The translations under genes and the position numbers were made by a program. Positions 1 to 64,000 of a DNA stretch of 64,000 nt are shown here, piece after piece. The DNA is from Lysobacteraceae bacterium (GTDB taxonomy: Bacteria > Pseudomonadota > Gammaproteobacteria > Xanthomonadales > Xanthomonadaceae). The first letter of the stretch is position 1. Each line of letters begins with the position of its first letter. Below the pieces are notes generated by a model. It was not told the DNA's origin. It did no database searches and was given only the letters and a program-made list of their open reading frames with translations. The stretch is taken from positions 345,451 to 409,450 of the forward strand of contig DASXKN010000029.1 of assembly GCA_036496805.1 (NCBI GenBank). Direction: 5' to 3'.

Positions 1-1
1 G

Positions 2-1468
2 GTGTATTTCGGACTGGTCGGCAGCAACTCGCGCGGGACGCAGGCGATCGCTCCGTTCTTCGATCCGTCCAAGGAAGTGTTCCTCGAATACGACATCGTC
101 CGGCTGATCGTCTCGCTGTCGAGCGAGCACAAGCCGGTCGTGGCGGTGCTGTCCTCACTGCAGAACGGACCGAGCTTCGATCCGTCCAGCGGCCAGGTCC
201 ATCCGGGATGGGCGATCGATTCCGAACTCGCCAAGACGTACGAGCTGCGCCGCCTGCAGCCCAATCCCGTTTCGATCGGCAACGATGTCGACCTGCTGAT
301 CCTGATCCATCCCAAGGATCTGTCCGACGACACCCAGTACGCGATCGACCAGTTCGTGCTGCGCGGCGGCCGCCTGCTGGTGTTCGTCGATCCGCTCGCC
401 GAGACCGACCCGGGCGCGCAGAATCCGCCGCGTCCGGCTCCCGGCGGCGCGCTCACGCCGAGCGTGTCGTCCTCGCCCGAGCGCCTGTTCAAGGCCTGGG
501 GCATCGTCTTCGATCCGCACCGGATCGTGCGCGACGCGCAGAACGCGCTGCAGATCCAGGACAATCCGCGCGTGCAGCCGGTCTCCAACCCGGTCGCGAT
601 CGGCCTGACGAAGGAGGCGCTGAACCAGGACGACATCGTCTCGGCGCAGCTCGATTCGCTCGACCTCTCCACCGCCGGCGCGCTCGAACTCGCGCCGCAC
701 GGGCCGATGGCGATGGAGCCGCTGGCGCTCAGTTCCACCGACGCCGACCTGATCGACACCGACCGCGCGCGCCTGCAGACCGATCCCAAGCAGCTCGCCG
801 AAGGCTTCCACGCCAGCCACAAGGCCTACGTGCTCGCGGCGCGGCTGACCGGCAAGCCGGCCAGCGCCTTCCCCGAGCGCAACGACGCCAGGCACATCGC
901 CAGCGCGAGCGCGCCGGTCAGCATCATCGTCGTCGCCGACACCGACGTGCTGACCGACCGCATGTGGGTGCATCCGCAGGACTTCTTCGGCCGCCGCCTG
1001 CTCAATCCGTTCGCGAAGAACGGCGATTTCGTCGTCAACGCCGTCGACAATCTCGTGGGCACGCCGGACCTGATCGCGCTGCGCACGCGCCCGGGCTTCA
1101 AGCGTCCGTTCACCCGCGTCGAGAAATTGAAGGAACGCGCCGACCAGAGCCTGCGCGGCAAGCAGGACGAATTGCAGGCCCAGCTCAAGACGATGGAGGC
1201 AAGGCTGGCCGAACTGCAGCCGGCCAAGGCGGGCCAGGGCGCGCAGCCACTCGATGCGCAGCAGAGCGCGCAGATCCAGCAGTTCATCCAGCAGCGCCAG
1301 CGCGTGCGCGGCGAGCTGCGCGGCGTGCAGCAACAGCTCAACGCCAGCATCGACCAGCTCGGTACGCGGCTGAAGTTCATCGACATCCTCGGCGTGCCGC
1401 TGCTGCTGACCCTGGCCGCGCTCGCGGTCGCGTGGTGGCGTCGTCGCCCGCAGCGCGATGCGGCCTGA
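2..1468 (+). CDS. GldG-like ABC-transport auxiliary component (ABC_transp_aux family), 5' partial; C-terminal TM helix
   Basis: ORF-track translation. Motif DLLILIHPKDLSDDTQYAIDQFVLRGGRLLVFVDP is typical of the GldG/ABC_transp_aux family. C-terminal coiled-coil plus a hydrophobic anchor. Runs off the window start. Confidence 0.7.
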   Translation: MYFGLVGSNSRGTQAIAPFFDPSKEVFLEYDIVRLIVSLSSEHKPVVAVLSSLQNGPSFDPSSGQVHPGWAIDSELAKTYELRRLQPNPVSIGNDVDLLILIHPKDLSDDTQYAIDQFVLRGGRLLVFVDPLAETDPGAQNPPRPAPGGALTPSVSSSPERLFKAWGIVFDPHRIVRDAQNALQIQDNPRVQPVSNPVAIGLTKEALNQDDIVSAQLDSLDLSTAGALELAPHGPMAMEPLALSSTDADLIDTDRARLQTDPKQLAEGFHASHKAYVLAARLTGKPASAFPERNDARHIASASAPVSIIVVADTDVLTDRMWVHPQDFFGRRLLNPFAKNGDFVVNAVDNLVGTPDLIALRTRPGFKRPFTRVEKLKERADQSLRGKQDELQAQLKTMEARLAELQPAKAGQGAQPLDAQQSAQIQQFIQQRQRVRGELRGVQQQLNASIDQLGTRLKFIDILGVPLLLTLAALAVAWWRRRPQRDAA

Positions 1469-1844
1469 TCCGGCGACGACCGGGAACCCCTTGAGGCGGT
1501 CGATCCGCGCGCTCGCCGCGCTGGGCGCATTCGCCTGCGCCGTCGCGGTCGGGCTGGGCGCCTATGCGATGCACGCCGCGGTATCGCCGCACGACCACGA
1601 GCGCGTGGCCATTGCCGCGATCTTCCTGTTCGGGCACGGTCTGGCGCTCGCGGCGCTGGCACCGCGAGCGGGCACGCGTGTGCAATGCATCGGCCTGTAC
1701 GTGCTGCTGGCCGGAACGATCCTGTTCTCGGGTAGTCTTGTCTGCGCGGCCGTGTTCGGCATCGAGCCGCGGCTGGCGCCGGCAGGTGGCACGGCGTCGA
1801 TCCTCGGCTGGCTGCTGGTCGCCGCGGGATTCGTGCCCGGCTAG
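1458..1844 (+). CDS. DUF423 (YgdD-like) small membrane protein
   Basis: 128-aa protein with 4 predicted TM segments and a DUF423-like sequence. ATG at 1458 overlaps the upstream stop by 11 nt. Confidence 0.65.
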   Translation: MRPDPATTGNPLRRSIRALAALGAFACAVAVGLGAYAMHAAVSPHDHERVAIAAIFLFGHGLALAALAPRAGTRVQCIGLYVLLAGTILFSGSLVCAAVFGIEPRLAPAGGTASILGWLLVAAGFVPG

Positions 1845-1890
1845 CGCGGCGGAATCCTTTCGGAAAAAATCGGGGACGAAGGAGCGGGCG

Positions 1891-2640
1891 ATGGCGCTTG
1901 TGGGCCGTGGATTCGACGTCGATGCCGCGCACGCGCACCTGCGCAAGCGCGATCGCGCGCTCGCGAAGTGGATGCGCAAGGTCGACGCGGTCGAGGTCGA
2001 TGGCCGCTGGAAGAAGCGCTTCGACGTCACCGATGCGCTCGCTCGCGCGATCCTGTTCCAGCAACTCTCGGGCAAGGCCGCCTCGACGATCGTGGGACGC
2101 GTCGAGGTCGCGACCGCCTCGAAACTGCTGCACGCCGATTGCTTCGGGCGCGTGGACGATCCAACCCTGCGCGGCTGCGGCGTGTCCGGCAACAAGCTGC
2201 TCGCCCTGCGCGACCTGTCGGCGCGCGCGACGCGCGGCGAGATTCCGGACACCGCGCGGATGGCGCGGATGTGCGACGAGGAGATCATCGCCGCGCTCAG
2301 CGCGGTGCGCGGCATCGGCGCATGGACCGTCCAGATGATGCTGATGTTCCGCCTCGGCCGGCCCGACGTGCTGCCGGTGGACGACCTGGGCATCCGCAAG
2401 GGCGCCCAGATCGTCGATGGCCTCGACGCGATGCCGACGCCGAAGGAACTGATCGCGCGCGGCGAAGCCTGGGGACCCTACCGCACGCTCGCGGGCATGT
2501 ACCTGTGGCGGATCGCCGATGCGGCCAAGCCGCCGCCAGTCGCGAAAGCCGCACCGGCGAAGGGGAAGGCGAAGGCCACGTCGAAAGCCACGTCGAAAGC
2601 CACGTCGAAAGCGAAGCCCACGCCACGCTCGCAGGGTTGA
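1891..2640 (+). CDS. alkA: DNA-3-methyladenine glycosylase II (HhH-GPD, AlkA-like) with Lys/Ala/Pro-rich basic C-terminal tail
   Basis: ATG at 1891 with GGAG RBS at 1881-1884. Conserved HhH-GPD motif WTVQMMLMFRLGRPDVLPVDDLGIRKG. Tail AKPPPVAKAAPAKGKAKATSKATSKATSKAKP is partly encoded by a 3x12-bp tandem repeat. Confidence 0.85.
   Translation: MALVGRGFDVDAAHAHLRKRDRALAKWMRKVDAVEVDGRWKKRFDVTDALARAILFQQLSGKAASTIVGRVEVATASKLLHADCFGRVDDPTLRGCGVSGNKLLALRDLSARATRGEIPDTARMARMCDEEIIAALSAVRGIGAWTVQMMLMFRLGRPDVLPVDDLGIRKGAQIVDGLDAMPTPKELIARGEAWGPYRTLAGMYLWRIADAAKPPPVAKAAPAKGKAKATSKATSKATSKAKPTPRSQG
2575..2610. repeat. 3 x 12-bp perfect tandem repeat (gccacgtcgaaa) inside alkA 3' end, encoding ATSK x3
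   Basis: Read directly from the sequence. Confidence 0.9.
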
Positions 2641-2755
2641 TCGCAAGACGACCTCGTCGCCGTTAGGGCCGTCCTGTTTTCCCCTTCGCCAGCTATCGCC
2701 GCGTGCCGACATCGATTCGCCGGTTCGCATTGCCGGCACCACCCGGGCACGCCGA

Positions 2756-3211
2756 TTATTTCGGAGTCGGTGTCTGCTGGAAGGCCGCGTTGAACCAGTG
2801 TCCATCGCGTCTCACGAAGACCGAGCTGACCCAGGCGGGGCTGGGCACCTGGAACTTGCCGCAGAGCGTGTCCTGCATCGCGTGGTAGGTGAGCAGGGCC
2901 GTGTCGGGTCCGAGTCGCGCGAACGCGAAATGGTCGACCGCATAGCTCTTGACGGTGCAACCGCCGCCGGCGACGCCCGCGACAATGGTCTTCTTGTCCG
3001 ACACGCCGCCCGCGCCGACATCGACATGGTCGTCCGAGAGGAAGCCATCGAAGAACTTGCCGTCGTGGTCCTTCCAGGCTTCCCACGATTGCCGTTCGAG
3101 CGCCACCAGTTCGTCCTTCAGCGGGTCGCCCCCGGCAGCCGTGTCGGCCGCGAACGAGGGCGCGCAGGAAAAACAGGCAAGAGCGAGGGCAATCGTCAGG
3201 CTCGTCTTCAT
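2756..3211 (-). CDS. secreted NTF2-like/SnoaL-like (DUF4440-type) protein
   Basis: Signal peptide MKTSLTIALALACFSCAPSFA. ATG at 3209-3211 on the complement strand. NTF2-like fold signature (WEAWKDHDGKFFDGFLSDDHVDV). Confidence 0.6.
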   Translation of the reverse strand: MKTSLTIALALACFSCAPSFAADTAAGGDPLKDELVALERQSWEAWKDHDGKFFDGFLSDDHVDVGAGGVSDKKTIVAGVAGGGCTVKSYAVDHFAFARLGPDTALLTYHAMQDTLCGKFQVPSPAWVSSVFVRRDGHWFNAAFQQTPTPK

Positions 3212-3276
3212 GGTGATCCTCGTGGTCGCGATGAGATGCATGCAGCGTCGGGTCGAAGCGCGACGATGCGGTCGTT

Positions 3277-4053
3277 TCATCCTGCGCGGAACGCCCAATG
3301 CCAGGGCTCGTAGACGATGCCGTGCGGGTTGTCGCGCGGATAACTCATCGCGTAGCCGAAATCGCCTGCGCGCCGCGTCAGCCACGCGAACGCGGGCGTG
3401 AGTTCGAAGCTTTCCTCGGCCGGCGGCTCGCCTGGCGTGCCGATGTCGAGGGCGCGGCCCGAATGGTGCTCGCTGTAGCCGGGCGCGGCGTTGACGGTGA
3501 GGATCTGCTCGACGGTCAGGCCGCGGCGCAGCTTGCGTTCGAAGATGCCGAGCTGGTAGGCGTGGCCGCGGTAGCCGGAAATCGCGTCGAGCGCGATGCC
3601 GTCCGCGCGCGCCGCCTCGCGCATGCGTGTCCACGCGCGCGCAGCGGGCGCGAGCAGCCAGAGTGGGCGCCGGTAACGGTCGCGTCCGGCAAACAAAAGT
3701 CCGGTTGGCTCGGGCACCGGTTCCAGCCCGTGCGCGGCGCCGTAGTCGTCGGGAATGCCGAGGTCGGCGTAGGGCGGGGCGTGCTCGTCGAGCGCGACGG
3801 CGACGCCGGTTCCGTGCGCGATCGCATCAAGTGCGTCGCCGATGCCGGTGTCCGCATGCAGGGTCGAGCCGTCCAGCGAATGCACGAAGCCGCCGGCTAC
3901 TGCCGCGAGGAAGCGTCCGTCGGACTTGCGCCGCAGCAGCCAGTCCGATTGCGCGAGCCGGCGCGCGGTGGCGTTCGAGCGTGCCCGCGCCAGCCACGCG
4001 GGCAGTGCTTCGACGAGCCGGGTGTTCAGCAGCCGCTGTTCGCGTGATTGCAT
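3277..4053 (-). CDS. D-alanyl-D-alanine carboxypeptidase family (peptidase M15B/VanY-like)
   Basis: Zinc-site motif SEHHSGRALD followed by D/H residues typical of M15 peptidases. Confidence 0.75.
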   Translation of the reverse strand: MQSREQRLLNTRLVEALPAWLARARSNATARRLAQSDWLLRRKSDGRFLAAVAGGFVHSLDGSTLHADTGIGDALDAIAHGTGVAVALDEHAPPYADLGIPDDYGAAHGLEPVPEPTGLLFAGRDRYRRPLWLLAPAARAWTRMREAARADGIALDAISGYRGHAYQLGIFERKLRRGLTVEQILTVNAAPGYSEHHSGRALDIGTPGEPPAEESFELTPAFAWLTRRAGDFGYAMSYPRDNPHGIVYEPWHWAFRAG

Positions 4054-4182
4054 CGGTGCAGCTTAGCCGCGCGCGCAGCGGCCGTCACGGCGTCAGGCAG
4101 GGCGGAGAGGAGGGAGCGGGTTCCCGGGACCGCCATGTCCGCTGGCAGGATTAAGCGCATTGTCCGGCGCGACCCGGGCACG

Positions 4183-4389
4183 TCAGGAACCGCGCCGGGT
4201 CGTGGATGGAGGCCGCTCGGCGGGTACATCGTCTTCGGGTTTCTTAAGGCGTCCGTTTCTCCGCAGCGCATCGCGCAGCACGTACTCGATCTGCGCGTTG
4301 AGCGAACGCAGCTCGTCGTCCGACCAGCGCTGCATGGCCTGCAGCACGTCGGCGCCGATCCGCAGCGGATAGGCTTTTTTCTCGCTCAC
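4183..4389 (-). CDS. Arc/MetJ-type ribbon-helix-helix DNA-binding protein (alternative ATG start at 4431)
   Basis: Sequence VSEKKAYPLRIGADVLQAMQRWSDDELRSLNAQIEYVLRDAL matches the Arc-like RHH family. GTG at 4387-4389 lies 4 nt after the stop of the upstream peptide ORF. Confidence 0.7.
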   Translation of the reverse strand: MSEKKAYPLRIGADVLQAMQRWSDDELRSLNAQIEYVLRDALRRNGRLKKPEDDVPAERPPSTTRRGS

Positions 4390-4393
4390 GGGC

Positions 4394-4468
4394 TCAGCGA
4401 CGCATCCGTCGCGCCTGCGAGGCGCTGGCAACGGCTGCGATGGCGATGATGATGAATACGGCGGTCAT
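4394..4468 (-). CDS. 24-aa hydrophobic peptide MTAVFIIIAIAAVASASQARRMRR (single TM helix, basic C-terminus)
   Basis: Strong SD (AAGGAG) 7 nt upstream of the ATG at 4466-4468. Stop TGA at 4394-4396 is followed 4 nt later by the GTG of the Arc-like gene. Confidence 0.5.
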   Translation of the reverse strand: MTAVFIIIAIAAVASASQARRMRR

Positions 4469-4580
4469 GGTCTTGCTCCTTTTCAAGGTCGGCACATGGA
4501 TGTGCGGTCGCCACGTCCGGAGGCTCGAGGTCGCCCGGACTCCAGCGCACATCAGGGTTGAGGTGCGCTGGATGCGCACA

Positions 4581-5447
4581 TCAATAAATCGTCCCGGCAT
4601 TGACGATCGGCTGCGCCGGGCGTTCCGAGCAGAGCACCACGAGCATGTTGCTCACCATGGACGCGCGCCGCTCGTCGTCGAGTTCGGCCAGGCCTTTCTC
4701 CTTGAGCTGGTTGAGCGCCATCTCGACCATCGTGACCGCGCCGAACACGATCCGCGTGCGCGCCGCGACCACCGCATCGGCCTGCTGGCGCTGCAGCATC
4801 GCCTGGGCGATCTCCGGCGCGTAGGCGAGATGGCTGATGCGCGCCTCGATCATGGAAACACCGGCCTGGCTCAGGCGCTCCTTGAGCTGTTCCATGAGGT
4901 GTTGCGAGATCTCGATCGGATGGCTGCGCAGCGAGACGGTCTTCGGATCGTCGTGGTTGTCGTACGGGTAGCTGGTCGCCATCTGCCGCAGCGCCGATTC
5001 GGACTGGATGTGCACGTAGCTCTCGTAGTCGTCCACGTTGTAGACCGCCTCGGCGGAGTCGACGACCTGCCACACGATCACCGCGCCGATCTCGATCGGG
5101 CTGCCCTGCAATTCGTTGACCTTCAGCTTGCTGGTCTCGAAGTTGCGGATGCGCAGGCTGATCTTCTTCACCGCGTAGAACGGGTTGGTGAAGCGCAGGC
5201 CCTGTTCGCGTACCGAGCCGACGTACTTGCCGAACAGGCTGAGCACCACGGCCTGGTTCGGCTCGACGTTGAAGAAGCCGCCGAGGCAGACCATCAGCAG
5301 CATGCCGGCGAGGACTGCGCCTCCGCCAGTCAGGGTTTCGTTGGCCGCGGCGGCGCTGAGACCGATCCAGATGTCGCCGGCGAGCAGCGCGAACAGGACG
5401 ATCAGGGTGCGGATGCCGGACGTGGTGGTGGTCTCGCGCTCGTTCAT
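4581..5447 (-). CDS. SPFH/Band-7 (stomatin/prohibitin-like) membrane protein
   Basis: N-terminal TM helices followed by an SPFH domain ([42 protein letters not shown]). ATG at 5445-5447 with GGAGAA RBS. Confidence 0.8.
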
Positions 5448-5591
5448 GGTGCTTCTCCGTGGTGCGATACAGCCCGCGCGGGAACCGGCGGGGCACAGCG
5501 GATCGCTGCGCGAGGAACAAGATATCAAAAAGATATCATTTTGCAAGTGGGGGTGCGGCAATGAAGTTGCATCCCAATCGCGGCGGCCCAC

Positions 5592-6485
5592 TCACGGGCT
5601 TGCCGGGACATCGACCTCGACGATCGGGGCCGGCAAGTGTTCGCCGCTGACGTAGAACGCGCGCCCGTCGAGCCGGAACGTCAGTGCCTCGGCCTGCGGC
5701 AGCCAGCCGAACGGCAGCCACTGCGGCGAATGCGACACCGCCTGCGCCCAGCTCTCGCCCGCGCTTCGCCGGTAGAGATAGGCGCGGCGATAGGTCAGCA
5801 CCGCGATGCTGCCGCGATCGGGCGCGATGTCCGCGGCCGTGACCTGCGAGAGGTATTGCCTGAACTGCGGCAGCGTCCAGGTCTCGTCCAGCCGCGGCGA
5901 CGGTATGCCCACCAGCGGGCCGAGCCGTTTCGCCGTCAGCACGCCGCGCGCGGTCGGATGCAACGGCAGCCGGTACAGCACGGCAGGCACGGTGCGCTTG
6001 CTGATCAGCAGGATGCTGCCGGTCGCCACGTCCACCGTGACCGCCTCGCAGTCGCGCGGTCCGCCGGGCCAGCGGAAGCGGATGCTCCACGCCGGCGACG
6101 CGTGCGCATCGGCGATCGTCGCCGGCTCCTCGATCGCGTACAGCACCACGGTGTCGCGCACGGCGCGGTTGTCTCCCGCGTCGGCGAGCAGCAGGTAGTG
6201 ACGGCCGTGCTCGTCGAACGAGGCGAAGTCCTCCCAGTCGACGTTCGGCGCGCCGTCGACGTGCAGGGTCATCAGCAGCTTGCCGTCCGGTTTCACGAGA
6301 TAGACGTCGGGCGGGTTGTCGCTGTCGTTCTCCACCCACAGCAGGCCGGGATGGGCGTGCGAAGCCGCCAGGCCGCTGACCTCGGGCAACCTCGGGTCGT
6401 TCATCGTCCCGACCGTCCTCTGGCCGGCGAGGACGGCGGACATCGGCAGCGCGCACAGCACCACGACGATCAGTCGATGCAGCAT
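5592..6485 (-). CDS. secreted hypothetical protein (possible beta-propeller/esterase-like fold)
   Basis: Signal peptide [24 protein letters not shown] at 6483-6485. No confident family assignment. Confidence 0.5.
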
Positions 6486-6603
6486 GTTCGATCCTGTTCC
6501 CTGGTTCGCGCACGATGCCATGCCGGAGGTTACCGGCGAATGGGGCGGCGATGGCGACGCCGGGACCGGTAGAATGCCGCTTTCCCCACCGCCATCGCCT
6601 TCC

Positions 6604-7839
6604 ATGACCGTGATCGACAGTGCAGCCGCCGCCTCCCTTTCCAGCGCCGTCACCATCGGCACGCCACTGGCGAAGGGCGCGTTGCGCGTGCTCCTGCTGG
6701 GTTCGGGCGAGCTCGGCAAGGAAGTGGCGATCGAGCTGCAGCGCTTCGGCGTGGAGGTGATCGCCGCCGACCGCTACGAGCACGCGCCCGCGATGCAGGT
6801 CGCGCACCGCTCGCACACCCTCAACATGCTCGATCCGGCGGCACTGCGCGAGCTGATCGCGCGTGAGCAGCCGCACCTGGTGGTGCCGGAGATCGAGGCG
6901 ATCCATACCCCCACCCTGGTCGAACTCGAGCGCCTGCACGGCCAGCACGTGATCCCGACCGCGCGCGCGGCGCGGCTGACGATGGACCGCGAAGGCATCC
7001 GCCGGCTCGCGGCCGAAACCCTCGGCCTGCCCACATCGCCCTACCGCTTCGTCGACACCGTCGAGGAATACCGCGCTGCGGTCGAGGCCATCGGCATGCC
7101 CTGTGTGGTCAAGCCCGTCATGTCCAGCTCCGGCAAGGGCCAGAGCACGGTGCGTTCGACCACCGATGTCGACAAGGCCTGGGCGTACGCGCAGAGCGGC
7201 GGCCGCGCGGGGCAGGGGCGCGCGATCGTCGAGGGTTTCATCGACTTCGACTACGAGATCACCCTGCTCACCGTGCGCCATCGCGATGGCACCAGCTTCT
7301 GCGATCCGATCGGCCACCTGCAGCTCGATGGCGACTATCGCGAGAGCTGGCAGCCGCAGCCCATGAGTCCCGCAGCGCTGGAGCGCGCGAAGGCGATCGC
7401 GTCGGCGGTGACCGACAACCTCGGCGGGTACGGCCTGTTCGGCGTCGAGCTGTTCGTGAAAGGCGACGAGGTGTGGTTCTCGGAGGTCTCGCCGCGGCCG
7501 CACGACACCGGCCTGGTCACGCTGATGTCGCAGGATCTTTCCGAGTTCGCGCTGCACGCGCGCGCGATCCTCGGCCTGCCGATCCCGAACATCGAGCAGC
7601 GCGGGCCTTCGGCTTCATGCGCGGTGCTCGCGCACGGCAACGGCGTGCCGCGGTTCGGCAACGTCGATGCGGCGCTGGCTCAGCCCGACACCGCGCTGCG
7701 CCTGTTCGGCAAGCCGCGGGTCGAGGGCCATCGCCGCGTCGCGGTCATGCTCGCGCGCGGCGAGTCGATCGATCACGCACGCGCGAAGGCGCGCGATGCG
7801 GCGGCCGCGTTGCGCGTCGAACTCGTAACCGAGTCCTGA
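6604..7839 (+). CDS. purT: phosphoribosylglycinamide formyltransferase 2 (formate-dependent GAR transformylase)
   Basis: Near full-length similarity to E. coli PurT ([17 protein letters not shown]...[12 protein letters not shown]...SPRPHDTG). Start is ATG at 6604; an alternative ATG at 6574 is possible. Confidence 0.9.
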
Positions 7840-7853
7840 GGAGAACCATCGCC

Positions 7854-8264
7854 ATGACCGACGTGACCCTGTACGCGGTGTTCATCCATCCCGGCGCACT
7901 CGAGGCGCTCGGCGAGGCGATCAAGCCCTACCTGAGCGACGGCCCGCACGGCAGGCACATCGTCTGTCGCGAGATCGACAGCGGCGGCGCGTTTTTCGAG
8001 ATGACGATCGAGGGCACGACGTCCGACGGGCGCAAGGTCGAACTCGAGTTGATGGTTCCCTCGAACATGGTGCAGATGGTGATGTCCACCCACAGCGACG
8101 GCGCGTTCGGTTTCCATCACGACCGCGATCCGCTGGACGCCAAGCCATCAAAGCGCAAGTCCGCGTCCGCGAAAGTTACCGGTCGCGATCCGGCCGCGGC
8201 GCCGGCGGCAGCCACGCCCGCGCCCATCGCGGCGAGCGATTCCAAGCCGCCGATCGAGGGTTGA
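7854..8264 (+). CDS. hypothetical protein with A/P-rich basic C-terminal tail
   Basis: ATG at 7854 with GAGGAGAA RBS. 136-aa protein with no recognised family. Lies 15 nt downstream of purT. Confidence 0.5.
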   Translation: MTDVTLYAVFIHPGALEALGEAIKPYLSDGPHGRHIVCREIDSGGAFFEMTIEGTTSDGRKVELELMVPSNMVQMVMSTHSDGAFGFHHDRDPLDAKPSKRKSASAKVTGRDPAAAPAAATPAPIAASDSKPPIEG

Positions 8265-8350
8265 TTCGTCGATCCGGGCCGAGGCCGTTGCGCGGCCTGC
8301 GAGCGGGTCGGTGACGGGCGACGAAATCCGCGAGCGCTGGTCTCGAGGCC

Positions 8351-9037
8351 TCAGGCCTCGCGCCACTGTCCGCCCTCCAGCACCTGCAGCGGCCTGAAGC
8401 GCGACTTGTAGTGCATCTTCGGGTGGCCGTCGATCCAGTAGCCGAGGTAGATGTAGTCGCGGTTCGTGCGCGTGGCCCAGGCGATCTGGCGCAGGATCGC
8501 CAGCGTGCCCAGCGAGCGGGCGCGTTCGTCGGGGTCGAAGAAGGTGTAGACGGCCGACAGCGCATCGTGGGTGGTGTCGCTCACCGCCACTGCCAGCAGG
8601 CGCTCGCCCAGCCACAACTGCATGAAACGCGTGGGACTCCAGGGACTGGCGACGAAACGGTCGAAGTCCTCCTCGTCGGTGTCGGCCATGGGTCCATCGC
8701 CATGGCGCCCTTCGAGGTAGTGGCGGTAGAGCGCGAACGTCTCCGGCGTGCGCAGCGGCAGCGCCATCCGGTCGACGACGTCGGCGTTGTCGCGCAGGCA
8801 GCGGCGCTGGCTGCGGTCGGGGCGGAAATCGCGAACGCACAGCCGCACCGGCACGCAGGCGCGACAGGCGGGGCAGTTCGGCCGGTAGACATGACCGCCG
8901 GAACGGCGGAAGCCCTGCACCAGCGCTCCGGGATAGGCGCCGGCAAGGGCTGGATCGCGTGGATCGAGGACCAGATCGCGCGCGATGCGCTCGGGAAAGT
9001 ACCCGCAGGCGTGTTCGCCGGTGCGATACAGGTTCAT
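8351..9037 (-). CDS. bpt: aspartate/glutamate leucyltransferase (arginyl-tRNA-protein transferase family, Bpt)
   Basis: ATE_N/ATE_C-like sequence (YRTGEHACGYFPER...YIYLGYWIDGHPKMHYKSRFRP). Confidence 0.8.
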   Translation of the reverse strand: MNLYRTGEHACGYFPERIARDLVLDPRDPALAGAYPGALVQGFRRSGGHVYRPNCPACRACVPVRLCVRDFRPDRSQRRCLRDNADVVDRMALPLRTPETFALYRHYLEGRHGDGPMADTDEEDFDRFVASPWSPTRFMQLWLGERLLAVAVSDTTHDALSAVYTFFDPDERARSLGTLAILRQIAWATRTNRDYIYLGYWIDGHPKMHYKSRFRPLQVLEGGQWREA

Positions 9038-9163
9038 GCATCCATCCTAGCCCAGCCGGCGCGGCTCCGGTGGCGGGCGCAGGAAGGGGCCGCCCGGCGC
9101 CCGGGCGGTTTCGCCGACGCCGCCCAGCCTCTATAGTGGCGGCCTTCACCCAGCCAGGACTCC

Positions 9164-9832
9164 TTGATGAACCGCTTCCCCAGCCAGTCCCAGTTTCGCC
9201 TGAGCCCGCTGCTCGTCCTGATCGTCGCCTGCTGCGCGGGCGCCGGCCTTGCCGTCGCCGCTCCCGCCGCAAAGCCTTTCTGGATCGGCGATCTCGACAC
9301 CAACCATGACGGCAAGATCTCGGCGCAGGAAGCGGCCGCCATGCCGGCGGTCGCGAAGGCGTTCGCGACGATCGACCAGAACAAGGACGGCTCCATCACC
9401 ATGTCCGAAGTCCGCCTGATGTGGCGCTCGGAGATGATGGGCATTGCCAATTCGAGCGTGCAGGGCCGGATGGCGGCCTTCACCAAGGCCGACACCAAGA
9501 AGGCCGGCAAGATCAGCGCCGACGAGGCGAAGGCCGCCGGCATGAACTTCGTCGTCACCAACTTCAAGACCTTCGACGCCAACCACGACGGCTTCGTCGA
9601 GAAGGACGAGATGCAGAAGGGCGCGGTGGCGCTCGCGCAGCAGGGCCTCGCCGCGCGCGGCCAGCACCTGCAGGCGATGTTCACCAAGGCCGACACCAAC
9701 AAGGACGGCAAGCTGAGCCAGGTCGAGTTCACGGCGGCCTTCCCGAAGTTCGCGCCCTCGTTCGCATTCTTCGACGAGAACCACGACGGTTCGGTCGACC
9801 AGACCGAGTTCGCGCTGCCGCCGGGCATCTGA
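9164..9832 (+). CDS. secreted EF-hand calcium-binding protein (5 EF-hand loops)
   Basis: Signal peptide present. Five DxNxDGxIxxxE-type loops: DTNHDGKIS, DQNKDGSIT, DANHDGFVE, DTNKDGKLS, DENHDGSVD. Confidence 0.8.
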   Translation: MMNRFPSQSQFRLSPLLVLIVACCAGAGLAVAAPAAKPFWIGDLDTNHDGKISAQEAAAMPAVAKAFATIDQNKDGSITMSEVRLMWRSEMMGIANSSVQGRMAAFTKADTKKAGKISADEAKAAGMNFVVTNFKTFDANHDGFVEKDEMQKGAVALAQQGLAARGQHLQAMFTKADTNKDGKLSQVEFTAAFPKFAPSFAFFDENHDGSVDQTEFALPPGI

Positions 9833-9928
9833 GCCGGCGGGAAAAGGCCCCGGATCGTTTCCGGGGCCGGCTTTGCGGTTCCAGCGAGGCCGGGCGTCAA
9901 CGGCCCCCGGCTTTGCTGAAACAGTGCT

Positions 9929-10354
9929 TCAGTGGAACCACGACCGCCCGATCGCGAACATCGTGATCAGGGCGATGATCGCCAGCAGGAGCAGCCGCGC
10001 GCGCGTCACCAGCATCGCGCGCGGATCGCGCGTCCGAGCGACCGGCGTACGTATCGACGCGGGCAGGAAGGAATGCGCCGCGCCCGGTTCGGTCGCGCCG
10101 AAGCCGTGGCGGGTGGTTTCGATCAATCCCTGGTCGCGCAGCATCGCGCGCGCCTTGTGCTGGTCCTCGGCCTTGATCACCCACACCTGCGGGATGTTCT
10201 CCGAGTTCGGCGTTTCGCGGTAACTGAAGGGCTGGCGCCGGTTGCCCTTGTACGAGCGGTCGTTGCTGACCTTCACCTCGATGCCGGCATCCTCCAGCAT
10301 CTTCGCGACCGCTTCGACATTTTCCAGGCGCGGGGACGAGAACACGCTGCGCAT
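9929..10354 (-). CDS. DUF2007-like putative signal-transducing protein with C-terminal TM helix
   Basis: ATG at 10352-10354 with AGGAG RBS. Start overlaps the tesB stop (TAATG). Confidence 0.55.
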   Translation of the reverse strand: MRSVFSSPRLENVEAVAKMLEDAGIEVKVSNDRSYKGNRRQPFSYRETPNSENIPQVWVIKAEDQHKARAMLRDQGLIETTRHGFGATEPGAAHSFLPASIRTPVARTRDPRAMLVTRARLLLLAIIALITMFAIGRSWFH

Positions 10355-11304
10355 TACACCGACTCCTTCGCGGGTTGAAGCGACATAGTCCCCTCGTGCG
10401 TATCCGATGAAGGTGCCGTTTCCTTCGCGGGCTGGATCCGCATCAATCCTTCCTGCGCGGTCGAGGCCACCAGCGTTCCCCTGATGTCGTAGATCATCCC
10501 GCGCGCCAGTCCGCGCGCCGACTGCGCGGTCGGGCTGTCGCAGGAATACAGCAGCCATTCGTCGACCCGGAACGGGCGATGGAACCACATCGCATGGTCG
10601 AGGCTCGCCATCAGCACCTTGGGCTGGTAGTAGCTGATGCCGTGCGGGAAGGTGGCGGTGCCGATGAGGTGGAAATCCGAGGCGTAGGCAAGCATCGCGC
10701 GATGCAGCTCCGGCGCGTCGCCGATGCGTTCGGACAGGCGGAACCACACCTGCTGGAACGGCGGCCGCTTGCTGGGATTGAGCTCGTCGCGCGGATAGAC
10801 GTGGCGGAACTGGAACGGCCCGGTGCGATCGAGCCAGCGCTGCATCTTCGGCGAGAGCTTCGCGCGCACGGCCGGATCGATCGGCGGCAGCGGCGGCAGG
10901 TCGTCGGGCGCGGGCACCACCGGCATCGGCAACTGGTGCTCGGCGCCTTCCTCGTGCATCTGGAACGAGGCGGCGACCACGAAGATCGGCTGGCCGTGCT
11001 GGATCGCGGTGACGCGCCGCACCGAGAAGCTGCCGCCGTCGCGGGTGCGGTCCACGGTGTAGACGATCGGATGCTCGATGTCGCCGGCGCGCAGGAAGTA
11101 GGCGTGCAGCGAATGCACCGCGCGATCGTGGTCGACCGTAGCCTGCGCCGCAGACAACGCCTGCCCGAGCACCTGCCCGCCGAACACGTACTTGGTGCCG
11201 ATGTCGCGGCTCTGGCCGCGGAACAGGTTGTCCTCGAGGCGTTCCAGCGAAAGCAGCTGGACGAGTTCGCCGACGGGGCCTTGCGGATCGGAGTCGTAGA
11301 CCAT
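10354..11304 (-). CDS. tesB: acyl-CoA thioesterase II with ~25-aa C-terminal extension
   Basis: Similar to E. coli TesB (LLSLERLEDNLFRGQS...VFGGQVLGQAL...). ATG at 11302-11304. Confidence 0.85.
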   Translation of the reverse strand: MVYDSDPQGPVGELVQLLSLERLEDNLFRGQSRDIGTKYVFGGQVLGQALSAAQATVDHDRAVHSLHAYFLRAGDIEHPIVYTVDRTRDGGSFSVRRVTAIQHGQPIFVVAASFQMHEEGAEHQLPMPVVPAPDDLPPLPPIDPAVRAKLSPKMQRWLDRTGPFQFRHVYPRDELNPSKRPPFQQVWFRLSERIGDAPELHRAMLAYASDFHLIGTATFPHGISYYQPKVLMASLDHAMWFHRPFRVDEWLLYSCDSPTAQSARGLARGMIYDIRGTLVASTAQEGLMRIQPAKETAPSSDTHEGTMSLQPAKESV

Positions 11305-11696
11305 GAAGCAATTGTACCGGTACGGCTGGCGGCCGGTCCGTCGACTCCGGACGCCTGCCGGTCTGGGGTCGCGCTGAAGGCCAGGATCTTCGTCGCGGCA
11401 ACCGGGCGATCCCATCCGCGCCGCCGGGGCAGGGAACCCGAGGCCGTCTCCGCGATGGTCCTCTGTCTGCCAGGCCCGATACCAACGAAGCGCACGCGTG
11501 GAGCGGTTCCCATCACGAGGCGAACCTTTGCGAACTGGAGTAGGGTGATCACGCGCGGTTTGAACAGGGGCCCGGGGACGGGTGGCAAATCGCGATCAGG
11601 CTGATCATCGACCGCGCCGTCGAGGCGCCGAATTGCGCACCGTTTCCTGTGTTTGCTGTCACCGTCCGCGGTGTGCTCAAACGTAAGGAGAACCGC

Positions 11697-14438
11697 ATGT
11701 CCGCTTGCAATCGTCCGCGCGTCGCTCAACTCACGCTGTGCGTTCTGTTCGCATCGGCCGGCCGCAACGCCGTTGCCGGTGACACCGCTTGCCCATCCAC
11801 CTACAGCCTCGCCAGCGGGACATCGGCAATGGCGTGCGGCTACGGGAACAACGTCCAGGGGAACTACAGCAACGGGTTCGGCAACGGCAACAACGTGACA
11901 GGAGCCCACAGCAATGGATTCGGCGGCACCAACCATGTCTACGGCACCTACGACACCGCCATCGGGGACAACAACGTGATCGGCACGGTTGGAACTTCAG
12001 CGAAAGGCAGCAACGCGTTCGGCTACAAGAATCATGCCTACGGCTACGACAGCAACGCGTTCGGAAACGGCAATTCCGCTTCCGGTACCCAGACCAATGC
12101 GTTCGGTTCGCAGAATACTGCCGTTTCCGGGGGCGTCGCGTTCGGCATCTTCAACAAGGCATTTGCCACGGCAAGCGCGGTGGGCAACGGCAACAAGGCC
12201 TACGGCGCCTTCAGCAACGCGTTCGGCGAAGGCAATGCGGTGGGTTCCGCCGCCTCGTACCTCATCTCAAGCAACGCATTTGGCGTCCAGAATGCCGTAA
12301 CGGGTTCCCACGGCAATGCCTTCGGTTCCTCCAATTCGGCCAGCGGCTCCCAGAGCAGCGCGTTTGGTTACGACAACCACGCCGATGGGGAAAACAGCGT
12401 CGCGTTCGGGCATCAAAGCGAGGCGGATGGCAAGTCGAGCGTCGCCGTCGGTGGCGGCCATGCCGTGGGCGACAATAGCGACGCAATGGGTGCCGGGGTT
12501 TACGCCAAGGGCTCCAATAGCTCTGCAATCGGCAGCTACAATGCCGCATACCAAAACTTCGCCAGCGCTGTCGGAAATCAGAACAGGGCGAACTACAAGA
12601 GCAGCGCGTTCGGCTACCACAACACGGCGCTGGGCAGCAGCAGCGTCGCCTTCGGCTTGTTGAACAATGCGGGAGGCAAGTTCACCTACAAGTCCAAGAA
12701 CTATTACGCGGGCGGGGCCACGGCCGTCGGCCGACTCGACCACGCGTACGGAACCAACAGCTCGGCGGTTGGCATGGGAGACACGGCTGGCAAGGAATAT
12801 ATCGCCAGCGCCAAGGTGAAGTTCACCGCCGAGGACAGCGCGTTCGGATATGGCAATTCCGCCATCGGCGGCAAGAGTAGCGCGATCGGCTACAAGGACG
12901 TGATCGCCGGCGCCGGCAGCAGCGGCGTCGGCTACGGCAACAACGTCTATGCCTCGGCGCAGAAGAGCAACGCGGTCGGCGACCACGACAAGGTCGGCAC
13001 CAGCGCGGGCGCGACGAACGCCTATTCGCACGCCAACGCGTTCGGCAGCTACGATACGGCGAGCAACAGCAAGGCCAGCGCCTTCGGCTATGCCAACGGC
13101 GCGAGCGCAACCAAGGCCAGCGCCTTCGGCTACAAGAACGTCGCCAGCGGCAACAACGCCAGCGCCTTCGGCTACAAGAACACCGCCAGTGGCGCCAACT
13201 CCAACGCCTTCGGCCTGAAGAACACGGTGACCGGCGCCTACGCCGAGGCCTTTGGCCAGTCGGACACGGCCTCGGGCATCCGCAGCCTGGCGGCCGGTTC
13301 GCACGACAACGCCAGCGGCGCCAAGGCCAGCGCGTTCGGTTACGCCGATGTCGCGAACTATTCCAAGTCCAGCGCCTTCGGCTATGCCAATACGGCCAGC
13401 GGCCTGAACTCCAGTGCCTTTGGCGCGAACAACACCGCCAGCGGCAAGGGCAGCGCAGCAGTGGGCGTTGGAGCCAACGCCGGCGGCAGCGGCAGCGTGG
13501 CGGTCGGCGGCTGGTTCGATGCGAACAACAACGGCGTGATCAATGCGGGCGAAGCGGCGAGCGCGGCAGGCCAGGAGGCGGTGGCGGTGGGCGCGAGCGC
13601 GTCGGCAGGATTCACGAACGACACGGCGATCGGTGAGGGCGCGACCACCCTCAATGCGAGCGACACGGCGATCGGCGCGGGCGCATCGGTGTCGGCCGGC
13701 GCTACCAATGCGGTGGCCCTGGGCGCAGGTTCGATCGCCGACGCATCGAACACGGTCTCGGTGGGCAGCGCGGGCAACGAACGCCGGATCACGAACGTGG
13801 CCGCGGCGGTCAACGGAACCGATGCGGTGAACCTGACCCAGGCGACAAGCCTGGCCTCGACCCTGGTCGCAGGCGTGCAGGGCACGGCCAGCACGGCGCT
13901 GAGCACGGCCAATGCGGCGTTGAGCGAAGCAAACAGTGCATTGTCGGTGAGCAATGCGCAGGTGAGCGCGCTGGCCGGATCGAACGGCTCGGCGCCGATG
14001 AATTCGGGCGATGCAACGGCGCTGGTGGCCGCCAACGCACACGCCGATGCCGGCGATGCCTCCACACTGGCGTCGGCGAACGCGCACACCGATACCGCGG
14101 TCGCCGGCGCCAACGCCTACACCGATACGCGCGTCAACGCGCTCTCGGACGACTTCAGCGCGTTCCAGTCGACCGTCGACCAGGAGTTCTCGCAGCAGGA
14201 CAAGCGCATCAGTCGCGTCGGCGCGATGGGCGCAGCGTTTTCGGGCATGGCGCAGAACACGGCAGGGCTCGCCGGCGAGAACCGTTTCGGCCTCGGCGTC
14301 GGCGGCCTGAGCGGCCAGGGCGCGGTCGCGGTCGGCTTCCAGCACGCCTTCAACGGCAACCGCGCGAGCTGGTCGGTCGGCGGCGCCTTCAGCAGCGGCG
14401 AGAACAGCGTCAACGCGGGCGTGGGTTTCAGTTGGTGA
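11697..14438 (+). CDS. trimeric autotransporter adhesin (YadA/Hia-like): signal peptide, long Hep_Hag/HIM repeat stalk, YadA-type C-terminal anchor ending in W
   Basis: AAGGAG RBS 7 nt upstream of the ATG at 11697. Dozens of SxAFGxxNxAxGxxS repeats. C-terminal anchor ISRVGAMGAAFSGMAQ...VGFQHAFNGNRASWSVGGAFSSGENSVNAGVGFSW. Confidence 0.85.
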   Translation: MSACNRPRVAQLTLCVLFASAGRNAVAGDTACPSTYSLASGTSAMACGYGNNVQGNYSNGFGNGNNVTGAHSNGFGGTNHVYGTYDTAIGDNNVIGTVGTSAKGSNAFGYKNHAYGYDSNAFGNGNSASGTQTNAFGSQNTAVSGGVAFGIFNKAFATASAVGNGNKAYGAFSNAFGEGNAVGSAASYLISSNAFGVQNAVTGSHGNAFGSSNSASGSQSSAFGYDNHADGENSVAFGHQSEADGKSSVAVGGGHAVGDNSDAMGAGVYAKGSNSSAIGSYNAAYQNFASAVGNQNRANYKSSAFGYHNTALGSSSVAFGLLNNAGGKFTYKSKNYYAGGATAVGRLDHAYGTNSSAVGMGDTAGKEYIASAKVKFTAEDSAFGYGNSAIGGKSSAIGYKDVIAGAGSSGVGYGNNVYASAQKSNAVGDHDKVGTSAGATNAYSHANAFGSYDTASNSKASAFGYANGASATKASAFGYKNVASGNNASAFGYKNTASGANSNAFGLKNTVTGAYAEAFGQSDTASGIRSLAAGSHDNASGAKASAFGYADVANYSKSSAFGYANTASGLNSSAFGANNTASGKGSAAVGVGANAGGSGSVAVGGWFDANNNGVINAGEAASAAGQEAVAVGASASAGFTNDTAIGEGATTLNASDTAIGAGASVSAGATNAVALGAGSIADASNTVSVGSAGNERRITNVAAAVNGTDAVNLTQATSLASTLVAGVQGTASTALSTANAALSEANSALSVSNAQVSALAGSNGSAPMNSGDATALVAANAHADAGDASTLASANAHTDTAVAGANAYTDTRVNALSDDFSAFQSTVDQEFSQQDKRISRVGAMGAAFSGMAQNTAGLAGENRFGLGVGGLSGQGAVAVGFQHAFNGNRASWSVGGAFSSGENSVNAGVGFSW

Positions 14439-14457
14439 GGAATTGCGGTTGATCGGT

Positions 14458-14481
14458 CCTGGTTGGGACCGATCTCCGCCT
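14458..14481. terminator. perfect 9-bp stem hairpin (gatcggtcc-tggttg-ggaccgatc) between convergent adhesin and amidase genes; second hairpin ~14500-14535
   Basis: Inverted repeat read directly from the sequence. No T-tract, so either a terminator or a protective stem-loop. Confidence 0.4.
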
Positions 14482-14543
14482 TGCATCGCGACGGCGCGGC
14501 GAAGAAATTCGTCGCGCCGATGCCGGGTGCGATGCAATGGCGG

Positions 14544-15155
14544 CTATGCAAGCCCGGCTGACAGCGGCAGCATCCGTTGCAGGGGCGTTGCCGCCAGCAC
14601 GCGCTCCCACGGGAACCACGGACCCGGGTCGCGCTTGCGCGCAACGGTTTTCGACGCGTCGTCGCTCGCGGGAACCTGCGCGATGTCGAGGTCTTCGTGG
14701 CCGGCGATCCATTGCAGCTTGGGCAATCGCGCGCGCAACTCACCCAGCAATGCGATCAGTGCGATGACCTGCGCCTCGGTGTAGGGCTCGTCCATCGCCT
14801 GGTGGCGCGAGTCCAGCCAGTCCGGATAGCGGCCGGTGTTGACCAGTTCGATGCCGACCGAACGCGGGTTGCAGCCGCGCACGTGGTGGGCGATGCGTTC
14901 AGGACACACGAATTCGAGGACGCTGCCATCGCGATCGACGTACCAGTGGCCGCTGTTGCCGGTGCCGGAGTTCGCGTGGAGAATCCGTTCGCCGAATTCG
15001 CGGGCCATCGCCAGGTCGGGCAGCTCGGTGCAGTGGATCACCACGAGGTCGATCTGCGCGATCGGACGCGCTTCGAGGCGATCCTCGTAGGACAGGGGCC
15101 AGCGGCGGATCGCGCTGGCTGCGGCGAGGTCGGAAGGCATGCCGCATGCTAGCAT
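14544..15155 (-). CDS. N-acetylmuramoyl-L-alanine amidase (Amidase_2, AmpD-like)
   Basis: Zinc-ligand context VIHCTELPD...GHWYVDRDG...AGHEDLD. Start is ATG at 15153-15155 (alternative at 15140). Confidence 0.75.
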   Translation of the reverse strand: MLACGMPSDLAAASAIRRWPLSYEDRLEARPIAQIDLVVIHCTELPDLAMAREFGERILHANSGTGNSGHWYVDRDGSVLEFVCPERIAHHVRGCNPRSVGIELVNTGRYPDWLDSRHQAMDEPYTEAQVIALIALLGELRARLPKLQWIAGHEDLDIAQVPASDDASKTVARKRDPGPWFPWERVLAATPLQRMLPLSAGLA

Positions 15156-15225
15156 CGCGGCCTTCCGCAACGGGTCCGCGCATGGGCTTGCAGACGAAAT
15201 CGAAGGCCGCCTCCGGAGCGGGGGC

Positions 15226-15743
15226 ATGATCGGCCACGCGATCCTCTCGCACGGGCTGGAAAGCGGTCCGGACGCGACCAAGGTGACGGCGCTGGCCGCA
15301 GCGGCCGAGGCGCTCGGATGGACCACGGAGCGGCCCGACTACCTCGCCTGCGACCGCGCCACCGGCCATGGCCGTTTCGGCGACATCGATGCGCGCATCG
15401 CGATGCTGCGCGAACGCGCGATGGCCGCGCAGGGCCCGCTGGTGCTCGCAGGTTCGAGCCTCGGTGCGTTCATCTCCGCGCTGGTCTCGCGCGATGTCGC
15501 ATGCGCCGGATTGTTCCTGATGGCGCCCCCGCCGTGGATCGAAGGCTATCCTCACCAGCTCGCCGCAGCCACGGTGCCCACGACGATCGTCCACGGCTGG
15601 GACGACGAGCTGATTCCCGCGCAGATCGTGGTCGAGTGGGCGCGTGCGCGCAAGGATCGCCTGATCCTGGTCGATGACGGCCATCGCCTGTCCGACCACG
15701 TCGCCTTCTGCGCCGAACGCTTCGGCGATTTCCTGCGCTCGCT

Positions 15744-15747
<4 letters not shown>
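15226..15747 (+). CDS. alpha/beta hydrolase (YqiA/UPF0227-like esterase)
   Basis: GGAGCGGG RBS 4 nt upstream of the ATG at 15226. Nucleophile elbow GSSLG. Late Asp/His residues complete the catalytic triad (HGWDDE...DDGHRL). Confidence 0.7.
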
Positions 15748-18035
<2,288 letters not shown>

Positions 18036-18131
18036 ATACAGGGAACGCACGCCGGCGCCGGCAGCCATCGGTGAGGCGGGGGCGAATTCTTAACACCAGT
18101 GTCCCGAACGAACAGGCATGATGCGTATCGT

Positions 18132-18758
18132 ATGAACGACCGCGCCGACACGACCGCCGACCGCGCCCACGCCTGGACCTTCTTCCGGCAGTGGCTGAAA
18201 AACCCGATCAAGATGGCCTCGATCACCCCGTCCGGCCAGCAACTGGCCGGGATGATGATGGCCGAACTGCCGACCGGCGCGCGCCGCGTGGTCGAGCTCG
18301 GCGGCGGAACCGGCGTGTTCACCGCGGCGCTGCTCAAGCACGGCATCGCTCCCCAGGACCTGATGGTGGTCGAGCTCAACCCCGAGCTCAGCATCCACCT
18401 GCAGCGGCTGTTCCCGCAGGCGCGGGTGGTGCAGGGCGACGCGCGCGAGCTGGCGCGCATCGCTACCGACAATGGTTTCGCGGAAGGTGGCCCGGTCGAC
18501 GCGATCGTCTCCGGCCTCGGCATGTTGTCGATGCCCAAGACCCTGCAGCGCGACATCGTGGCCGCCGCTTTCGCCTGCATCCGCCCCGGCGGTCATTTCG
18601 TGCAGTTCACCTACGGTCCCGCGGTGCCGATCGCGCAGGACGTGGTCGATGCGCTCGACCTGCAGGCGCGCAAGGGCGCGACCGCATGGCGCAACCTGCC
18701 GCCGGCGACGGTGTACGTGTTCACCCGCAGCGGTGACGCGGTGGGTTCGAAGCGCTAA
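18132..18758 (+). CDS. class I SAM-dependent methyltransferase
   Basis: SAM-binding motif VVELGGGTGVFTAAL. Start is ATG at 18132 (GTG at 18099 is also in frame). Confidence 0.7.
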   Translation: MNDRADTTADRAHAWTFFRQWLKNPIKMASITPSGQQLAGMMMAELPTGARRVVELGGGTGVFTAALLKHGIAPQDLMVVELNPELSIHLQRLFPQARVVQGDARELARIATDNGFAEGGPVDAIVSGLGMLSMPKTLQRDIVAAAFACIRPGGHFVQFTYGPAVPIAQDVVDALDLQARKGATAWRNLPPATVYVFTRSGDAVGSKR

Positions 18759-18862
18759 CCGCGATCCGGTTTTCTTCGCTTTGCCCGGGCGCTTTCCGCT
18801 GGAGTGCCTGGCCGGAACAGGAAAACGCGGGCCTTCATCCGCAGCGATTCATCGTGTGGCCT

Positions 18863-19327
18863 TCATCGCTTGGCCGAGGACGCCGATGCCGGTGGCGTCG
18901 CTGCCGGCGAAGCCGGCGCGGTAGACGCCGCCGATGCAGTCGACGCGGCCGGCGCTGGCGCCTCCATCCGCTTGAGCTCGGTATGGAAGAAGGCCTCGGA
19001 CGTGATCTTCCTGCCGTCGGCGAGTTTGATCTGATAGGCCTCGCCGCTCATCGACGAACCGCTCGCCACGTAGGTGATGAACTGTTCTGCGGTCTTGATC
19101 CGCGATCCGGCGTAGCGCAATTTCTGCCTCAGGTGGTCCGCGGCCTCCTTGCCGTCGTAGCTGGAACCGTTGCGGATGAACTTCGCGCCAGGAAGCACTT
19201 CGATGCTGTGGATCAGCGCATCGATCTTCTGCCGCTCGGTCATCGGTGCCGCATTCGCGAAGGCTGCGATCAGCAGGCTCAGCAACAAGGCCAGCATCAG
19301 GCGACATCCATGTCGTTTCATCATCAT
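18863..19327 (-). CDS. DUF5329-family secreted protein with A/S/T/P-rich C-terminal tail
   Basis: Signal peptide. Sequence ERQKIDALIHSIEVLPGAKFIRNGSSYDGKEAADHLRQKLRYAGSRIKTAEQFI matches the DUF5329 pattern. Confidence 0.6.
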   Translation of the reverse strand: MMMKRHGCRLMLALLLSLLIAAFANAAPMTERQKIDALIHSIEVLPGAKFIRNGSSYDGKEAADHLRQKLRYAGSRIKTAEQFITYVASGSSMSGEAYQIKLADGRKITSEAFFHTELKRMEAPAPAASTASAASTAPASPAATPPASASSAKR

Positions 19328-20637
19328 TTCGCTCCGAGATAGTCCAGGCTCGCCTGCAGCATGCTGCGCATGCCAACCTGAAGCGCGGCTTCATCGAGGA
19401 AGAACTTCGGCGAGTGGTTCGAAGGCGCGTGTTCTGCGTCCTGCCCGACGGGCGTGGATCCGACGAAGAAATACACGCCCGGCACGTCCTTCGAATACCA
19501 GGCGAAATCCTCCGAGGCCATCCAGACGTGCGGTTCGATCACGTGCCCGGCGCCGATCGCGCGCGCGATGCTCGCCTTCACCCGCGCTGCCAGCGCGGGG
19601 TCGTTGACCAGCACCGGATTGCTCGCGCCGACCGGCATCTTCAATTCGGCGGTGGCGCCGTTCGCGCGTGCCACGTTCTCGGCGATCGCACGCAGGTCGT
19701 CGATCGCCTGCTGGCGCATGCCCGCGTCGAAAGTGCGCAGCGTGCCCTGCATCTCCACGCTCTCGGGCACGATGTTGAAGCGCGTGCCGCCGTGGATCGT
19801 GCCGAAGGTCAGCACCACCGGCAGCAGGCCGATGTTGAGCTTGCGGCTGACGATGGTCTGCGCGTCCTCGATGATCTGCGCCGAGGTCACCACCGGATCG
19901 ACGCCGTTCCACGGCATCGCGCCATGGGTCTGGCGGCCGTGCACGACCAGGTCGAAGGTGTCGGAACTGGCCATCGCCGGGCCGGTGCGCACGCCGACGG
20001 TGCCGGTGTTGAGCCAGCTCACCACGTGCATGCCGAACACCGCGTCGGGCTTGAAGTCGCGGAAAAGTCCCTCCTTGAGCATCAGGGTTGCGCCGCCTTC
20101 CTCGCCCGGAGGCGCGCCTTCCTCGGAGGGCTGGAAGACGAACAGCACCTCGCCTGGCAGGTCCTTGCGCATCGCCGCCATCGCGGTGGCGATGCCGAGC
20201 AGGATCGCGGTGTGGCCGTCGTGGCCGCAGGCGTGCATCACGCCGACTTGCTGGCCGTTGAACTGCGAACGCACGGTGGACTTGAAGGGCAGGTCGACTT
20301 CCTCGGTGACCGGCAACGCGTCCATGTCGGCGCGGATCGCCAGCTTCGGCCCGGGCTTGCCGCCTTTCAGCAACGCGACCACGCCGGTATGGGCGATGTC
20401 GGTGCGCACCTCGAGTCCGAGCGCTTTCAACTGCCTGGCTACGATGGCCGAGGTGCGGAACTCGCGGTTGCTCAGCTCCGGATGCTGGTGCAGGTCGCGA
20501 CGCCAGGCGATCACCTGCGGCGCGAGCTTGTCGGTCCACTGCGCAGCCGTATCGCCATCCGCAGCGCGGACGCAAGGAGCCAACCCCGCGCAAACGAGAA
20601 ATCCCGCGAGCGAGGTTGCCCGGATCGATGTCTTCAT
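19324..20637 (-). CDS. M20D-family amidohydrolase (hippurate hydrolase/aminoacylase-like), secreted
   Basis: Signal peptide. Metal-binding motifs MHACGHDGH and GGTRFNIVPE. ATGA overlap with the downstream DUF5329 gene. Confidence 0.8.
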   Translation of the reverse strand: MKTSIRATSLAGFLVCAGLAPCVRAADGDTAAQWTDKLAPQVIAWRRDLHQHPELSNREFRTSAIVARQLKALGLEVRTDIAHTGVVALLKGGKPGPKLAIRADMDALPVTEEVDLPFKSTVRSQFNGQQVGVMHACGHDGHTAILLGIATAMAAMRKDLPGEVLFVFQPSEEGAPPGEEGGATLMLKEGLFRDFKPDAVFGMHVVSWLNTGTVGVRTGPAMASSDTFDLVVHGRQTHGAMPWNGVDPVVTSAQIIEDAQTIVSRKLNIGLLPVVLTFGTIHGGTRFNIVPESVEMQGTLRTFDAGMRQQAIDDLRAIAENVARANGATAELKMPVGASNPVLVNDPALAARVKASIARAIGAGHVIEPHVWMASEDFAWYSKDVPGVYFFVGSTPVGQDAEHAPSNHSPKFFLDEAALQVGMRSMLQASLDYLGAK

Positions 20638-20697
20638 GTCGCGCTGTCCCGAATCGGTGAAGCGCTGAGTCTATCGCGATGCAGCGCAGCTAGCCGA

Positions 20698-22413
20698 TCA
20701 GGTCTTCGGTTTCGCGATCCCGCTGGAGATGATGAAGATGCGTCCCGACTGGAAGCCGCGGATGCTGCTCCAGCCCGAGGTGATCAGCAGGTCGTCGCTG
20801 CCGTCGCCATCGACGTCGCCGATGCCGACCGCGTCGAAACCGAAGGTGTCGCCGGGCGTCTTGCAGGTGTAGGTCCTGAGCAGGCGGCCATCCATGCCCG
20901 AATACAGGTAGGCGCGACCGCCCGAGACCGCCGCGCCGCCGTATTGCCACGAACCGACGATCAGGTCCGCGTGGCCATCGTGGTCCACGTCGCCGGCGAC
21001 CGCGAGCGTGGTGCCGAAGCCTTCGCCTGCGGTCTCGCCGGTGAGCGTCAGCAGGCGATGGCCGTCGGCGCCGGAGTGCACGTAGACGCGACCGGTGCCG
21101 CGACCTTTCGCGGTGTTCGACCAGTCGGAGGCGTAGATGTCCGGCACGCCGTCGCCGTCGATGTCGCCGAGCACCGCGGTGAACATCAGGCCGAGCGCGT
21201 TGCCGGTCTCGTCCGATTCGATGACGAACTTCGGCTTCGCGTCGAGTTGGTCGTATACGTACACGCGCCCGGTCTTGCGCGGTCCCGCGCCGGGCGCGCC
21301 GACCAGCAGGAAGCGGTGCTTGCCGTCGCTGTAGCCGCCGACCGTGCTGCCGAAGGCGTCGCCTTCGCGCTCGCCGGTCAACGTGAGCAACAGGCGGCCG
21401 TCCTTGCCCGAATACACGTAGGCGCGACCGGCGCCCTTGCCGCCGGCATTGTTGTTCGGCGCGCCGACGATGACATCGGCATGGCCGTCGTGGTCGAAGT
21501 CGCCGGCGCTGGAGATGTGCTGGCCGAACATGTCGCCCTTGGCCTCGGCGTTCAACGTCAGCAGGACGTGACCGTCCTTGCCCGAATACACGTAGGCCTT
21601 GTCGCCATTCGGCGCACCCGCGGCGACATCCGCGATGCCGTCGCCATCGACATCGCCCGCCGATTCCACGCCGGTGCCGAGCTGGTCGCCGGGCTTGCCG
21701 TCGACCGACCAGACCAGCTTGCCGGTCTTCGTCGAATACACGTACACGCGTCCGGCGTTCTCGCCGCCGATGTTCTTGGTCGGCGCCGAGGTCACGAAGT
21801 CCGGCACGCCGTCGCCATCGACGTCGCCGAGCACGCGCGCGATCCAGCCGAACTGGTCGTCCGCCGCCTCGCCATCCCATTCGCGCACGATCTTCACCGG
21901 CTCGACGAAGGGTTCGGCGAAATCCGCGGGCGTCGGCAGCAAGGCCTTGAAGCGCGGATCGTCCTTCAGGACGGCAAGGTCCTTGTCGTTGAGGATCGGC
22001 GTCATGTCGAGGCGATGCGTCGCCTTTGCCTTGCCCAGCCACGCGAAAGCCTGCTCCTTGTCGCCGCGTTGCGCGCCCACGACACCGAGGTTGTACATCA
22101 CCTGCGGCGAGTCGGGCATCAGCTCCAGCGCCTTGTGCAAAGCGGCTTCCGCGCAGTCGCCGTGCTTGTCCTGGATGCAGGCGGCGCCGAGTGCGCGCCA
22201 TGCCATGCCGTTCCCAGGCTCGCGCTTCACCACGCTTTCGAGGATCGCCTGCGCACCAGCGGCATCGCCGGCTTGCAGCTTCGCCTGCGCTTCGGGCATG
22301 CCGGGCTCGGGCGTCGCCGCGTGCAGCGGCAGCATCGCGAGCAGGGCTGCGCAGAGCGCGAAGGCGAGCGGGGAACGCATGACGAACGAACGGCGGTGCG
22401 TGCGCAGGGACAT
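20698..22413 (-). CDS. secreted TPR + FG-GAP repeat (integrin-alpha-like beta-propeller) protein
   Basis: Signal peptide. N-terminal TPR-like region. At least 7 FG-GAP repeats (GDVDGDGxxD...GxGxAYVYSG). Start is ATG at 22411-22413 (alternative at 22380). Confidence 0.75.
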   Translation of the reverse strand: MSLRTHRRSFVMRSPLAFALCAALLAMLPLHAATPEPGMPEAQAKLQAGDAAGAQAILESVVKREPGNGMAWRALGAACIQDKHGDCAEAALHKALELMPDSPQVMYNLGVVGAQRGDKEQAFAWLGKAKATHRLDMTPILNDKDLAVLKDDPRFKALLPTPADFAEPFVEPVKIVREWDGEAADDQFGWIARVLGDVDGDGVPDFVTSAPTKNIGGENAGRVYVYSTKTGKLVWSVDGKPGDQLGTGVESAGDVDGDGIADVAAGAPNGDKAYVYSGKDGHVLLTLNAEAKGDMFGQHISSAGDFDHDGHADVIVGAPNNNAGGKGAGRAYVYSGKDGRLLLTLTGEREGDAFGSTVGGYSDGKHRFLLVGAPGAGPRKTGRVYVYDQLDAKPKFVIESDETGNALGLMFTAVLGDIDGDGVPDIYASDWSNTAKGRGTGRVYVHSGADGHRLLTLTGETAGEGFGTTLAVAGDVDHDGHADLIVGSWQYGGAAVSGGRAYLYSGMDGRLLRTYTCKTPGDTFGFDAVGIGDVDGDGSDDLLITSGWSSIRGFQSGRIFIISSGIAKPKT

Positions 22414-22522
22414 CGTTGCCTCGCGATCGGGGAGATCTCCGGAATTGCCGCGTGCTGCATCGAGCGAAGCCACGCTAGCACCGGGCGGCGAGCGCCAGCC
22501 CGTGCCGCAGGTCATGGCGTGC

Positions 22523-23086
22523 TCACCTGGCAGGATGCGTGGCGAGAAAGTCCGATCGCGTGAGCAGGTAGGACGGATGCATGCGCCCGGTCGGCTCGTA
22601 GAACTCGTCGCGGTCGTAGCGAAAGCCGAGTTTCGCCAGCGCCTTCGCCGAGCCCGTGTTGTCGGGATGGTGGCCGGCGAACAGCGCGTGCGCGTCGAGC
22701 GCGTCGAATGCGTAGGCGATCACCGCGCGTGCGGCCTCGTTTGCGAGCCCGCGCCCCTGGAAGGCCGGGCGCAGGTGGAAGCCGATTTCGTACACGTCCT
22801 CCTCGCGCGGATAAGGGCGCAGCCCGCAGCATCCGGCAAAGGCATCGTCCTCCATCTGGAACATCGGCCAGTACTGCACGCCGTGACTTTGCTGCTGTGC
22901 GATCTCGCGTGCGAGCCGCAAATGGATGGCGTCCGCGTTGAACGGACCGCCGATCAGGCGCGTGACTTCGGGGTCGCTCCACAACATCGTCGCCAGCGGC
23001 AGGTCGTCCTCACGCCAATGGCGAAAACCGACGCGATCCGTGCGCAGGAAAAAGGCCGGTGGCGGTTTGGCGTGCGACATGCTCAA
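22523..23086 (-). CDS. GNAT-family N-acetyltransferase (RimJ/RimL-like)
   Basis: GNAT acetyl-CoA binding region EIGFHLRPAFQGRGLANEAARAVIAYAF. Confidence 0.75.
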   Translation of the reverse strand: MSMSHAKPPPAFFLRTDRVGFRHWREDDLPLATMLWSDPEVTRLIGGPFNADAIHLRLAREIAQQQSHGVQYWPMFQMEDDAFAGCCGLRPYPREEDVYEIGFHLRPAFQGRGLANEAARAVIAYAFDALDAHALFAGHHPDNTGSAKALAKLGFRYDRDEFYEPTGRMHPSYLLTRSDFLATHPAR

Positions 23087-23134
23087 TTCATTTCCGTCGG
23101 GGCGAATGCAATGGATACGCCACGTCGCACATGC

Positions 23135-23617
23135 CTATCGCAGCTCCACCTCGCCCTCGATCTCCACCGGGATGTTGAACGGCAGCTCGGCCATGCCGAC
23201 CGCGCTGCGGCTGTGCGCGCCGATCCCGGGGCCGAACACCTGCAGGATGAGATCCGAAAAACCATTGATGACGCCCGGCTGGCGGTTGAAGCCGGGCGCG
23301 GAATTGACCATGCCGAACACGCGTGTCCACGCTGCGATGCGATCGAGGTCGCCGAGCGCGCGCTGCAGGCTGCCGAGCATCGACAGCGCGGTCAGCCGCG
23401 CGGCCTCGTAGCCCTGTTCGAGCGTGACCTCGCGGCCGAGCTTGCCCAGCGGTTCGGTGAACCAGCCGTTCGGGCTCTGCGGTCCGTGCCCGGAAATCCA
23501 TGCGCGTCGGCCGACGACGCGCACGAACTGGAACGGCAGCACGATGCCGGGTGGCGGCGACGCCGGTGGCGGCAGCGTCAGGCCGAGCGAGCGCAGGCGT
23601 TCTTCGATCTGGGACAT
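23135..23617 (-). CDS. RidA/YjgF-family protein
   Basis: Rid-family-like sequence. ATG at 23615-23617. Confidence 0.6.
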   Translation of the reverse strand: MSQIEERLRSLGLTLPPPASPPPGIVLPFQFVRVVGRRAWISGHGPQSPNGWFTEPLGKLGREVTLEQGYEAARLTALSMLGSLQRALGDLDRIAAWTRVFGMVNSAPGFNRQPGVINGFSDLILQVFGPGIGAHSRSAVGMAELPFNIPVEIEGEVELR

Positions 23618-23681
23618 GCAGGTTCCGGGTCGTGACGTGTAGGCCCTTCGCCCGCGCGCGTGCGGCGCTGGAGGTTCAGGG

Positions 23682-25061
23682 CTACCACCGCTGGATGATC
23701 CCACGCTTCACCACGAAGTCGATCTTCGTGGTGTTGTGGATGTCGATGCTCGGATCGGCACTGAGCACGACGAGATCGGCGCGCTTGCCAGGCGCGATCG
23801 TGCCGCGGGTGTCGCCTTCGCCCATCGCGACGGCGCCGACCTGGGTCGCGGCGCGGATCGCCTCGAGCGGGGTGAAGCCACAATGTTCGACGAGCAATGC
23901 CATCTCGGCGTGCACGAGCGGCATCACATGGATGTCGGGCTGGCCGTCGTCGCCGTCGGGAAACGCTTCGCTGTCGGTGCCGACGTCGATCGCCACGCCG
24001 TGCTCGTGGGCGAGCCTGGTGGCCGCGTAGCTCCATGGCAGGATGCCGGCGCCCAGTTCCTGCGGACGCACGCCCGCGACGTAGACGAAGACGTGCAGGG
24101 TGGCGTCGAGGATCGTGCCGTGCTGCTTCATCGCGTCGAACAGGGCGAGCAGCGCCGGCGAATCCGGAGCGATGTGCGCGAAGTCGCCGCGCGCGCGCAC
24201 GCCGTAGTCGTCCGGCACGGTGGGCGCCGCTTCCCAGACCAGATAGGGCGTGTGCGAGATCGTGTCGGCGCCGGCGTTCACCGCGTCGCCCGGTTTCGCG
24301 GGAAAGATCGTGGCGTGCGTCCACACCCGCAAGCCCTGGCGATGTGCTTCGGCGGCGATCTTCGCCACCAGGTCGGCGGGCAGGTTCGCGTAGATCTTGA
24401 TGCCGCTGGCGCCGGTGCCCCTGGCCTCGGCGATCGCCTGGCGGAGATCGGTGTTCGCATCGATCGCGCGCATCCACGGTGCCGTTCCGCGCGCCACGCC
24501 GGGCGCGGCGTCGCCCACGCGCGCATCCTTGGCGAAGAACGACGGGCCGCCGACGAGCGCGGAGTAGGCGATGTCGGGCCCGGGCATCGTGCCGGTCGCG
24601 GTCTGTTGCGCGAGGAAACCGAGCTGGCGCGCATTGCCGCCCATGTCGCGGATGCCGGTGACGCCGCCGAGCAGGAGCGCGCGCATGAAATCACGGTAGT
24701 GCGCCATGTCCGGCTCGACGTCGCTGATGTGCACATGCGCGTCGATCAAGCCCGGGATGACATAGCGGCCATGCAGGTCCTCGACCTTCGCGTCCTTCGG
24801 CGGAGGCTGGTTGTCGTGCTGGCGGATCGCGAGGATCCTGCCGTCCGCGATCACGAGGGTGGTGTCGGCCACCGGCGCTGCGCCGGTTCCGTCGATCACC
24901 GTGGCGTGCGTGAGCAGGGTCGTTGCTGTCGAGGATGGTGCAGCCGAAGCGGGTGCGGTCGATGATGGCGCCGTCGAGGACGGAGCCGTCGCTGCCGACG
25001 CCGCGGATGCGGGCGCCGACAGCACGAACAGGATGGACAGCAGCAGCGGGCTCGCCTTCAT
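23682..25061 (-). CDS. secreted metal-dependent amidohydrolase with low-complexity APSST-repeat N-terminal linker
   Basis: Signal peptide, then the repeat region (APSSTAPSSTAPASAAPSSTA). Amidohydrolase metal-ligand motifs IDAHVHI...HT...TDS. Confidence 0.75.
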   Translation of the reverse strand: MKASPLLLSILFVLSAPASAASAATAPSSTAPSSTAPASAAPSSTATTLLTHATVIDGTGAAPVADTTLVIADGRILAIRQHDNQPPPKDAKVEDLHGRYVIPGLIDAHVHISDVEPDMAHYRDFMRALLLGGVTGIRDMGGNARQLGFLAQQTATGTMPGPDIAYSALVGGPSFFAKDARVGDAAPGVARGTAPWMRAIDANTDLRQAIAEARGTGASGIKIYANLPADLVAKIAAEAHRQGLRVWTHATIFPAKPGDAVNAGADTISHTPYLVWEAAPTVPDDYGVRARGDFAHIAPDSPALLALFDAMKQHGTILDATLHVFVYVAGVRPQELGAGILPWSYAATRLAHEHGVAIDVGTDSEAFPDGDDGQPDIHVMPLVHAEMALLVEHCGFTPLEAIRAATQVGAVAMGEGDTRGTIAPGKRADLVVLSADPSIDIHNTTKIDFVVKRGIIQRW

Positions 25062-25119
25062 GCACCGTCCCCGGCGGTCAGCGGATGCGCCATGTTCGCA
25101 TCCGCGCCGGGTCGATGCA

Positions 25120-25980
25120 TCACTTCTGCAGGTTGAACGATGCCTGCGCCGGCACGCTGTCGTGGCGGTTGTTGTCCTTGAGCGTGACCTTGACCCGCCA
25201 TGTTCCTGCCGGATCGCCCGGGTTGCCGACGAAGCCGATCACCTGGGTCGAGAGGTAGGTTGCGTGCGCATCGCTGCCGAGCTGGCCGGAGAAACACACC
25301 GCGTCCGACTGCTTCATCGATGCCGAACCATCGGGGCGCGTCAGCTCGATGTCGCAGGTGACGTTGGCCTGTCCGGCGCGATCGAGCTGGGGGTTGGCGA
25401 AGAAGATGAGCACGAACGCCTTCTTGCCGCGCGCCAGGTCGCGCGCGACGGTGAAGCTCGGCATCGTGGTGGACGGCGTCTCCCACTTCGCCTGCCAGTT
25501 GGCGTCCGAGGTGACCACCACCCAGCCGCCGAATCCTTCGTTGCCATTGCCATCGGCCGCGCCCTGCGGGTTGGCACCCGGGGCGCCGCGATCGCCGGGC
25601 CGGGCCTGCGGGCCGTTCGCGCCCGACGGTCCATTGCCCTGCTGATCCTGGTATCCCGGAGGCGGCTGGTTGTCCTGATATCCGGGTGGTGGTGCGCCAT
25701 CGTCCTGGTAGCCGGGCGGAGGCCCTTCGCCTTGCTGGTCTTCGTAGCCGGGTGGCGGTCCTTCGTACTGCGAATCGTCGTAACCGGGCGGAGGCCCGTT
25801 GTCCTGGTATGCGGGTGGTGGTCCGTTGCCCTGTTGATCCTGATAGCCGGGAGGAGGACCGGCATCGCGCGGATATGGTTCGGCAGGCGCGGGATTGGCG
25901 GGCGGCGGATTGCCCTGCGACTGGGCAACAGCATTTGCGGAAAGCAGCAGCATTGCGGTGCAAACGAACCACGCCTTCAT
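25120..25980 (-). CDS. secreted protein with 7 tandem GPPPGYQDxQ decapeptide repeats and a C-terminal globular domain
   Basis: Signal peptide MKAWFVCTAMLLLSANAVA. The repeats are encoded at ~25610-25870. Confidence 0.6.
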   Translation of the reverse strand: MKAWFVCTAMLLLSANAVAQSQGNPPPANPAPAEPYPRDAGPPPGYQDQQGNGPPPAYQDNGPPPGYDDSQYEGPPPGYEDQQGEGPPPGYQDDGAPPPGYQDNQPPPGYQDQQGNGPSGANGPQARPGDRGAPGANPQGAADGNGNEGFGGWVVVTSDANWQAKWETPSTTMPSFTVARDLARGKKAFVLIFFANPQLDRAGQANVTCDIELTRPDGSASMKQSDAVCFSGQLGSDAHATYLSTQVIGFVGNPGDPAGTWRVKVTLKDNNRHDSVPAQASFNLQK

Positions 25981-26169
25981 GACGACGACTCCGATGAGCC
26001 CCGCGCGCGGGGCGACGATTCCATGCTGCGTGGCGGTCCGGAGAGGGTCAAGACGAACGCGGCTTGTGGAGCGGCTGCCGTTCAGGCGTTTCGTTCAGAC
26101 ATCGCTCGAGCACTGCGAAAGACCCGCGATGATTCAGCTTCGCGACGCTCCGGAAGCGGCGCGACGCGT

Positions 26170-26535
26170 TCAGTCCTTCGGCGAGCGATGCTTCACGGGC
26201 GCTTTCTTCGTCGCCGCGGATCCGGCCGATCCGGATTCCGTCGTGCCGCGCTTGCGCTCGGTGCGCCCTACGCGGCCCACGCTCGTCTTTTTCGCGCGCA
26301 CCTTGCGCAGCATGTCGTCGGCGAGCAGCACGTCCTCCGAGATCAGGCCAGCGGCCTTGGCGATCGCGATCTTCGCCTCGATCCCGCTCTCGTCGGGATC
26401 GACCTGCAGCAATTCGCGGATGGCCTCGCGCACCGCGTTGGCCGCGTCGCGCTTCAGGCGCGCCTTGTTGCCGGCGCGCGCCAGTCCGAGGATGGCATCG
26501 ACGATCGGCTTGAGCAGGGAGGCTTCGACGGGCAT
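26170..26535 (-). CDS. hypothetical protein, basic C-terminus (start uncertain)
   Basis: ATG at 26533-26535; an upstream in-frame MPTVS start is possible. No family recognised. Confidence 0.4.
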   Translation of the reverse strand: MPVEASLLKPIVDAILGLARAGNKARLKRDAANAVREAIRELLQVDPDESGIEAKIAIAKAAGLISEDVLLADDMLRKVRAKKTSVGRVGRTERKRGTTESGSAGSAATKKAPVKHRSPKD

Positions 26536-26684
26536 GGAGGTGTCCTGGATTTCCGGCAGTGCTGCATCATCGCAGGGCGTCGTCCCACGACGCGAGACCG
26601 TTGGCATGCGTGCCCCATCGCTGTGCGGGCGGTGGACGCCCGCGTGCCGGAAAGCTTGCAGGGCAAGCGCGCTCCGACAGGCAA

Positions 26685-27101
26685 TCAGCCCTTCGGCTTG
26701 CGGTTCTCGCGACGCACGACCAGCTTCAGTCCCGACCAGGTCGCGTCCACGGCGCACACCTTGACGTCCACCAGGCCCATCGGCAGGGCGACGGCGCGGA
26801 TCGTGTCCTCGGTGACGTCGCTGGGAACCTTCGCGGATTTCTTCGGCCACGACACCCAGATCGTCGCGTCGTCGCGCATCGCCGCGAGGCATTGCTGCAA
26901 TCGCGATGCCAGCGTCGCGCGCGAGGTGACGAACAGGTGTGCGATGTCCGTCGTCGAGGACGGCCGCGCGACCATGGCGAGGCCGTCCGGCAACGGTTCG
27001 AGCAGGGCGAGGTAGTCGTCCGGCGCGTCGGCAAGGTACAGCCTGCAGCCGGTCTTGATGCCGAGCTTCTTCGCCAGCGGCGTTCCCGAATAGCCGGCCA
27101 T
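26685..27101 (-). CDS. DUF3052-family protein
   Basis: N-terminus MAGYSGTPLAKKLGIK is characteristic of DUF3052. Confidence 0.65.
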   Translation of the reverse strand: MAGYSGTPLAKKLGIKTGCRLYLADAPDDYLALLEPLPDGLAMVARPSSTTDIAHLFVTSRATLASRLQQCLAAMRDDATIWVSWPKKSAKVPSDVTEDTIRAVALPMGLVDVKVCAVDATWSGLKLVVRRENRKPKG

Positions 27102-27152
27102 GCGCTCTCCGATGACGTGCTCGACGCAGTCGCTGGACCACTGGCGCTGTCG

Positions 27153-27548
27153 TCAGGCGTCCTGGACGATCGTTCCCTGATGGTAGGCGATCTTCCACCC
27201 GTCCCTGGTGCGGCGCCAGATCGTCGCGCGCCGGGTCAGGCGCAGGCCGTCCTGCAGCAGGGTGTAGGTCAGCAGGAAGACATCGGGCGCGAGCTGCATG
27301 CAATGGAAGTCGCGCGTTTCCCAGACGTCGTCGTGCGGCTGTGCGTGGCGTCGCTCGAGCACGTCGAGCACGTGCTCGCGGTTGTAGCGCTGGCCGGAAG
27401 CGCCGGTCTCGCGGAAGTCGTTGGTCATCATCGCGTCGAATTCCGCGCGCGTGGCGCCGAACTCCGGGCGATGGAAGATCGGTTCGCGTGCCGCGAGTTC
27501 CTCCAGCACGTCGAGCAAGGCTGGATCGGTTTCGCGTCCGGGTTCCAT
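27153..27548 (-). CDS. NTF2-like (DUF4440/SnoaL-like) protein
   Basis: ATG at 27546-27548. NTF2-like fold sequence. Confidence 0.55.
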   Translation of the reverse strand: MEPGRETDPALLDVLEELAAREPIFHRPEFGATRAEFDAMMTNDFRETGASGQRYNREHVLDVLERRHAQPHDDVWETRDFHCMQLAPDVFLLTYTLLQDGLRLTRRATIWRRTRDGWKIAYHQGTIVQDA

Positions 27549-27558
27549 CGGAGGCGGC

Positions 27559-27996
27559 TCAGGCCAGCGGATATTCGTAACGCACGAAGCCGCGGTTCGT
27601 CGCGACCTTGTCGTACAGCGCACGCGCGGTCGCGTTGTCGTGGCGGGTCATCCAGTACAGGCGGACGGCGCCGCGTTCGCGCGATGCTTCGGCCACCGCC
27701 TCGATCAGCGTGCGGGCAACGCCCTTGCCGCGCACGGTTTCGTCGACAAACAGGTCCTGCAGGTAGCAGACGTCGTGAGTCCAGATGTTGGCGTGGAAGA
27801 GATAATGGACGATGCCGACGAGGCGACCGTCCAGATGCGCGCCCAGGCCGTGGATTTCCGTTGCCGCGAGCAGGCGTTCCCAGACGAGACCGTATTCGGC
27901 GTCGGATACCTCGGTTTCGTAGAAGGCCTTGTAGCCGCGGGCGAGGACTTCCCAGGGTTCGCGATCCTGTGGTCGCAGCGGCGCGACCTCGATCAT
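27559..27996 (-). CDS. GNAT-family N-acetyltransferase
   Basis: GNAT motif LFVDETVRGKGVARTLIEAV. ATGA overlap with the upstream MmcQ-like gene. Confidence 0.75.
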   Translation of the reverse strand: MIEVAPLRPQDREPWEVLARGYKAFYETEVSDAEYGLVWERLLAATEIHGLGAHLDGRLVGIVHYLFHANIWTHDVCYLQDLFVDETVRGKGVARTLIEAVAEASRERGAVRLYWMTRHDNATARALYDKVATNRGFVRYEYPLA

Positions 27997-28382
27997 GCGG
28001 CGGCCGTCTTGTCATGCGCCTTGCGCGCGTTCGCCGTGGTGCCGACGGCGGAGGCGTCGCAGGCGGCGACCAGCTTCTTCGGCGCCTTGTAGCGCCAGGC
28101 CTGCGTGAGCAGGCCTTCAACGACTCGCGGCTTTGCGCTGTCGAGGGCGACGCGCAATCCCCGCACGCTTCCGCCCCAGAACAGCTTGTCGAGGCAGTCC
28201 GGCTCCAGCGCCAGCGCGGTCTCGCGCGTTTCCTCGTCGACGAAGACGTGCAGCAGCGCTTCGCCCGGCGGCACCGTGGCAAAGATCTTGCCGTGCACGC
28301 GGAACGAGGCGTATTCGAAATGCGGCGCCTCGGCTGCCTCGGGCAGCGACAGCGCGAAACGGCGGACCTGGGCGATCTTCAT
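27993..28382 (-). CDS. MmcQ/YjbR-family DNA-binding protein
   Basis: Typical YjbR pattern (PEAAEAPHFEYASFRVHGKIFATV). Confidence 0.7.
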   Translation of the reverse strand: MKIAQVRRFALSLPEAAEAPHFEYASFRVHGKIFATVPPGEALLHVFVDEETRETALALEPDCLDKLFWGGSVRGLRVALDSAKPRVVEGLLTQAWRYKAPKKLVAACDASAVGTTANARKAHDKTAAA

Positions 28383-28605
28383 GCCTTACCTCCCGTGCCT
28401 TCGCCCCGCCTTGCGGGACGGAGGCCGACACGATACCCGCTTTTCGTCATGTCGGCCTTTACGGCCGTCCCCGGTCCGCCGGTCGGGCATTGTTCGCCGG
28501 ATGGAACGGTGAGGGTATCGTTTGCGGCCTGTGGCAAGCTTCCTGCGCCCCCATTTCCTGCCCCGACGCGAGGAGCCATCGGGCTCCGCGAACTGGAGAA
28601 CCGAC

Positions 28606-29472
28606 ATGAAGAAGATCCTCGGCTTGCACAGCGCCCCGCACGGCCACTGGGTGGGCGATGGATTCCCGGTGCGTTCGCTGTTTTCCTACGACGGACTCGG
28701 CCGACAACTCAGTCCCTTCCTGTTGCTCGACTACGCCGGGCCGCGCCAGTTCGAGCCGGCCACGAACAAGCGCGGCGTCGGCCAGCATCCGCATCGCGGC
28801 TTCGAGACGGTGACGATCGTGTACCAGGGCGAAGTCGACCACCGCGACTCGACCGGTGCCGGCGGCCACATCGGTCCCGGCGACGTGCAGTGGATGACTG
28901 CCGCCTCGGGCATCGTGCACGAGGAATTCCATTCGGAAACCTTCACCCGCAACGGCGGCACCCTGGAGATGGTGCAGTTGTGGGTCAACCTGCCGGCGAA
29001 GGACAAGATGGCCGCGGCCGGCTACCAGACCCTGCTCGACCGCGACATCCCTTCGGTGCCGCTCGCGGGCGAGGCTGGTCGCGTGCGCGTGATCGCGGGC
29101 GAGTTCGAAGGCCATCGTGGCCCGGCGCGCACGTTCACGCCGATCGAAGTCTGGGACGTGCGCATGAAGCAGGGCGGTGCGACGACGCTGCGCGTGCCCG
29201 AAGGCCACACGCTGGCGCTGGTCGTGCTGCACGGCGGCGTGCTCGTGAACGGCGAGCAGGTCGCGCGCGAGGCGCAGTTCGTGCAGTTCGACCGCGAAGG
29301 CAGCGAGATCGCCATCGAGGCCAACACCGATGCGACCTTGCTTCTGCTCGCCGGCCAGCCACTGGACGAGCCCATCGTCGGCTACGGTCCGTTCGTGATG
29401 AACACCCGCGACGAGATCGTGCAGGCGGTCACCGACTTCAACAGCGGCAAGTTCGGAAGCGTGGGGGCGTGA
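28606..29472 (+). CDS. pirin-family protein (bicupin)
   Basis: GGAGA RBS upstream of the ATG at 28606. Pirin metal-ligand motifs HPHRGFETVTIVYQGEVDHRDSTG...E. Confidence 0.85.
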   Translation: MKKILGLHSAPHGHWVGDGFPVRSLFSYDGLGRQLSPFLLLDYAGPRQFEPATNKRGVGQHPHRGFETVTIVYQGEVDHRDSTGAGGHIGPGDVQWMTAASGIVHEEFHSETFTRNGGTLEMVQLWVNLPAKDKMAAAGYQTLLDRDIPSVPLAGEAGRVRVIAGEFEGHRGPARTFTPIEVWDVRMKQGGATTLRVPEGHTLALVVLHGGVLVNGEQVAREAQFVQFDREGSEIAIEANTDATLLLLAGQPLDEPIVGYGPFVMNTRDEIVQAVTDFNSGKFGSVGA

Positions 29473-29487
29473 AACCTGCCTGGTGAA

Positions 29488-30006
29488 TCAACCGGCGTCC
29501 TCGACGAGCAACCGTTCGTAGATCGCCAGGTCGCCGGCCGAGTGGCAGCAGAAAGCCACTTCGTCGATGCAGGTCTGCGATCGCAGGATTTCGCGCACGG
29601 TGGTGATAGCGATCTGCGACGCCGGTTCAACCGGATAGCCGTAGACGCCGGTGCTGATGCACGGAAACGCGATCGTGCGCAGCCCGTGCGTCGCGGCGAT
29701 CTCCAGCGACCGCCGATAGCACGAGGCGAGCAGGGCAGCTTCTCCGTTCCTGCCGCCTTGCCAGACCGGGCCGACGGTGTGGATCACGTGGCGGGCGGGC
29801 AGGCGATGTCCGCGGGTGATCCTTGCATCGCCGGTCCTGCAGCCGCCGAGCAACCGGCATTCGTGCAACAGGTCGGGACCCGCCGCGCGATGGATCGCGC
29901 CGTCGACGCCGCCGCCGCCGAGCAGCGAGCTGTTCGCCGCGTTCACGATCGCATCCATCGCGAGCGTGGTGATGTCGGCGCGCAATGCGCGAAGTACGAT
30001 GGTCAC
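29488..30006 (-). CDS. macro-domain protein (O-acetyl-ADP-ribose deacetylase YmdB-like), GTG start
   Basis: Motif [27 protein letters not shown] matches the YmdB core. GTG at 30004-30006 gives a YmdB-like N-terminus ([13 protein letters not shown]). Confidence 0.75.
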
Positions 30007-30019
30007 GGCGACGCAGCCA

Positions 30020-30424
30020 TCACCAGCCCAGCACGTTCTTCCGGTATTTCGACAGGCCCTGCGCATTCCATTCGAGCATGTCCTCGGTGCGCAGGTTGAA
30101 GACGATGCCCCAGGCCTCCGGGATGTTCCGCAGCACCCACGGCGTGTCCACGGAAATGTACAGGCCATGCTCGGGGTTGGCATCGCAGTAGGCCGACGCG
30201 CCCGCCTGTGTGGTGAACGCGAGCAGCCATTCGGAACCGTCGGCCTTGGACGCGGTGACCGGCCGCCAGCCGGTGATGACGCCGTTCTCGATCTGCGGCG
30301 GATGCGATGTCGGCACGTACAACTTGCCGGCGACCAGCAGGTCCATCATTTCCTTGCCGCCCATCTTCCCCTGCTTGGCCAGGCGAAGCGCTTCGTGTGC
30401 CTTGGGGATGGCTTCGTCGGTCAT
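30020..30424 (-). CDS. SseB-family-like small protein
   Basis: Weak resemblance to the SseB N-terminal domain (GKLYVPTS...WLLAFTT). Confidence 0.45.
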
Positions 30425-30467
30425 GGCACGGGCTCGCAGGAAAAACCGCGAATCGCGGATGTCCCGA

Positions 30468-30842
30468 TCAGTCTAGCGCGGCATGCCGAGGCACGTGCCT
30501 GCGGACGAGCGGCGGCGGCGCGGCAAGTTGCCACGCCTGCTCCAGCCATGTCGGCACGAAGGCGCGCTCCGCGGTGGGCAGGCGCATCAGCACCCACGGG
30601 TAAGCGCGGTAGTGATCGGTGACGTGGAAGGTTTCCGGGTACAGGGTCATCAGGCGCTCGCGCTCTTCCCAGCTCGCGCGCAGCACGATGGTTTCGCGAT
30701 CTTCCTTCAGCCGTACCATCAGCTTGCCGCGCACCTTGAGCGCGGGCGTGCCGTAGGAAGTCGATTCCTCCACCTCGGGCAACGCGAGGGCGAGTTGCTT
30801 GAGCTCGTCGAAGGTCAGGCCGATGGCTTCCGTCTTGCGCAT
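30468..30842 (-). CDS. MmcQ/YjbR-family DNA-binding protein (second paralogue)
   Basis: YjbR-like sequence (ESTSYGTPALKVRGKLMVRL). Confidence 0.7.
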   Translation of the reverse strand: MRKTEAIGLTFDELKQLALALPEVEESTSYGTPALKVRGKLMVRLKEDRETIVLRASWEERERLMTLYPETFHVTDHYRAYPWVLMRLPTAERAFVPTWLEQAWQLAAPPPLVRRHVPRHAALD

Positions 30843-30974
30843 GACGGTTTCCGAAGGAATGAGGATGCTGCGAACGCGACTCGCAGGATGGTGTGCGGAA
30901 GACGTCCATGCGGCCCTGCGATGGTGGCAGCATAGTCCAACGCGGGGACGGCGAGGCCGTCCCCGCGCCAGGCA

Positions 30975-33026
30975 TCACATCGCAGTCCCGGCTTTCTCCT
31001 CGGCCTTGCCTTTCGCGTCGTGGCGATCCTTGAGCATGTTGCCCAGCATCGCGCCGATCAGGCCGCCCATGCCTTCGCCGCCGCCGGCGACCACGTCGGG
31101 CACGATCTTGACGTTGCCCTTCGCGAACGCCTCCGACACCTGCACGAAGGCGTAGTTCGACGGATCCATCACCGCGACCTTCAGGCGGATGACTTCGGCT
31201 TCGGCGCTGCCGACAGCCTTGATCTTCGAGCCTTCTGCGTCGCCGATCAGGCGCAGCACGCCGGCATCGGCCTCGGCATTGATCGTCTTGGAGCGCGCCG
31301 CGCCTTCGGCGGTCTTCACCGCGGCGTTCGCTTCGTAGCCGGCGATCTGCACCTTCCGTTCCGCGTCCACCACGCGCGCCTGGGTATCGGCCAGCGCGGT
31401 CGCCTGCTGCAGTTCCTGGCGCACGCCCTGCGCCTGGCGCTGGGTCTCGTAGGTGACGCGTTCCTGCTCGGCGATCTTGCGGTCGGTGAGGGTGCGCATC
31501 AGCTCGTCGGGCGGCACGATGTCGCCGATCAGGGTGTCGACCGCGCCGACGTTGTACTCCTTGAGCGCCATCGAAATCGCTTCGCGCGCCTCGGCCTGTC
31601 GCGCCGTGCGGTTCTTCAGGAACTCGATGATGTCGCTGCCCTGGGCGGCGTTGCGGAAGTAGTTTCCGATCGTCGGTTCCAGCACCTGGGTGACGAGCGC
31701 GCTCATGTCGCCGAAGCGCGCGATCACCTTGGGCGCGTCGTTGCGCGGGATGTGGATGATCTGCGAGACATCGAGGTTGAACTTGAAGCCGTCGGCCGAG
31801 CGCACCGTGATCGTCGACAGGTTGGCGTCGAGGCGGTGCGCCTCGGTCTTCCCGGTCGCCCAGTTCAGCACCACGTTCGCGGTCGGCACGTTGACGACCT
31901 TGTGGGTGTACGGATTGATCGGGTACTTGCCCGGATCCAGCGGATCCACCCACACGCCTTTCTCGCCCTTGGTGACGAGGTTGCCGTGCTTGAAGGAATC
32001 GCCGGTGACGTCCTTGCCTTCCTTGCCGATGTAGGCAATCACGACGCCGACGTTGGCGATCGGCACCAGGGTCATGTCGACGATTTCCAGGCTCGCGAAC
32101 TGCGGGTTGAGGAAGTAGCGTCCGGCCATCAGCACCTGCTCCTGCAGGCCCTTGGTGCCGCCGGCGGCGATGAAGGCGTCGGGGTTCTGGAACAGGTTGT
32201 GGCCGACGATCTCGCCGCCGGCGATCTCGCCGTTCGGCAGCGGCGCGCCTTCCTTGGTGGTGACGATGCCGATCTTGTTGTCGGGCACTTCGGCCACGGC
32301 CTCCAGGCGTACGCCGAACAGCACCGGGTTGATGCGGTAGTTGCCCGGCGGGATCACCTTCGCCTGCGGGCCGCGTTCGCCGCCCTTCTCGTAGAACGCC
32401 TTCGCGTCCTGGTAGGAATCGCAGTCGATGCCGTGGGCGATGATGCGACCGACCGGCAGCGGCACGCCGTCGTGCGCCTCGACCACGCCGATCTTGCCTT
32501 GCGGGATCTCGGTGGTGTCGGCGAGGTTGACGTTGAACAGCAGCGGGTTGATGCGGAAGGTGCCCGGCGGGATCACCTTCATCTGCGGTCCCCGTTCGCC
32601 GGCGCCTTTCAGGAACGCGCGCGCGTCCTGGAAGTAGTCGCAGTCGACGTCCCTGGCGATGATGCGGCCGCGCGGCAGCGGCTTGCCGTCGGCGGCCTGC
32701 ACGACGCCGATCTTGCCCTGCGGGATCACCGTGAACTTGATCAGGTCGATCGTGTACTGCCACGGCCACAGGCCCATGTGCAGGCCCGGCGAAAGTGTTT
32801 CGGCCTGGTAGCCGGCCTCGCCCTCGAGCGCGACGATCTGGCCATCGGGCAGGTTGCGCTTGCTGCCGAAGATCACGAACTTCTTGGTGACCGCGCCGAT
32901 GCTGTCGTCCGGCACGATGATGATGCCGAACAGCCACAGGAAGGCTTTCCAGAAGAAGATCAGGATGATGACGGCGACGATGCCGCCGATCAGGTAGGGA
33001 TGGTTCAGGACTTCATCGATGCTCAC
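30975..33026 (-). CDS. flotillin-family SPFH protein (YqiK-like) with internal ~95-aa duplication, GTG start
   Basis: N-terminal TM helix. Duplicated IPQGKIGVV(Q/E)A.DG.PLP.GRIIA..(V/I)DCD(Y/S)(F/Y)QDA.AF segments. Long coiled-coil. GGAG RBS upstream of the GTG at 33024-33026. Confidence 0.85.
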   Translation of the reverse strand: MSIDEVLNHPYLIGGIVAVIILIFFWKAFLWLFGIIIVPDDSIGAVTKKFVIFGSKRNLPDGQIVALEGEAGYQAETLSPGLHMGLWPWQYTIDLIKFTVIPQGKIGVVQAADGKPLPRGRIIARDVDCDYFQDARAFLKGAGERGPQMKVIPPGTFRINPLLFNVNLADTTEIPQGKIGVVEAHDGVPLPVGRIIAHGIDCDSYQDAKAFYEKGGERGPQAKVIPPGNYRINPVLFGVRLEAVAEVPDNKIGIVTTKEGAPLPNGEIAGGEIVGHNLFQNPDAFIAAGGTKGLQEQVLMAGRYFLNPQFASLEIVDMTLVPIANVGVVIAYIGKEGKDVTGDSFKHGNLVTKGEKGVWVDPLDPGKYPINPYTHKVVNVPTANVVLNWATGKTEAHRLDANLSTITVRSADGFKFNLDVSQIIHIPRNDAPKVIARFGDMSALVTQVLEPTIGNYFRNAAQGSDIIEFLKNRTARQAEAREAISMALKEYNVGAVDTLIGDIVPPDELMRTLTDRKIAEQERVTYETQRQAQGVRQELQQATALADTQARVVDAERKVQIAGYEANAAVKTAEGAARSKTINAEADAGVLRLIGDAEGSKIKAVGSAEAEVIRLKVAVMDPSNYAFVQVSEAFAKGNVKIVPDVVAGGGEGMGGLIGAMLGNMLKDRHDAKGKAEEKAGTAM

Positions 33027-33501
33027 GGTGTAGCTCCAGTCATGGATCAGGGCACGGGTACGGCGCCGCTGCGCGCGGTGCCCTGCAGACGGGCGCGCAG
33101 CGAATGGTATGCGAAAGGGGAAGGCGCCTTGGCGCGTGCGGATCCGCCCGCCAGCCGTGCGGGCTTTCCATGAGCGGAGGGGTTCGATGCCTGTGCCGGG
33201 CAGGTGCCGCGACAGCCGATGAAGCCGCTGTCCCGGGGCAGGGCAGGAAGGGGCCGTCCGGCCTCCGCCTGTGTGGGTGTTGTACTTCCTTGCTTGAACC
33301 TCAAGGGTCGATGTGCGGACTCTTGGAATCCATCATATGCTTTTTCTTGCAATGCAACAGGGAGCGCCGACGAACGGCGAAGCTTGCCGATGTTGTCGCC
33401 GGCAAGGCAGGTTCCATGCCAACTCAAGCGTGACTGCGCCGTTCCGGTTGCCGGCGAAATTTTACCGAGACTTCAGGGTCTTGCTGCCTGTCGATGCATG
33501 G

Positions 33502-33966
33502 TCAGCGCCCGCGCTTGCGCGGTGACTTGGGCTTGCCGCCTGGCGGCTGCGGCGGATCGCCGTCGCCGGAATGCTTCGGCTGCTTGCCGTGATCGTCGCC
33601 GTGACCCTCGCCGTCATCGCTTCCCTCTCCCTCCGGATGCTTGGCCGGGTCGTAGCAGACGATGTAGGCCGTCCATTGCCCGGTCACATGCACGGTGAAT
33701 TCCTTGCCCTTGCCGGTGAAAACCGGCGTCGCGTGCCAGACCTGCGGCAGCACGAAGCGGAACCGGCTGCAAGGCGCGGCGCAGGTCTGCTTCTTCAGGA
33801 ACGCCTTGCCGGCATCGAGGGCTTCGGCCGTGGCGTCGTCGACCGCTTCCTGCACCGCCGTGTCCATCTTGCCGCCGAACTTCTTGAGCAGCTTGTAGAT
33901 CTTCGAGTTGAAATTGATCAGGCCGAATCCGACCACGTCGAAACATTCGCACTTGTGCGCGCCCAT
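33502..33966 (-). CDS. orphan hypothetical protein (5 Cys; acidic/basic disordered C-terminal tail) in low-GC islet
   Basis: ATG at 33964-33966. Local GC is clearly below background (33290-33970). AAA/AAG-rich codons. No family recognised. Confidence 0.45.
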   Translation of the reverse strand: MGAHKCECFDVVGFGLINFNSKIYKLLKKFGGKMDTAVQEAVDDATAEALDAGKAFLKKQTCAAPCSRFRFVLPQVWHATPVFTGKGKEFTVHVTGQWTAYIVCYDPAKHPEGEGSDDGEGHGDDHGKQPKHSGDGDPPQPPGGKPKSPRKRGR

Positions 33967-34170
33967 GTCTGTCCCCTGTCGTTGGCCATGCCGCGGATGG
34001 CGGTGCCGGCGTGCGCCGATCCTACTCCGTGTCGCGCCCGGCTTGGTGACAGCGGGCATGGTGACAGCGGGCGCGGTGGCGCGGCGCCCGCATTGACAGC
34101 GCGGGACAGCTCGGAAACGATGGCCGGCGATCCTTCGCAAACCGCACGACCACGCCACCACGGAGCGCGC

Positions 34171-35280
34171 ATGAAGCCTTCGACGACCGACCTGCTCGAC
34201 CAGTACGACCCGGCGCTTCCGCTGGAGGAAGCCTCGACGATTCCCGCTTCGTGGTACGTCGACCCGCGCGTGCTCGACCTCGAGAAGAAGACGACCTTCT
34301 CGCGCACCTGGCAGCTCGCCGCGCGCGCCGACCAGGTGCGCGAACCGGGCCGGTACGCCACCTGCGAGATCGCCGGCGAGCCGATCCTGGTCGTGCGCGG
34401 CGACGATGGCGTGCTGCGCGGTTTCTTCAACGTCTGCCGCCACCACGCCGCCGCCGTGATGACCGAACCGCAGGGCTGCGCGAAGAACCTGCGCTGCCCT
34501 TACCACGGCTGGACCTACACGCTCGAAGGCGCGCTCAAGGGCACGCCGAGCTTCCTCTCCGAATGCCACTTCGACCGTTCGGCGCACGGGCTGGCACCCG
34601 TTGCGATCCGCGAGTGGGAGAACTGGGTATTCGTGCGGCTCGATCGGGAAGGACCTTCCTTCGAGGAGGGTTTCGGATCACAGCTACTGAGTGACATCGC
34701 TTCCCTGGGACTCTCCCGCTTGGGTTGGCTCGAAAGGCGTCACTACTATTTCGACTGCAACTGGAAGGTCTTCGTCGACAACTACCTGGACGGCGGCTAC
34801 CACGTCCCGCATTTGCACAAGGGCCTGGACAGCGTGCTCGACTTCAAGAAGTACACGATCGAGAACGGCGCGCGGCATTGCCTGCAGTCCAGTCCGATCG
34901 TGAAGGACGGCGACCATGAGAAATTCTCTTCCGTGCGCGGCGGCGACCGCGCGTTGTACTACTGGGTGCATCCGAACTTCATGATCAACTGGTACGAAGG
35001 GGTCATGGATACGAACCTCGTACTGCCGCTGGGACTGGATCGCACCGAGGTGATCTTCGACTTCTGGTTCGCCGACGTCTCCGAAGCCGCGCGCGAGCGC
35101 AACAAGGCCAGCATCGAAGTCGGCCAGATAATCCAGGACGAGGACATGGCGATCTGCAAGTCCGTCCAGCGCGGCCTCAACTCGCGCGCCTACTCGACCG
35201 GCCGGCTGTCGGTGCGGCGCGAAGCGGGCGAGCATCTGTTCCATCGCCTGCTGCACGCCGACCTCTCGTCCGGCGCCTGA
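34171..35280 (+). CDS. Rieske [2Fe-2S] non-haem-iron oxygenase alpha subunit (aromatic-ring-hydroxylating/GbcA-NdmA-like)
   Basis: GGAG RBS 6 nt upstream of the ATG at 34171. Rieske motif CRHH...(17)...CPYHGW. Catalytic-domain motifs DNYLDGGYHVPHLH. Confidence 0.85.
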   Translation: MKPSTTDLLDQYDPALPLEEASTIPASWYVDPRVLDLEKKTTFSRTWQLAARADQVREPGRYATCEIAGEPILVVRGDDGVLRGFFNVCRHHAAAVMTEPQGCAKNLRCPYHGWTYTLEGALKGTPSFLSECHFDRSAHGLAPVAIREWENWVFVRLDREGPSFEEGFGSQLLSDIASLGLSRLGWLERRHYYFDCNWKVFVDNYLDGGYHVPHLHKGLDSVLDFKKYTIENGARHCLQSSPIVKDGDHEKFSSVRGGDRALYYWVHPNFMINWYEGVMDTNLVLPLGLDRTEVIFDFWFADVSEAARERNKASIEVGQIIQDEDMAICKSVQRGLNSRAYSTGRLSVRREAGEHLFHRLLHADLSSGA

Positions 35281-35284
35281 GCCG

Positions 35285-35992
35285 ATGCCGTCGTCGCACG
35301 CGTTCGCGCCGGGCGATACGCTGGTCGAGGCCATCGCTTCGCTGCGGGCATTCCACGGGCGGCCGCCATTGCTGCCGACGAGCGATCCTTTCGAACTGGT
35401 CCTGCTCGAGAACGTCGCCTACCTCGCCTCGGCTGCGCGCCGTCGCCAGGCTTTCGAGGTGCTCAGGCAGACCATCGGCACGACGCCGGAAGCGATCCTG
35501 GATGCGACACCGGAATCGCTGGAAGCGGTTGCCGCGCACGGGATCCTGAAGTCCCGCTTCGCGGACAAGTTGCGCCTATGCGCGCAGATCGCCATGGAGG
35601 TGTCGGGCGGCGACCTGGCCCAGGCGTTGCGGGGTCCGATCGAAAACGCGAGGCGCGTGCTGCGCAGGTTTCCCGGCATCGGCGTGCCGACCGCCGACAA
35701 GATCCTGTTGTTCTCCGGCCGGCTCGCGTGCCTGGCGCCGGAATCGAATGGCCTGCGTGTGCTGGCGCGACTGGGCTTCGTGGACGAGCGTCAGCCGTAC
35801 GCGCGCATGTACCGGACCAGCCTCGACCTGCAGCGCGCGTTGCCGGCGGAAGTCCCGGTCCTGCAGGAAGCGCACCTGCTGCTCCATCAGCACGGCCAGG
35901 TGCTCTGCAAGAATTCTTCGCCGCGTTGTGGCGAGTGCCCGTTGGCGGGCGGCTGCGCGCACGCGAGGCGGTCGTCGGCACGAGTGAGCTAG
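35285..35992 (+). CDS. EndoIII-like HhH-GPD family protein with [4Fe-4S] cluster loop
   Basis: ATG lies 4 nt after the Rieske stop. Exact Cx6Cx2Cx5C motif at the C-terminus (CKNSSPRCGECPLAGGC). HhH-GPD core. Confidence 0.7.
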   Translation: MPSSHAFAPGDTLVEAIASLRAFHGRPPLLPTSDPFELVLLENVAYLASAARRRQAFEVLRQTIGTTPEAILDATPESLEAVAAHGILKSRFADKLRLCAQIAMEVSGGDLAQALRGPIENARRVLRRFPGIGVPTADKILLFSGRLACLAPESNGLRVLARLGFVDERQPYARMYRTSLDLQRALPAEVPVLQEAHLLLHQHGQVLCKNSSPRCGECPLAGGCAHARRSSARVS

Positions 35993-36121
35993 GAATGCAG
36001 GAAACTGCGGGATGCTCATTGCAGTCCATCAGCTGAGCGAAAGCATGCAAGCCGCGCAGGCCCACTACGCGAACCGGAGCGATGGAAGTGACGAAATCGC
36101 ATCCGCCGCCGTGGCGTTCGT

Positions 36122-36322
36122 TCACTTGCTGTCGATCTCGATGTTTTCCTTGATGCCGCTGTGCGACACCGAAACCATGATGCCGATGCCGACGACAATG
36201 GCCAGCCCGATCAGGATCCAGGTCGAGCTGACGTTCGCCAGAAGGCCCAGCTTCCAGAGCGCGGCCACGATGCCGCCGAGCAGGACCACAAAACCGAGGA
36301 AATACATGCCAGCCCATTTCAT
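36122..36322 (-). CDS. small 2-TM membrane protein (66 aa)
   Basis: Perfect AGGAGG SD 4 nt upstream of the ATG. Two hydrophobic helices. Confidence 0.6.
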   Translation of the reverse strand: MKWAGMYFLGFVVLLGGIVAALWKLGLLANVSSTWILIGLAIVVGIGIMVSVSHSGIKENIEIDSK

Positions 36323-36502
36323 GTCCGACCTCCTGTCGTGAATGGGGTGTCGCTCCGATGACAGGAGCCTAATACCGGCAAGATGAATGCGGACCTCGTG
36401 CGGGGCTGTCGTGAGAACCTTTGTTCAGGGTGAGGATGGAAGCGAAACCGCCATCGCTACGAACGGATTTCGTCCGCGGAGCGGAAGCTCCGCATGCCGC
36501 CA

Positions 36503-37039
36503 TCAGAAGGGAATCGGGCCGGCAACGACCGGGCAGACGTGTGCCCAGCGTGTCCAGGGCGGCCCGAAGGGGCTGCCGAACACCTTCCACGCACTTCCTT
36601 CCTGTCGCAGGAGGACCTTGGCCACCAGGCGGATGTCACGCGCATCGCCCGTCATGCGCGCGCATCCGAAGACCGCGTAATCCGAACTGCCATTCGGGTT
36701 GACGTCTTCGGCTGCGGCCGTGATGAACAACGTCGAAGGTATGTTCTGCCGCGACATGTCGAACATCCCGCGTTCTTGCGCGGTCGTGAAAGGCTTCAGA
36801 TGGGGTTGCGGTGCGGGCGTGGGCTGCATCGCGAGCCATGCGTTGAAGTCGCCGGACTGCAACGCGTGCTGCCAGCGCAGGACGGCTGCGTGCATCGGCT
36901 TGTGGGGATCCAGTGTCTGGAGGACCGGAACGGGCGGGTTCGCCGGTGTGCCTGCGGCCATCGCGACCGATGCTGGCAGCAGGATGAAAAGAGTAAGTCG
37001 CCACAGCCCTCGCGGACGTGCCGCTCGATTCGTTTTCAT
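36503..37039 (-). CDS. secreted hypothetical protein (last gene of oxidoreductase operon)
   Basis: Signal peptide MKTNRAARPRGLWRLTLFILLPASVAMA. ATGA overlap with the upstream CrtI-like gene. Confidence 0.55.
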   Translation of the reverse strand: MKTNRAARPRGLWRLTLFILLPASVAMAAGTPANPPVPVLQTLDPHKPMHAAVLRWQHALQSGDFNAWLAMQPTPAPQPHLKPFTTAQERGMFDMSRQNIPSTLFITAAAEDVNPNGSSDYAVFGCARMTGDARDIRLVAKVLLRQEGSAWKVFGSPFGPPWTRWAHVCPVVAGPIPF

Positions 37040-38565
37040 TTTCCTGCTCCCAGCACCGCCTTCGCCGCGTTGCGCCCGCTCGCGCCGCTGATGCCGCCGC
37101 CACCGTGCACGCCGCTGCCGCACAGCCACAGGTTGTCGATCGGCGTGCGATGGTTGGACCAGCCCGGGATCGGGCGCATGAAGAAGAACTGGTCGAGGAT
37201 CAGCTGGCCGTGGTTGAGGTCGCCTTCGGTGAGGCCCCAGGTGGTTTCGAGGTCGGTCGGCAGGATCGATTCGATCTGGCGGATCGACTTCTTCAACGCG
37301 GGGAAGTGCCCGGACAGGGTGTCGACGGCGAGCTGCTCGACATGGCCGCGCTGGTCTTCCCACTTCGCGTTGCGCAGCGCGTACGGCGCGGACTGGAAGT
37401 GGACCGAGACGACGTTGCCGCTCGACGTGACTTCCACGTAGGGCGCTTGCGCGATCTCGCCGTACTTCGAAGCGTCGAAGGCGCGTTCGAGGTACTTCAG
37501 CGTCGGCGCGTGCGCGAGCGTGCCGGCGGGGATGCCATGGCTGCCGTCGGTGAGCAGATGCACCTTGGCGACGCTGCCGCGCATGCGGATCGATTGCGTG
37601 GCCCAGACGAATTCGGGCGGCAGCTCGACCGCGCCGACCAGGCCGAGGAAGGTGTGGCGCGGATCGGCAGCCGACAGCACGAGCTTCGCCGCGATTTCCT
37701 CGCCGCTGACCAGGCGCACGCCGGTCGCCTGCTGTTTCACCACGATGACTTTCTGCACGTCAGCGCCGGCGCGCACCTCGCCGCCGCGCGACTTCAGCGC
37801 CGCCACCAGCGCATCGGCGATGCGTGCGCTGCCGCCGGCGACCGCCGGATGCGCGAGGCCGCCGCGGTTGAGCCAGTTGTGCATCAGCGTGTAACCGGTG
37901 CCAGCCGACATCGAACCGAGGGTGAAGCCGTGGATGCCGACCGCCGCGATCGCGGCGCGCAACGGTTCGGACTCGAACCATTCCTCGGTCAGCTCGACCA
38001 TCGACATCGACATCGAGCGGATCAGCTTGAACATGTCATTGCCGCCGAGCCGGCGCAGCTTCCAGCCGAGCTGGGCGAGCGGCAGGCCTTCCTTGCGCAG
38101 GTCGACGTTCGGCAGGCGCGGCATCGGCGTGCGGTAGGCGGCGTCGATGAAGGCTGCGGCCTTGTCCATGAAGGCGACGAAGGCGGGCCACGTTTCCGCG
38201 TCCTTCGCCGACAACTCGCGGATCGATGCCAGCGTGGCCGCATCCTTGCCATCGGCGACCAGGTGCAGGCGCTTGCCGCCGGGCAGCAGCGCAACGTAGG
38301 GCGATTTCGCGCCGGATTGCTTGTCGAGGCCGAACTTCGCAAGGCCGAGGTCGGCGACGATGTCGGGCCGCAGCATGCCGCCCGCGTGCAGCGCATCGAC
38401 GGCGAAGCCTTCGCCGAAGGTCTCGCGCGCGAGCTGTCCGCCTGCGACGGCGCGGCGTTCGAGGACGAGCACTTTCTTCCCCGCCTTCGCGAGATAGTTC
38501 GCCGCGACCAGGCCGTTGTGGCCGGAGCCGATGATGAGGGCGTCATAAGTCATGGTCGCGCTCAT
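37036..38565 (-). CDS. FAD-dependent oxidoreductase, phytoene-desaturase (CrtI)/amine-oxidase family
   Basis: N-terminal dinucleotide-binding motif DALIIGSGHNGLVAANYLAKAGKKVLVLE. CrtI-like length and C-terminus. Confidence 0.8.
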   Translation of the reverse strand: MSATMTYDALIIGSGHNGLVAANYLAKAGKKVLVLERRAVAGGQLARETFGEGFAVDALHAGGMLRPDIVADLGLAKFGLDKQSGAKSPYVALLPGGKRLHLVADGKDAATLASIRELSAKDAETWPAFVAFMDKAAAFIDAAYRTPMPRLPNVDLRKEGLPLAQLGWKLRRLGGNDMFKLIRSMSMSMVELTEEWFESEPLRAAIAAVGIHGFTLGSMSAGTGYTLMHNWLNRGGLAHPAVAGGSARIADALVAALKSRGGEVRAGADVQKVIVVKQQATGVRLVSGEEIAAKLVLSAADPRHTFLGLVGAVELPPEFVWATQSIRMRGSVAKVHLLTDGSHGIPAGTLAHAPTLKYLERAFDASKYGEIAQAPYVEVTSSGNVVSVHFQSAPYALRNAKWEDQRGHVEQLAVDTLSGHFPALKKSIRQIESILPTDLETTWGLTEGDLNHGQLILDQFFFMRPIPGWSNHRTPIDNLWLCGSGVHGGGGISGASGRNAAKAVLGAGK

Positions 38566-40145
38566 TTCCAGTCCTTCAGCACTTCATGCGCCGCGAGCCT
38601 GCCGGCCGCGCCCATCACGCCGCCGCCCGGATGCGCGCCGGCCGCGCCGAAATAGTAGCCCGGCAACGGTGTGCGGAAGTCGGCCCATTGCGGCGCCGGC
38701 CGCAGGAAGAACAACTGGTGCAGCAGCAGTTCGCCGTGGAAGATGTTGCCGCCGGTGATGCCCGCGATGCGCTCGATGTCCTTCGGCGTGATGACCTGCT
38801 TGCCGACGATGCACTGGCGGATGTTCGGCGCGTATTTCTCGATCGTCGAGATCACCGTCTCGCCGAAGGCCTCGGTTTTCGCGGCGTCCCAACCGCCTTC
38901 GATGTCGTAGGGCGCGTACTGCACGAAACAGGACATCACGTGGTGCCCCGGCGGCGCCATGTCGCGGTCGATCATCGAAGGGATGATCATGTCGATGTAC
39001 GGGTTCTTCGAATACTGCCCGTACTTGGCTTCGTCGTAGGCGCGTTCGATGTAGTCCATGCTCGGGCTGATCGAGATCGCGCCGCGGTGCAGCGGGCCTT
39101 CGCCGGGCAGGCAGGTGAAGTCGGGCAGGGCATTGAGCGCGATGTTGACCTTGCCCGAGGAACCGCGCACGCGGAAGTTGCGGATCGCGGTGACGAACTC
39201 GTCGGGGAAGTGCCTGGGTTCCACGAACTGCAGGAAGCTGCGCTTCGGGTCGGCGCAGGCCATCACCACTTTCGCGCGCAGCTCGTCGCCATTCTCCAGC
39301 GCCACGCCGGCGGCGCGGCCGCCCTTGACGATGACCTGCTTGACAGGCGCGGAGGTGCGGATCTCCACGCCCAGCGCCGCCGCCGAACGCGCGATCGCCG
39401 CGCTGACGCCGCCGGTGCCGTTCTTCGCGAATCCCCACGCGCGGAAGGCGCCGTCGATCTCGCCCATGTAATGGTGCAGTAGCACGTAGGCGGTGCCGGG
39501 CGAGCGCGGCCCGAGGAAGGTGCCGATGATGCCGCTCGCGGATTTCGTGCCTTTCAGCGGATCGAACTCGAACCACTCGTCGAGCAGGTCGGCCGAGGAT
39601 TGCGTCACCAGCTTGGCGATGCGGTAGAGGTCTTTTTCGGACAGGCTTTTCGCGTACTGGCCGAGCTTGAGCAGGCCGATCAGGTCGCGCGGACTCATCG
39701 AGGACGGATCGGGAGGCACCAGGCCGATGACCGGCTTGATTGCCTTCGCCGCGCGCGCCATCACCCGGCCGTATTCGTCGGAAGCCTCGGCGTCCTTCGG
39801 CGAATGGCGATACAACTCCTGGCGCGTGAGGTCGTGGTCGTCCCAGGCGGCGAGGTAGTCGCCGTTGTCCATCGGCGTGACCGTGCTCGGCAGCGGCAGG
39901 ATCTTCAGCCCGTGTCGCGGCAGCTCGAGGTCGCGGATGATCTCCGGGCGCAGCAGGCTCACGACGTAGGAGAACTCGGTGAAGCGGTAGCCGGGGAAGA
40001 TTTCCTCGGTCATCGCCGCGCCGCCGACGATCTCGCGGCGTTCGAGGATGCACACCTTCTTGCCCGCGCGCGAAAGGTACGCCGCGGCGATCAGGCCGTT
40101 GTGGCCTGCGCCGATGACGATGGCGTCGTACTGGTTGGTGCTCAT
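38562..40145 (-). CDS. FAD-dependent oxidoreductase, CrtI/amine-oxidase family (tandem paralogue)
   Basis: Motif DAIVIGAGHNGLIAAAYLSRAGKKVCILE. ATGA overlap with the downstream paralogue. Confidence 0.8.
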   Translation of the reverse strand: MSTNQYDAIVIGAGHNGLIAAAYLSRAGKKVCILERREIVGGAAMTEEIFPGYRFTEFSYVVSLLRPEIIRDLELPRHGLKILPLPSTVTPMDNGDYLAAWDDHDLTRQELYRHSPKDAEASDEYGRVMARAAKAIKPVIGLVPPDPSSMSPRDLIGLLKLGQYAKSLSEKDLYRIAKLVTQSSADLLDEWFEFDPLKGTKSASGIIGTFLGPRSPGTAYVLLHHYMGEIDGAFRAWGFAKNGTGGVSAAIARSAAALGVEIRTSAPVKQVIVKGGRAAGVALENGDELRAKVVMACADPKRSFLQFVEPRHFPDEFVTAIRNFRVRGSSGKVNIALNALPDFTCLPGEGPLHRGAISISPSMDYIERAYDEAKYGQYSKNPYIDMIIPSMIDRDMAPPGHHVMSCFVQYAPYDIEGGWDAAKTEAFGETVISTIEKYAPNIRQCIVGKQVITPKDIERIAGITGGNIFHGELLLHQLFFLRPAPQWADFRTPLPGYYFGAAGAHPGGGVMGAAGRLAAHEVLKDWK

Positions 40146-40251
40146 GCCGCTGGTTTCCTAGTGCGCTGCCAGTATTGCTTGCTGTCGTAGCCCGGATGTA
40201 ATCCGGGTCGCCATGCCGATCCCGGATTGGCATCCGGGCTACGGTCGGAAA

Positions 40252-41448
40252 TCATTTCTTCTTCCACTCCGGCTCGTAGAACGGCAGCTTCACCACCTTG
40301 CACGCCGCCTGCTTGCGATGGTGCTCGACCGTGACCTCGATCGTCAGCTTCGTGCCCGGCTCGAAGTGCGGACGCTGCACATGCGCGAGCGCGATGTACT
40401 TCTTCAGCACCGGCGACCACGAACTCGTCGAGGCGTAGCCGATCTGGCGGCCGTCGCGCATCACCGGCAGGCTGCCGCGCACGGCCATGCCGGGGATCTG
40501 CGGCGGCAGGCCGACCGCGCCGAAGTGCTTTTCCAGGCTTTCCCATTCGATGTCGAGGCCGACCAGCTTCCACGCCGAGCCGTCCTTCTTTTCTTTTTCC
40601 AGCGCGCGGCGACCGACGAAGTAGCCTTCCTTGTCGAGCGCCACCGCCCAGTCCAGGCCCATCTCGAACGGGGTGGATTTCTGGCCTTCGATCCACGCGT
40701 GATTTGCCGGCGTGTAGTCGACGTCGACCATGAACAGGCCGGCCTCGACGCGCGCCATGTCCATCGGCAGGATGCCGCAAGGGGTGATCGAGTAGTCGTG
40801 GCCGGCCGCCATCAGCGCGTCCCAGACCTTCAGGCCCTTGTCGGCGTCCATCCAGATTTCGTAACCCATGTCGCCGGTGTAGCCGGTGCGCGAGATCGAC
40901 ACCGGAACGCCGGCGAGCGTGTTCTGCATCGCGCGGAAGTACTTGAGCTTGTCCAGCGACTTCTTGCAGCAGGCGTTGAGGATGGTGCGCGACTTCGGGC
41001 CCTGCAGGCTCAGCGCGCCCATCTGGTCGGTGACTTCACGGATCGTCACGTCCATGCCGACCGCATTCATCGACAGCCAGCGCAGCGAGGGTTCAGCCGA
41101 GGTCATGCGGAAGCTGGTTTCGCCCAGGCGCGTGACCGTGCCGTCGTCGAGCATCTTGCCTTCCTCGTCGCACCAGCCGGTGTAGAAGACCTGTCCGACC
41201 GCCATCTTCAGCACGTCGCGCGTGGTCACGCGATGCAGCAGCAGCGCCGCGTCGGGGCCGTCGATCAGGTACTTCATCAGCGGCGAGACGTCGATCAGCG
41301 CGGCGGCATCGCGGATCGCCCAGTACTCGCGATCGAGCGAAAGGTCGTAGGAGCCGACCACGATGTATCCGGCCCAGCGCCGCCAGTTCTGCGGGAGGCA
41401 CAGTTTGCTCGTGCGTTCGTGGAAAGGTGTGCGCTTGAGTTCGAGCAT
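40252..41448 (-). CDS. GcvT-family aminomethyltransferase (folate-binding; DmdA/sarcosine-type demethylase-like)
   Basis: GcvT_N/GcvT_C-like sequence (ALIDVSPLMKY...GYTGDMGYEIW...). ATG at 41446-41448. Confidence 0.8.
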   Translation of the reverse strand: MLELKRTPFHERTSKLCLPQNWRRWAGYIVVGSYDLSLDREYWAIRDAAALIDVSPLMKYLIDGPDAALLLHRVTTRDVLKMAVGQVFYTGWCDEEGKMLDDGTVTRLGETSFRMTSAEPSLRWLSMNAVGMDVTIREVTDQMGALSLQGPKSRTILNACCKKSLDKLKYFRAMQNTLAGVPVSISRTGYTGDMGYEIWMDADKGLKVWDALMAAGHDYSITPCGILPMDMARVEAGLFMVDVDYTPANHAWIEGQKSTPFEMGLDWAVALDKEGYFVGRRALEKEKKDGSAWKLVGLDIEWESLEKHFGAVGLPPQIPGMAVRGSLPVMRDGRQIGYASTSSWSPVLKKYIALAHVQRPHFEPGTKLTIEVTVEHHRKQAACKVVKLPFYEPEWKKK

Positions 41449-41563
41449 GGAGTGTTCCGTTGCGCTCCCCGCGGGCGCGGAAACGGCCAATTATAGGCGT
41501 TTCGACTCGCTCGCCGCGAGCGCAAGTGCGTTGTGTTGCGTGTGCGGATACCGGACGATTCGC

Positions 41564-42928
41564 TCAGGGGTGTCCGGCGCCTGGAGGTGAAGCGTCGTGA
41601 CACCTCGCCGTGCCGGGCCCGCATTCGAGTGCGCCTTGCTTGACTACGCCCTGCACATGCTCGAGCAGGCGGATGTCCGCGAGCGGATCGCCGGCGACGG
41701 CGACCATGTCGGCCGATTTGCCCGGCGCGATCGAGCCCAGTTCCTTTTCCTTGCGCAGCAGCTTCGCCGCTTCGATCGTGCTCGCCTGGATCGCCTGCAG
41801 CGGCGTCATCCCGTACTTCACCATGTAGGCGAACTGGCGCGCGTTGTCGCCGTGCGGGTAGACGCCCGCGTCGGTGCCGAAGGCGATGTGGACACCGGCC
41901 TTCACCGCCTTGCGGAAACCCTCGCGCTGGGTCTCGGTCGTCTCGGTGTTCTTGCGCAGGGTGTCGGCGGGCCAGCCCTGCGCGCGGCCGACGGTGTCGA
42001 TGTAGTCGCCGTTGTAGATGTCGGCGACCAGCCAGGTGCCGTGCTGCACCATCAGGGCGATGCCTTCGTCGTCGATCAGCGAACCGTGCTCGACCGATCG
42101 CACGCCGGCGCGGACCGCGTTCTTGATGCCCTCGGCGCCGTGCGCGTGCGCGGCCACGAAGGTGCCGTGCCTTGCGGCCTCCTCCACGGCGGCATGGATT
42201 TCGGCCTCGGTGAATTCGGACTTGCCCGGTTCGGTGCCCGGCGTGAGCACGGCGCCGGTCGCGATCACCTTGATGAAGTCGGCGCCGTGGTCGAGCAGGT
42301 AGTCCACGTTCGTGCGCACTTCGCTTTCCGACGCCGAGACGCCGCGGCGGAATTCCGGCGGCACGATCGTGCCGGACGGCAGACCGGTGACCTCGCCGCC
42401 GCCCCCGGGAATCGTGATGTAGGCGCCCGCGCAGAACATGCGCGGACCCGGCACATAGCCCTTGGCGATCGCGTCGCGCAGCGCGACATCGCCGAGCGCG
42501 CGATAGGTGCCGACATCGCGCACGGTGGTGAATCCTGCATACAGGGTGTCGCGCGCATGGCTCGCGCCGAGCAGCACGTCGTCCTGCGCGCTCATCTTCA
42601 GCGGGGCGAGCGGATCGTTGGTTTCGAGATCGCCGATCAGGTGGGTGTGCATGTCCATCAGGCCGGGCAGCACGGTGTACGCGCTCCAGTCGATCACGCG
42701 CGTGCCACCGACGTTCGCCGCATTCCATGGCGCGACCGCCACCACGCGCCCGTTCTCGATGCGCACGGCCTGGTCGGCGAGCATCCTGCCAGCGTCGACA
42801 TCGAGCAGATGGCCGGCATGGACGATTACGGCATCGGCGCAGCGCCCGTCGGGGCTGAAGCCCAGCAAGGCGACGCAAGCCATCGCCGTGGCCAACGTCG
42901 GCCACTTCACATGGGAACCTGCTTTCAT
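41564..42928 (-). CDS. secreted metal-dependent amidohydrolase
   Basis: AAGGAG RBS. Signal peptide. Metal ligands LMDMHTHL...HAHG...FGTDAG. Confidence 0.8.
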   Translation of the reverse strand: MKAGSHVKWPTLATAMACVALLGFSPDGRCADAVIVHAGHLLDVDAGRMLADQAVRIENGRVVAVAPWNAANVGGTRVIDWSAYTVLPGLMDMHTHLIGDLETNDPLAPLKMSAQDDVLLGASHARDTLYAGFTTVRDVGTYRALGDVALRDAIAKGYVPGPRMFCAGAYITIPGGGGEVTGLPSGTIVPPEFRRGVSASESEVRTNVDYLLDHGADFIKVIATGAVLTPGTEPGKSEFTEAEIHAAVEEAARHGTFVAAHAHGAEGIKNAVRAGVRSVEHGSLIDDEGIALMVQHGTWLVADIYNGDYIDTVGRAQGWPADTLRKNTETTETQREGFRKAVKAGVHIAFGTDAGVYPHGDNARQFAYMVKYGMTPLQAIQASTIEAAKLLRKEKELGSIAPGKSADMVAVAGDPLADIRLLEHVQGVVKQGALECGPGTARCHDASPPGAGHP

Positions 42929-43974
42929 GCTTCCGCTCCTTGATGGGCATACGCTGTGCGCAGCAGGTTCTGGAAATGCCAGACCCCGCTCTCGCGTTTC
43001 GGGCACAGGCGCCCGGCTTCGTAGAACCCCGAAGCGAGGCCTTTCTGCACGGCCTCGCAGATCGCCACGTCCTCGTGCTGGATCTCGTCGCTGAACATCG
43101 CGTCCATCGCGATGCGCGCCTGCGCCTTCGGGTCCTGCGCGTAGTAGTAGTCGAACTCGACGCGGCAGCGCCCGGGGCCGAGCGGCAGCACGCGGTTGGT
43201 CTGCAGGCGGCCGGGCATGACGTTGAGCATGATGTTCGGGTAGACGTGGTAGTAGAACGCCTCGCCGTCGCCATAGATGCCGTCGCTGTCGCGCAACGGC
43301 GAGGACTGCAGCGAATACCAGTCGGACAGTTCGGTGTCGTAGGCGCGGTAGTCGAGCACCTTCGACAGGCCCGGATGCACGTGCGGCAAGTGGTAGCCCT
43401 CGAGGAAGTTGTCGACGTAGACCTTCCAGTTGCATTCGACCTCGTAGGCGTCGCGGCGCTGGTAGCGCATCGTCGACAGGTCGATCGGCGCGATCCGTCC
43501 GGCGATGCCGGCATAGACTTCCGCGAACGGCGGCACGTCGTCGCTCAGGGCGACGAAGACCAGGCCCTGCCATTCGTGCACGCGCAATGCCGGCAGGTGG
43601 ATGTCGCCGACCTTGAAGTCGCCTGCATCCTGCATCTCCGGCGCGCTGCGAAGCTGGCCGTCGAGCCTGTACGTCCAGCCGTGGTACTTGCAGTGCAGGG
43701 CGCGCGCGCCCTTGCCGTTGCAGAACGCGAGCGGACCCGCACGGTGGCGGCAGACGTTCGGGAACGCCCGCAGCACGCCGTCCTGTCCACGCACGAGGAG
43801 CACCGGCGTGCCGGCGATGTTCTCGACGACGTGGTCGCCGGCTTCCGCAAGCAGCCCCTGGTGCGCGACGAGCTGCCAGCTCCGTGCGAATACCGCGCGG
43901 TTTTCCATCGCCAGCATGTCGTCGCCGAAGTAGTACTTCGCATGCAGGGCGCGGGCGTGGCGCAGGTCGTCCAT
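42925..43974 (-). CDS. Rieske [2Fe-2S] non-haem-iron oxygenase alpha subunit (paralogue of 34171..35280)
   Basis: GGAGG RBS. Rieske motif CRHRAGPLAFCNGKGARALHCKYHGW. Motif DNFLEGYHLPHVH. ATGA overlap with the downstream amidohydrolase. Confidence 0.85.
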   Translation of the reverse strand: MDDLRHARALHAKYYFGDDMLAMENRAVFARSWQLVAHQGLLAEAGDHVVENIAGTPVLLVRGQDGVLRAFPNVCRHRAGPLAFCNGKGARALHCKYHGWTYRLDGQLRSAPEMQDAGDFKVGDIHLPALRVHEWQGLVFVALSDDVPPFAEVYAGIAGRIAPIDLSTMRYQRRDAYEVECNWKVYVDNFLEGYHLPHVHPGLSKVLDYRAYDTELSDWYSLQSSPLRDSDGIYGDGEAFYYHVYPNIMLNVMPGRLQTNRVLPLGPGRCRVEFDYYYAQDPKAQARIAMDAMFSDEIQHEDVAICEAVQKGLASGFYEAGRLCPKRESGVWHFQNLLRTAYAHQGAEA

Positions 43975-44106
43975 CGCGTTCCTCCAGTGCCGGATCCCCC
44001 ACGATCCGACCCACATGGTCGCACACCGCGCCGACGACGTATTGAAGGTCTCCATGCCGGGAAACAAACTAGACTGGCTTGCCGATATTCAAGCCCGCCG
44101 CACGCC

Positions 44107-47100
44107 ATGAGCGATCACATCCATACCACGCAGTGGCGGCGGCTCGGCGAGCTGTTCGAACAGGCCATCGACCTGGACGCAGCAGGACGGGCGGAGCTGC
44201 TGCTCTCGGTCGAACGGGAGGACGCCGAGCTCGGCCAGGTCCTTGCTTCCCTGCTCGACGCGGACGCCAGACACCATGGCCAGACGGCCGCGCACCGTGA
44301 GCGGGTATTGCAGGATTCCTTCCATGCCATCTATGGCGAAGACCTCACGGTAGGCGATCGTGTCGGCCAGTACGTGCTGCGGGAAAGCCTGGGACACGGC
44401 GGCATGGGCGTGGTGTTCCGCGCCGAGCGCGCGGACGGCCAGGTCCGGCAGGACGTGGCGCTCAAGGTCGTCAAGCTCGGGATGGACACGCGCGAGGTGA
44501 TCGCGCGCTTCGAGGTCGAGCGCCAGGCGCTGGCGCTGATGGAGCATCCGCACATCGCGCGCATGCTCGATGCCGGGACGACCGACAGCGGCAGGCCCTA
44601 CTTCGTGATGGAGCTGGTCAAGGGCGAGCCGATCTGGCGCTACTGCATCGTGAACGGCCTGACGATCGACCAGCGCCTGCGCCTGTTCGAGCAGGTATGC
44701 GCCGCCGTGCAGCACGCGCACACCAAGGGCATCATCCACCGCGACCTCAAGCCGACCAACGTGCTGGTGAGCACGCAGGAGGGCCAGCCGTTCGCGAAGG
44801 TGATCGATTTCGGCATCGCGAAGGCGACCAGCGGGCGCCTGACCGAAAAGACGCTGATGACCCAGCAGTTCCTGATGATGGGAACGCCGTTGTACATGAG
44901 TCCGGAGCAGGCCGCTGGCAGTGCGGACATCGACACGCGATCCGACATCTACGCGCTCGGCGCCATCCTCTACGAGCTGCTGACCAATACCACGCCGATC
45001 GACTCGGACTCGTTGCAGGACGCGGCCCACGAGGAAGTCCAGCGCATCATCCGGGAAGTCGATCCACCGCGGCCGAGCGCGCGCCTTTCGCAGTCCACCA
45101 CGACCAGGCCCGGAACGGTGACGGAACAAGGCGTCGATGTCCGCGCGCTGGCGAAGGCGGTTCGCGGCGAGCTCGACTGGATCGTGATGAAGGCGCTGGA
45201 GAAGGACCGCTCGCGGCGCTACGAGACCGCGAGCGCGCTGGCCATGGACGTGCGTCGGTACCTGGAGGGCGAGGCGGTCCAGGCGGCGCCTCCGGGCGCG
45301 GCCTACCGGCTGCGCAAATGGATCCGGCGCAACCGCGCGACCTTTGCCGCGGGATCGATGGTCGCCGTCGCGCTGCTGGTCGGCATCGTGGCGTTCGCGT
45401 GGCAGGCGCGGATCGCGCAGCAGCAGGCGCGGCTGGCACGGCAGCGCGCACACGAAGTGGAGCAGGTGGCCACGTTCGAAGGCGACATGCTCAGGCAGGT
45501 GGATCCGAACAAGGCCGGCAGGGATCTCGTGGACGACCTGAAGTCCAAGCTCGCCGCGGCCCTGGTCAAGGCAGGCGTGCCCGAAAAGGAACGATCGGCA
45601 CAGGCCGCTGCGTTTGCCGGCCTGCTGCGGTGGGTGAATGCCACCGACACCGCGGTCGGCGTGATCGACCGGACGACCATGAAGCCCGCGATCGCCGCCA
45701 TCGACCAGCGGTTCAAGGACCAGCCGGTCGTGGCCGCGAGATTGCGCCAGGTGCTGGCGGACCGCTACGTGCAGATGGGCCTCTACGATGCGGCGATGCC
45801 ATTGATGAAAAGCGCGCTGGCGACGCGCCGTCGCGTCCTGGGCGAGGAGGATCGGGAGACGCTGCAATCGCTCGGGAACATCGGCGCCCTGGCCGAGTCC
45901 ATGGAAAATCAGAAGGAGGCAGAACCCTACCTGCGCGAGGCGCTCGCGAAACGCCGCCGCATCCTGGGTGAGGACGATCCGGACACGGTGGAGTCCATGG
46001 GGGACCTCGGCCAGCACCTGACGACCGAGGGCCAGCTGAAAGAGGCCGAGCCGCTCCTGCGCCAGGCCCTGGCGACCAGTCGGCGCGTGAACGGGCAGGG
46101 CAGCGCCGAAACCGTGGAACTGATCGCTTCAATGGGCTATGTCCTGAATGAGGAAGGCAGGATGGCCGAGGCCGAACGCTATCTGCGCGAGGCGATCGCG
46201 AAGAACGATCGTGCCGTTGGCGGAGATCCGGCCAAGAGGCTCGACCTGATCGACAACATGGGGTGGACCCTCTGGCAACAGGGCAAGATCGCCGAGGCCG
46301 AGGCGTTCCAGCGCGGGTCGCTGGAACGAAGTCGCCGTTCGGTCGGCGAGGACCACCCACTGACGGTGGACAAGGTCTACAGCCTGGCCGGAATCCTGAT
46401 GGCTGAGGGCAAGCTGGGCGAGGCGGAAGGGTATATGCGGGAGTCCCTGGAAAAACGTCGCAGGATCTTCGGCGAGGGGCACCCTTTCGCGCTGATGACG
46501 AGGGTGAGGCTGGGCACGCTCCTCGACGAGGAAGGAAAGCCGGGCGAGGCCGAGGCCAGCCTGCGCATGGCGCTGGACGGGTGCCGCCGCGCGTTCGGAG
46601 ACCATGCGGGACCCACGGTGTATACGATCGCCGTGCTGGGCGGCTTCCTGCGGGACAACGGCAGGATGGTCGAGGCCGAGTCCTATTTGCGGAAGGCGCT
46701 GGACGACAGCCGTCGTGCATTCGGCTCCGACAGCGAGGTCACGTTGTATGCGATGGCGCAAATGGGACAGATGCTCGTTGCACAAGGCAAGTTTGCCGAG
46801 GCTGAAAAACTGCTCGCTCCGCTTGAAGCCCGGGCGCGCGGAGCGGTATTCAATGGCGACATGGAGTCGATGACGCCGGCGATGACGAGCCTGGGGATGG
46901 CCCGCACCGGGCTGGGTGAATTCGCTGCCGCCGAAACCGACCTGCTCGAAGCGCAACCACGACTGACCGTGGACCTGGGCCCGAAGGCAAGGGTCACCCG
47001 CCGGTGTACCCAGGCCCTGGGCGACCTTTACGCGGCCTGGAATGCGGCACATCCGGGCGAGGGCCATGACACGCAGTCGGCCGCGTGGAAGCGGAAGCTC

Positions 47101-47139
47101 GATGCCTTGGGTGCTCCGGTGTCCGTTGTGAAGCACTGA
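44107..47139 (+). CDS. Ser/Thr protein kinase with single TM helix and long C-terminal TPR-repeat domain (1010 aa)
   Basis: Hanks-kinase motifs LGHGGMGVV, VALK, HRDLKPTN, DFG, SPE. TM helix AAGSMVAVALLVGIVAFAW. At least 9 TPR-like repeats (...AEPxLREAL...). Confidence 0.85.
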   Translation: MSDHIHTTQWRRLGELFEQAIDLDAAGRAELLLSVEREDAELGQVLASLLDADARHHGQTAAHRERVLQDSFHAIYGEDLTVGDRVGQYVLRESLGHGGMGVVFRAERADGQVRQDVALKVVKLGMDTREVIARFEVERQALALMEHPHIARMLDAGTTDSGRPYFVMELVKGEPIWRYCIVNGLTIDQRLRLFEQVCAAVQHAHTKGIIHRDLKPTNVLVSTQEGQPFAKVIDFGIAKATSGRLTEKTLMTQQFLMMGTPLYMSPEQAAGSADIDTRSDIYALGAILYELLTNTTPIDSDSLQDAAHEEVQRIIREVDPPRPSARLSQSTTTRPGTVTEQGVDVRALAKAVRGELDWIVMKALEKDRSRRYETASALAMDVRRYLEGEAVQAAPPGAAYRLRKWIRRNRATFAAGSMVAVALLVGIVAFAWQARIAQQQARLARQRAHEVEQVATFEGDMLRQVDPNKAGRDLVDDLKSKLAAALVKAGVPEKERSAQAAAFAGLLRWVNATDTAVGVIDRTTMKPAIAAIDQRFKDQPVVAARLRQVLADRYVQMGLYDAAMPLMKSALATRRRVLGEEDRETLQSLGNIGALAESMENQKEAEPYLREALAKRRRILGEDDPDTVESMGDLGQHLTTEGQLKEAEPLLRQALATSRRVNGQGSAETVELIASMGYVLNEEGRMAEAERYLREAIAKNDRAVGGDPAKRLDLIDNMGWTLWQQGKIAEAEAFQRGSLERSRRSVGEDHPLTVDKVYSLAGILMAEGKLGEAEGYMRESLEKRRRIFGEGHPFALMTRVRLGTLLDEEGKPGEAEASLRMALDGCRRAFGDHAGPTVYTIAVLGGFLRDNGRMVEAESYLRKALDDSRRAFGSDSEVTLYAMAQMGQMLVAQGKFAEAEKLLAPLEARARGAVFNGDMESMTPAMTSLGMARTGLGEFAAAETDLLEAQPRLTVDLGPKARVTRRCTQALGDLYAAWNAAHPGEGHDTQSAAWKRKLDALGAPVSVVKH

Positions 47140-47231
47140 GGAACGCGCCACCGGGCTGAGGGAGTCGGCGCGCCCGGTTGGCAGCAGATGGGATAGGGTG
47201 TGGCCGTTCGCTCCAGCAGCCGGGAGAAGCC

Positions 47232-48533
47232 GTGTCGAGGACGTTTCTGGTCGTTGCCTTGTGCGTGATGACGGGGCTTGCGCCGGTGTGCGGCGCTGGC
47301 GCCGTGTCGCCAACAGCTCCGATGGCCGTCATGGCGACGGCTTCCTCCGCCGCCGCCGCCGCTGCGAGAGCGTCCGCATCGCCGCCGCGCGCCCGCGACC
47401 TCGGCATCCCGTTCGAGGGCACGCCCGGTCCGCTCAACGCGATCACCGACGTGCAGGGCGTCGCCGTCGGCCAGGTCACCCTGATCGAAGACCTCAAGGA
47501 TGGCCACAAGGTCCGCACCGGCGTCACCGCGATCCTGCCGCGTGGCCATGACACCTGGGACCTGCCGGTCTTCGCCGGCTGGTTCTCGCAAAACGGCAAC
47601 GGCGAGATGACCGGCACCCACTGGATCGACGAGGGCGGCGAGCTCGAAGGGCCGGTGATGCTGACCAACACCCACAGCGTCGGTCTCGTGCGCGACGCCG
47701 TCATCGCCGAGCGGGTGAAGGCCGGCCATCCGGATGCGACCGGCTACTGGTGGTCGCTGCCGGTCGTCGCCGAAACCTGGGATGGCGACCTCAACGACGC
47801 CAATGGCTTCCACGTCAGGCCCGAACACGTCGCCAAGGCATTGACCGATGCGAACGGCGGCCCGGTCGCCGAAGGCAATGTCGGCGGCGGTACCGGCATG
47901 ATCTGCCACGAGTTCAAGTGCGGCATCGGCACGTCGTCGCGAAAGGTCAACGAATCCGGCCACGACTACACCGTCGGCGTGCTGGTGCAGGCCAACTACG
48001 GCGTGCGCGATCCGCTGCGCATCGCCGGCGTGCCGGTCGGGCAGTACCTGCGCGACGACCGCGTGTTCACCGATCCGAAGCTGTGGGGCAGCGGGACTGC
48101 CGCCGCGCCCACGCGCGCACGATTGCCGGACGGCATCGCCCACGAAACCGGCTCGATCATCGTCGTGGTCGCCACCGACGCACCGCTGCTGCCGCACCAG
48201 CTCAAGCGCGTGGCGCGCCGCGCGACGCTCGCGCTGGGACGGATGGGCAGCTATTCGGGCAACGGTTCGGGCGACCTGTTCGTCGCGTTCTCCACCGCCA
48301 ACCGCGATGCGATGAACGACAAGGCGCAGCAGTCCGCCACCTTCGTCGGCAACGACCACATCGACCCGGTGTTCGAGGCCACCGTGCAGGCGACCGAGGA
48401 AGCCATCGTCAACGCGATGATCGCCGCGAAGGACATGCAGGGCGACAGCGGGCACTACGCGAAGGCGATCCCGCACGACCGTCTCGTCGCATTGCTGAAG
48501 CAATTCAACCGCTGGCAGCCGCCATCGAAGTGA
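47232..48533 (+). CDS. secreted P1/S58-family peptidase (DmpA-like L-aminopeptidase/D-esterase), GTG start
   Basis: GGGAGA RBS upstream of the GTG at 47232. Signal peptide. DmpA/OAT-type fold sequence with the autoprocessing G|S region (GTGMICHEF...GIGTSS). Confidence 0.7.
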   Translation: MSRTFLVVALCVMTGLAPVCGAGAVSPTAPMAVMATASSAAAAAARASASPPRARDLGIPFEGTPGPLNAITDVQGVAVGQVTLIEDLKDGHKVRTGVTAILPRGHDTWDLPVFAGWFSQNGNGEMTGTHWIDEGGELEGPVMLTNTHSVGLVRDAVIAERVKAGHPDATGYWWSLPVVAETWDGDLNDANGFHVRPEHVAKALTDANGGPVAEGNVGGGTGMICHEFKCGIGTSSRKVNESGHDYTVGVLVQANYGVRDPLRIAGVPVGQYLRDDRVFTDPKLWGSGTAAAPTRARLPDGIAHETGSIIVVVATDAPLLPHQLKRVARRATLALGRMGSYSGNGSGDLFVAFSTANRDAMNDKAQQSATFVGNDHIDPVFEATVQATEEAIVNAMIAAKDMQGDSGHYAKAIPHDRLVALLKQFNRWQPPSK

Positions 48534-48775
48534 ACCGCGCGGCGACCGGGGCCGGACGAGCGGAATTCCGTGATTCGCGTCACGTTTCCGGCGGCGATGC
48601 CATGCGGGAATCACCTTGTCCGCGCCGGAACGACGCTTCCTTCCCTCGCATCCTCGATGCGGAGCCGGTCGCCCTCTTGAGGCGCGATGTTTCGGGCGTC
48701 TTCGCGACACCATCGCGCCCGGTGTTGGGTTAGGCTTCGGATACGGCGACGACGAGACGGCGACGACACGACGAC

Positions 48776-50026
48776 ATGGAAGCCACGCCTTACGAAACGA
48801 GGATCGCGATCGCCGGGCTGGATCTGAAGATGTACGTTTCGCGCCTGGACCGGCCGTGGATCGAGAGCCCGTTCCTGCTCGAAGGCCTGCTGGTGGAGAC
48901 CCAGGAGGACCTCGAGAAGCTGCAGAAGCTGTGCCGCCACGTCTACATCGACGTCACCCGCGGCGCCAGCCCCGACAGGCGCTACGTCGAGCCCGAAGAG
49001 CCCGTGGCGGCGGAGAAGTCCGTTCCGTTCGCCGCCGAATTCGCCGCGCTGAACACCACGACCTGGCAGATCGCGACCCGCGTCGAGGTCGAGCTCCCGG
49101 TCGCTGCGAAGGCGCAGCACCACCTCGAGCGCGGCATCGAGCAGATGATGACCGACCTGCACGATGGTCGCGAGCTCGACCTGCTCAGCGTCCGCGAGGG
49201 CGTGGGCGCGATGATCGACTCGGTCACCCGCAACCCCTCGGCCTTCACCTGGCTCAAGGCGATCCGCAAGAAGAGCAGCTACACCTACCAGCACGCGCTG
49301 GGCAGCTCGGTGTGGGCGGCGAGCTTCGGCCGCCACCTCGGCCTGAACCGCCAGGAGATCGACGACCTGGCCTTCGCGGGCCTGATGTTCGACGTGGGCA
49401 AGGCCAGCCTGTCGGTCGAGCTGCTCGACAAGACCGGGTCCTACGACGACGAGGACTGGCGGCAGATGCGCGCGCACGTGCAGGCGGGCGTCGAGATCCT
49501 CGAACGCACGCCCGGGGTATCCCAACGCACCATCCAGGCGGTCGCCACCCACCACGAGCGCCACGACGGATCCGGTTATCCGCGTGGCCTGCGCGGCGCG
49601 CAGATCCCGATCTTCGGCCGCCTCATCGGCCTGATCGACAGCTACGATGCGATGACCAGCGCGCGCCCGTATGCACCGGGCCGCACCGCGCACCAGGCGG
49701 TGATGGAGCTGTACAACGTGCGCGACATCCTGTTCCAGTCCGACCTCGTCGAGCAGTTCATCCAGACCTGCGGCGTGTACCCGCCCGGTTCGCTGGTGGA
49801 ACTGTCCGACGGCCGCGTGGGCGTGGTGACCGCCGTGCACGACCTCAAGCGCCTGCGCCCGAACGTCATGCTGCTGCTCGACGCGATCAAGCAGCCGCTG
49901 CCCGAATTCGTCGCGGTCGACCTGAGCCAGGTCGCGAACGACGACAAGGGCAAGCCGCTCACCATCCGGCGCGGGCTGCCCGAGCGCGCGTTCGGCATCG
50001 ATCCGGCCGAACTGTTCATCAACTGA
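48776..50026 (+). CDS. HD-GYP domain c-di-GMP phosphodiesterase with DUF3391-like N-terminal domain
   Basis: Motif HHERHDGSGYPRG (HD...GYP). Confidence 0.85.
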   Translation: MEATPYETRIAIAGLDLKMYVSRLDRPWIESPFLLEGLLVETQEDLEKLQKLCRHVYIDVTRGASPDRRYVEPEEPVAAEKSVPFAAEFAALNTTTWQIATRVEVELPVAAKAQHHLERGIEQMMTDLHDGRELDLLSVREGVGAMIDSVTRNPSAFTWLKAIRKKSSYTYQHALGSSVWAASFGRHLGLNRQEIDDLAFAGLMFDVGKASLSVELLDKTGSYDDEDWRQMRAHVQAGVEILERTPGVSQRTIQAVATHHERHDGSGYPRGLRGAQIPIFGRLIGLIDSYDAMTSARPYAPGRTAHQAVMELYNVRDILFQSDLVEQFIQTCGVYPPGSLVELSDGRVGVVTAVHDLKRLRPNVMLLLDAIKQPLPEFVAVDLSQVANDDKGKPLTIRRGLPERAFGIDPAELFIN

Positions 50027-50035
50027 CCCTGCCGC

Positions 50036-51322
50036 ATGGACCTCCGCGACGAGCTCACCGACCTGCCCAACCGGCGCACGTTCGTCGAGCTGCTCGAGGG
50101 CCACATCCACGAGTGCGCGGGGAACAACGCCTCGCTCGGCCTGCTGGTCGTGGACATCGACCGCTTCACCCAGATCAACGTCACCTTCGGCTACCCCTTC
50201 GGCGACCTCCTGCTGCGCCACCTGGCCGCGCAGCTCGGCGCGGTGGCGCGCCCGCAGGACCGCGTCGCGCGCATCGGCGACAACCGTTTCGCATTGATCC
50301 TGCCGCGCCTGTTCAACCGCGGCCATGGCGAGCTGGCCGCGCAGAAGGCGCTGCGCCTGCTCGAGGCGCCGTTCGAACACGACGGCGTGCGCCTGCGCCT
50401 GGCGGTGACCATCGGCGCCGCGCTGTGCCCGCAGCACGCCGCGCACGCCGAACAACTGCTCGGCAAGGCCGAGCTGGCGCTGGCGATGGCGCGCCAGGAG
50501 GACCGTCGCTACCGTTTCGCGCCCGACAGCGCCGGCGCCGGCACGCTGTCCGACCAGTGGGACCTCGAGCTGGAGCTGTCCAACGCGATCGACCGCGGCG
50601 AGCTGAGCATGCATTACCAGCCGCAGGTGCGGATCGCCGACCGCCGCGTCGTCGGCGTCGAGGCGCTGATGCGCTGGAACAGCCACAGTCGCGGCACGGT
50701 GCCGCCCGACGTGTTCATCCCGCTCGCCGAACGCACCGGCCACATCCGCAAGTTGACGCTGTGGGCGATGCAGACCGTGCTCCGCCAGGCCTCGCAGTGG
50801 CGCCACGACTGGGGCCCGCTGACGGCGTCGGTGAACATGCCCAGCGAGCTGGTCGCGCACTCGGACCTGCCCGACCTCCTGCAGAACGCGCTGCAGTTGT
50901 TCGGCAGCGACGCCGTGCGGCCGATGATCGAGATCACCGAGCGCTCGCTGATGGGCGGCGACCGCGCGCTCGATCAGTTGCAGCGCATCCGCGAGCTGGG
51001 CGTGCGCATCTCGATCGACGACTTCGGCACCGGCTATTCCTGCCTGGCCTACTTCCACAAGATCCCCGCCACCGAACTGAAGATCGACAAGTCCTTCGTC
51101 TCGCGCCTGCTCATCGACACGGCCAGCGCCGACATCACCACGCTGATCATCGACCTCGCCCACAAGTTCGGACTCGACGTCGTCGCCGAAGGCGCGGAGG
51201 ACCAGGCCACGCTCGACAAGCTCAGCGCCGGCGGCTGCGACATCGTGCAGGGTTACGTTTTCGCGAGGCCGATGCCGGCGGACGAATGCGAAAAATGGCT
51301 GCAGGAGTTCGGGAAAGGGTAA
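50036..51322 (+). CDS. GGDEF(degenerate)-EAL protein; EAL c-di-GMP phosphodiesterase probably active
   Basis: The GGDEF position reads GDNRF. EAL motifs are intact (EALMRW...DDFGTGYSCLAYF...). Lies 9 nt after the HD-GYP gene. Confidence 0.8.
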   Translation: MDLRDELTDLPNRRTFVELLEGHIHECAGNNASLGLLVVDIDRFTQINVTFGYPFGDLLLRHLAAQLGAVARPQDRVARIGDNRFALILPRLFNRGHGELAAQKALRLLEAPFEHDGVRLRLAVTIGAALCPQHAAHAEQLLGKAELALAMARQEDRRYRFAPDSAGAGTLSDQWDLELELSNAIDRGELSMHYQPQVRIADRRVVGVEALMRWNSHSRGTVPPDVFIPLAERTGHIRKLTLWAMQTVLRQASQWRHDWGPLTASVNMPSELVAHSDLPDLLQNALQLFGSDAVRPMIEITERSLMGGDRALDQLQRIRELGVRISIDDFGTGYSCLAYFHKIPATELKIDKSFVSRLLIDTASADITTLIIDLAHKFGLDVVAEGAEDQATLDKLSAGGCDIVQGYVFARPMPADECEKWLQEFGKG

Positions 51323-51516
51323 GGCGGGCAAGGCAATCCGCCGGACCCGCCTGCCCGATGGTGGTCCTTCCGCGCGCGCTTCCGCAAGTCCGCAGCCATC
51401 TTCAGGCTTGCTGCCACCGTGGCGGCATGCGATTCCCGGCAACGCAGCGTTCCGGCAGCAGTGGGCGTGTGCAGGCCCGGCGCGTGACATGCTCGATCCA
51501 CTCAAGGAGGACATCC

Positions 51517-52569
51517 ATGAAGACGAATGCCTACGGCGCCCATGCCGCCGACCAGCCCTTCGTGCCGCTCGCCATCGATCGCCGCGCGGTCGGCCCGGGT
51601 GACGTGCAGATCGACATCGCGTACTGCGGGATCTGCCATTCCGACCTGCACACCGTGCGCTCGGAATGGAGCGGCACGCGCTATCCCTGCGTGCCCGGCC
51701 ACGAAATCGTCGGCCACGTCAGCGCGGTCGGTGCGGAAGTGCAGGGCTACAAGGTCGGCGACACCGTCGGCGTCGGTTGCCTCGTCGGCAGCTGCCATCG
51801 CTGCAGCGCCTGCGACGCGGGCCTCGAACAGTATTGCGAGAACGGCTTCACCGGCACCTACAACGGCCGCACCGCCGATCCGCCGGGCCATACGCTGGGC
51901 GGCTATTCGCAGCGCATCGTGGTCGACCAGCGTTTCGTGCTGAAGATCCGCCATCCCGAATCGCAGCTCGCCGCGGTCGCGCCGCTGCTGTGCGCGGGCA
52001 TCACCACCTATTCGCCGCTGCGGCACTGGAAGGTCGGGCCGGGCAGCACGGTCGGCATCGTCGGCATCGGCGGGCTCGGCCACATGGGCATCAAGATCGC
52101 GCATGCGATGGGCGCGCACACGGTCGCGTTCACGACGTCCGAGGGCAAGCGCAGCGCGGCGCTCGAACTCGGCGCGGACGAGGTCGTGGTCTCGAAGGAT
52201 GCCGAGGCGATGAAGAAGCAGGCGCGTCGCTTCGACTTCATCCTCGACACCGTGGCCGCGAGCCACGACCTCGACGCCTTCACCGCCCTGCTCAAGCGCG
52301 AGGGCACGCTGTGCCTGGTCGGCGTGCCCGAACATGCGCATCCCAGTCCGAACATCGGCCAGCTCATCTTCGGCCGTCGCGCGATCGCCGGCTCGCTGAT
52401 CGGCGGCTTGCCGGAGACGCAGGAAATGCTCGATTTCTGCGCCGAGCGCGGCATCGTCTCCGACATCGAGATGATCCGCGCGCAGCAGATCGACATGGCT
52501 TACGAACGCATGGTGCGCAGCGACGTGAAGTACCGCTTCGTGATCGACGTGGCGTCGATGGCGGGGTGA
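51517..52569 (+). CDS. zinc-dependent NAD(P)-alcohol dehydrogenase (YahK/cinnamyl-alcohol-DH family)
   Basis: AAGGAGG RBS. Catalytic and structural zinc motifs GHEIVG, CGICHSD, CxxCxxC. Confidence 0.85.
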   Translation: MKTNAYGAHAADQPFVPLAIDRRAVGPGDVQIDIAYCGICHSDLHTVRSEWSGTRYPCVPGHEIVGHVSAVGAEVQGYKVGDTVGVGCLVGSCHRCSACDAGLEQYCENGFTGTYNGRTADPPGHTLGGYSQRIVVDQRFVLKIRHPESQLAAVAPLLCAGITTYSPLRHWKVGPGSTVGIVGIGGLGHMGIKIAHAMGAHTVAFTTSEGKRSAALELGADEVVVSKDAEAMKKQARRFDFILDTVAASHDLDAFTALLKREGTLCLVGVPEHAHPSPNIGQLIFGRRAIAGSLIGGLPETQEMLDFCAERGIVSDIEMIRAQQIDMAYERMVRSDVKYRFVIDVASMAG

Positions 52570-52757
52570 GTTGCCCGGCGTTTTCCCCGTCCGCGGTGAG
52601 CGCTTTGGTCGTTCGCGATGGATGTCTTCGCCGTTCGTCGTGAGCCTGTCGAACCACTGACGGCGAAGACGGACCCTACGGGTGTCATGTCCGAATCCGG
52701 CGAGCTTCGGCTTCGGGCCTGCGGCATCCTGGGTGCGTCCAAGCACCGGAGAACGCC

Positions 52758-53231
52758 ATGTCCAGCTTCCGCCTGGCCGGTATCGACCACGAACCATTCG
52801 AACCGTTGTTCTCCCTCGACGACGCCCGACTGCGCGAACGCGGCGCAGTGCGTTGCGTCGCTACCGGGCAGCCGGGCTTCCCGTGCCGTGTCAGCCTCGA
52901 GGACGCGAAGGTCGGCGAAGAACTGCTCCTGCTGCCGTTCGTCCACCAGCCGGGCGCGTCGCCGTACCGCGCGTCCGGGCCGATCTTCGTGCGTCGCGGT
53001 GCGAAACGGCAGATATTGCCGGCGCGCGTCGTGCCTCCGCATATCGCTCGCCGCTTGATGTCGGTGCGCGCCTACGACGCAGCGCACATGATGATCGACG
53101 CGACCGTGACCGAAAGTGCGGACGTGGCGTCGTCGCTCGACCGTTTCTTCGCGAATGCCGACACCGCCTACGTCCACCTGCACAACACCGGCCGTGGCTG
53201 CTTCTCGTGCACGGCGGAAAGGGTCGGGTGA
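52758..53231 (+). CDS. DUF1203-family protein
   Basis: Sequence pattern (FRLAGIDHEPFEPLFSLDDARLRERGAVR...GFPCRVSLEDA) typical of DUF1203. Confidence 0.6.
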   Translation: MSSFRLAGIDHEPFEPLFSLDDARLRERGAVRCVATGQPGFPCRVSLEDAKVGEELLLLPFVHQPGASPYRASGPIFVRRGAKRQILPARVVPPHIARRLMSVRAYDAAHMMIDATVTESADVASSLDRFFANADTAYVHLHNTGRGCFSCTAERVG

Positions 53232-53381
53232 AGCCCGCTGCACGAACAGATCGTGGCCGTCAGCGGAACGGGGGCTGGTGTGCAGGCCATGCCGCGACAT
53301 CCACACCCGTCGGTCGCAAGGGCCGTTCCGGAACGCATGCGCGACTGGCCAGGGATCACCTGCGCGCGGGCACACGCCCGA

Positions 53382-55466
53382 TCACTCCGGCTGCCGCGAC
53401 TCCGCTTTCAGGAACCGGCCGTACCAGTCGAGATTGCGCTGCAGCCGGTCGCGCAGGTAGCTCGGCACCGTCAGGCCGTGGTGCTGCCCCGGATACTCCA
53501 CAAGCTGCGAAGGCACGCCCAGCGACTTCAGCGCCTGGTACATCTGCTCGGCGCCGTGGCAGGGCACGTTGAAGTCGTTGCCTGCGCACTGGTACATGGT
53601 CGGGGTGACGATGCGGTCGGCATGCAGGAAGGGGTAACTGACGCGGTCCCAGATCGTGCGGTCCTTCCACGGCAGGCCGAGTTCGAGTTCGTATTCGCGC
53701 ACGTATTCGTCGCCACCGTACATGCCGATGAAGTTGGCGGCGCCGGCGCCGCTGACCGCGGCCTTGAAGCGGGTGTCGCTCGCGATCAGGTAGTCGGTGA
53801 GGATGCCGCCGTAGCTCCAGCCGCCGACTCCGATGCGTGCCGGATCGACGATGCCCATCGCGACGGCGTGGTCGATGCCGGCGAGCACGTCCTCGACGTC
53901 CTTGTGGCCCCAGTCGGCCCGGATCGCTTTCGCGAAATCGAAGCCGCGCCCCGAACTGCCGCGCGGGTTCACCGCGAGCACCGCGTAACCGTGCGCTGCG
54001 TAGGCCTGCCAGTCGGGCATGAATTCGCGGCTGTACTGGTACACCGGGCCGCCGTGCACGCGCACGATCGTCGGATAGCGTACGCCGGGCTTCCAGCCGA
54101 CCGGCTTCACCAGCAGGCCGTCGATCGCGGTGCCGTCCTTGCTGGCGTAGTGGATGGCCTCGACGTCGGCCAGGTGCTTGTCGCTCAGGAAAGCGTTGTG
54201 GTCGCCGAGCGGGCGCAGCGTATCGCTTTCGACCGCCGATATTTCGTAAGGATGACGGTCGTCGCCGCCGAGCACGGCGACGCGATCGTTCGCGGAAACG
54301 TCGAGGTCGAAGTCGAAGCGGTCGCCATGGTCGAGCTCGGTAAGCTTGCCATCGGCGAGATCGATGCGCGCGAGGTGGGTGACCAGGCTCTGCTCGACCA
54401 GGGCATAGACGCTGCGGCCGTCGTGCGACCAGCGCGGCTTGTAGAAGCAGCGGTCGATCGGCGCGGGGATCGTCTCCTTGCCCGTCGCGACGTCGACGAT
54501 GCCGAGCACCCACGGCGCGTAGTCGAGCCAGTGCGCGTAGTCGCTGCGCGGGTAGGCGATGCGGGTGCCGTCGGGACTCCAGGCCGGGCGCGTTTCCCAG
54601 TCGGGGTTGTCGGATGTGTGGTCGGGCGAGGTGATGCGGCGATCCTGCGCGCCCGGCCTCGCGGCGATGACGTGGATCTCGAAGTTCATCGCGCGGTCGG
54701 CGTCGGGCTCGCGCTTGCTGGTGAAGGCGATCTGCCGGCCGTCGGGCGAAAACGCCGGCAACACTTCGTCGTGCGTGCCGGGCGTGAGCAGGGTGGCGGC
54801 GCCGGTGGCGACGTCGACGAGATACAGGTGCTTGCGACGCGCGCCGAGCAAGCCGTCGGCGTCGTCCTTGAACAGGTAGCGGTCGGTGACCAGCGGCGGG
54901 GGATTCTTCGGCTTCGTCGTGCCCGGCGGCAGCCCGGGATCGTAGGCGATCACGGCGAGCAACTTGCCGTCGGAGGAGTAGGCGTAGTCCTCGACGCCGT
55001 CGGGCATGTGCGTGACCTGGCGCGGTGGTCCGCCGTTCGCTGGCATCAGCCAGACCTGCGTCCTGGCGTCGTCATCGGATGAGTCGCCGCTCGGCTTGGC
55101 ATCGCCGGATGCCGCCTTGCCGGATGCGTCGGCGCTGCGCGGATCGATCTTGCGATCGGACAGGAAGGCGAGCCATTTCCCGTCGCCGGACCATTGCGGC
55201 CGCCACTCGCTGCTGTCGGGCGTCCCGGTGAGGCGCACGCGAGCGCTGCCGTCCCAGCGCACGCGCCAGAGGTCGGATTGCTGCTGGTCGGCATCGGTGT
55301 TCGCGGTGGTGACGGTGTAGGCGATGGCCTGGCCGTCGGGCGAAAAGACCGGCTCGGTGACGTCGGCGAGGCGGTCGAGGTCGGCGACGTCGAAGAGGTT
55401 GGATGGCGGCGCAGCAGGTGCGTCGACAGCGGCCAGCAGGAACAGCAGCAGGGCGGGGCGGATCAT
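53382..55466 (-). CDS. secreted S9-family peptidase (prolyl oligopeptidase/acylaminoacyl-peptidase type) with N-terminal PD40 beta-propeller
   Basis: Signal peptide. Nucleophile elbow GGWSYGG. Late D/H residues complete the triad. Confidence 0.85.
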   Translation of the reverse strand: MIRPALLLFLLAAVDAPAAPPSNLFDVADLDRLADVTEPVFSPDGQAIAYTVTTANTDADQQQSDLWRVRWDGSARVRLTGTPDSSEWRPQWSGDGKWLAFLSDRKIDPRSADASGKAASGDAKPSGDSSDDDARTQVWLMPANGGPPRQVTHMPDGVEDYAYSSDGKLLAVIAYDPGLPPGTTKPKNPPPLVTDRYLFKDDADGLLGARRKHLYLVDVATGAATLLTPGTHDEVLPAFSPDGRQIAFTSKREPDADRAMNFEIHVIAARPGAQDRRITSPDHTSDNPDWETRPAWSPDGTRIAYPRSDYAHWLDYAPWVLGIVDVATGKETIPAPIDRCFYKPRWSHDGRSVYALVEQSLVTHLARIDLADGKLTELDHGDRFDFDLDVSANDRVAVLGGDDRHPYEISAVESDTLRPLGDHNAFLSDKHLADVEAIHYASKDGTAIDGLLVKPVGWKPGVRYPTIVRVHGGPVYQYSREFMPDWQAYAAHGYAVLAVNPRGSSGRGFDFAKAIRADWGHKDVEDVLAGIDHAVAMGIVDPARIGVGGWSYGGILTDYLIASDTRFKAAVSGAGAANFIGMYGGDEYVREYELELGLPWKDRTIWDRVSYPFLHADRIVTPTMYQCAGNDFNVPCHGAEQMYQALKSLGVPSQLVEYPGQHHGLTVPSYLRDRLQRNLDWYGRFLKAESRQPE

Positions 55467-57994
55467 GGCTGGCCTGCGGCGATGGCGAGGAAACGGTCGC
55501 GCGCGTCGCGCAGGTAGTCGAGGGTGATGCGGCGCTCGTTCGCGTCATTGAAGTCGTCGCGGGCTTCGATCAGCTTGAGGGTGTCGGTCAGCCAGTCGGC
55601 GAAGTACTTCGCGTCCTGCGGCGCGCTGGCGGTGCGCTGCTGCGGGCCGACCCAGATCGGGTTGGTGGTCGCGTACGGGTACACGTCCTGCACGAGCGGA
55701 TCGGCGTTGTCGTTCCAGGCGCGCAGCAGGACCCAGCCGCCGTCGAGCGTGACTTCACCGCTGCTGTCGAAGTGGTCAAGGTTGCTGTCCACGAGGAAAG
55801 TCGTCACGACATTCCCGTTCTGCACGAGTTCGAGGTGGTTGATGGCGCCGGAAGAGCGCAGTGCGACCTGGAAATGATGCGGGCCCGGCCGCACGCTGCC
55901 GCCGGGTTTCACGCCGTCGATCAGCAGGCCCAGCAGCGGGCCGTTGCTGGCGAAGCCATGACCGGCCTTGAGCGCGGCGAAGATCGATGCGGTGTCGCGC
56001 TGGCCGTCGGTGTCGAGGAAGACGCGATTCTGTCCGACCGGTCCGCGCAGCGAGGCGTAGTTCGCCATCGCGTCGGTGCCGGCGCCCGTGGGCAGGTGGA
56101 AGCCGAGGTTGAGCAGCTTGTACCAGACGGTCGCGGTGGCGATCGGATCGGAGAAGCCGACGATCTCGATGTAGTCTACCTTGCCATTGAGTACGTCGGC
56201 AGGCAGCTCGTTGGTGAGGTCGGTGTCTTTCGCCGGATCGGGCAGGATGTCGAACGGATGCACGTAGCCGACGATTCCGCCCTGCGCATGCGCGAGGTCG
56301 GCGACCGCGGCATTCGTCGGGTACGGGCTCGCGAGCGGCGAGTGGCGGTAGGAGGCGAAGCCGGGCGTGATGTAGTGGTCGTGCAGGTCGAGCAGGCCGA
56401 GGTGGCCCCACAGGCTGGTGTGGTATTCCTGCGCGTGCAGCACGGTGACCTGCGGCGTGCTCGCCGGATCGGCATCGGGCCGGAACCAGGCGAGGTCGGG
56501 GACGCGCTGCTCCTTGTTGACGATCAGGTCGTAGGCGAGGTCGAGGTCCTCGGCGCGTGCCTGCCGCGCGAGGTTCGCCGGCGTGTTGCGGTAGTGGCCG
56601 CCGTAGTTCATGTGGATGTGCAGGTCGGCGCTGATCCAGTCGCCGAACTGGGTGGGCAACCTGTGCGGATGGAACTGCATGGCGATTCCCATGTCGTCTC
56701 CGGCCATGAGTCCCACGGTGTTGTGCGAAGCGTAGGCGAAGCCGTGCTGGGCGACGATGTGCAACGTTCCTGAGGGTACATCGATGACGCACGGCGGCGC
56801 GCATTCGAAATAGTGGTTCTCGGCGGACTGCAGGGAGCGATCGAAACCGTCGTCGGCGTGCATCCATGCATCGCGCGGCGCGTACGCGCGGCCGTCACCC
56901 GCCAGCACCGACACGCGCCCCGGGATGCGCTCGCCGTTCTCGTCGATGAGGTTCAGTCTCAGGCGTGCCTGTGGCATGCGGAAATGCAGGCGTTTCGCCT
57001 GGATGGTGCGGGTCGCGCCGCCCACCGCGTCGACCACGCGGAGGACCGTGTTGCCGTTTTCGGCTCGGGCGGCATCGACGCTGTTGTCGATGTAGGCGAT
57101 CCGTTGTCCGTCCGGCGACCAGCGCGCATGGCGGCGGTCCGAATCGCCGAACGTCAGCGGCAATGGCGGCGCGCCGGTCGTGGTCGTGAGCCACAACTGT
57201 TCCGACTGGCGCCCTCGGTAGCTGGTATAGAGCAGGCGCTTGCCGTCGGGCGCGACCTCGGGACGCGTGTTCCAGTTCGTTTCCTCGCTGAGCACCTTGT
57301 GGCGCTGCGAAGGATCGTTGACCGAAGCGGCCCAGATATCGCCGGTGCCCCAGGTCACGTCGTGGTTGGAGACGTAGTAGATCGTCGCGCCGTTGGGCGA
57401 CCATGACGGGTTGATCGCGTGGTCGAAGGCCGAGTAGTAATAGCGGTCGGTGGCCGTCTTCGTTTCGCCGAGCAGCGGATGCGCGGCGTGCAGGCCGGTC
57501 GCGTCGATGTCGGCGATGAACAGGTTGAAATGGCCCGTGCCCTGCGTGGAGACCCAGGCGATGCGCCGGCCGTCGGGCGACAGGCGCGGCTCGACGTTCA
57601 CCGCGCCGGCGGAGGTGAGGCGCTGTTCGCGGCCGGTTGCCAGGTCCAGCCGCCAGAGCTCGACCGCGTTGCCGTCGTAACGGTCGAACACCACGCTGCG
57701 GCCATCGCGTGCGACGTCGGGCTGGTAGTCGTAGGCGCCGGTCGCGTGGGTGAGTTCGGTGGCTTCGTCGTTGCCGATGCGCTGCTCCCACAGCGAACCG
57801 GCCATGCTGTAGACCAGCGTATCGCCGTCGGGCATGAAAGCTGCCGATGATGGCCCGGTCGTGAGCTGCGGAAGGTAGAGCTCGCGCCAGTAGTAGTTGT
57901 GAGGCAGGTCGACCTGCTTGAGCACGGGCTCACGGCCGGCGATGGCTGCGCCGGCCAGCGTTGCAAGAAGCAACGCCAGAAGGTGACGGGTCAT
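55463..57994 (-). CDS. secreted PD40/TolB-like beta-propeller fused to CehA/McbA-family (PHP-like) metallohydrolase
   Basis: GGAGG RBS upstream of the ATG at 57992-57994. Signal peptide. Repeated SPDGxxIAY propeller blades. His-rich C-terminal half (HIHMNYGGHY...HPFD). ATGA overlap with the S9 peptidase gene. Confidence 0.7.
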   Translation of the reverse strand: MTRHLLALLLATLAGAAIAGREPVLKQVDLPHNYYWRELYLPQLTTGPSSAAFMPDGDTLVYSMAGSLWEQRIGNDEATELTHATGAYDYQPDVARDGRSVVFDRYDGNAVELWRLDLATGREQRLTSAGAVNVEPRLSPDGRRIAWVSTQGTGHFNLFIADIDATGLHAAHPLLGETKTATDRYYYSAFDHAINPSWSPNGATIYYVSNHDVTWGTGDIWAASVNDPSQRHKVLSEETNWNTRPEVAPDGKRLLYTSYRGRQSEQLWLTTTTGAPPLPLTFGDSDRRHARWSPDGQRIAYIDNSVDAARAENGNTVLRVVDAVGGATRTIQAKRLHFRMPQARLRLNLIDENGERIPGRVSVLAGDGRAYAPRDAWMHADDGFDRSLQSAENHYFECAPPCVIDVPSGTLHIVAQHGFAYASHNTVGLMAGDDMGIAMQFHPHRLPTQFGDWISADLHIHMNYGGHYRNTPANLARQARAEDLDLAYDLIVNKEQRVPDLAWFRPDADPASTPQVTVLHAQEYHTSLWGHLGLLDLHDHYITPGFASYRHSPLASPYPTNAAVADLAHAQGGIVGYVHPFDILPDPAKDTDLTNELPADVLNGKVDYIEIVGFSDPIATATVWYKLLNLGFHLPTGAGTDAMANYASLRGPVGQNRVFLDTDGQRDTASIFAALKAGHGFASNGPLLGLLIDGVKPGGSVRPGPHHFQVALRSSGAINHLELVQNGNVVTTFLVDSNLDHFDSSGEVTLDGGWVLLRAWNDNADPLVQDVYPYATTNPIWVGPQQRTASAPQDAKYFADWLTDTLKLIEARDDFNDANERRITLDYLRDARDRFLAIAAGQP

Positions 57995-58015
57995 GGGTGC
58001 ACCTCCGCTGCTTTT

Positions 58016-58104
58016 GACGTCATCCCCGCGAAGGCGGGGATCCACGTGCGCAGGAAGCCAGCGTGGATGACGTGGGTGGATCCCCGCCTTCGCGGGGATG
58101 ACGT
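58016..58104. repeat. REP/SMAG-like nested palindromic element
   Basis: Two perfect inverted arms (58017-58045 and 58075-58103), spacer 29 bp. Each arm contains the inner palindrome CCCCGCGAAGGCGGGG. Confidence 0.7.
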
Positions 58105-58138
58105 GCAGGAGCCGAAGTGGGTGGCGGACACGGTGGCC

Positions 58139-59464
58139 TCAGGCCTGCAGCTGCAGGGCTTCTTCGAGACTGGCGCGCAGCATGACCATCGCCTCGTCGA
58201 TCTGCGTGGTGGTCACGTTCAGCGGCGGCATGAAGCGGATCGTGCTGGCGCCGCAGGACAGCAGCAGCAGGCCGTTGTGGAAGGCGCGGTTGACCGTGGC
58301 GTCGCAGAGCGCGCGTGCGGGCGATCCTGCCTCGCCGCTTTCGACGAGTTCGATGCCGATCATCAGGCCCCTGCCGCGGACTTCGCCGATGCACGGGAAG
58401 TCGCGCTGCAGATCGCGCAGCCGCGCCATGAAATGCGCGCCTGCGCTCGCGGCGTTGTGCACGAAACCGTCGGCGACTAGATCGAGCGTCGCGTTCGCAG
58501 CCGCGCAGGCGATCGGGTTGCCGCCGTAGGTGTTGCCATGCGCACCGCGCTTCCATTGCGACATCAGCGATTTGCGCGCGACGACCGTACCGATCGGCAG
58601 CCCCGAGCCGAGCCCCTTGGCCAGGGTCATGATGTCGGGCGCGACGTCCCAGTGCTCGCAGGCGAACATCTTCCCGGTGCGACCGACGCCGGACTGCACT
58701 TCGTCGAAGATCAGCAGGATGCCGTGCTCGTCGCAGAGCGCGCGCAGGCCGGCGAGGAAGCCGTCCGGCGGGACGAGATAGCCGCCTTCGCCCTGGATCG
58801 GTTCGACCAGGATCGCCGCGACTTCGGCCGCAGGCACGCTGCGTTCGAACAGGGAGCGGATGTAGTCGAGCACGGCCTTGCCCTGGTCGGCTCCGGCAAA
58901 CAGCGGCCGATAGGGATTGGGGTAGGGCACATGGGTCACGCCGGGCATGGTCGGCGCGAAGCCGAGCTGCTGGGTGTACTTGCTCGAGGTGAACGACAGC
59001 GAGCCCATCGTGCGGCCGTGGAAGCCGCCGAGGAAGCCGATGAAGCGCGGCCGCCGGGTGATGTAGCGCGCGAGCTTGAGCGCGCCTTCGACGGCTTCGG
59101 TACCGGACTGGCAGAAGAAGCTCATCGCAGGTTCGCGCATCGGTGCAACGCGGGCGATGCGCTCGCCGAGGCCGACCATCTGCTCGTGCCAGTAGTCCGA
59201 GGAGATGTGCAGGAAATCGTCGGCGGCACGCTTCACCGCTGCGACCACGTCGGGATGGGCGTGGCCGGTCGAGCACACGGCGATGCCGGCGGCGAAGTCG
59301 AGAAAGCGGTTGCCGTCGACGTCCCAGACTTCGCTGCCGCGACCGCGGGACATGACGAAGGGGTAGTCGCGCGGATACGAGGGGGAGATGACCGCGGTGT
59401 CGCGGGCGATCATGGCCTGGGCCTTGGGGCCGGGGAGGTCGGTCTTGATGTGGTCGTTGTGCAT
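58139..59464 (-). CDS. class III PLP-dependent aminotransferase (GabT/omega-aminotransferase-like)
   Basis: Aminotransferase class III motifs DEVQSGVGRTGKMFACEHW...TLAKGLGSG. Confidence 0.85.
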   Translation of the reverse strand: MHNDHIKTDLPGPKAQAMIARDTAVISPSYPRDYPFVMSRGRGSEVWDVDGNRFLDFAAGIAVCSTGHAHPDVVAAVKRAADDFLHISSDYWHEQMVGLGERIARVAPMREPAMSFFCQSGTEAVEGALKLARYITRRPRFIGFLGGFHGRTMGSLSFTSSKYTQQLGFAPTMPGVTHVPYPNPYRPLFAGADQGKAVLDYIRSLFERSVPAAEVAAILVEPIQGEGGYLVPPDGFLAGLRALCDEHGILLIFDEVQSGVGRTGKMFACEHWDVAPDIMTLAKGLGSGLPIGTVVARKSLMSQWKRGAHGNTYGGNPIACAAANATLDLVADGFVHNAASAGAHFMARLRDLQRDFPCIGEVRGRGLMIGIELVESGEAGSPARALCDATVNRAFHNGLLLLSCGASTIRFMPPLNVTTTQIDEAMVMLRASLEEALQLQA

Positions 59465-60140
59465 GGATCACCTTCTTGTCGTCGTCATGCGGGCATTCGC
59501 GGCATTCGGGGTATTTCGAGCGGTCCCGATTGTTCCTGTGCTCGTCATCCCAGCATAAGCCGGGAGCGTTTCTCAACAGCGAAGCTGATCATCCATTTGA
59601 TCTTGCTCTTCGCACCCGCTCTTCGCACTCGCTCTTTGCACTTGTTCGTCATTCCCGCGAAGGCGGAAGCGTTTCACAACAGCGAAGCTGGTCAATCCAG
59701 TGACTTTGTTTTTTGGAAGCAACAAGAGCACAAGAGCAAGAGCGTTCCGCGCTTTCGCGCGGGTTACTTTCTCTTGACCTTCGGCCCATCCATGGGCCTC
59801 ACCTTCGCTACGCGAAGGCGCTGCGCGGTTCAGATCGCTCCTGCGATCTGTCGGGAGAAAGTAACCAAAGACCATTGCGCCGGCGTCGCCGCCGCGAAGA
59901 AGCCGCGTCGGTACCCTGCGCTCCTCGGAAAACGCGGGCCGGCCCGAACTCGCACATCCGACCGCCATGGATGGCGGAAATGCCGAAAATGCAGGAGCAA
60001 TTTTCGGCCATGTGCTCGGACATGCGGGCCTATTCCCCGCGTTTTCCTGCGGTGCTCGGCTCGCTTTACGGCGCAAGAACAAGTGGAGCAGAAGCGGTGG
60101 AGCAGAAGCGGTGGAGCAGAAGCAGTGAGGTGGAAGTGGG
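59465..60140. repeat. 676-bp repeat-rich non-coding region
   Basis: Two ~52-bp direct repeats (59544-59595 and 59648-59699). 3x GCTCTTCGCAC. 12-bp inverted repeat GGTTACTTTCTC/GAGAAAGTAACC (59767 and 59855) flanks palindromes GGCCCATCCATGGGCC and GATCGCTCCTGCGATC. 3x14-bp tandem GTGGAGCAGAAGCG (60083-60124). Contains a half-REP CATTCCCGCGAAGGCGG. No credible ORF. Confidence 0.6.
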
Positions 60141-60926
60141 TCAGGCGGGTATTTCAATTCTGCGGCTGTGGGCGGCCCTGGTGCGGGCGTTGAGGGCGCG
60201 GAGGGTTTCGAGTTCGGTGGCGGTGGGGACGGGGATCGTCTCGATATGGTCGGCGATCAGCAGGGGCCAGCCGACCTTGTCGCGGGCTTCCTCGATGCTT
60301 GCGCCGGGGAACAGGGCGACGAGCTGGAGTTCCTCGCTTTGCGGATGTGGGGCGAGCATGCCGAAGTCGGTGATCACGGCGCTCGGGCCGCCGCCGGTCG
60401 CACCGATGCGCTGGCGGGCGCCCGAGCCTTCGAGATAGCCGGCGCTGGTGCGGAAGTCGATGCGTTCGACGAAGCTGCGCCGGTTGGCGGCGAGCATCAC
60501 GAAGGTCTGCTTCGCGTGCGCGGCGATCTCGGGTGCGCCGCCGGCGCCCGGCAGGCGCACTTTCGGTGCGTCGTACGGCCCGACCACGGTGCTGTTGAGG
60601 TTGCCGTGGCGATCGATCTGCGCGGCGCCGAGGAAACCGACGTCGACGCGCCCGGCCTGCAGGTAGTGGCTGAAGATTTCCGGCAGCGGCACCACGCAGG
60701 ACGCGGTCAGCGCGAGTTCGCCGTCGCCGATCGACAGCGGCAACGCGTCGGGGCGCGTGCCGATCGTGCCGGACTCGTAGATCAGCACGATGTCGGGCGC
60801 GTGGGTGAGCCGTGCGAGGTTGCAGGCCGCGCTCGGCAGGCCGATGCCGACGAAGCAGACGCAGCGATCCCACAGCAGGCGCGCGGCAGCAATCGTCATC
60901 AGTTCCTCGCGCCGGAAATCGCTCAC
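60141..60926 (-). CDS. CoA-transferase subunit B (3-oxoacid/glutaconate CoA-transferase family), GTG start
   Basis: GAGGAGG SD upstream of the GTG at 60924-60926. Subunit-B sequence (GIGLPSAACNLA...ESG...). Confidence 0.75.
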   Translation of the reverse strand: MSDFRREELMTIAAARLLWDRCVCFVGIGLPSAACNLARLTHAPDIVLIYESGTIGTRPDALPLSIGDGELALTASCVVPLPEIFSHYLQAGRVDVGFLGAAQIDRHGNLNSTVVGPYDAPKVRLPGAGGAPEIAAHAKQTFVMLAANRRSFVERIDFRTSAGYLEGSGARQRIGATGGGPSAVITDFGMLAPHPQSEELQLVALFPGASIEEARDKVGWPLLIADHIETIPVPTATELETLRALNARTRAAHSRRIEIPA

Positions 60927-60978
60927 GCGGCCTCCTCGCGCAGCCCGGCGGGGAAGCCTGCGAAAGAAAGCATCGCGA

Positions 60979-61824
60979 TCACGCTGCCTCCGGGCGAAGG
61001 CTGCGCAGGAAGCCTGCATGGTCGCCGGTGGCGAGTACATGGCGTTCCATCCAGTTCGTGAAACCCTCGCGCGCGCGCGCAACCACGTCCCAGTGCAGGT
61101 AGAAGGCGTTGTCGCGCGCGTAGTGGCCCTGCGCGTAGGAAGGATAGGCGCCGCCGCGCACGTGCGCGACCGCGGTCACGACCCAGTGCGGCAGCACGAT
61201 CGCGTTCATCGCCGGCGGCAAGGCGTCGACGATCTCCTCGACGGTGACGATCAGCGTCTTCGCGGCGAACGCGGCTTCGCGCGCGGCGCCGACGATGCCG
61301 TGGATGGCGACGTTGCCGGCGCGGTCGGCGCGCTGCGCGTGCAGGATCGTCACGTCGGGATTGAGCGCCGGCACCGCCGCCAGCGTTTCGCCGGTGAACG
61401 GGCATTGCACGCCGCGGATGCGCGGGTTGTGCGCGGGCAGGTCGGTGCCGATGTAGCCACGCAGCACGCCGAACGGGAGTCGTGCGGCGCCGGCGCAGAA
61501 GGCGGCGGCCATGCCGGCGTGGCTGTGCTCGTCGAGCTCGAGCTTGCGCGGCCAGCCGTGCTCGACCGCGTCGCGGAGGCGATGCAGCGAACCCACGCCG
61601 GGATTGCCGCCCCAGGAGAACGTCAGCTTGCGCGCACAACCCATGCCGATCATCTGGTCGTAGACCAGGTCGGGCGTCATCCGGATCAGGTGCAGGTCGC
61701 GCCGACGCTGGCGGATGATCTCGTGGCCAGCCGCGAACGGGATCAGGTGGGTGAAGCCCTCCAGCGCGACGCTCGCACCATCCGGCACGAAGCGTTCGAT
61801 CGCGTCGGCGAGCGTCGTGATCAT
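60979..61824 (-). CDS. CoA-transferase subunit A
   Basis: Subunit-A-like sequence (ALEGFTHLIPFAAGHEIIRQ). ATGA overlap with the upstream ALDH gene. Confidence 0.7.
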   Translation of the reverse strand: MITTLADAIERFVPDGASVALEGFTHLIPFAAGHEIIRQRRRDLHLIRMTPDLVYDQMIGMGCARKLTFSWGGNPGVGSLHRLRDAVEHGWPRKLELDEHSHAGMAAAFCAGAARLPFGVLRGYIGTDLPAHNPRIRGVQCPFTGETLAAVPALNPDVTILHAQRADRAGNVAIHGIVGAAREAAFAAKTLIVTVEEIVDALPPAMNAIVLPHWVVTAVAHVRGGAYPSYAQGHYARDNAFYLHWDVVARAREGFTNWMERHVLATGDHAGFLRSLRPEAA

Positions 61825-63392
61825 CCCTCGACCACCGTGCGCGACTGTTCGCGCAGGTACTGCGCGAGGTAGTAGAACGAAGCGATCGCCTTGCCGGTCG
61901 AGCCCGAGCCTTTCCATCCGCCGAACGGCTGGTAACCGGGCCACGCGCCGGTGGTCGCGCCCTGCGGACGGTTGGCATAGGTCACGCCGGCCTCGATGTG
62001 CTCGTGGAACCAGGCCGTCTGCTCAACACTGCCGTAGAAGCCCGCGGTGAGTCCCATCGTGGTGGCGTTCGCCAGCCGCATCGCTTCGGCGTCGTCGCGG
62101 TAGCGGTGGAGCATCAGGATCGGCAGGAACATCTCGTGCTGCCACAGCGGATGGTCGAGCGGCGCTTCGGCGAGGGTCGGCTCGACGTACCAGCCGCGTG
62201 CGTAGTCGTCGCTCGCGATCGTTTCGCCGCCGGCGACCAGCTTCGCGCCGCCGCTGCGCAGGGCCTCGACGTGGCGGGCGAATTCGCCGTGGGCGTTCGC
62301 GTTCACCACCGGGCCGAGCCAGTGCTCGCGCCTGCGCGGATCGCCGATCGCGATCGCGCCGATCTGCTTGCGCAGGCGCTCGACCAGTGCGTCGGCCACG
62401 CTCTCGTGCACGTACAGCCGCGAGAGCGCGGAGCACTTCTGTCCGCCCATGCCGTAGGCCGAGCGCACGATGCCCGCGACGGCGCGGCCGAGGTCGGCCT
62501 GCGCGGTGACGATGCAGGGATTCTTGCCGCCCATCTCGGCGATGCACGGACGCGGGAAGTCGCCGCCGGCCATGTGCTGCATGATCCGGCGACCGACCAC
62601 GACCGAGCCGGTGAAGGTCACGCCCGCGGTCAGCGGATGGCGCACGAGTGCGTCGCCGACTTCGCGGCTCGATCCGGACAGGTAGTTGAAGACGCCGGGC
62701 GGAAGTTCCGCGTCGCGGACGCAGTCGGCGAGCAGGCGGCCGGCCCACGGTGTGTCGGTCGCGCCCTTCACGACCACCGTGTTGCCGGTCACCAGCGCGG
62801 CCGCGACCGGGCCGCCGGCGAGCGCGAGCGGGAAGTTGAACGGTGCGATCACCACCCACGCGCCGTAGGGACGCATCACGCTGGCGTTGCGCGAGACGAA
62901 GCCTTCGACCGGATCGTCCGGCAAGGCGTTCGCGTAGCCGGCGTGCTGCTCGAAGTCGTCCGCGTAGTGGCGGAAGAAATCGACCGTCTCCTGCGCTTCG
63001 GCGAGCGCCTCGACGCGGTTCTTGCCGACTTCCAGCACCAGCGCGGCGGCGATGTCGTAGACGCGATCCTCCATGATCTGCGCGACCCGGCGCAGCAGGC
63101 GCACGCGCTCGCCGACCGGCGTCGCGCGCCAGGCGGGGAAGGCTCGGTGCGCGGCCTGCATCGCCGCGTCGGCGTCGGCCGCGTCGGCGAGCGCGAAGTC
63201 GCCCAGGCGCAGGTCGCGATCGATCGGGCTGCGCCGGTCGGCGTGATGCAGCGCTTCGCGGTCGGCGCCGTCGATGAACAGCGCATGGCCCTGGTCCATC
63301 CCGGCTTCCACCCGCGCCAGCGCAGCCTCGAAGCCCTCGTGCATCGCCTCGGGCGGGTTGTACATCGTCGCGTAGGTGAGGCGGAAAGACAT
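61821..63392 (-). CDS. NAD(P)-dependent aldehyde dehydrogenase family protein (semialdehyde/P5C-dehydrogenase-like)
   Basis: ALDH catalytic motifs FTGS...G, EMGGKNP and the catalytic Cys (GQKCSA). Confidence 0.8.
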   Translation of the reverse strand: MSFRLTYATMYNPPEAMHEGFEAALARVEAGMDQGHALFIDGADREALHHADRRSPIDRDLRLGDFALADAADADAAMQAAHRAFPAWRATPVGERVRLLRRVAQIMEDRVYDIAAALVLEVGKNRVEALAEAQETVDFFRHYADDFEQHAGYANALPDDPVEGFVSRNASVMRPYGAWVVIAPFNFPLALAGGPVAAALVTGNTVVVKGATDTPWAGRLLADCVRDAELPPGVFNYLSGSSREVGDALVRHPLTAGVTFTGSVVVGRRIMQHMAGGDFPRPCIAEMGGKNPCIVTAQADLGRAVAGIVRSAYGMGGQKCSALSRLYVHESVADALVERLRKQIGAIAIGDPRRREHWLGPVVNANAHGEFARHVEALRSGGAKLVAGGETIASDDYARGWYVEPTLAEAPLDHPLWQHEMFLPILMLHRYRDDAEAMRLANATTMGLTAGFYGSVEQTAWFHEHIEAGVTYANRPQGATTGAWPGYQPFGGWKGSGSTGKAIASFYYLAQYLREQSRTVVEG

Positions 63393-63408
63393 CGTCACGG
63401 ACCTCGGA

Positions 63409-64000
63409 TCAGGGTGCGGAGAAATCGGCGGCCGGGAAAAACCGCGAGAGCAGGCGATCCAGCAGGACAAGCGCGTCGGCGAGTTCGGTCTCGCCGATCA
63501 CCAGCGGCGGCGCGAGCAGGATCAGGTTGCCGCGCGTCGCGAACGACACGCCTTCGGCCATCGCCGCATCGACGAGCGCCTTCAGCATCCTGGGCGTCTG
63601 CGGCCACGGCGCGGGCGGCTCGCGCGTCTTTCGATCCGCGACCAGTTCGATCGCCGCGAACAGTCCATGGCCGCCGCGCACGTCGCCGATGACCGGATGG
63701 CGCGCCTGCATGCGCAGCAACTCGTCGTGGAGCTGGTGGCCGAGCGTGCGCGAGCGTTCGATCAGATTCTCTTCTTCGTAGGCCTTTAGCGCAGCGACGC
63801 CCGCGGCGCAGCACAGCGGATGGCCGCAATAGGTGAGTCCCGCGTACAGCATCCGGTTCTCGATGCGTGCGGCGACTTCGCGGCTGAGCACGACCGCGCC
63901 CAGCGGCAGCGCCGCGCCGGTCAGGCCCTTGGCGAGCGTCATCATGTCCGGCCGCGCAGCCTCGCCCTGGCGCTGCCAGGCGAACCATTGCCCGCAGCGC
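63409..64000 (-). CDS. class III aminotransferase, 3' portion (5' end beyond window)
   Basis: C-terminal aminotransferase class III sequence continues in frame to the window edge (...PDMMTLAKGLTGAALPLGAV...). Confidence 0.7.
   Translation of the reverse strand, partial: RCGQWFAWQRQGEAARPDMMTLAKGLTGAALPLGAVVLSREVAARIENRMLYAGLTYCGHPLCCAAGVAALKAYEEENLIERSRTLGHQLHDELLRMQARHPVIGDVRGGHGLFAAIELVADRKTREPPAPWPQTPRMLKALVDAAMAEGVSFATRGNLILLAPPLVIGETELADALVLLDRLLSRFFPAADFSAP

What the first reader, a model, noticed from the sequence alone, without database searches (positions are those of the whole stretch)
4183..4468. 24-aa hydrophobic peptide ORF with strong SD, coupled 4 nt upstream of an Arc/RHH regulator
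MTAVFIIIAIAAVASASQARRMRR (one TM helix with a basic tail) has an AAGGAG SD at optimal spacing. Its TGA is followed after 4 nt by the GTG start of an Arc-type RHH DNA-binding protein. It resembles small membrane toxins (Hok/Ldr/TisB/Fst-like peptides). The arrangement suggests a peptide-regulator module (a toxin-like peptide with its transcriptional repressor, or a leader peptide); I know no described family matching it.
Basis: partly seen in the sequence, partly recalled or inferred. Interest (0 to 1): 0.65.

Follow-up and report, generated by a model that had tools for sequence, protein, structure and literature searches.

The report
Unannotated small membrane peptide in SPFH operon
The 24-codon ORF looks like a real but unannotated gene for a tiny one-helix membrane protein, yet it is an optional extra cistron in a conserved operon of an SPFH (stomatin-like) membrane protein and an Arc-like repressor, not a toxin with its own repressor.

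Summary
On the minus strand, a 24-codon ORF (4468..4394, MTAVFIIIAIAAVASASQARRMRR) follows an AAGGAG 7 nt upstream. Its TGA lies 4 nt before the GTG of a 68-aa Arc-like ribbon-helix-helix (RHH) protein (4389..4183).

Comparison with 164 related loci changes the interpretation. The RHH gene always follows an SPFH/Band-7 gene. A tandem motif, TGATATC-N4-TGATATC, overlaps a promoter-like site upstream of the SPFH gene in all 133 loci that reach that far. So the RHH is most likely the autorepressor of an SPFH operon, not the peptide's dedicated partner.

The slot between the two genes varies:
- Empty: 78 loci.
- An uncharacterised multi-TM protein, mostly about 94 aa: 44 loci.
- A 22-29-aa one-helix peptide with an Arg-rich tail: 17 loci including the window, plus one frameshifted allele.

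These peptides show coding signatures (GC3 0.79-0.96, synonymous-only changes in the MTAVFI codons, no A at codon position 2 in 241 core codons). None is in a 15-billion-protein collection.

Best reading: a genuine small inner-membrane protein, translationally coupled to the RHH and probably acting with the SPFH assembly. The toxin-repressor reading is poorly supported. This is a new small-protein family of an ordinary kind; interest is moderate.

The parts
5541..5546 (-). -35-like hexamer TTGCAA of the putative operon promoter
   Evidence: Read from the sequence. A TTG lies 8 nt upstream of the first repeat in the consensus of 133 loci. The simple promoter scan did not call a promoter here, so the assignment is inferred.
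5521..5538 (-). Tandem motif TGATATC-TTTT-TGATATC (11-bp period, each GATATC palindromic). It is the candidate operator of the RHH protein. The second copy with the next TT reads TGaTATCTT, an extended -10-like element 16 nt after the -35.
   Evidence: Unique in the 64-kb window. An exact copy occurs at the same place in 112 of the 160 loci held at that point. It is present with at most 2 mismatches in all 133 sequences (window included) that extend upstream of the SPFH gene. Binding by the RHH is inferred, not shown.
4581..5447 (-). SPFH / Band-7 membrane protein gene (288 aa, hydrophobic N-terminus), first cistron
   Evidence: Pfam Band_7 E 3e-24. Deposited as 'SPFH domain-containing protein'. 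tblastn found an SPFH gene in 156 of 160 loci; the remaining contigs are too short.
4469..4580 (-). 112-nt structured spacer between the SPFH stop and the peptide start, including the palindrome GCACATCCATGTGC at 4492-4505
   Evidence: RNA fold of 4460-4590: -51.3 kcal/mol, z = -3.76. No Rfam match. No terminator-like site on this strand. Largely absent from the close relative L162, so it looks like an insertion.
4476..4481 (-). Shine-Dalgarno AAGGAG, 7 nt before the peptide ATG
   Evidence: Sequence. The relatives with long spacers also have their own SD: L001 AAGGAGA, L012 AAGGAAA, L162 GGAGG.
4394..4468 (-). 24-aa small membrane protein gene (MTAVFIIIAIAAVASASQARRMRR; one TM helix plus basic tail), optional middle cistron
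   Evidence: Seventeen loci including the window carry a 22-29-aa TM plus Arg-tail ORF in the same slot. GC3 is 0.79-0.96. The MTAVFI codons differ only at third positions. Codon position 2 shows 0 A in 241 core codons; under simulated neutral drift of 40-50% per site the features survive in at most 0.3% of runs. Translation itself is not shown.
4183..4389 (-). Arc-like ribbon-helix-helix protein gene (68 aa, GTG start, acidic/Pro-rich tail), last cistron, 4 nt after the peptide stop
   Evidence: 5742 homologues. The start is fixed by alignment A1. The family profile hits P22 Arc. 28 of 30 members hit Pfam Arc and 23 hit RHH_5. The window protein alone is sub-threshold (E 0.036).

Best explanation
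The 24-codon ORF is a genuine gene for a small inner-membrane protein. It has one TM helix and an Arg-rich tail that, by the positive-inside rule, should face the cytoplasm.

It is the optional middle cistron of a three-gene chromosomal operon: SPFH/Band-7 protein, small membrane protein, Arc-like RHH protein.

The operon appears to be transcribed from a promoter whose spacer and extended -10 carry two palindromic TGATATC sites 11 bp apart. The RHH protein most likely binds there as a dimer of dimers and represses its own operon.

The RHH cistron has a GTG start and no SD of its own in the window. It is probably translated by ribosomes terminating 4 nt upstream on the peptide ORF, so the peptide's strong SD also sets RHH output.

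The peptide itself, like the roughly 94-aa multi-TM protein in the same slot in Xanthomonas and Lysobacter, most likely acts in the membrane with the SPFH assembly as an accessory subunit or client. It is not a toxin.

Shown: gene order, spacing, conservation, coding signatures, the conserved motif, and Arc-family homology. Inferred: translation of the peptide, RHH binding to the motif, translational coupling, and any interaction with SPFH.
For: 1. The peptide is probably a real gene.
- The same slot holds a 22-29-aa ORF with about 16 hydrophobic residues followed by RRRR in 17 loci (the window, 15 of the 160 scanned loci, and L162). Its stop lies 1-9 nt before the RHH start.
- In-frame GC3 is 0.79-0.96.
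- WIN, L001 and L162 share MTAVFI with third-position differences only.
- dN/dS is 0.26-0.5 within subfamilies.
- Codon position 2 has 0 A in 241 core codons. Simulated neutral drift of 40-50% per site keeps the open frame, TM stretch and basic tail in at most 0.3% of runs.
- It is the only such ORF in the window.

2. The unit is an operon centred on SPFH and the RHH.
- The two genes are adjacent in all 160 scanned loci, from Lysobacterales and a few Alphaproteobacteria.
- The peptide start lies 8-17 nt after the SPFH stop in 13 of the 16 peptide loci analysed.

3. The motif looks like an operator.
- TGATATC-N4-TGATATC is present in all 133 loci that reach upstream of the SPFH gene, 104 of them exactly.
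- It is unique in the window.
- It lies between a TTG(C/A)A -35 and overlaps TGaTATCTT.

4. The RHH belongs to the Arc family.
- The profile hits Arc over residues 5-51.
- 28 of 30 members hit Pfam Arc, best E 1.5e-5.

5. Coupling is plausible.
- Only 2 of 16 RHH genes in peptide-bearing loci have an SD of at least 4 nt, against 8 of 18 in loci with long ORF-free gaps.

6. The slot holds membrane proteins of variable size, with roughly 3, 2 or 1 hydrophobic segments, or nothing.
Against: - There is no direct evidence of translation. None of ten peptide sequences tested is annotated anywhere.
- The peptide is dispensable. 78 loci have nothing in the slot, and one lineage (L100/L150) carries a frameshifted copy.
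- Ascertainment bias: peptide-bearing loci were recognised by being hydrophobic ORFs. The 18 loci with long ORF-free gaps may be decayed versions.
- Between subfamilies dN/dS is about 1, so only composition is constrained.
- There is no detectable homology between the peptides and the multi-TM slot protein (hhalign probability 1%), so 'same slot, same role' is an assumption.
- The simple promoter scan did not call the proposed promoter.
- The AF2 monomer of the RHH came out as one long helix with no PDB fold match, so the fold test is inconclusive.
- Nothing here tests an interaction with SPFH.
Confidence: 0.5

Rival explanations
1. The ORF is only a coupling device or a decaying remnant. It is translated so that ribosomes are delivered to the SD-less GTG start of the RHH gene, or it is left over from a larger slot gene. 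The peptide product has no function of its own.
For: - The stop-to-start distance is 1-9 nt in all peptide-bearing loci, and the RHH rarely has its own SD there (2 of 16).
- The slot is empty in 78 loci, where the RHH start abuts the SPFH stop instead.
- A frameshifted allele exists.
- Primary sequence is barely conserved between subfamilies.
- Slot types are interleaved on the SPFH+RHH tree, implying repeated loss or reduction.
Against: - A pure coupling ORF need not keep any particular amino-acid character. Yet all 17 copies keep a TM-length hydrophobic core (0 A at codon position 2 in 241 codons) and an Arg cluster.
- Simulated neutral drift loses those features in more than 99% of runs at the observed level of divergence.
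- MTAVFI is kept through synonymous changes.
- There is no detectable homology to the multi-TM slot protein, whose third TM carries an invariant Asn that the peptides lack.
Confidence: 0.22
2. The peptide is a Hok/TisB/Fst-like membrane-depolarising toxin, and the adjacent RHH protein is its dedicated transcriptional repressor or antitoxin.
For: - Size, a single hydrophobic helix and a charged tail resemble type I toxins.
- RHH proteins are common antitoxins. One homologue is named 'type II toxin-antitoxin system antitoxin' by NCBI, and 17 of 30 members hit ParD_like weakly.
Against: - The RHH and its putative operator are present whether or not the peptide is.
- The peptide is an internal cistron, usually 8-17 nt behind the SPFH gene, with no promoter of its own.
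- The locus is a syntenic core chromosomal region between purT and a VanY-like gene, not a mobile or defence island, and has no PADLOC hits.
- No member hits a known toxin family. The only hits are compositional ones to TM-plus-Arg C-terminal anchor models.
- No Rfam antisense RNA was found.
Confidence: 0.06
3. The ORF is a chance ORF in a GC-rich intergenic spacer and is never translated. The real unit is just SPFH and the RHH.
For: - Open frames are common in 65-70% GC DNA. Another frame of the same spacer is also open.
- No gene caller or database lists the peptide.
- Half of the relatives lack it.
Against: - Features recur in 17 diverged loci, each with a start codon, an SD or tight coupling, and a stop abutting the RHH start.
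- GC3 is 0.79-0.96, and codon position 2 is strongly biased.
- The Markov background is 0.01 such ORFs per 64 kb.
Confidence: 0.1

Closest known systems
P22 Arc / Mnt-type ribbon-helix-helix repressors (Pfam Arc PF03869, RHH clan)
   Same: - Small size.
- The profile aligns from the N-terminal beta-strand through both helices of Arc.
- Most family members pass as Arc or RHH_5.
- The candidate operator is two palindromic sites one helical turn apart, inside the promoter. From general knowledge, this is the arrangement Arc uses at Pant.
   Different: - It is chromosomal and always follows an SPFH gene, as the last rather than the first cistron.
- It has an acidic, Pro-rich C-terminal tail.
- The window protein alone is below Pfam's cutoff (E 0.036).
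- DNA binding is untested.
SPFH-NfeD operons (E. coli QmcA-YbbJ and YqiK-YqiJ; Pyrococcus PH1511-PH1510), as reviewed in PMC2636767
   Same: An SPFH gene is co-transcribed and tightly coupled with a small membrane protein gene. The partner gene is lost in some lineages.
   Different: - The partner here has no NfeD domain: no Pfam hit for the peptide or for the 94-aa slot protein.
- The partner lies downstream of the SPFH gene.
- The operon carries an RHH gene.
- PMC2636767 reports no NfeD partner for subfamilies SPFH3, 4 and 6-12. I did not assign this SPFH protein to a subfamily.
Operon-encoded small hydrophobic subunits and modulators (KdpF, CydX, AcrZ, MgtR); comparison from general knowledge
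   Same: - Fewer than 50 aa with a single TM helix.
- Encoded inside the operon of a larger membrane machine.
- Weak primary-sequence conservation.
- Routinely missed by annotation.
   Different: There is no sequence relationship, and the partner and function are untested. The peptide is also dispensable in many relatives.
Type I membrane toxins (Hok, Ldr, TisB, Fst, Ibs, ShoB)
   Same: A short hydrophobic helix with charged residues at one end.
   Different: - No family hit.
- No antisense RNA detected.
- It is an internal operon cistron.
- The neighbouring regulator is conserved independently of it.
C-terminal TM-plus-Arg sorting/anchor domains (NCBIfam GG_III-CTERM, GPS-CTERM, MYXO-CTERM)
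   Same: Nine of 16 peptides hit GG_III-CTERM (best E 1e-4). The architecture is the same: a TM helix followed by an Arg cluster.
   Different: Those are C-terminal tails of large secreted proteins. Here the segment is a free-standing ORF with its own start codon. The match is compositional.

Membership tests
Arc / ribbon-helix-helix DNA-binding superfamily (the 68-aa protein) | Significant sequence match to an RHH family model | tested here: met
   The window protein alone is sub-threshold (Pfam Arc E 0.036, 14.4 bits against a cutoff of 20.4). At family level, 28 of 30 homologues hit Arc (best E 1.5e-5) and 23 hit RHH_5. The family profile hits P22 Arc chains at E 0.003-0.013, and single-chain Arc at 1.3e-6.
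Arc / ribbon-helix-helix DNA-binding superfamily (the 68-aa protein) | Beta-strand, helix, turn, helix fold forming an intertwined dimer | tested here: inconclusive
   The AF2 monomer (pLDDT 79.5) gave one continuous helix over residues 13-44 and no strand. Foldseek against the PDB gave no match. RHH proteins are obligate dimers, so a monomer model is a poor test. A dimer prediction was not possible with these tools.
Arc / ribbon-helix-helix DNA-binding superfamily (the 68-aa protein) | Binds repeated operator sites, usually in its own promoter | not testable with these tools
   A conserved candidate site exists in all 133 loci that reach it. Binding needs EMSA or footprinting.
Type I membrane toxins (Hok/Ldr/TisB/Fst/Ibs) (the peptide) | Sequence match to a toxin family model | tested here: not met
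   No toxin family at E <= 0.05 for any of 16 peptides in Pfam or NCBIfam, or at E <= 0.1 for the window peptide.
Type I membrane toxins (Hok/Ldr/TisB/Fst/Ibs) (the peptide) | Stand-alone locus with an antisense or overlapping regulatory RNA | tested here: not met
   The peptide is an internal cistron between the SPFH and RHH genes. No Rfam family matched in 3900-5800, and no promoter-like site was found on either strand. An undescribed antisense RNA cannot be excluded.
Type I membrane toxins (Hok/Ldr/TisB/Fst/Ibs) (the peptide) | Toxic or membrane-depolarising when expressed | not testable with these tools
   Needs induced expression and membrane-potential assays.
Type II toxin-antitoxin pair with an RHH antitoxin | Antitoxin and toxin genes co-occur as a pair | tested here: not met
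   The RHH occurs without the peptide in most loci: 78 with nothing in the slot and 44 with a different membrane protein. Its invariant neighbour is the SPFH gene.
SPFH-NfeD operon | Partner protein carries an NfeD domain (OB-fold C-terminal domain after the TM helices) | tested here: not met
   No NfeD hit for the peptide or for seven slot proteins. The peptide is too short to contain the domain.
SPFH / Band-7 family (the upstream gene) | Pfam Band_7 domain above the gathering score | tested here: met
   PF01145, E 3.2e-24, 86.4 bits against a cutoff of 23.6. No solved structure is close by sequence.
Operon-encoded small membrane protein (KdpF/CydX-like kind) | Fewer than 50 aa, one predicted TM helix, encoded within an operon for a membrane protein, conserved as a coding sequence | tested here: met
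   The peptides are 22-29 aa with a maximum Kyte-Doolittle score (15-residue window) of about 2.5-3.5, sit in the operon, and show coding signatures. Physical association with the SPFH protein is untested.

The most novel reading that the evidence does not exclude
The slot proteins (the 1-TM peptide here, the multi-TM protein in Xanthomonas and Lysobacter) are the dedicated membrane partners of an NfeD-less SPFH cage. Their cytoplasmic poly-Arg tails would capture the acidic tail of the Arc-like repressor at the membrane. Operon transcription would then report the state of the SPFH/membrane assembly. That would be a membrane-sequestration feedback circuit not described for any SPFH system.
Probability: 0.07. 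Interest if true: 0.75.

Novelty: new variant of a known kind. Interest (0 to 1): 0.4.

Why it matters
Bacterial SPFH proteins are widespread, but apart from HflK/C most have no known partner or function. The described operon partners are NfeD proteins.

This locus defines a different, conserved SPFH operon in Lysobacterales and some Alphaproteobacteria. It has a dedicated Arc-like regulator, a clear candidate operator, and a slot for a variable small membrane protein.

That yields three concrete, testable handles: a repressor, a DNA site and a candidate partner, all in culturable Lysobacter, Xanthomonas and Stenotrophomonas.

It also adds an unannotated small-protein family. In at least one relative, gene callers wrongly extend the RHH start across it.

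Tried and rejected
- Known peptide families: Pfam and NCBIfam scans of the window peptide and of all 16 peptides gave only compositional hits to TM-plus-Arg anchor models.
- Exact-sequence look-up of ten peptides in about 15 billion proteins found none.
- Anti-phage defence: PADLOC gave no hits for the RHH, SPFH, VanY-like protein or an upstream ORF.
- Peptide as the last helix of the multi-TM slot protein: hhalign probability was 1%, and the invariant Asn of that helix is absent from the peptides. Neither supported nor excluded, because the sequences are short and low in complexity.
- Slot protein as DUF3784- or NfeD-like: no significant Pfam hit.
- Structured spacer as a known RNA or a terminator: no Rfam match and no terminator-like site on that strand.
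- AF2 monomer of the RHH and Foldseek against the PDB: uninformative.
- Pairwise dN/dS across subfamilies: saturated, about 1, and not informative. Only within-subfamily pairs were usable.
- Literature: four full-text searches found no paper describing an SPFH operon with an RHH/Arc gene or a small membrane protein of this kind.

Full report
**What is in the sequence.** All genes discussed lie on the minus strand.
- An SPFH/Band-7 gene runs 5447..4581 (Pfam Band_7, E 3e-24).
- A 112-nt spacer follows.
- AAGGAG sits at 4481..4476, 7 nt before an ATG at 4468.
- That ATG opens the 24-codon ORF MTAVFIIIAIAAVASASQARRMRR, ending in TGA at 4396..4394.
- Four nucleotides later, GTG at 4389 opens a 68-aa ORF ending at 4183.

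The alternative start at 4431 is TTG, not ATG. It is not used either. Thirty homologues all begin M/V-x-E-K-K-A-Y-P-L-R-I, and the deposited protein (100% identical, from a Xanthomonadaceae MAG) is also 68 aa.

In the whole window, this is the only ATG-ORF of 20-40 aa with a TM-grade hydrophobic stretch and a basic tail. Markov random sequences gave 0.01 per 64 kb.

**The downstream protein.**
- On its own it matches Pfam Arc only weakly (E 0.036, below the cutoff).
- It has 5742 homologues, many named 'Arc family DNA-binding protein'.
- 28 of 30 aligned members hit Pfam Arc (best E 1.5e-5) and 23 hit RHH_5.
- The family profile aligns to P22 Arc from the beta-strand through helix B (E 0.003-0.013).
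- An AF2 monomer gave a single long helix with no PDB fold match. I regard this as uninformative for an obligate dimer.

Membership of the Arc/RHH superfamily is therefore supported by sequence and not confirmed by structure.

**What the RHH is linked to.**
- I fetched 80 loci from reference genomes and 80 from metagenomes that encode relatives of the RHH, and four more through two close homologues.
- In every locus where the contig is long enough, the RHH gene directly follows an SPFH gene. tblastn found SPFH in 156 of 160.
- The neighbourhood is a syntenic chromosomal region. It has a divergent purT, a conserved ORF without a Pfam hit upstream, and a VanY-like gene downstream.
- There are no PADLOC hits.

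Upstream of the SPFH start, every locus that reaches that far (133 of 133) carries TGATATC-N4-TGATATC with at most 2 mismatches; 104 are exact.
- In the window it lies at 5538..5521 and is unique in 64 kb.
- The consensus is cTTGcaAa.TGATATCAaTTTGATATCTTT.
- A -35-like TTGCAA (5546..5541) is followed after 16 nt by TATCTT, with TG two bases upstream. The second repeat therefore doubles as an extended -10, and the first repeat lies in the spacer.

Two palindromic sites one helical turn apart inside a promoter are what an Arc-type dimer of dimers would bind. The RHH is the only DNA-binding protein in the conserved unit. I therefore infer that it autorepresses this operon. That inference is untested.

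**What sits between the SPFH and RHH genes.** The slot is variable.
- In 78 loci the RHH start lies within 60 nt of the SPFH stop, and in 42 of these within 12 nt.
- In 44 loci there is a longer ORF.
  - Most belong to a membrane-protein family of about 90-123 aa with three hydrophobic segments. It has an invariant Asn and a conserved WAG.D motif, and it usually overlaps the RHH start as ATGA or GTGA.
  - In Xanthomonas this protein is annotated 'hypothetical' or 'membrane protein'. It has no Pfam family.
  - A few ORFs are shorter, 69-74 aa.
- In 16 sequences (the window and 15 scanned loci), plus L162 found through a close homologue, the slot holds a 22-29-aa ORF. It has the pattern M-x-T, then about 16 I/V/A/L residues, then A-A-R-R-R-R. 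Its stop lies 1-9 nt before the RHH start.
- Eighteen loci have 61-115-nt gaps without such an ORF. Two of them (L100 and L150, identical sequence from two samples) contain a frameshifted copy of the peptide.
- The slot types are interleaved on an SPFH+RHH neighbour-joining tree, so the slot gene has been gained, shrunk or lost repeatedly.

**Is the peptide a real gene?** Evidence for:
- In-frame GC3 is 0.79-0.96, against GC2 of about 0.5.
- The three MTAVFI peptides (window, L001, L162) differ in those codons only at third positions: GCC/GCA/GCT, GTA/GTC/GTT, TTC/TTC/TTT.
- Within subfamilies dN/dS is 0.26-0.5.
- Across 241 core codons, position 2 is T in 142, C in 76, G in 23 and A in none.
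- A neutral-drift simulation from the window sequence keeps an open frame, a TM stretch and a basic tail in only 0.06-0.3% of runs at 40-50% change per site.
- Each copy either has its own SD (AAGGAG, AAGGAGA, AAGGAAA or GGAGG where the spacer is long) or starts 8-17 nt after the SPFH stop.

Evidence against, or limiting:
- There are no expression data.
- None of ten peptides tested is in a 15-billion-protein collection.
- Between subfamilies only composition is conserved.
- Loci were recognised as peptide-bearing because they are hydrophobic ORFs, and the ORF-free gaps may be decayed copies.

I put the probability that it is translated and under selection at about 0.8.

**What it does.** The toxin-with-repressor idea fits poorly.
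- The RHH and its candidate operator are there with or without the peptide.
- The peptide is an internal cistron of a core chromosomal operon.
- A frameshifted allele sits next to intact SPFH and RHH genes.
- No toxin family or antisense RNA was found.

The 'leader' idea is partly right.
- In the window, the RHH has a GTG start and no SD, 4 nt after the peptide stop.
- Across peptide-bearing loci, only 2 of 16 RHH genes have an SD of at least 4 nt, against 8 of 18 in ORF-free long gaps. This is suggestive but the numbers are small.

Coupling alone does not explain why a TM helix and an Arg cluster are kept. The most economical reading is a small inner-membrane protein. Its tail should be cytoplasmic by the positive-inside rule. 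It would work with the SPFH assembly and also pass ribosomes to the RHH cistron.

This resembles operon-encoded small subunits such as KdpF or CydX (from general knowledge). It also loosely resembles the SPFH-NfeD pairing reviewed in PMC2636767, but no NfeD domain is present. An SPFH-peptide interaction is pure inference.

**Novelty and score.**
- I found no paper describing an SPFH operon with an RHH gene or with such a peptide.
- A 2026 survey of Pseudomonas aeruginosa SPFH genes mentions NfeD partners only.
- The peptide family is new and unannotated. In L162 the gene caller instead extended the RHH N-terminus across it.
- The kind of thing, a small hydrophobic operon-encoded protein beside an autoregulatory RHH, is familiar.

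I rate it a new variant of a known kind, with interest 0.4. The more useful result is the operon model: SPFH, a variable membrane slot protein, an Arc-like repressor, and a near-invariant tandem operator.

Noticed in passing
window 4469-4580 (minus strand); palindrome GCACATCCATGTGC at 4492-4505: The spacer between the SPFH stop and the peptide folds into a stable multi-branch structure (-51.3 kcal/mol, z = -3.76). It has no Rfam match and no U-tract. The close relative L162 lacks most of it, so it looks like an inserted palindromic element. L081, which has no peptide, carries a similar CCGCACATCCATGTGCGG just before its RHH gene.
   Followed up: partly
L002, L006, L013 and others, between the SPFH stop and the RHH start (e.g. 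L006 about 2220-2504): A conserved family of roughly 94-123-aa membrane proteins with three hydrophobic segments occupies the same slot in Xanthomonas, Lysobacter and some Stenotrophomonas. It has an invariant Asn in the last helix, a WAG.D motif and an Arg-rich end overlapping the RHH start. It is annotated only as 'hypothetical' or 'membrane protein' and has no Pfam family.
   Followed up: partly
L100 and L150, gap between SPFH and RHH (L100 about 1905-2000): Two metagenome contigs from different samples carry the same frameshifted copy of the peptide (MHTTLGAIAVVIT, frameshift, then VIAIAARRRRGG*) next to intact SPFH and RHH genes. This suggests pseudogenisation in that lineage, though an assembly error is not excluded.
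   Followed up: partly
L162 1489-1704 (protein P0023): The public gene call for this RHH homologue starts upstream, giving an N-terminal extension MAGEPRADRV. The extension overlaps the 23-codon peptide ORF (1451-1522) in another frame. This shows how annotation hides the peptide.
   Followed up: yes
window 5592-6719 (minus strand, maximal ORF): A conserved ORF with no Pfam hit lies just upstream of the operon promoter, on the same strand. About 45 related loci have it at 46-52% identity. The overlapping plus-strand ORF 5637-6572 scores lower and is probably spurious. The function is unknown.
   Followed up: no
window 4200-5550 compared with its flanks: The SPFH-peptide-RHH stretch has lower GC (0.60-0.69) than the flanking genes (0.70-0.75) in 150-nt windows.
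   Followed up: no
L161 1700-2015: In one relative, two further small ORFs (42 aa, and 57 aa with a weak DUF4177 hit) and an Rce1-like protease gene lie between the RHH and the VanY-like gene. The region downstream of the RHH is also variable.
   Followed up: no

What the first reader, a model, noticed from the sequence alone, without database searches (positions are those of the whole stretch)
36503..43974. Seven-gene translationally coupled operon: Rieske oxygenase, amidohydrolase, GcvT-like aminomethyltransferase, two CrtI-like flavoproteins and a secreted DUF. Candidate undescribed N-demethylation or amine catabolic pathway.
Six minus-strand genes are chained by ATGA overlaps and short gaps. 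Boundaries: 43974 to 42925 (Rieske); 42928 to 41564 (amidohydrolase); 41448 to 40252 (GcvT-like); 40145 to 38562 and 38565 to 37036 (CrtI-like); 37039 to 36503 (secreted DUF). The Rieske alpha subunit has no beta subunit, ferredoxin or reductase anywhere in the window. A Rieske N-demethylase (GbcA/NdmA type) plus a THF-dependent GcvT-like methyl acceptor is the logic of betaine, caffeine or DMSP demethylation. The two tandem amine-oxidase/CrtI-like flavoproteins and the secreted amidohydrolase do not match any characterised pathway I know.
Basis: partly seen in the sequence, partly recalled or inferred. Interest (0 to 1): 0.8.

Follow-up and report, generated by a model that had tools for sequence, protein, structure and literature searches.

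The report
Folate-linked amine demethylase gene cluster
A soil bacterium carries a gene cluster whose conserved core, a folate-binding protein plus two flavoproteins related to the human orphan enzyme PYROXD2, most likely strips methyl groups off amines, which gives a testable function for PYROXD2.

Summary
All six minus-strand genes, their coordinates and three ATGA overlaps are real; the title's "seven" is a miscount.

The six are not one conserved unit. Only the trio 40252-41448 (GcvT-like), 38562-40145 and 37036-38565 (two flavoproteins) is conserved: 72/73 and 66/66 informative genome loci across Gamma- and Alphaproteobacteria. Distant relatives (44-89% identity) keep it in at least three gene orders.

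The "CrtI-like" proteins belong to the PYROXD2 family. The first is 41% identical over its full length to human PYROXD2 (E 5e-140), an uncharacterised mitochondrial enzyme. Its variants track trimethylamine, dimethylamine, N6,N6-dimethyllysine and N-methylpipecolate.

Related loci add PurU, FolE, BetI-like regulators, polyamine or basic-amino-acid transporters and putrescine aminotransferase. In protists PYROXD2 is repeatedly fused to a formaldehyde-activating (GFA) domain.

Both Rieske proteins (a second lies at 34171-35280) carry the signature of quaternary-ammonium oxygenases of the CntA/choline-monooxygenase type, not the GbcA type.

Best reading: an uncharacterised tetrahydrofolate-linked oxidative N-demethylation system, fed by a quaternary-amine oxygenase and a periplasmic Arg/Lys carboxypeptidase. 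The substrate is unresolved and nothing has been shown biochemically. The last ORF is an orphan.

The parts
40252..41448 (-). g3: stand-alone GcvT-like tetrahydrofolate-binding protein (398 aa). Proposed C1 acceptor of the core module.
   Evidence: Pfam GCV_T 4e-58 and GCV_T_C 5e-14. Best NCBIfam and PDB matches are the C-terminal THF domain of TMAO demethylase (298 bits; 9q5a, 5e-59). It scores below the cut-offs of the true GcvT equivalogs (180 vs 236; 227 vs 300). It lies directly upstream of g4 in 72/73 informative genome loci.
38562..40145 (-). g4: PYROXD2-family FAD flavoprotein (527 aa). Proposed catalytic amine dehydrogenase/oxidase subunit.
   Evidence: 41% identical over its full length to human PYROXD2, E 5e-140 (human sequence verified exact). 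86-96% identical across Lysobacterales, Steroidobacteraceae and Alphaproteobacteria. Scores against CrtO and crtI_fam are far below cut-off. The AF2 model (pLDDT 65) is nearest to CrtD/CrtI, then NicA2, putrescine oxidase and MAO.
37036..38565 (-). g5: divergent PYROXD2-family paralogue (509 aa). Second flavoprotein of the core module.
   Evidence: 33% identical to g4 and 32% to PYROXD2. It keeps the GxGxxG motif. It lacks the conserved PSxxDPxxAPxG motif (11-residue deletion) in 44/44 orthologous pairs. It lies downstream of g4 in 66/66 informative loci. Its start overlaps the g4 stop (ATGA).
42925..43974 (-). g1: Rieske non-haem-iron oxygenase alpha subunit (349 aa), group V (quaternary ammonium), Va signature.
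   Evidence: Pfam Rieske plus Ring_hydroxyl_A. Best PDB match is the carnitine monooxygenase CntA, 8e-44. The motif DNF-L-E-GYH-LPHV-H aligns to CntA Y203/E205/H208/H213, and the D of HEDV aligns to D323. No beta subunit or reductase is nearby.
41564..42928 (-). g2: periplasmic amidohydrolase of the Cc2672 (Arg/Lys carboxypeptidase / Xaa-Pro dipeptidase cog1228) type (454 aa). Accessory gene.
   Evidence: NCBIfam NF051886 scores 532 bits, above the 500 cut-off. PDB 3mtw, L-arginine carboxypeptidase Cc2672, 3e-100. The first 34 residues are hydrophobic, look like a signal peptide and are absent from the crystallised homologues (by inspection). ATGA overlap with g1.
36503..37039 (-). g6: orphan ORF (178 aa) with a signal-peptide-like N-terminus. 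Probably not part of the system.
   Evidence: No Pfam or NCBIfam hit. No tblastn hit better than E=1.4 in 80 related loci. GC3 is 0.75, against 0.87-0.91 for its neighbours.
34171..35280 (+). Second Rieske oxygenase paralogue (369 aa), choline-monooxygenase-like. Convergent with the cluster and a recurring neighbour of the core module.
   Evidence: 40% identical to g1. Best PDB match is CntA, 2e-38. The motif DNYLDGGYHVPHLH has Tyr at the Y203 position. Orthologues (67-88% identical) sit next to the trio in many gammaproteobacterial loci.
40187..40242 (-). REP-like hairpin in the g3-g4 spacer: perfect 12-nt inverted repeat GTAGCCCGGATG.
   Evidence: Both arms were found, and only here in the window. 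The spacer folds at -49 kcal/mol. No T-run follows, so it is not an intrinsic terminator. The g3-g4 spacing varies from 0 to about 860 nt among relatives.
43975..44106 (.). Divergent intergenic region between g1 and a Ser/Thr kinase-TPR gene. Presumed promoter region of the cluster.
   Evidence: g1 starts at 43974 and the kinase ORF starts at 44107 on the + strand. No consensus sigma-70 site was found.
47178..48533 (+). S58/DmpA-family aminopeptidase. Recurring accessory neighbour of the module in Lysobacter genomes.
   Evidence: Pfam Peptidase_S58 2e-116. Orthologues (67-75% identical) lie 3-6 kb from the trio in 16 of the 80 genome loci.
53382..59464 (-). S9 peptidase, TolB-propeller/CehA-type metallohydrolase and class-III aminotransferase. 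The same families flank the module in Lysobacter genomes.
   Evidence: Pfam and NCBIfam. These are families 3, 7 and 23 of the neighbourhood clustering.

Best explanation
**What it is.** The functional unit is the three-gene core g3-g4-g5. It is a tetrahydrofolate-linked oxidative N-demethylase built from two PYROXD2-family FAD flavoproteins and a stand-alone GcvT-like protein.

**Proposed mechanism (inferred, not shown).**
1. A flavoprotein oxidises the N-CH3 bond of a tertiary or secondary amine to an iminium.
2. The GcvT-like protein passes the one-carbon unit to tetrahydrofolate as 5,10-methylene-THF instead of releasing free formaldehyde.
3. The two paralogues either form a heteromer or take successive steps, tertiary to secondary and then secondary to primary amine.

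**Accessory genes in this bacterium.** A group-Va Rieske oxygenase (g1, plus the paralogue at 34171-35280) attacks the quaternary trimethylammonium form, which a flavin cannot oxidise. The periplasmic Cc2672-type carboxypeptidase (g2), with the nearby S58 and S9 peptidases, releases the substrate from peptides.

**Substrate.** The class is N-methylated cationic amines. The favoured candidates are methylated basic amino acids or diamines (for example N-epsilon-methyl-lysines), or trimethylamine released by the Rieske enzyme. The exact substrate and the electron acceptor are unknown.

**Excluded.** g6 is not part of the system.
For: **Shown here.**
1. The trio is conserved. g3 lies upstream of g4 in 72/73 informative genome loci and g5 downstream in 66/66, across two proteobacterial classes.
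2. In metagenome relatives at 44-89% identity, a GcvT-like gene lies within the fetched flanks in 48 of 80 loci. The two-flavoprotein-plus-GcvT module appears in at least three different gene orders. That argues for functional coupling rather than inherited synteny.
3. C1 and folate genes are attached to the module: PurU formyl-THF deformylase in 5 loci (411 bits) and GTP cyclohydrolase I (identified by inspection of its sequence, not scanned) directly upstream of GcvT in about 8 loci.
4. There is an independent domain fusion. In protists PYROXD2-type proteins carry an N-terminal GFA (glutathione-dependent formaldehyde-activating) domain. This holds for 21 of the top 120 clusters, several from transcriptomes.
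5. g3 is most similar to the THF domain of TMAO demethylase and falls below the cut-offs for true GcvT.
6. The Rieske neighbours carry the quaternary-ammonium group-V signature.
7. Amine-related neighbours recur: a basic-amino-acid/polyamine antiporter, a PotF/PotH transporter, putrescine aminotransferase (619 bits, cut-off 612), a BetI-like regulator and a PuuC/BADH-like aldehyde dehydrogenase.
8. g4 is 41% identical to human PYROXD2.

**From the literature.**
- Lower PYROXD2 expression goes with higher urinary trimethylamine (PMC3169529).
- PYROXD2 variants associate with N-methylpipecolate (PMC5780481) and with N6,N6-dimethyllysine and its N2-acetyl form (PMC7878905, PMC13352909).
- DmmD sets the precedent for a stand-alone GcvT-like partner of a demethylase (PMC5520151).

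**Fold.** The g4 model is nearest to CrtD/CrtI and then to flavin amine oxidases such as NicA2, putrescine oxidase and MAO.
Against: - There is no biochemical or genetic evidence for any member of this module. Everything rests on homology, gene context and human association data.
- The flavoproteins' closest solved structures are carotenoid desaturases, not amine oxidases, and the AF2 model has only moderate confidence (pLDDT 65).
- Group-Va Rieske enzymes characterised so far release trimethylamine or hydroxylate, rather than demethylate. The link between the Rieske step and the flavoprotein steps is therefore uncertain.
- Alphaproteobacterial loci have no Rieske gene within 10 kb.
- No reductase for the Rieske protein lies near the module in any of 160 loci.
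- g5 lacks a motif that is otherwise conserved in the family, so it may be non-catalytic.
- One close locus (L002) has no g3 next to g4.
- The catalytic role of GFA domains is itself disputed (my own knowledge).
- Co-transcription of g1-g2 with g3-g5 is untested.
Confidence: 0.6

Rival explanations
1. Trimethylamine route. The CntA-like Rieske oxygenases cleave a quaternary ammonium compound (carnitine, gamma-butyrobetaine, choline-like, trimethyllysine) and release trimethylamine. g4 and g5 are then a trimethylamine dehydrogenase and a dimethylamine dehydrogenase, and g3 captures each methyl group as methylene-THF. This is a specific sub-case of the best explanation with a defined substrate.
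For: The Rieske partners have the Va signature, and its best-known member releases trimethylamine. g3 is closest to the THF domain of TMAO demethylase. Two flavoproteins match two demethylation steps. Human PYROXD2 expression is inversely related to urinary trimethylamine and is linked to plasma dimethylamine (PMC3169529).
Against: No monomethylamine pathway genes (gmaS/mgs/mgd) were recognised among the recurrent neighbour families, though most singleton ORFs were not annotated. The recurring neighbours are peptidases, basic-amino-acid or polyamine transporters and a putrescine aminotransferase. These point to larger amines with a second amino group. Alphaproteobacterial loci lack the Rieske gene.
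Confidence: 0.2
2. Glycine betaine route. The cluster is a non-homologous replacement for the known GbcAB, DgcAB and SoxBDAG pathway. Rieske converts betaine to dimethylglycine, and g4/g5/g3 convert dimethylglycine to sarcosine and then glycine.
For: The best NCBIfam hit of both Rieske proteins is GbcA, though only over the Rieske domain and far below cut-off (130 vs 670). BetI-like regulators and a BADH-like aldehyde dehydrogenase occur in distant loci. FAD plus a GcvT domain is exactly the architecture of dimethylglycine and sarcosine oxidases.
Against: The Rieske proteins carry the Va signature, not the Vb (GbcA/Stc2, Asn) signature. No betaine transporter (BCCT/OpuA) appears among the recurrent neighbour families. 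Polyamine or basic-amino-acid transporters and peptidases appear instead. The human PYROXD2 associations are not with dimethylglycine or sarcosine (PMC5780481, PMC7878905).
Confidence: 0.1
3. No demethylation. The flavoproteins are CrtI-type desaturases, isomerases or ketolases acting on a lipid or isoprenoid, or polyamine oxidases cleaving internal C-N bonds. The GcvT-like gene is an unrelated or merely regulatory neighbour, and the window's six genes are two or three independent transcription units.
For: The closest solved folds are the carotenoid desaturases CrtD and CrtI. The best NCBIfam hit is CrtO ketolase. There are 115- and 106-nt gaps, and a strong hairpin sits between g3 and g4. Some family members occur singly without GcvT (9 or more of 80 metagenome loci).
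Against: CrtO and crtI_fam scores are far below cut-off (266 vs 1000; 91 vs 238). No carotenoid or isoprenoid genes lie nearby. GcvT linkage survives three different gene orders. PurU and FolE are neighbours. GFA fusions occur in protists. Human genetics points to N-methyl amines (PMC3169529, PMC5780481, PMC7878905).
Confidence: 0.1

Closest known systems
Dimethylglycine oxidase/dehydrogenase, sarcosine dehydrogenase and heterotetrameric sarcosine oxidase (FAD domain plus GcvT-like THF domain)
   Same: Same proposed chemistry: flavin oxidation of an N-methyl group, with the C1 unit channelled to tetrahydrofolate by a GcvT-fold domain. g3 matches these THF domains at 1e-29 to 1e-32. PurU is linked to such operons, as it is here (the linkage in sox operons is from my own knowledge).
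   Different: Their flavin domain is of the DAO family and is fused to, or assembled with, the GcvT domain. Here the flavoproteins are PYROXD2/CrtI-fold, there are two of them, and the GcvT-like protein is a separate polypeptide.
Human PYROXD2 (Q8N2H3), an orphan mitochondrial flavoprotein
   Same: g4 is 41% identical over the full length (E 5e-140) and g5 is 32% identical. Animal PYROXD2 clusters rank among the nearest 50%-identity clusters to g4.
   Different: PYROXD2 has a mitochondrial N-terminal extension and no known partner or activity (PMC8777681). Strict orthology was not tested: some bacterial clusters are equally close to both proteins.
Dimethylamine monooxygenase DmmDABC and TMAO demethylase Tdm
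   Same: DmmD is a stand-alone GcvT-like THF-binding protein encoded with a demethylase and thought to trap the released formaldehyde (PMC5520151). The THF domain of Tdm is the best match of g3.
   Different: Their catalytic components are unrelated to g4/g5. From my own knowledge they are a haem/PAS-type oxidative demethylase and a DUF1989 Zn/Fe enzyme. No PYROXD2-family protein is involved.
Group V Rieske oxygenases: CntA (carnitine), choline monooxygenase, OxyBAC (Va); GbcA/BmoA, Stc2 (Vb)
   Same: g1 and the second Rieske protein keep the Rieske Cys/His ligands, the bridging carboxylate, the His-His-Asp iron triad and an aromatic residue at CntA Tyr203.
   Different: Identity to CntA is low (about 150 bits). 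g1 and the second Rieske lack the CntA cysteine pair, although a third Rieske type in Lysobacter loci has it. No CntB/GbcB-type reductase is adjacent. The substrate is unknown.
Cc2672 / Sgx9359b L-Arg/Lys carboxypeptidases of the amidohydrolase superfamily (cog1228)
   Same: g2 passes the NCBIfam equivalog cut-off (532 vs 500) and matches 3mtw at 3e-100.
   Different: Its specificity was not tested. It is an accessory gene found with the core only in Lysobacterales loci.
CrtI/CrtD/CrtO carotenoid desaturases and ketolases
   Same: Same overall fold, and the best solved-structure matches.
   Different: Scores are far below the family cut-offs. No carotenoid genes lie nearby. The context is C1/folate and amine metabolism.

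Membership tests
Rieske oxygenase group V (quaternary ammonium), subgroup Va | Rieske [2Fe-2S] ligands CxH...CxxH | tested here: met
   g1 has CRHRAGPLAFCNGKGARALHCKYH and the second Rieske has CRHHAAAVMTEPQGCAKNLRCPYH.
Rieske oxygenase group V (quaternary ammonium), subgroup Va | Mononuclear iron His-His-Asp triad and bridging carboxylate (CntA E205, H208, H213, D323) | tested here: met
   In the alignment to CntA 6y8j, g1 has E-GYH-LPHV-H plus HED, and the second Rieske has D-GGYH-VPHL-H plus DED. Residue numbers are from PMC7948474.
Rieske oxygenase group V (quaternary ammonium), subgroup Va | Aromatic residue at CntA Tyr203 (pi-cation contact with the trimethylammonium); Asn in subgroup Vb | tested here: met
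   g1 has Phe and the second Rieske has Tyr. Among full-length genome-locus neighbours, 22 have Tyr, 4 have Phe and about 7 have GNYLECYHC. The criterion is from PMC7948474.
Rieske oxygenase group V (quaternary ammonium), subgroup Va | Dedicated reductase partner (CntB/GbcB type) and activity on a quaternary amine | tested here: not met
   No FNR/ferredoxin-type reductase motif in a real frame of the window, or among predicted proteins of 160 related loci. Activity cannot be tested with these tools.
Glycine cleavage T protein (GcvT, true aminomethyltransferase) | Score above the equivalog cut-offs TIGR00528 / PRK00389 | tested here: not met
   179.6 vs 235.85 and 227.2 vs 300. The best hit is instead the C-terminal half of TMAO demethylase.
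GcvT-like THF-binding fold (Pfam GCV_T plus GCV_T_C) | Both Pfam domains above the gathering score | tested here: met
   197 bits and 52 bits, cut-offs about 26.
PYROXD2 family | Full-length similarity to human PYROXD2 that is much stronger than to CrtI/CrtO or the amine oxidases | tested here: met
   g4 vs PYROXD2: 41% identity, 405 bits, residues 5-527. Best PDB match CrtI scores 45 bits. The PYROXD2 sequence was verified as NP_116098.2.
PYROXD2 family | Orthology (phylogenetic placement as sister to, or within, the eukaryotic clade) | tested here: inconclusive
   Of the 150 nearest cluster representatives, 36 score higher to PYROXD2 than to g4, and several score equally to both. No tree was built.
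PYROXD2 family | Known catalytic activity | not testable with these tools
   None is known for any member (PMC8777681). Literature searches found none.
CrtI/CrtO carotenoid desaturase or ketolase | Score above the TIGR02734 or NF045689 cut-off, and a carotenoid gene context | tested here: not met
   g4 scores 91 vs 238 and 266 vs 1000. g5 scores 84 and 197. No crt genes occur in the neighbourhoods.
Cc2672-type amidohydrolase (Xaa-Arg/Lys carboxypeptidase / cog1228 dipeptidase) | Score above the NF051886 equivalog cut-off, and a close match to the solved enzyme | tested here: met
   532 vs 500. 3mtw at 2.7e-100 over residues 35-435.
FAD/GcvT demethylase systems (DMGO, TSOX, DMGDH) | DAO-family flavin domain covalently or stably joined to the GcvT-like domain | tested here: not met
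   The flavoproteins are Amino_oxidase/CrtI fold. The DAO hit covers only the N-terminal Rossmann motif. The GcvT-like protein is a separate ORF.

The most novel reading that the evidence does not exclude
PYROXD2-family flavoproteins, including human PYROXD2, are the catalytic subunits of an ancient and so far unrecognised class of N-demethylases for tertiary and secondary amines.

Their formaldehyde equivalent is handed to a dedicated C1 partner. In bacteria that partner is a GcvT-like THF protein. In protists it is a fused GFA domain.

This would explain the human PYROXD2 associations with trimethylamine, dimethylamine, N6,N6-dimethyllysine and N-methylpipecolate. It might also identify the gene for the old orphan activity epsilon-alkyllysinase (N6-methyl-lysine oxidase).

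In this operon the reductase-less Rieske oxygenase could additionally draw its electrons from the flavoproteins. That would give a self-contained pathway from quaternary to primary amine.
Probability: 0.35. Interest if true: 0.85.

Novelty: new variant of a known kind. Interest (0 to 1): 0.72.

Why it matters
**A function for an orphan human enzyme.** Human PYROXD2 is a mitochondrial flavoprotein. It has one of the strongest and most replicated metabolite-GWAS signals, a signature of recent positive selection, and reported biallelic variants in a severe infantile mitochondrial disorder. As of the papers I could read, it has no known reaction (PMC3169529, PMC8777681).

The bacterial context found here gives a concrete reaction class to test with purified enzyme: oxidative N-demethylation with C1 capture. 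That context is obligatory pairing with a GcvT-like folate protein, PurU/FolE neighbours and quaternary-amine Rieske oxygenases. The GFA fusions in protists point the same way.

**For microbiology.** The module is abundant: 8000 scored hits to g4, at least 120 clusters at 83% identity or more, and 2688 50%-identity clusters below 1e-30. It would add a missing route for the turnover of methylated amines in soil and water bacteria.

Tried and rejected
- **AlphaFold database search.** I replaced it with an exact-sequence look-up of the human protein and BLASTP.
- **AF2 model of g4.** A shallow alignment (25 sequences, mostly above 83% identical) gave only pLDDT 65. I used it for fold class only.
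- **Promoter and terminator scan.** Nothing exceeded shuffle expectation, so operon boundaries stay unresolved.
- **Reductase or ferredoxin search.** Motif searches in the window and in predicted proteins of 160 loci found none. Gene calling there was a crude GC3/length heuristic, so small ferredoxins could have been missed.
- **g6 homologues.** None were found.
- **Lysine catabolism upstream.** NCBIfam annotation of the upstream aminotransferase, CoA-transferase and aldehyde dehydrogenase genes (58139-63945) gave only generic family names. No lysine-specific link can be claimed.
- **Literature.** Searches for a described GcvT plus phytoene-dehydrogenase-like system, or for PYROXD2 enzymology, found nothing. 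Subscription-only papers were not searchable.
- **Carotenoid-enzyme reading.** Considered and rejected: scores are below cut-off and there is no crt context.
- **True glycine-cleavage T protein.** Rejected for g3: its scores are below the equivalog cut-offs.

Full report
**1. Checking the observation**

The window has 65-71% GC throughout, with no compositional island at the cluster. There are three ATGA stop/start overlaps: g1/g2, g4/g5 and g5/g6. The two gaps are 115 nt and 106 nt. Third-position GC is 0.87-0.91 for g1-g5 and 0.75 for g6. The title's "seven" is a miscount.

Domain assignments:
- g1: Rieske plus catalytic domain.
- g2: amidohydrolase.
- g3: GCV_T plus GCV_T_C.
- g4 and g5: Amino_oxidase / NAD_binding_8.
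- g6: nothing.

A motif scan of all frames found no reductase or ferredoxin in a credible frame. Consensus scans found no internal promoter or terminator above chance.

It is convergent with the cluster and 40% identical to g1.

An exact-sequence look-up places the window on a 595,693-bp contig of a MAG labelled Xanthomonadaceae bacterium. The proteins are HEY2346747-49, annotated only as "NAD(P)/FAD-dependent oxidoreductase" and "aminomethyltransferase family protein".

**2. What is conserved**

I used g4 to fetch 80 loci from one-genome-per-species contigs and mapped the window's proteins onto them.

- g3 lies directly upstream of g4 in 72 of 73 loci with enough sequence. The exception is L002.
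- g5 lies downstream in 66 of 66.
- The loci come from Lysobacterales, Steroidobacteraceae-like Gammaproteobacteria and several alphaproteobacterial families (Hyphomonadaceae, Micropepsaceae, Terricaulis, Caulobacteraceae).
- g4 is 84-96% identical across all of them (86-96% in all but one locus, L075), g3 is 70-91% and g5 is 59-83%.

The full window order g1-g2-g3-g4-g5 recurs in only one locus (L003). g6 has no homologue anywhere.

A Rieske homologue lies within 10 kb in 25 of 52 loci with long flanks. All of these are gammaproteobacterial. The gene sits either directly upstream of g3 or convergent downstream of g5.

Other recurrent neighbours:
- The g2-type amidohydrolase.
- S58/DmpA and S9 peptidases.
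- A TolB-propeller/CehA-type hydrolase.
- Gamma-glutamyltransferase.
- An APC permease of the basic-amino-acid/polyamine antiporter family.
- A class-III aminotransferase.
- In about eight loci, a gene that reads by inspection as GTP cyclohydrolase I, directly upstream of g3.
- In Alphaproteobacteria, an S9 prolyl-oligopeptidase-family gene precedes g3.

The window itself holds the S58, S9, TolB/CehA and aminotransferase genes 3-16 kb upstream. They are separated from the cluster by a kinase and cyclic-di-GMP genes.

**3. Distant relatives**

A full-library HMMER search with g4 found 21,152 clusters below 1e-3 and 2,688 below 1e-30. An alignment of 49 diverse members was used to fetch 80 metagenome loci at 44-89% identity.

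The module of two tandem flavoproteins plus a GcvT-like gene recurs in at least three arrangements:
- GcvT, FAD, FAD, all in the same direction.
- GcvT divergent from FAD-FAD, often followed by PurU.
- Putrescine aminotransferase, FAD, FAD, GcvT, then Rieske-Rieske or an acyl-CoA synthetase and an aldehyde dehydrogenase.

A GcvT-like gene lies within the fetched flanks in 48 of the 80 loci, many of which are on short contigs.

NCBIfam names the neighbours as follows:
- Formyl-THF deformylase PurU (411 bits).
- Putrescine aminotransferase (619 bits, cut-off 612).
- PotF and PotH transporter components.
- A BetI-like regulator.
- A PuuC/BADH-like aldehyde dehydrogenase.
- APC permeases.

Some members pair one flavoprotein with GcvT, and some stand alone. 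Linkage that survives rearrangement argues for function rather than inherited synteny.

**4. Identity of the flavoproteins**

No solved structure is close; the best is CrtI at 4e-11. NCBIfam CrtO and crtI_fam scores are far below their cut-offs.

I recalled the human PYROXD2 sequence from memory. An exact look-up confirmed it as NP_116098.2 / Q8N2H3.

- g4 is 41% identical to it over residues 5-527 (405 bits, E 5e-140).
- g5 is 32% identical.
- g4 and g5 are 33% identical to each other.

The oyster PYROXD2 cluster (P0171) ranks about 17th among all 50%-identity clusters nearest to g4. Of the top 150 representatives, 36 are closer to PYROXD2 than to g4 and none is closest to g5. So g4 and PYROXD2 share a subfamily, but strict orthology is untested.

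An AF2 model of g4 (pLDDT 65) is nearest to CrtD and CrtI. Next come flavin amine oxidoreductases: NicA2, putrescine oxidase, 6-hydroxynicotine oxidase and MAO.

g5-type copies lack the family's PSxxDPxxAPxG motif in 44 of 44 pairs, while g4-type copies always have it.

**5. An independent link to formaldehyde**

One PYROXD2-like representative (P0203, 816 aa, 49% identical to human PYROXD2) carries an N-terminal Pfam GFA domain, the glutathione-dependent formaldehyde-activating enzyme family.

A search with this protein showed that 21 of the top 120 clusters share the GFA-plus-flavoprotein architecture. They include transcriptome-derived sequences (EukProt, MMETSP) and Perkinsus proteins named PYROXD2. 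I re-confirmed the domain for three of them.

The same flavoprotein family is therefore joined to a C1-handling partner twice, by different means. In bacteria it is a neighbouring gene. In protists it is a domain fusion.

**6. The other parts**

*g3.* It scores below the true GcvT equivalog cut-offs. Its best match is the THF-binding half of TMAO demethylase (298 bits; PDB 9q5a, 5e-59), followed by GcvT, the sarcosine oxidase alpha subunit, dimethylglycine oxidase and DmdA. DmmD of dimethylamine monooxygenase is the published precedent for a stand-alone GcvT-like protein that traps formaldehyde from a demethylase (PMC5520151).

*g1 and the second Rieske.* Both match the carnitine oxygenase CntA best (8e-44 and 2e-38). 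In the CntA alignment both keep the Rieske ligands, the bridging carboxylate and the iron triad. At the position of CntA Tyr203, g1 has Phe and the second Rieske has Tyr. According to PMC7948474, this residue makes the pi-cation contact with the trimethylammonium group. It distinguishes group Va (CntA, choline monooxygenase, OxyBAC) from the demethylating group Vb (GbcA/BmoA, Stc2), where it is Asn. The Rieske neighbours of the module in the genome loci share the aromatic signature. No CntB/GbcB-type reductase lies nearby in any of 160 loci.

*g2.* It passes the equivalog cut-off for the Caulobacter cog1228 dipeptidase (532 vs 500). It matches L-arginine carboxypeptidase Cc2672 at 3e-100 from residue 35 onward. 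The first 34 residues look like a signal peptide.

**7. Human genetics (literature)**

- PYROXD2's biochemical function is described as unknown (PMC8777681).
- Lower PYROXD2 expression goes with higher urinary trimethylamine, and the locus also controls plasma dimethylamine (PMC3169529).
- The missense variant M461T associates with N-methylpipecolate (PMC5780481).
- The locus associates with N6,N6-dimethyllysine and its N2-acetyl form (PMC7878905; PMC13352909).

All of these compounds are N-methyl amines, and most are tertiary. That pattern is what loss of a demethylase would produce. Met461 aligns to the variable position of a conserved Q-[YF]-x-P-Y motif, which is Ala411 in g4.

**8. Interpretation**

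The best-supported reading is that g3-g4-g5 is a tetrahydrofolate-linked oxidative N-demethylase with PYROXD2-family flavoproteins.

- *Shown:* conservation, linkage, homology and fusions.
- *Inferred:* the chemistry, the heteromer or sequential-step model, folate transfer, and the role of the Rieske proteins on the quaternary form of the substrate.
- *Unknown:* the substrate and the electron acceptor.

The transporters, the Arg/Lys-specific carboxypeptidase, the peptidases and the aminotransferases favour methylated basic amino acids or diamines. The Va signature and the Tdm-like g3 keep a trimethylamine/dimethylamine route open. A glycine-betaine route is less likely.

A non-demethylating role is hard to reconcile with the PurU, FolE, GcvT and GFA associations.

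**9. Novelty**

The logic of a flavin amine oxidation coupled to a GcvT-fold folate domain is known from dimethylglycine and sarcosine oxidases. Here it is carried out by a different flavoprotein family, as separate subunits, in a system that I could not find described. I rate it a new variant of a known kind.

Its main value is as a concrete, testable hypothesis for PYROXD2.

Noticed in passing
window 34171-35280 (+): A second Rieske oxygenase, 40% identical to g1, with a plant choline-monooxygenase-like motif (NWKVFVDNYLDGGYHVPHLH). A 235-aa ORF with no family hit (35285-35992) follows it after 4 nt.
   Followed up: yes
window 40187-40242 (g3-g4 spacer): A perfect 12-nt inverted repeat, GTAGCCCGGATG, forms a long hairpin (spacer folds at -49 kcal/mol). 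It is unique in the window and looks like a REP element. Among relatives the g3-g4 spacing ranges from 0 to about 860 nt, so this junction seems to be an insertion hot spot.
   Followed up: partly
window 38562-40145 vs 37036-38565; loci L001-L080: The two paralogues are conserved very unequally. g4 is 84-96% identical between Gamma- and Alphaproteobacteria (86-96% apart from L075), which is unusually high for a 527-aa enzyme. g5 is only 59-83% identical. This suggests strong constraint on g4, recent horizontal spread, or both.
   Followed up: partly
window 37036-38565 (g5); 44 orthologous pairs in L001-L080: g5-type copies have an 11-residue deletion that removes the family's conserved PSxxDPxxAPxG motif. 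The g4-type copy always keeps it. In more distant tandem pairs, about 58% of second copies keep the motif. g5 may be a non-catalytic or specialised partner.
   Followed up: partly
proteins P0203, P0337-P0346, P0349, P0351, P0353, P0354, P0356, P0360, P0368, P0372, P0374, P0434 (not in the window): Protist PYROXD2 homologues are fused to an N-terminal GFA (glutathione-dependent formaldehyde-activating) domain. Several come from transcriptomes, so they are not gene-model artefacts.
   Followed up: yes
human PYROXD2 residue 461, aligned to g4 Ala411 (window about 38913-38915): The GWAS missense variant M461T (rs2147896) falls at the variable position of a conserved Q-[YF]-x-P-Y motif. Thr is a common residue there among homologues, so the substitution looks mild.
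   Followed up: partly
window 36503-37039 (-): g6 has a signal-peptide-like start and an ATGA overlap with g5. It has no homologue in any related locus and a lower GC3 (0.75). It is either a young lineage-specific gene or not a gene.
   Followed up: yes
window 44107-52569: A block of genes separates the cluster from the S9, TolB/CehA and aminotransferase genes that lie next to it in Lysobacter genomes. The block holds a Ser/Thr kinase with TPR repeats (44107-47139, divergent from g1), the S58 peptidase, an HD-GYP-like ORF (48776-50026), a GGDEF-EAL ORF (50036-51322) and a zinc alcohol-dehydrogenase-like ORF. The regulatory genes were identified by eye only.
   Followed up: no
window 60141-63945 (-): Two CoA-transferase subunits, an aldehyde dehydrogenase (P5C-dehydrogenase-like) and a second class-III aminotransferase lie here. 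They could be an omega-amino-acid catabolic set. Family names were too generic to link them to lysine or polyamines.
   Followed up: partly
locus L002 (MAG SZAS-103): This is the only informative genome locus where g4 and g5 have no GcvT-like gene upstream, although g4 is 96% identical to the window's copy.
   Followed up: no
loci L013, L023, L024, L027, L034, L080, L081: A third Rieske type (about 440 aa) sits directly between the APC permease and the GcvT-like gene. Its motif, GNYLECYHC, includes the CntA-like cysteine pair.
   Followed up: partly

What the first reader, a model, noticed from the sequence alone, without database searches (positions are those of the whole stretch)
59465..60140. 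676-bp repeat-dense non-coding insert splitting an aminotransferase/ALDH/CoA-transferase operon
Direct 52-bp repeats, a triple 11-mer, 12-bp terminal-style inverted repeats about 90 bp apart enclosing two short palindromes, a T-run, a 3x14-bp tandem array and a half-REP are all packed between two minus-strand genes. This looks like a MITE or decayed mobile-element scar, or a structured ncRNA or regulatory platform, rather than an ordinary intergenic spacer.
Basis: seen in the sequence. Interest (0 to 1): 0.6.

Follow-up and report, generated by a model that had tools for sequence, protein, structure and literature searches.

The report
Pile-up of structured repeats splitting an operon
The 676-bp gap between two co-transcribed metabolic genes is not a spacer or a gene but a nested stack of non-coding hairpin-forming repeats that also occur elsewhere, one of which carries a small, unusually conserved three-stem module that no database names.

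Summary
The window is a Lysobacterales-like metagenome contig. On its minus strand lies the operon AT1–ALDH–CoA-transferase A/B–AT2. In 65 relatives the CoA-B→AT2 gap has a median of 22 bp, and 60 of the 65 are ≤49 bp. Here it is 676 bp, so the DNA was inserted.

Its parts:
- Two CGTC-type REP derivatives, each with a 26–27-nt insert in the 3' arm.
- 13- and 14-nt tandem arrays.
- A ~340-bp palindromic mosaic element, "X".

X recurs at 78–92% identity in at least 9 other metagenomic loci, next to unrelated genes. Inside X is a 56-nt module: two hairpins with loops AUGGAU and GCAGGAGC, usually closed by a third stem. This module is 90–98% identical in more than 40 unrelated loci and 86% identical in Halomonas. 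Its stems carry compensatory changes.

There is no Rfam match, no coding signal, no sigma-70-type promoter, no minus-strand terminator, and no recurrent neighbouring gene among the called flanking ORFs (which were not screened for transposase domains).

Best reading (0.72): a BIME/NIME-like pile-up of non-autonomous repeats, passively co-transcribed with the operon. Minority reading: X and its core form a functional RNA module, possibly an RsmA/CsrA binder. Ordinary in kind, but the family appears undescribed.

The parts
58139..59464 (-). AT2: class-III aminotransferase gene (441 aa), immediately downstream of the insert in the direction of transcription. It is intact.
   Evidence: Pfam PF00202, E = 6e-127. 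Full-length matches at 70-87% identity to orthologues, with no frameshift.
60141..60926 (-). CoA-transferase subunit B gene (261 aa). Its stop codon at 60141-60143 borders the insert.
   Evidence: Pfam PF01144. JGI gene call at L001 8539-9324.
59465..59542 (-). AT2 5' leader with a Shine-Dalgarno sequence (GAAGGTGAT, about 59467-59475). The first ~20 nt are shared with the nearest relative, L002.
   Evidence: Sequence. Pairwise alignment with the L002 spacer.
59543..59595 (+). CGTC-type REP derivative, copy 1: CGTC-AT-CCCAGC-ATAA-GCCGGG, then a 26-nt insert (59565-59590), then AT-CCA. It is orthologous to the single copy in the L002 spacer.
   Evidence: REP features as defined in PMC3733652.
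59605..59642 (.). Tandem array of the 13-nt unit GCTCTTCGCACYC, x2.9. It is an imperfect inverted partner of the AAGAGC-type runs to its right.
   Evidence: TRF score 62, 92% matches. Inverted repeats I3 and I7. Pairs with the 14-mer array in the minimum-free-energy fold.
59647..59699 (+). CGTC-type REP derivative, copy 2: CGTC-AT-TCCCGC-GAAG-GCGG, then a 27-nt insert (59667-59693), then AAT-CCA. It is 78% identical to copy 1 and 85% identical to a copy in Pseudoxanthomonas MAG L014.
59700..59743 (.). Linker holding the T6 run (59709-59714) and an AAGAGC-type microsatellite (ACAAGAGC x2.1 at 59722-59738).
   Evidence: The same type of A/G-rich 'AAGAGC' run flanks X copies in L082-L089 and L129-L131.
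59744..60082 (+). Element X: a ~340-bp non-coding palindromic mosaic repeat. It recurs at 78-92% identity in L082/L086, L083, L084/L085, L087, L088, L089, L129, L130 and L131, next to unrelated genes.
   Evidence: BLAST and alignments. Consensus fold of 63 pairs, 11 of them with compensatory changes among 7 copies. No AT2 or CoA-B homologues at those loci.
59762..59866 (+). Module A of X: a 17-bp stem (GGTTACTTTCTCTTGAC / GTCGGGAGAAAGTAACC) whose loop carries a 71-nt nested insert (59779-59849). The insert has hairpins with loops ATCCAT and CTCCTG. X copies L084, L087, L088 and L089 have the plain hairpin without the insert.
   Evidence: fold -69.5 kcal/mol, z = -6.8. Weak reverse-strand hit of the core model at 59733-59805, E = 0.11.
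59927..60047 (+). Module B of X: a 12-bp perfect inverted repeat (GGAAAACGCGGG / CCCGCGTTTTCC) closing a multibranch structure that holds the conserved core.
   Evidence: z = -4.3 on the plus strand, -6.2 on the minus strand. The outer stem covaries between X copies: 7 of its 12 pairs show changes on both sides.
59952..60015 (+). Conserved three-stem core:
- P1: GCACAT (59952-57) pairs with ATGTGC (60010-15).
- H1: CCGCC-ATGGAT-GGCGG (59962-77).
- Linker: AAAT.
- H2: GCCGAAAAT-GCAGGAGCA-ATTTTCGGC (59982-60008).
   Evidence: 90-98% identity in 44 metagenome loci with unrelated flanks. 86% identity in Halomonas. Covariance-model hit of 86 bits. Compensatory changes in 4 pairs, reached by 0 of 500 shuffles. 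P1 pairing beats mismatched-flank controls, p = 5e-5.
60083..60127 (.). Tandem array of the 14-nt unit GTGGAGCAGAAGCG, x3.2, forming the variable 'tail' of the X composite. The equivalent tail in L082/L086 is a 15-nt array that differs in copy number (3 against 5 units) between two samples of one locus.
58017..58104 (.). Head-to-head dimer of canonical CGTC-1-type REPs (CGTC-AT-CCCCGC-GAAG-GCGGGG-AT-CCA) in the next gap, between AT2 and the peptidase gene. It belongs to the same REP family as the two derivatives in the spacer.
   Evidence: Fold -77 kcal/mol, z = -9.6.

Best explanation
The 676 bp are inserted, non-coding, interspersed repeat DNA. They form a BIME/NIME-like mosaic that built up in an intercistronic gap that was originally ~20-30 bp long.

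Components:
(i) Two copies of a CGTC-tagged REP, each with a 26-27-nt insert in its 3' arm. One copy is inherited, because L002 shares it.
(ii) One copy of an undescribed ~340-bp palindromic element, X. Its hairpin loops carry further nested hairpin modules, among them a 56-nt three-stem core that is widely conserved.
(iii) 13- and 14-nt tandem arrays and AAGAGC-type microsatellites, produced by local slippage at the element borders.

Shown here:
- The DNA is an insertion relative to orthologous operons.
- Homologous copies exist in unrelated contexts.
- Modules are nested, with presence/absence differences between copies.
- The tail arrays are hypervariable.
- There is no coding or known-RNA signal.

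Inferred:
- The pieces arrived by transposition-like or recombination-mediated spread of non-autonomous elements. This took at least two steps, with a 440-bp difference from L002.
- The stack is read through as an untranslated, heavily folded segment of the operon mRNA.
- Its effect on the operon is at most generic (RNA processing, stability or partial polarity), as described for REP/BIME elements. AT2 remains intact.
For: Insertion:
- In 65 relatives with the same gene order, the CoA-B→AT2 gap has a median of 22 bp, and 60 of 65 are ≤49 bp. The window has 676 bp.
- L002, the nearest relative (87% AT2 identity), shares the leader, REP copy 1 and the X tail plus array. It lacks one contiguous 440-bp block, 59616-60055.

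Dispersal:
- X is 78-92% identical at at least 9 other loci next to an ABC-F gene, a hybrid histidine kinase, a GNAT, a DUF3108 gene and a HAD gene.
- L082 and L083 share 505 bp at 95.8% identity but have different flanks.
- The core occurs in 44 metagenome loci and in Halomonas.
- The REP derivative also occurs in L014.
- L069 carries a core-bearing element of another subfamily in the same gap, in the opposite orientation.

Nesting: the X hairpin occurs with and without the 71-nt insert, and a 68-nt insert is present only in some copies.

Slippage: the tail array has 3 units in L082 and 5 in L086, which are the same locus in two samples.

Non-coding:
- No Pfam hit for the spacer ORFs.
- Copies differ by 1-2-nt indels.
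- Only 2 and 4 pseudo-ORF relatives exist among 5.8 billion protein clusters.

Other negatives:
- No Rfam family at E ≤ 1.
- No sigma-70-like promoter and no minus-strand terminator.
- The called genes flanking core copies show no recurrent family beyond duplicate or orthologous loci; they were not screened for transposase domains.

REP identity: the CGTC tag, AT-first 8-bp stem, 4-nt loop and CCA tail match the definition in PMC3733652.
Against: - No terminal inverted repeats at the composite's ends, no target-site duplication and no cognate transposase were found, so the mechanism of mobility is not shown.
- Copy number within this genome is unknown. There is 1 X, 1 core and 4 REP units in the 64 kb, and the core is rare in 1.5 Mb of related genomes. 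That rarity is unlike classical high-copy REPs or MITEs.
- Loops are conserved while stems covary.
- G·U pairs favour one strand.
- X lies 3' of a co-oriented gene in 6 of 6 other readable loci.
- These last three features are what a selected RNA structure would show. Pure junk DNA would not.
- Transcription of the spacer was not measured.
Confidence: 0.72

Rival explanations
1. X and its core form a functional structured RNA module. It would normally be carried in the 3' untranslated region of a gene and would present two GGA-containing hairpin loops: CAUGGAUG, which fits the RsmA/CsrA 'CANGGANG' site, and GCAGGAGC, which resembles the CsrB 'CAGGA(N)G' repeat. It would bind RsmA/CsrA or another loop-specific factor. 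The window copy would be a displaced, antisense-inserted member. On the operon mRNA strand, only the two module-A hairpins would display GGA loops.
For: - Both loops are kept while both stems are replaced in L067, and partly replaced in Halomonas.
- Other hairpins with different stems share the same loops, whereas control hexamers give 0-1 such hairpins each.
- Compensatory changes occur in H1, H2, P1 and four X helices.
- G·U outnumbers A·C 6 to 1-2 on the core-sense strand, and X has two invariant G·U pairs.
- X is sense-oriented just 3' of a co-oriented gene in 6 of 6 other loci.
- Core copies mostly lie at the 3' ends of genes.
- The core is 100% conserved at the orthologous site downstream of ssrA in several taxa, while the neighbouring hairpins vary.
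- L088 has a 42-nt x7 array of CAUGGAUG/CACGGAUG hairpins on the same strand next to X.
- RsmA sponges outside the genus Xanthomonas are not known in this order. RsmU is reported as limited to Xanthomonas (PMC7694677).
Against: - No promoter or terminator defines a transcript.
- There are only two GGA loops per unit.
- The complementary loops (AUCCAU, CUCCUG) are equally common on the same strand.
- In this window the element is antisense to the operon.
- The metagenome retrieval pattern fixed part of H1 and one arm of each stem, which inflates apparent conservation.
- The orientation counts are small and rest partly on heuristic ORF calls.
- No binding or expression data exist.
Confidence: 0.17
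2. The spacer is a dedicated cis-regulatory region for AT2. It would supply its own promoter, an attenuator or a riboswitch that uncouples AT2 from the upstream genes.
For: - It lies directly upstream of AT2.
- It is highly structured.
- AT2 is a paralogue of AT1 in the same operon (33% identity) and could need separate control.
Against: - It is absent from 60 of 65 orthologous operons, where AT2 follows CoA-B within ≤49 bp.
- There is no sigma-70-like promoter and no minus-strand terminator.
- There is no Rfam family.
- The same elements sit next to unrelated genes.
- L069 has a related element in the opposite orientation.
Confidence: 0.05
3. The region arose purely by local duplication and replication slippage of an ordinary spacer, with no imported DNA.
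For: - Tandem 13- and 14-nt arrays are present.
- There is a 73-nt direct duplication.
- The equivalent array varies in copy number between samples.
Against: About 390 bp (59723-60110) is homologous as a unit to elements in unrelated loci. The REP units belong to a described superfamily.
Confidence: 0.02
4. The region is a decayed protein-coding gene, or a small gene such as the 53-aa and 100-aa ORFs called by JGI.
For: ORFs of 194 aa (minus strand) and 53 aa (plus strand) span it. JGI called two of them.
Against: - No Pfam hit.
- The relatives are only pseudo-ORFs on the same repeat.
- Family copies differ by 1-2-nt indels that break every frame.
- Conservation follows the hairpins, not the codons.
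- GC is 10-15 points below that of the flanking genes.
Confidence: 0.02
5. The region is a metagenome assembly artefact: a chimeric join or a collapsed or expanded repeat.
For: Palindromic and tandem repeats are prone to misassembly. The source is a metagenome contig.
Against: - Both flanks are syntenic with 65 genomes.
- L002, an independent assembly, shares both ends of the spacer.
- The internal architecture of X is reproduced in at least 9 independent assemblies.
Confidence: 0.02

Closest known systems
CGTC-tagged REPs (CGTC-1 family of Di Nocera et al. 2013, PMC3733652; includes the Neisseria dRS3 repeat)
   Same: The units at 58018 and 58103 have a CGTC tag, an 8-bp stem starting with AT, a 4-nt loop and a CCA tail, and they form a head-to-head dimer. 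The two spacer units keep the tag, the 5' arm, the loop and the tail. No dedicated transposase is known for the family. None was apparent here either (homology clustering only).
   Different: - The spacer copies have a 26-28-nt insert at a fixed point of the 3' arm, so they are no longer simple palindromes.
- They lie in direct orientation, not inverted.
- The paper reports the family mainly in Alphaproteobacteria. The host here is a Lysobacterales-like gammaproteobacterium.
- Genome copy number is unknown.
Bacterial interspersed mosaic elements (E. coli BIMEs) and Neisseria intergenic mosaic elements (NIMEs)
   Same: They are intergenic or intercistronic clusters that combine REP-type palindromes with other conserved short modules. 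They lie at the 3' ends of genes or between co-transcribed genes, are transcribed as part of the mRNA, and have generic effects on RNA stability or termination. The BIME description is in PMC2817692. The NIME comparison rests on my own knowledge.
   Different: - There is no regular alternation of REP orientation.
- The modules here are much larger (X is ~340 bp).
- The modules are nested inside each other's hairpin loops.
- The key module is defined by conserved loops, not by conserved stems.
MITEs and REPINs (for example the REP doublets of Pseudomonas, PMC3116915; reviewed in PMC3184786)
   Same: They are small, non-coding, palindromic and dispersed. They show presence/absence polymorphism at orthologous sites and sit in gene-flanking positions that do not disrupt promoters.
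   Different: - No terminal inverted repeats at the element ends, no target-site duplication and no RAYT or IS partner were identified.
- Density is low: 1 core in 64 kb, 2 per 1.8 Mb in Halomonas.
- Conservation across orders is very high (86-98%), which is unusual for MITE families.
CsrB/RsmY/RsmZ/RsmU-type RsmA/CsrA-binding RNAs
   Same: GGA motifs are displayed in hairpin loops (CAUGGAUG, GCAGGAGC), 25 nt apart. There is an adjacent multi-hairpin array in L088. X usually lies in a 3'-UTR position, like RsmU (PMC7694677).
   Different: - There is no sequence or Rfam similarity.
- There are only two GGA loops per unit.
- No transcript is defined.
- The copies are dispersed and mobile-looking.
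- Binding is untested.

Membership tests
CGTC-tagged REP (PMC3733652) | Terminal CGTC (or TGTC/CCTC) tetranucleotide at one end | tested here: met
   CGTC at 58018, 58103 (reverse strand), 59543 and 59647. Definition read.
CGTC-tagged REP (PMC3733652) | Perfect short palindrome: 8-9-bp stem with A-T in the first and second positions, 4-5-nt loop, short CCA tail | tested here: not met
   Met by the dimer at 58017-58104 (AT-CCCCGC / GAAG / GCGGGG-AT / CCA). The two spacer units keep the AT, the 5' arm, the 4-nt loop and the CCA tail, but their 3' arm is interrupted by 26-27 nt. They are therefore derivatives, not intact members.
CGTC-tagged REP (PMC3733652) | Many copies per genome, mostly extragenic, often as head-to-head dimers | not testable with these tools
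   Only 64 kb of the genome is available. It holds 4 units, all extragenic, including one head-to-head dimer.
BIME (E. coli type) | REPs in regularly alternating orientation, separated by a small set of conserved linker motifs | tested here: not met
   The two REP derivatives are in the same orientation, 104 bp apart. The mosaic composition as such is present.
MITE | Terminal inverted repeats at the ends of the mobile unit | tested here: inconclusive
   The inverted repeats of 12 and 17 nt and an 8-bp closing stem (TTGCGCCG/CGGCGCAA) are internal to X. The composite shared by L082 and L083 ends in a TGTC REP on one side and a tandem array on the other. The 13-mer and 14-mer arrays are only imperfect inverted partners.
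MITE | Target-site duplication flanking the insertion, seen by comparison of filled and empty sites | tested here: inconclusive
   The only partial 'empty' comparison (L002) differs by a 440-bp block that does not coincide with element borders. Only TCG microhomology lies at the junction.
MITE | No coding capacity, with multiple dispersed copies | tested here: met
   No Pfam hit, and frame-breaking indels between copies. X occurs at 10 or more loci and the core at more than 40. These copies are spread across metagenomes, not counted within one genome.
MITE / REPIN | A related autonomous element or RAYT transposase with the same ends | tested here: not met
   The neighbouring genes at about 45 loci are unrelated to each other. 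The flanking genes checked by Pfam are an ABC-F protein, a histidine kinase, a GNAT, a DUF3108 protein and a HAD protein. The rest of the host genome could not be searched.
Any Rfam 15 RNA family | A covariance-model match | tested here: not met
   No hit at E ≤ 1 in window 58900-60700. Only spurious eukaryotic hits in 14 family loci.
Hammerhead ribozyme (type I topology) | Three-way junction with the CUGANGA and GAAA cores and a UH cleavage site | tested here: not met
   The topology and the CUGA…RAAU strands are similar, but G8 and A9 are missing (CUGA-C-stem). Stem III does not close with A-U followed by H (reading). No Rfam hit.
CsrA/RsmA-sequestering sRNA | Several GGA motifs in hairpin loops of a defined transcript that binds RsmA/CsrA | tested here: inconclusive
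   There are two GGA loops per core on one strand and two in module A on the other. L088 holds an array of seven or more. No transcript ends can be predicted. Binding cannot be tested here.

The most novel reading that the evidence does not exclude
X and its 56-nt core are not junk. They would be a horizontally spreading, structured RNA module of Gammaproteobacteria (Lysobacterales, Halomonas, marine and soil taxa).

The module is usually carried in the sense orientation in 3' UTRs and next to tRNA or tmRNA genes. Its two invariant GGA-bearing loops (CAUGGAUG and GCAGGAGC), on covarying stems, would be binding sites for RsmA/CsrA or another loop-reading protein. That would make it a mobile way of wiring transcripts into, or titrating, a global post-transcriptional regulator. 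Arrays such as the one in L088 would be expanded sponge forms.
Probability: 0.12. Interest if true: 0.7.

Novelty: new variant of a known kind. Interest (0 to 1): 0.4.

Why it matters
For this operon it matters little. The insert is a lineage-specific passenger, and AT2 is intact.

The wider value is the catalogue entry. X is an undescribed interspersed element whose 56-nt three-stem core is kept at 86-98% identity across distant Gammaproteobacteria. The core has conserved loops, covarying stems, a bias toward gene 3' ends and toward tRNA/tmRNA neighbourhoods, and insertion inside other hairpins. Classical REPs and MITEs do not show that combination.

If the core proves to be read by a protein (RsmA/CsrA, a recombinase or a Y1 transposase), it would do one of two things. 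It would reveal a new mobile regulatory RNA module, or it would supply the missing mobilisation logic for the CGTC-type repeats that lack a known transposase.

It is also a practical warning. Gene callers place 'hypothetical proteins' on these repeats.

Tried and rejected
- Rfam, E ≤ 1 on the region and gathering/E-value thresholds on 34 family loci: nothing relevant. One search did reveal tmRNA and tRNA neighbours.
- Promoter and terminator scan: no promoter; two weak terminator-like hairpins on the plus strand only, no more than in shuffles.
- Coding hypothesis: Pfam on the 194-aa and 241-aa spacer ORFs gave nothing. Two protein-database searches returned only pseudo-ORFs on the same repeat.
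- Viral contigs: two exact-pattern scans for the core found 0 matches. A phage att or cos origin has no support.
- Plasmid collection: only Halomonas sp. PA16-9, two places in one record.
- Literature search for the sequences CCATGGATGGCGG, GAAAAGTAACC and related strings: only unrelated primers.
- Search for a recurrent neighbouring gene (a transposase or RAYT): an all-against-all BLASTP of the called flanking ORFs found only duplicate or orthologous loci. No domain scan for transposases was run on those ORFs.
- Hammerhead-like reading of the three-way junction: rejected by inspection, because G8 and A9 are absent.
- tRNA-like reading: rejected, because there is no T-loop or D-loop. ARAGORN finds no tRNA in the window.
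- One fixed P1 register could not be drawn on the alignment, because the register shifts between subfamilies. I therefore tested P1 by duplex energy against mismatched flanks.
- The 'conserved loop' hairpins are not a general feature of Lysobacterales DNA. They are rare in 1.5 Mb of related loci.
Full report
**Context.** The window is part of a 595-kb JGI metagenome contig (sample 3300036801). The AT2 protein is at most 87% identical to proteins of Lysobacteraceae, Dyella, Rhodanobacter and Pseudoxanthomonas genomes. The host is therefore an undescribed Lysobacterales-like gammaproteobacterium. On the minus strand the gene order is:
- a divergent IclR regulator;
- class-III aminotransferase AT1;
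- aldehyde dehydrogenase;
- CoA-transferase subunits A and B;
- the 676-bp gap;
- a second class-III aminotransferase, AT2, 33% identical to AT1;
- two secreted S9/Tricorn-like peptidases.

**The observation.**
- A 54-73-nt direct repeat (76-78% identity).
- A perfect 12-bp inverted repeat 97 nt apart, enclosing two hairpins.
- A T6 run.
- A 14-nt unit x3.2.
- REP-like sequence.
- In addition, an unlisted 17-nt inverted repeat enclosing 71 nt.

The features exceed chance. Diagnostic words occur 2-3 times against 0.00-0.04 expected in shuffles. The whole spacer folds with z = -5.7 and its two large modules with z = -4.3 to -6.8. GC falls from about 0.69 to 0.54-0.59.

**It is an insertion into an operon.** I fetched 80 loci encoding close AT2 relatives. 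Sixty-five of them keep CoA-B directly upstream of AT2.
- In those 65 the gap has a median of 22 bp, and 60 are ≤49 bp.
- The exceptions are 61, 72, 124, 220 (L002) and 358 bp (L069).
- The window's 676 bp is the largest.
- L002, the nearest relative, shares the AT2 leader, one REP derivative and the distal ~80 bp. It lacks one contiguous 440-bp block, 59616-60055, with only TCG microhomology at the junction.
- The shared distal piece is the end of element X (below). L002 most likely lost the block by deletion, although gain in the window lineage is not excluded.
- L069 carries, in the same gap, a related element of a different subfamily in the opposite orientation.
- The gap is therefore a permissive site that was hit more than once.

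**What the pieces are.**

*(1) REP derivatives.* Positions 59543-59595 and 59647-59699 start with CGTC-AT, a 6-nt arm and a 4-nt loop, and they end with AT-CCA. These are the features that define CGTC-tagged REPs (PMC3733652, read).
- Canonical units of the same family form a perfect head-to-head dimer in the next gap, at 58017-58104.
- Both spacer units carry a 26-27-nt insert at the same point of the 3' arm.
- The orthologous unit in L002 and an unrelated unit in Pseudoxanthomonas MAG L014 carry it too.
- These four are the only CGTC units in the 64 kb.

*(2) Element X (about 59744-60082).* I translated the long spurious minus-strand ORF and searched the protein collection. Two pseudo-proteins came back. 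Their contigs align to window 59723-60110 as one unit.
- A degenerate-pattern scan of the metagenome collection and a second pseudo-ORF search added more copies.
- X is now seen at L082 (=L086), L083, L084 (=L085), L087, L088, L089, L129, L130 and L131. Identity is 78-92% over about 235 nt.
- None of these loci encodes AT2, CoA-B or the peptidase.
- The neighbours are an ABC-F protein, a hybrid histidine kinase, a GNAT, a DUF3108 protein and a HAD hydrolase.
- L082 and L083 share 505 bp at 95.8% identity with different flanks.
- X is a long imperfect palindrome. RNAalifold on 7 copies gives 63 pairs, 11 with compensatory double changes.
- Copies differ by whole nested modules. The GGTTACTTT…AAAGTAACC hairpin is plain in L084, L087, L088 and L089, but holds a 71-nt two-hairpin insert in the window, L082, L083 and L131. 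A 68-nt insert follows it in L082, L083, L130 and L131.

*(3) Arrays.* A/G-rich 'AAGAGC' runs and short tandem arrays sit at the borders of X in all copies, but with different units. The 15-nt array of one locus has 3 units in one sample and 5 in another. This is ordinary slippage.

**The conserved core.** All 44 metagenome loci share a stretch of about 50 nt with window 59955-60010 at 90-98% identity. In most of them the flanks are completely different. The loci include a low-GC marine TARA contig. A 1.83-Mb Halomonas replicon has the core at 86% identity.

The core consists of:
- H1: CCGCC-ATGGAT-GGCGG;
- a linker, RAAT;
- H2: GCCGAAAAT-GCAGGAGCA-ATTTTCGGC.

Evidence that the structure is maintained:
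- Counting pairs on 37 distinct sequences gives 93% paired cells and 4 pairs with changes on both sides. None of 500 shuffles reaches this, and slid controls give 0-2 such pairs.
- The flanks usually pair as a third stem of quite different sequence. Examples are GCACAT/ATGTGC, GCGCA/TGCGC, GGCA/TGCC, CTCTCCCC/GGGGAGAG, GGCGACAT/ATGTCGCC and TTTTCC/GGAAAA. The duplex energy has a median of -8.1 against -4.9 kcal/mol for mismatched flanks (p = 5e-5). The 'ACCCTCATCTGA' subfamily lacks this stem.
- A covariance model built from the core finds, in 1.6 Mb of related genome loci, only the window, L069 (split by a 47-nt nested insert), Halomonas and L067. It also gives a weak reverse-strand hit in module A of the window spacer.
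- In L067 both stems are replaced and both loops are kept.
- Other hairpins in these loci carry the same loops on different stems, while control hexamers give 0-1 such hairpins each.
- Such hairpins are rare in ordinary Lysobacterales DNA.

Caveat on this evidence: the retrieval patterns fixed CATGGA of the H1 loop and one arm of each stem, apart from codon-wobble positions. Conservation of H1 in the metagenome set is therefore partly circular. The H2 loop, the opposite arms, Halomonas, L069 and L067 are independent of the pattern.

**Where the core and X sit.**
- By a heuristic ORF call, cores lie mostly at the 3' ends of genes. Among neighbours within 300 nt, the upstream neighbour is co-oriented in 14 cases against 7, and the downstream neighbour is convergent in 14 against 3. 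Divergent promoter regions are almost never used.
- Seven independent loci of about 36 have a tRNA or tmRNA gene within 400 nt.
- L067 has the diverged core inside tandem partial tRNA-Ser copies.
- The neighbouring ORFs show no recurrent family; I did not scan them for transposase domains.
- X lies just 3' of a co-oriented gene in 6 of 6 other loci with a readable upstream gene.
- The window copy is the exception. Its sense strand is antisense to the operon.

**What it is not.**
- Not a known RNA family.
- Not a gene: there is no Pfam hit, and copies differ by frame-breaking indels.
- Not phage-derived, as far as exact-pattern scans show.
- Not a hammerhead, despite the CUGA…RAAU three-way junction, because G8 and A9 are absent.
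- Not a regulator specific to AT2, because it is absent from nearly all orthologous operons and no promoter or terminator is predicted.
- Not an assembly artefact, because independent assemblies reproduce both the ends of the spacer and the architecture of X.

**Mechanism I commit to (confidence about 0.72).** The spacer is a stack of non-autonomous structured repeats.
- The stack comprises the CGTC-REP derivatives, the X composite with its nested modules, and the slippage arrays.
- The repeats accumulated in a tolerant intercistronic site.
- The stack is read through with the operon.
- It acts at most generically on mRNA processing or stability, as BIMEs and REPs do.
- Insertion, dispersal, nesting and array instability are shown.
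- The transposition mechanism, co-transcription and the effect on expression are inferred.

**Minority reading (about 0.15-0.2 for some RNA-level function; about 0.12 for the specific RsmA/CsrA version).**
- The conserved loops on covarying stems, the excess of G·U over A·C on one strand (6 against 1-2), two invariant G·U pairs in X and the orientation bias are the signature of a selected RNA.
- The two loops fit RsmA/CsrA hairpin sites. This consensus comes from my own knowledge of the CsrA/RsmE literature. GGA motifs as RsmA sites are cited in PMC7694677.
- L088 has a 42-nt x7 array of such hairpins next to X.

**Novelty and score.** The kind is known: intergenic mosaic palindromic repeats. 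The REP part belongs to a described superfamily. X and the three-stem core match nothing in Rfam or in the literature searches I could run. They differ from classical REPs and MITEs in four ways:
- loops are conserved rather than stems;
- modules are nested inside hairpin loops and REP arms;
- copy density is low while conservation across orders is very high;
- copies are enriched near tRNA and tmRNA genes.

I therefore rate it a new variant of a known kind, with interest 0.4.

Noticed in passing
window 58017-58104: A perfect head-to-head dimer of canonical CGTC-1-type REPs fills most of the 144-bp gap between the AT2 stop and the peptidase gene (fold -77 kcal/mol, z = -9.6). AT2 is thus bracketed by REP-family repeats on both sides. 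These, with the two spacer units, are the only CGTC units in the 64 kb.
   Followed up: partly
L088 1375-1685 (metagenome contig Ga0068869_100105807): A 42-nt tandem array x7.2 lies directly beside an X element, downstream of a GNAT gene. On the X-sense strand every unit forms hairpins uuGCAUGGAUGCaa and UGCA(U/C)(C/G)GAUGCA. That gives seven or more CsrA/RsmA-type 'CANGGANG' loops. No Rfam match.
   Followed up: partly
L067 20450-21128 (Proteobacteria MAG Bin_66_1): About three tandem 201-bp repeats. Each consists of the 5' half of a tRNA-Ser followed by a diverged core (stems replaced, loops AUGGAU and GCAGGAGC kept) and part of the anticodon and variable arm. They lie just upstream of an intact tRNA-Ser(tga).
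   Followed up: partly
L098, L103, L106, L109 (tmRNA); L092, L107, L111, L115, L122, L125 (tRNAs): Core copies are strongly enriched within 100-400 nt of tRNA or tmRNA genes. Downstream of ssrA the core is identical in several taxa. The adjacent hairpin keeps its loop (TTCTGCGAA) but changes its stem.
   Followed up: partly
L069 9627-9986 (Gammaproteobacteria MAG MFD04967): The same CoA-B/AT2 gap independently holds a 358-bp insert of another subfamily, in the opposite orientation. Its core is split between H1 and H2 by a 47-nt nested module with ATCCAT and CTCCTG hairpins.
   Followed up: yes
L082 vs L086 (same locus, two JGI samples): The 15-nt tail array GATCTTTCGGCCTCC next to X has 3 exact units in one sample and 5 in the other. 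The rest of the locus is 96% identical.
   Followed up: yes
L128 = Halomonas sp. PA16-9 NZ_CP040452.1 1716106-1716164: A cultivated organism carries the core between two same-strand genes. It is 86% identical, H2 has compensatory changes, and P1 is TTTTCC/GGAAAA. The 1.83-Mb replicon has two places with the core. This strain is a possible experimental handle.
   Followed up: partly
window 59573-59875 (-) and 59967-60128 (+): JGI called 100-aa and 53-aa 'hypothetical proteins' on the repeat. Their few database relatives are equally spurious ORFs on other X copies.
   Followed up: yes
window about 58139-64000 and beyond (L001 4728-11326): The operon holds two paralogous class-III aminotransferases (33% identical) around an ALDH and a two-subunit CoA-transferase. 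A divergent IclR regulator and a thiolase lie upstream. This order is conserved in about 60 Lysobacterales and Steroidobacteraceae genomes. The pathway was not assigned.
   Followed up: no
L083 100-400; L084, L129 and L130 just upstream of X: Further repeat words travel with X. One is a second, more canonical element in inverted orientation (GGTCACTTTTCGTTG…CAACGAAAAGGTAACC). Another is a GTTCGTGGTGAGCTTGTCGAACCA hairpin between the upstream gene and X.
   Followed up: no
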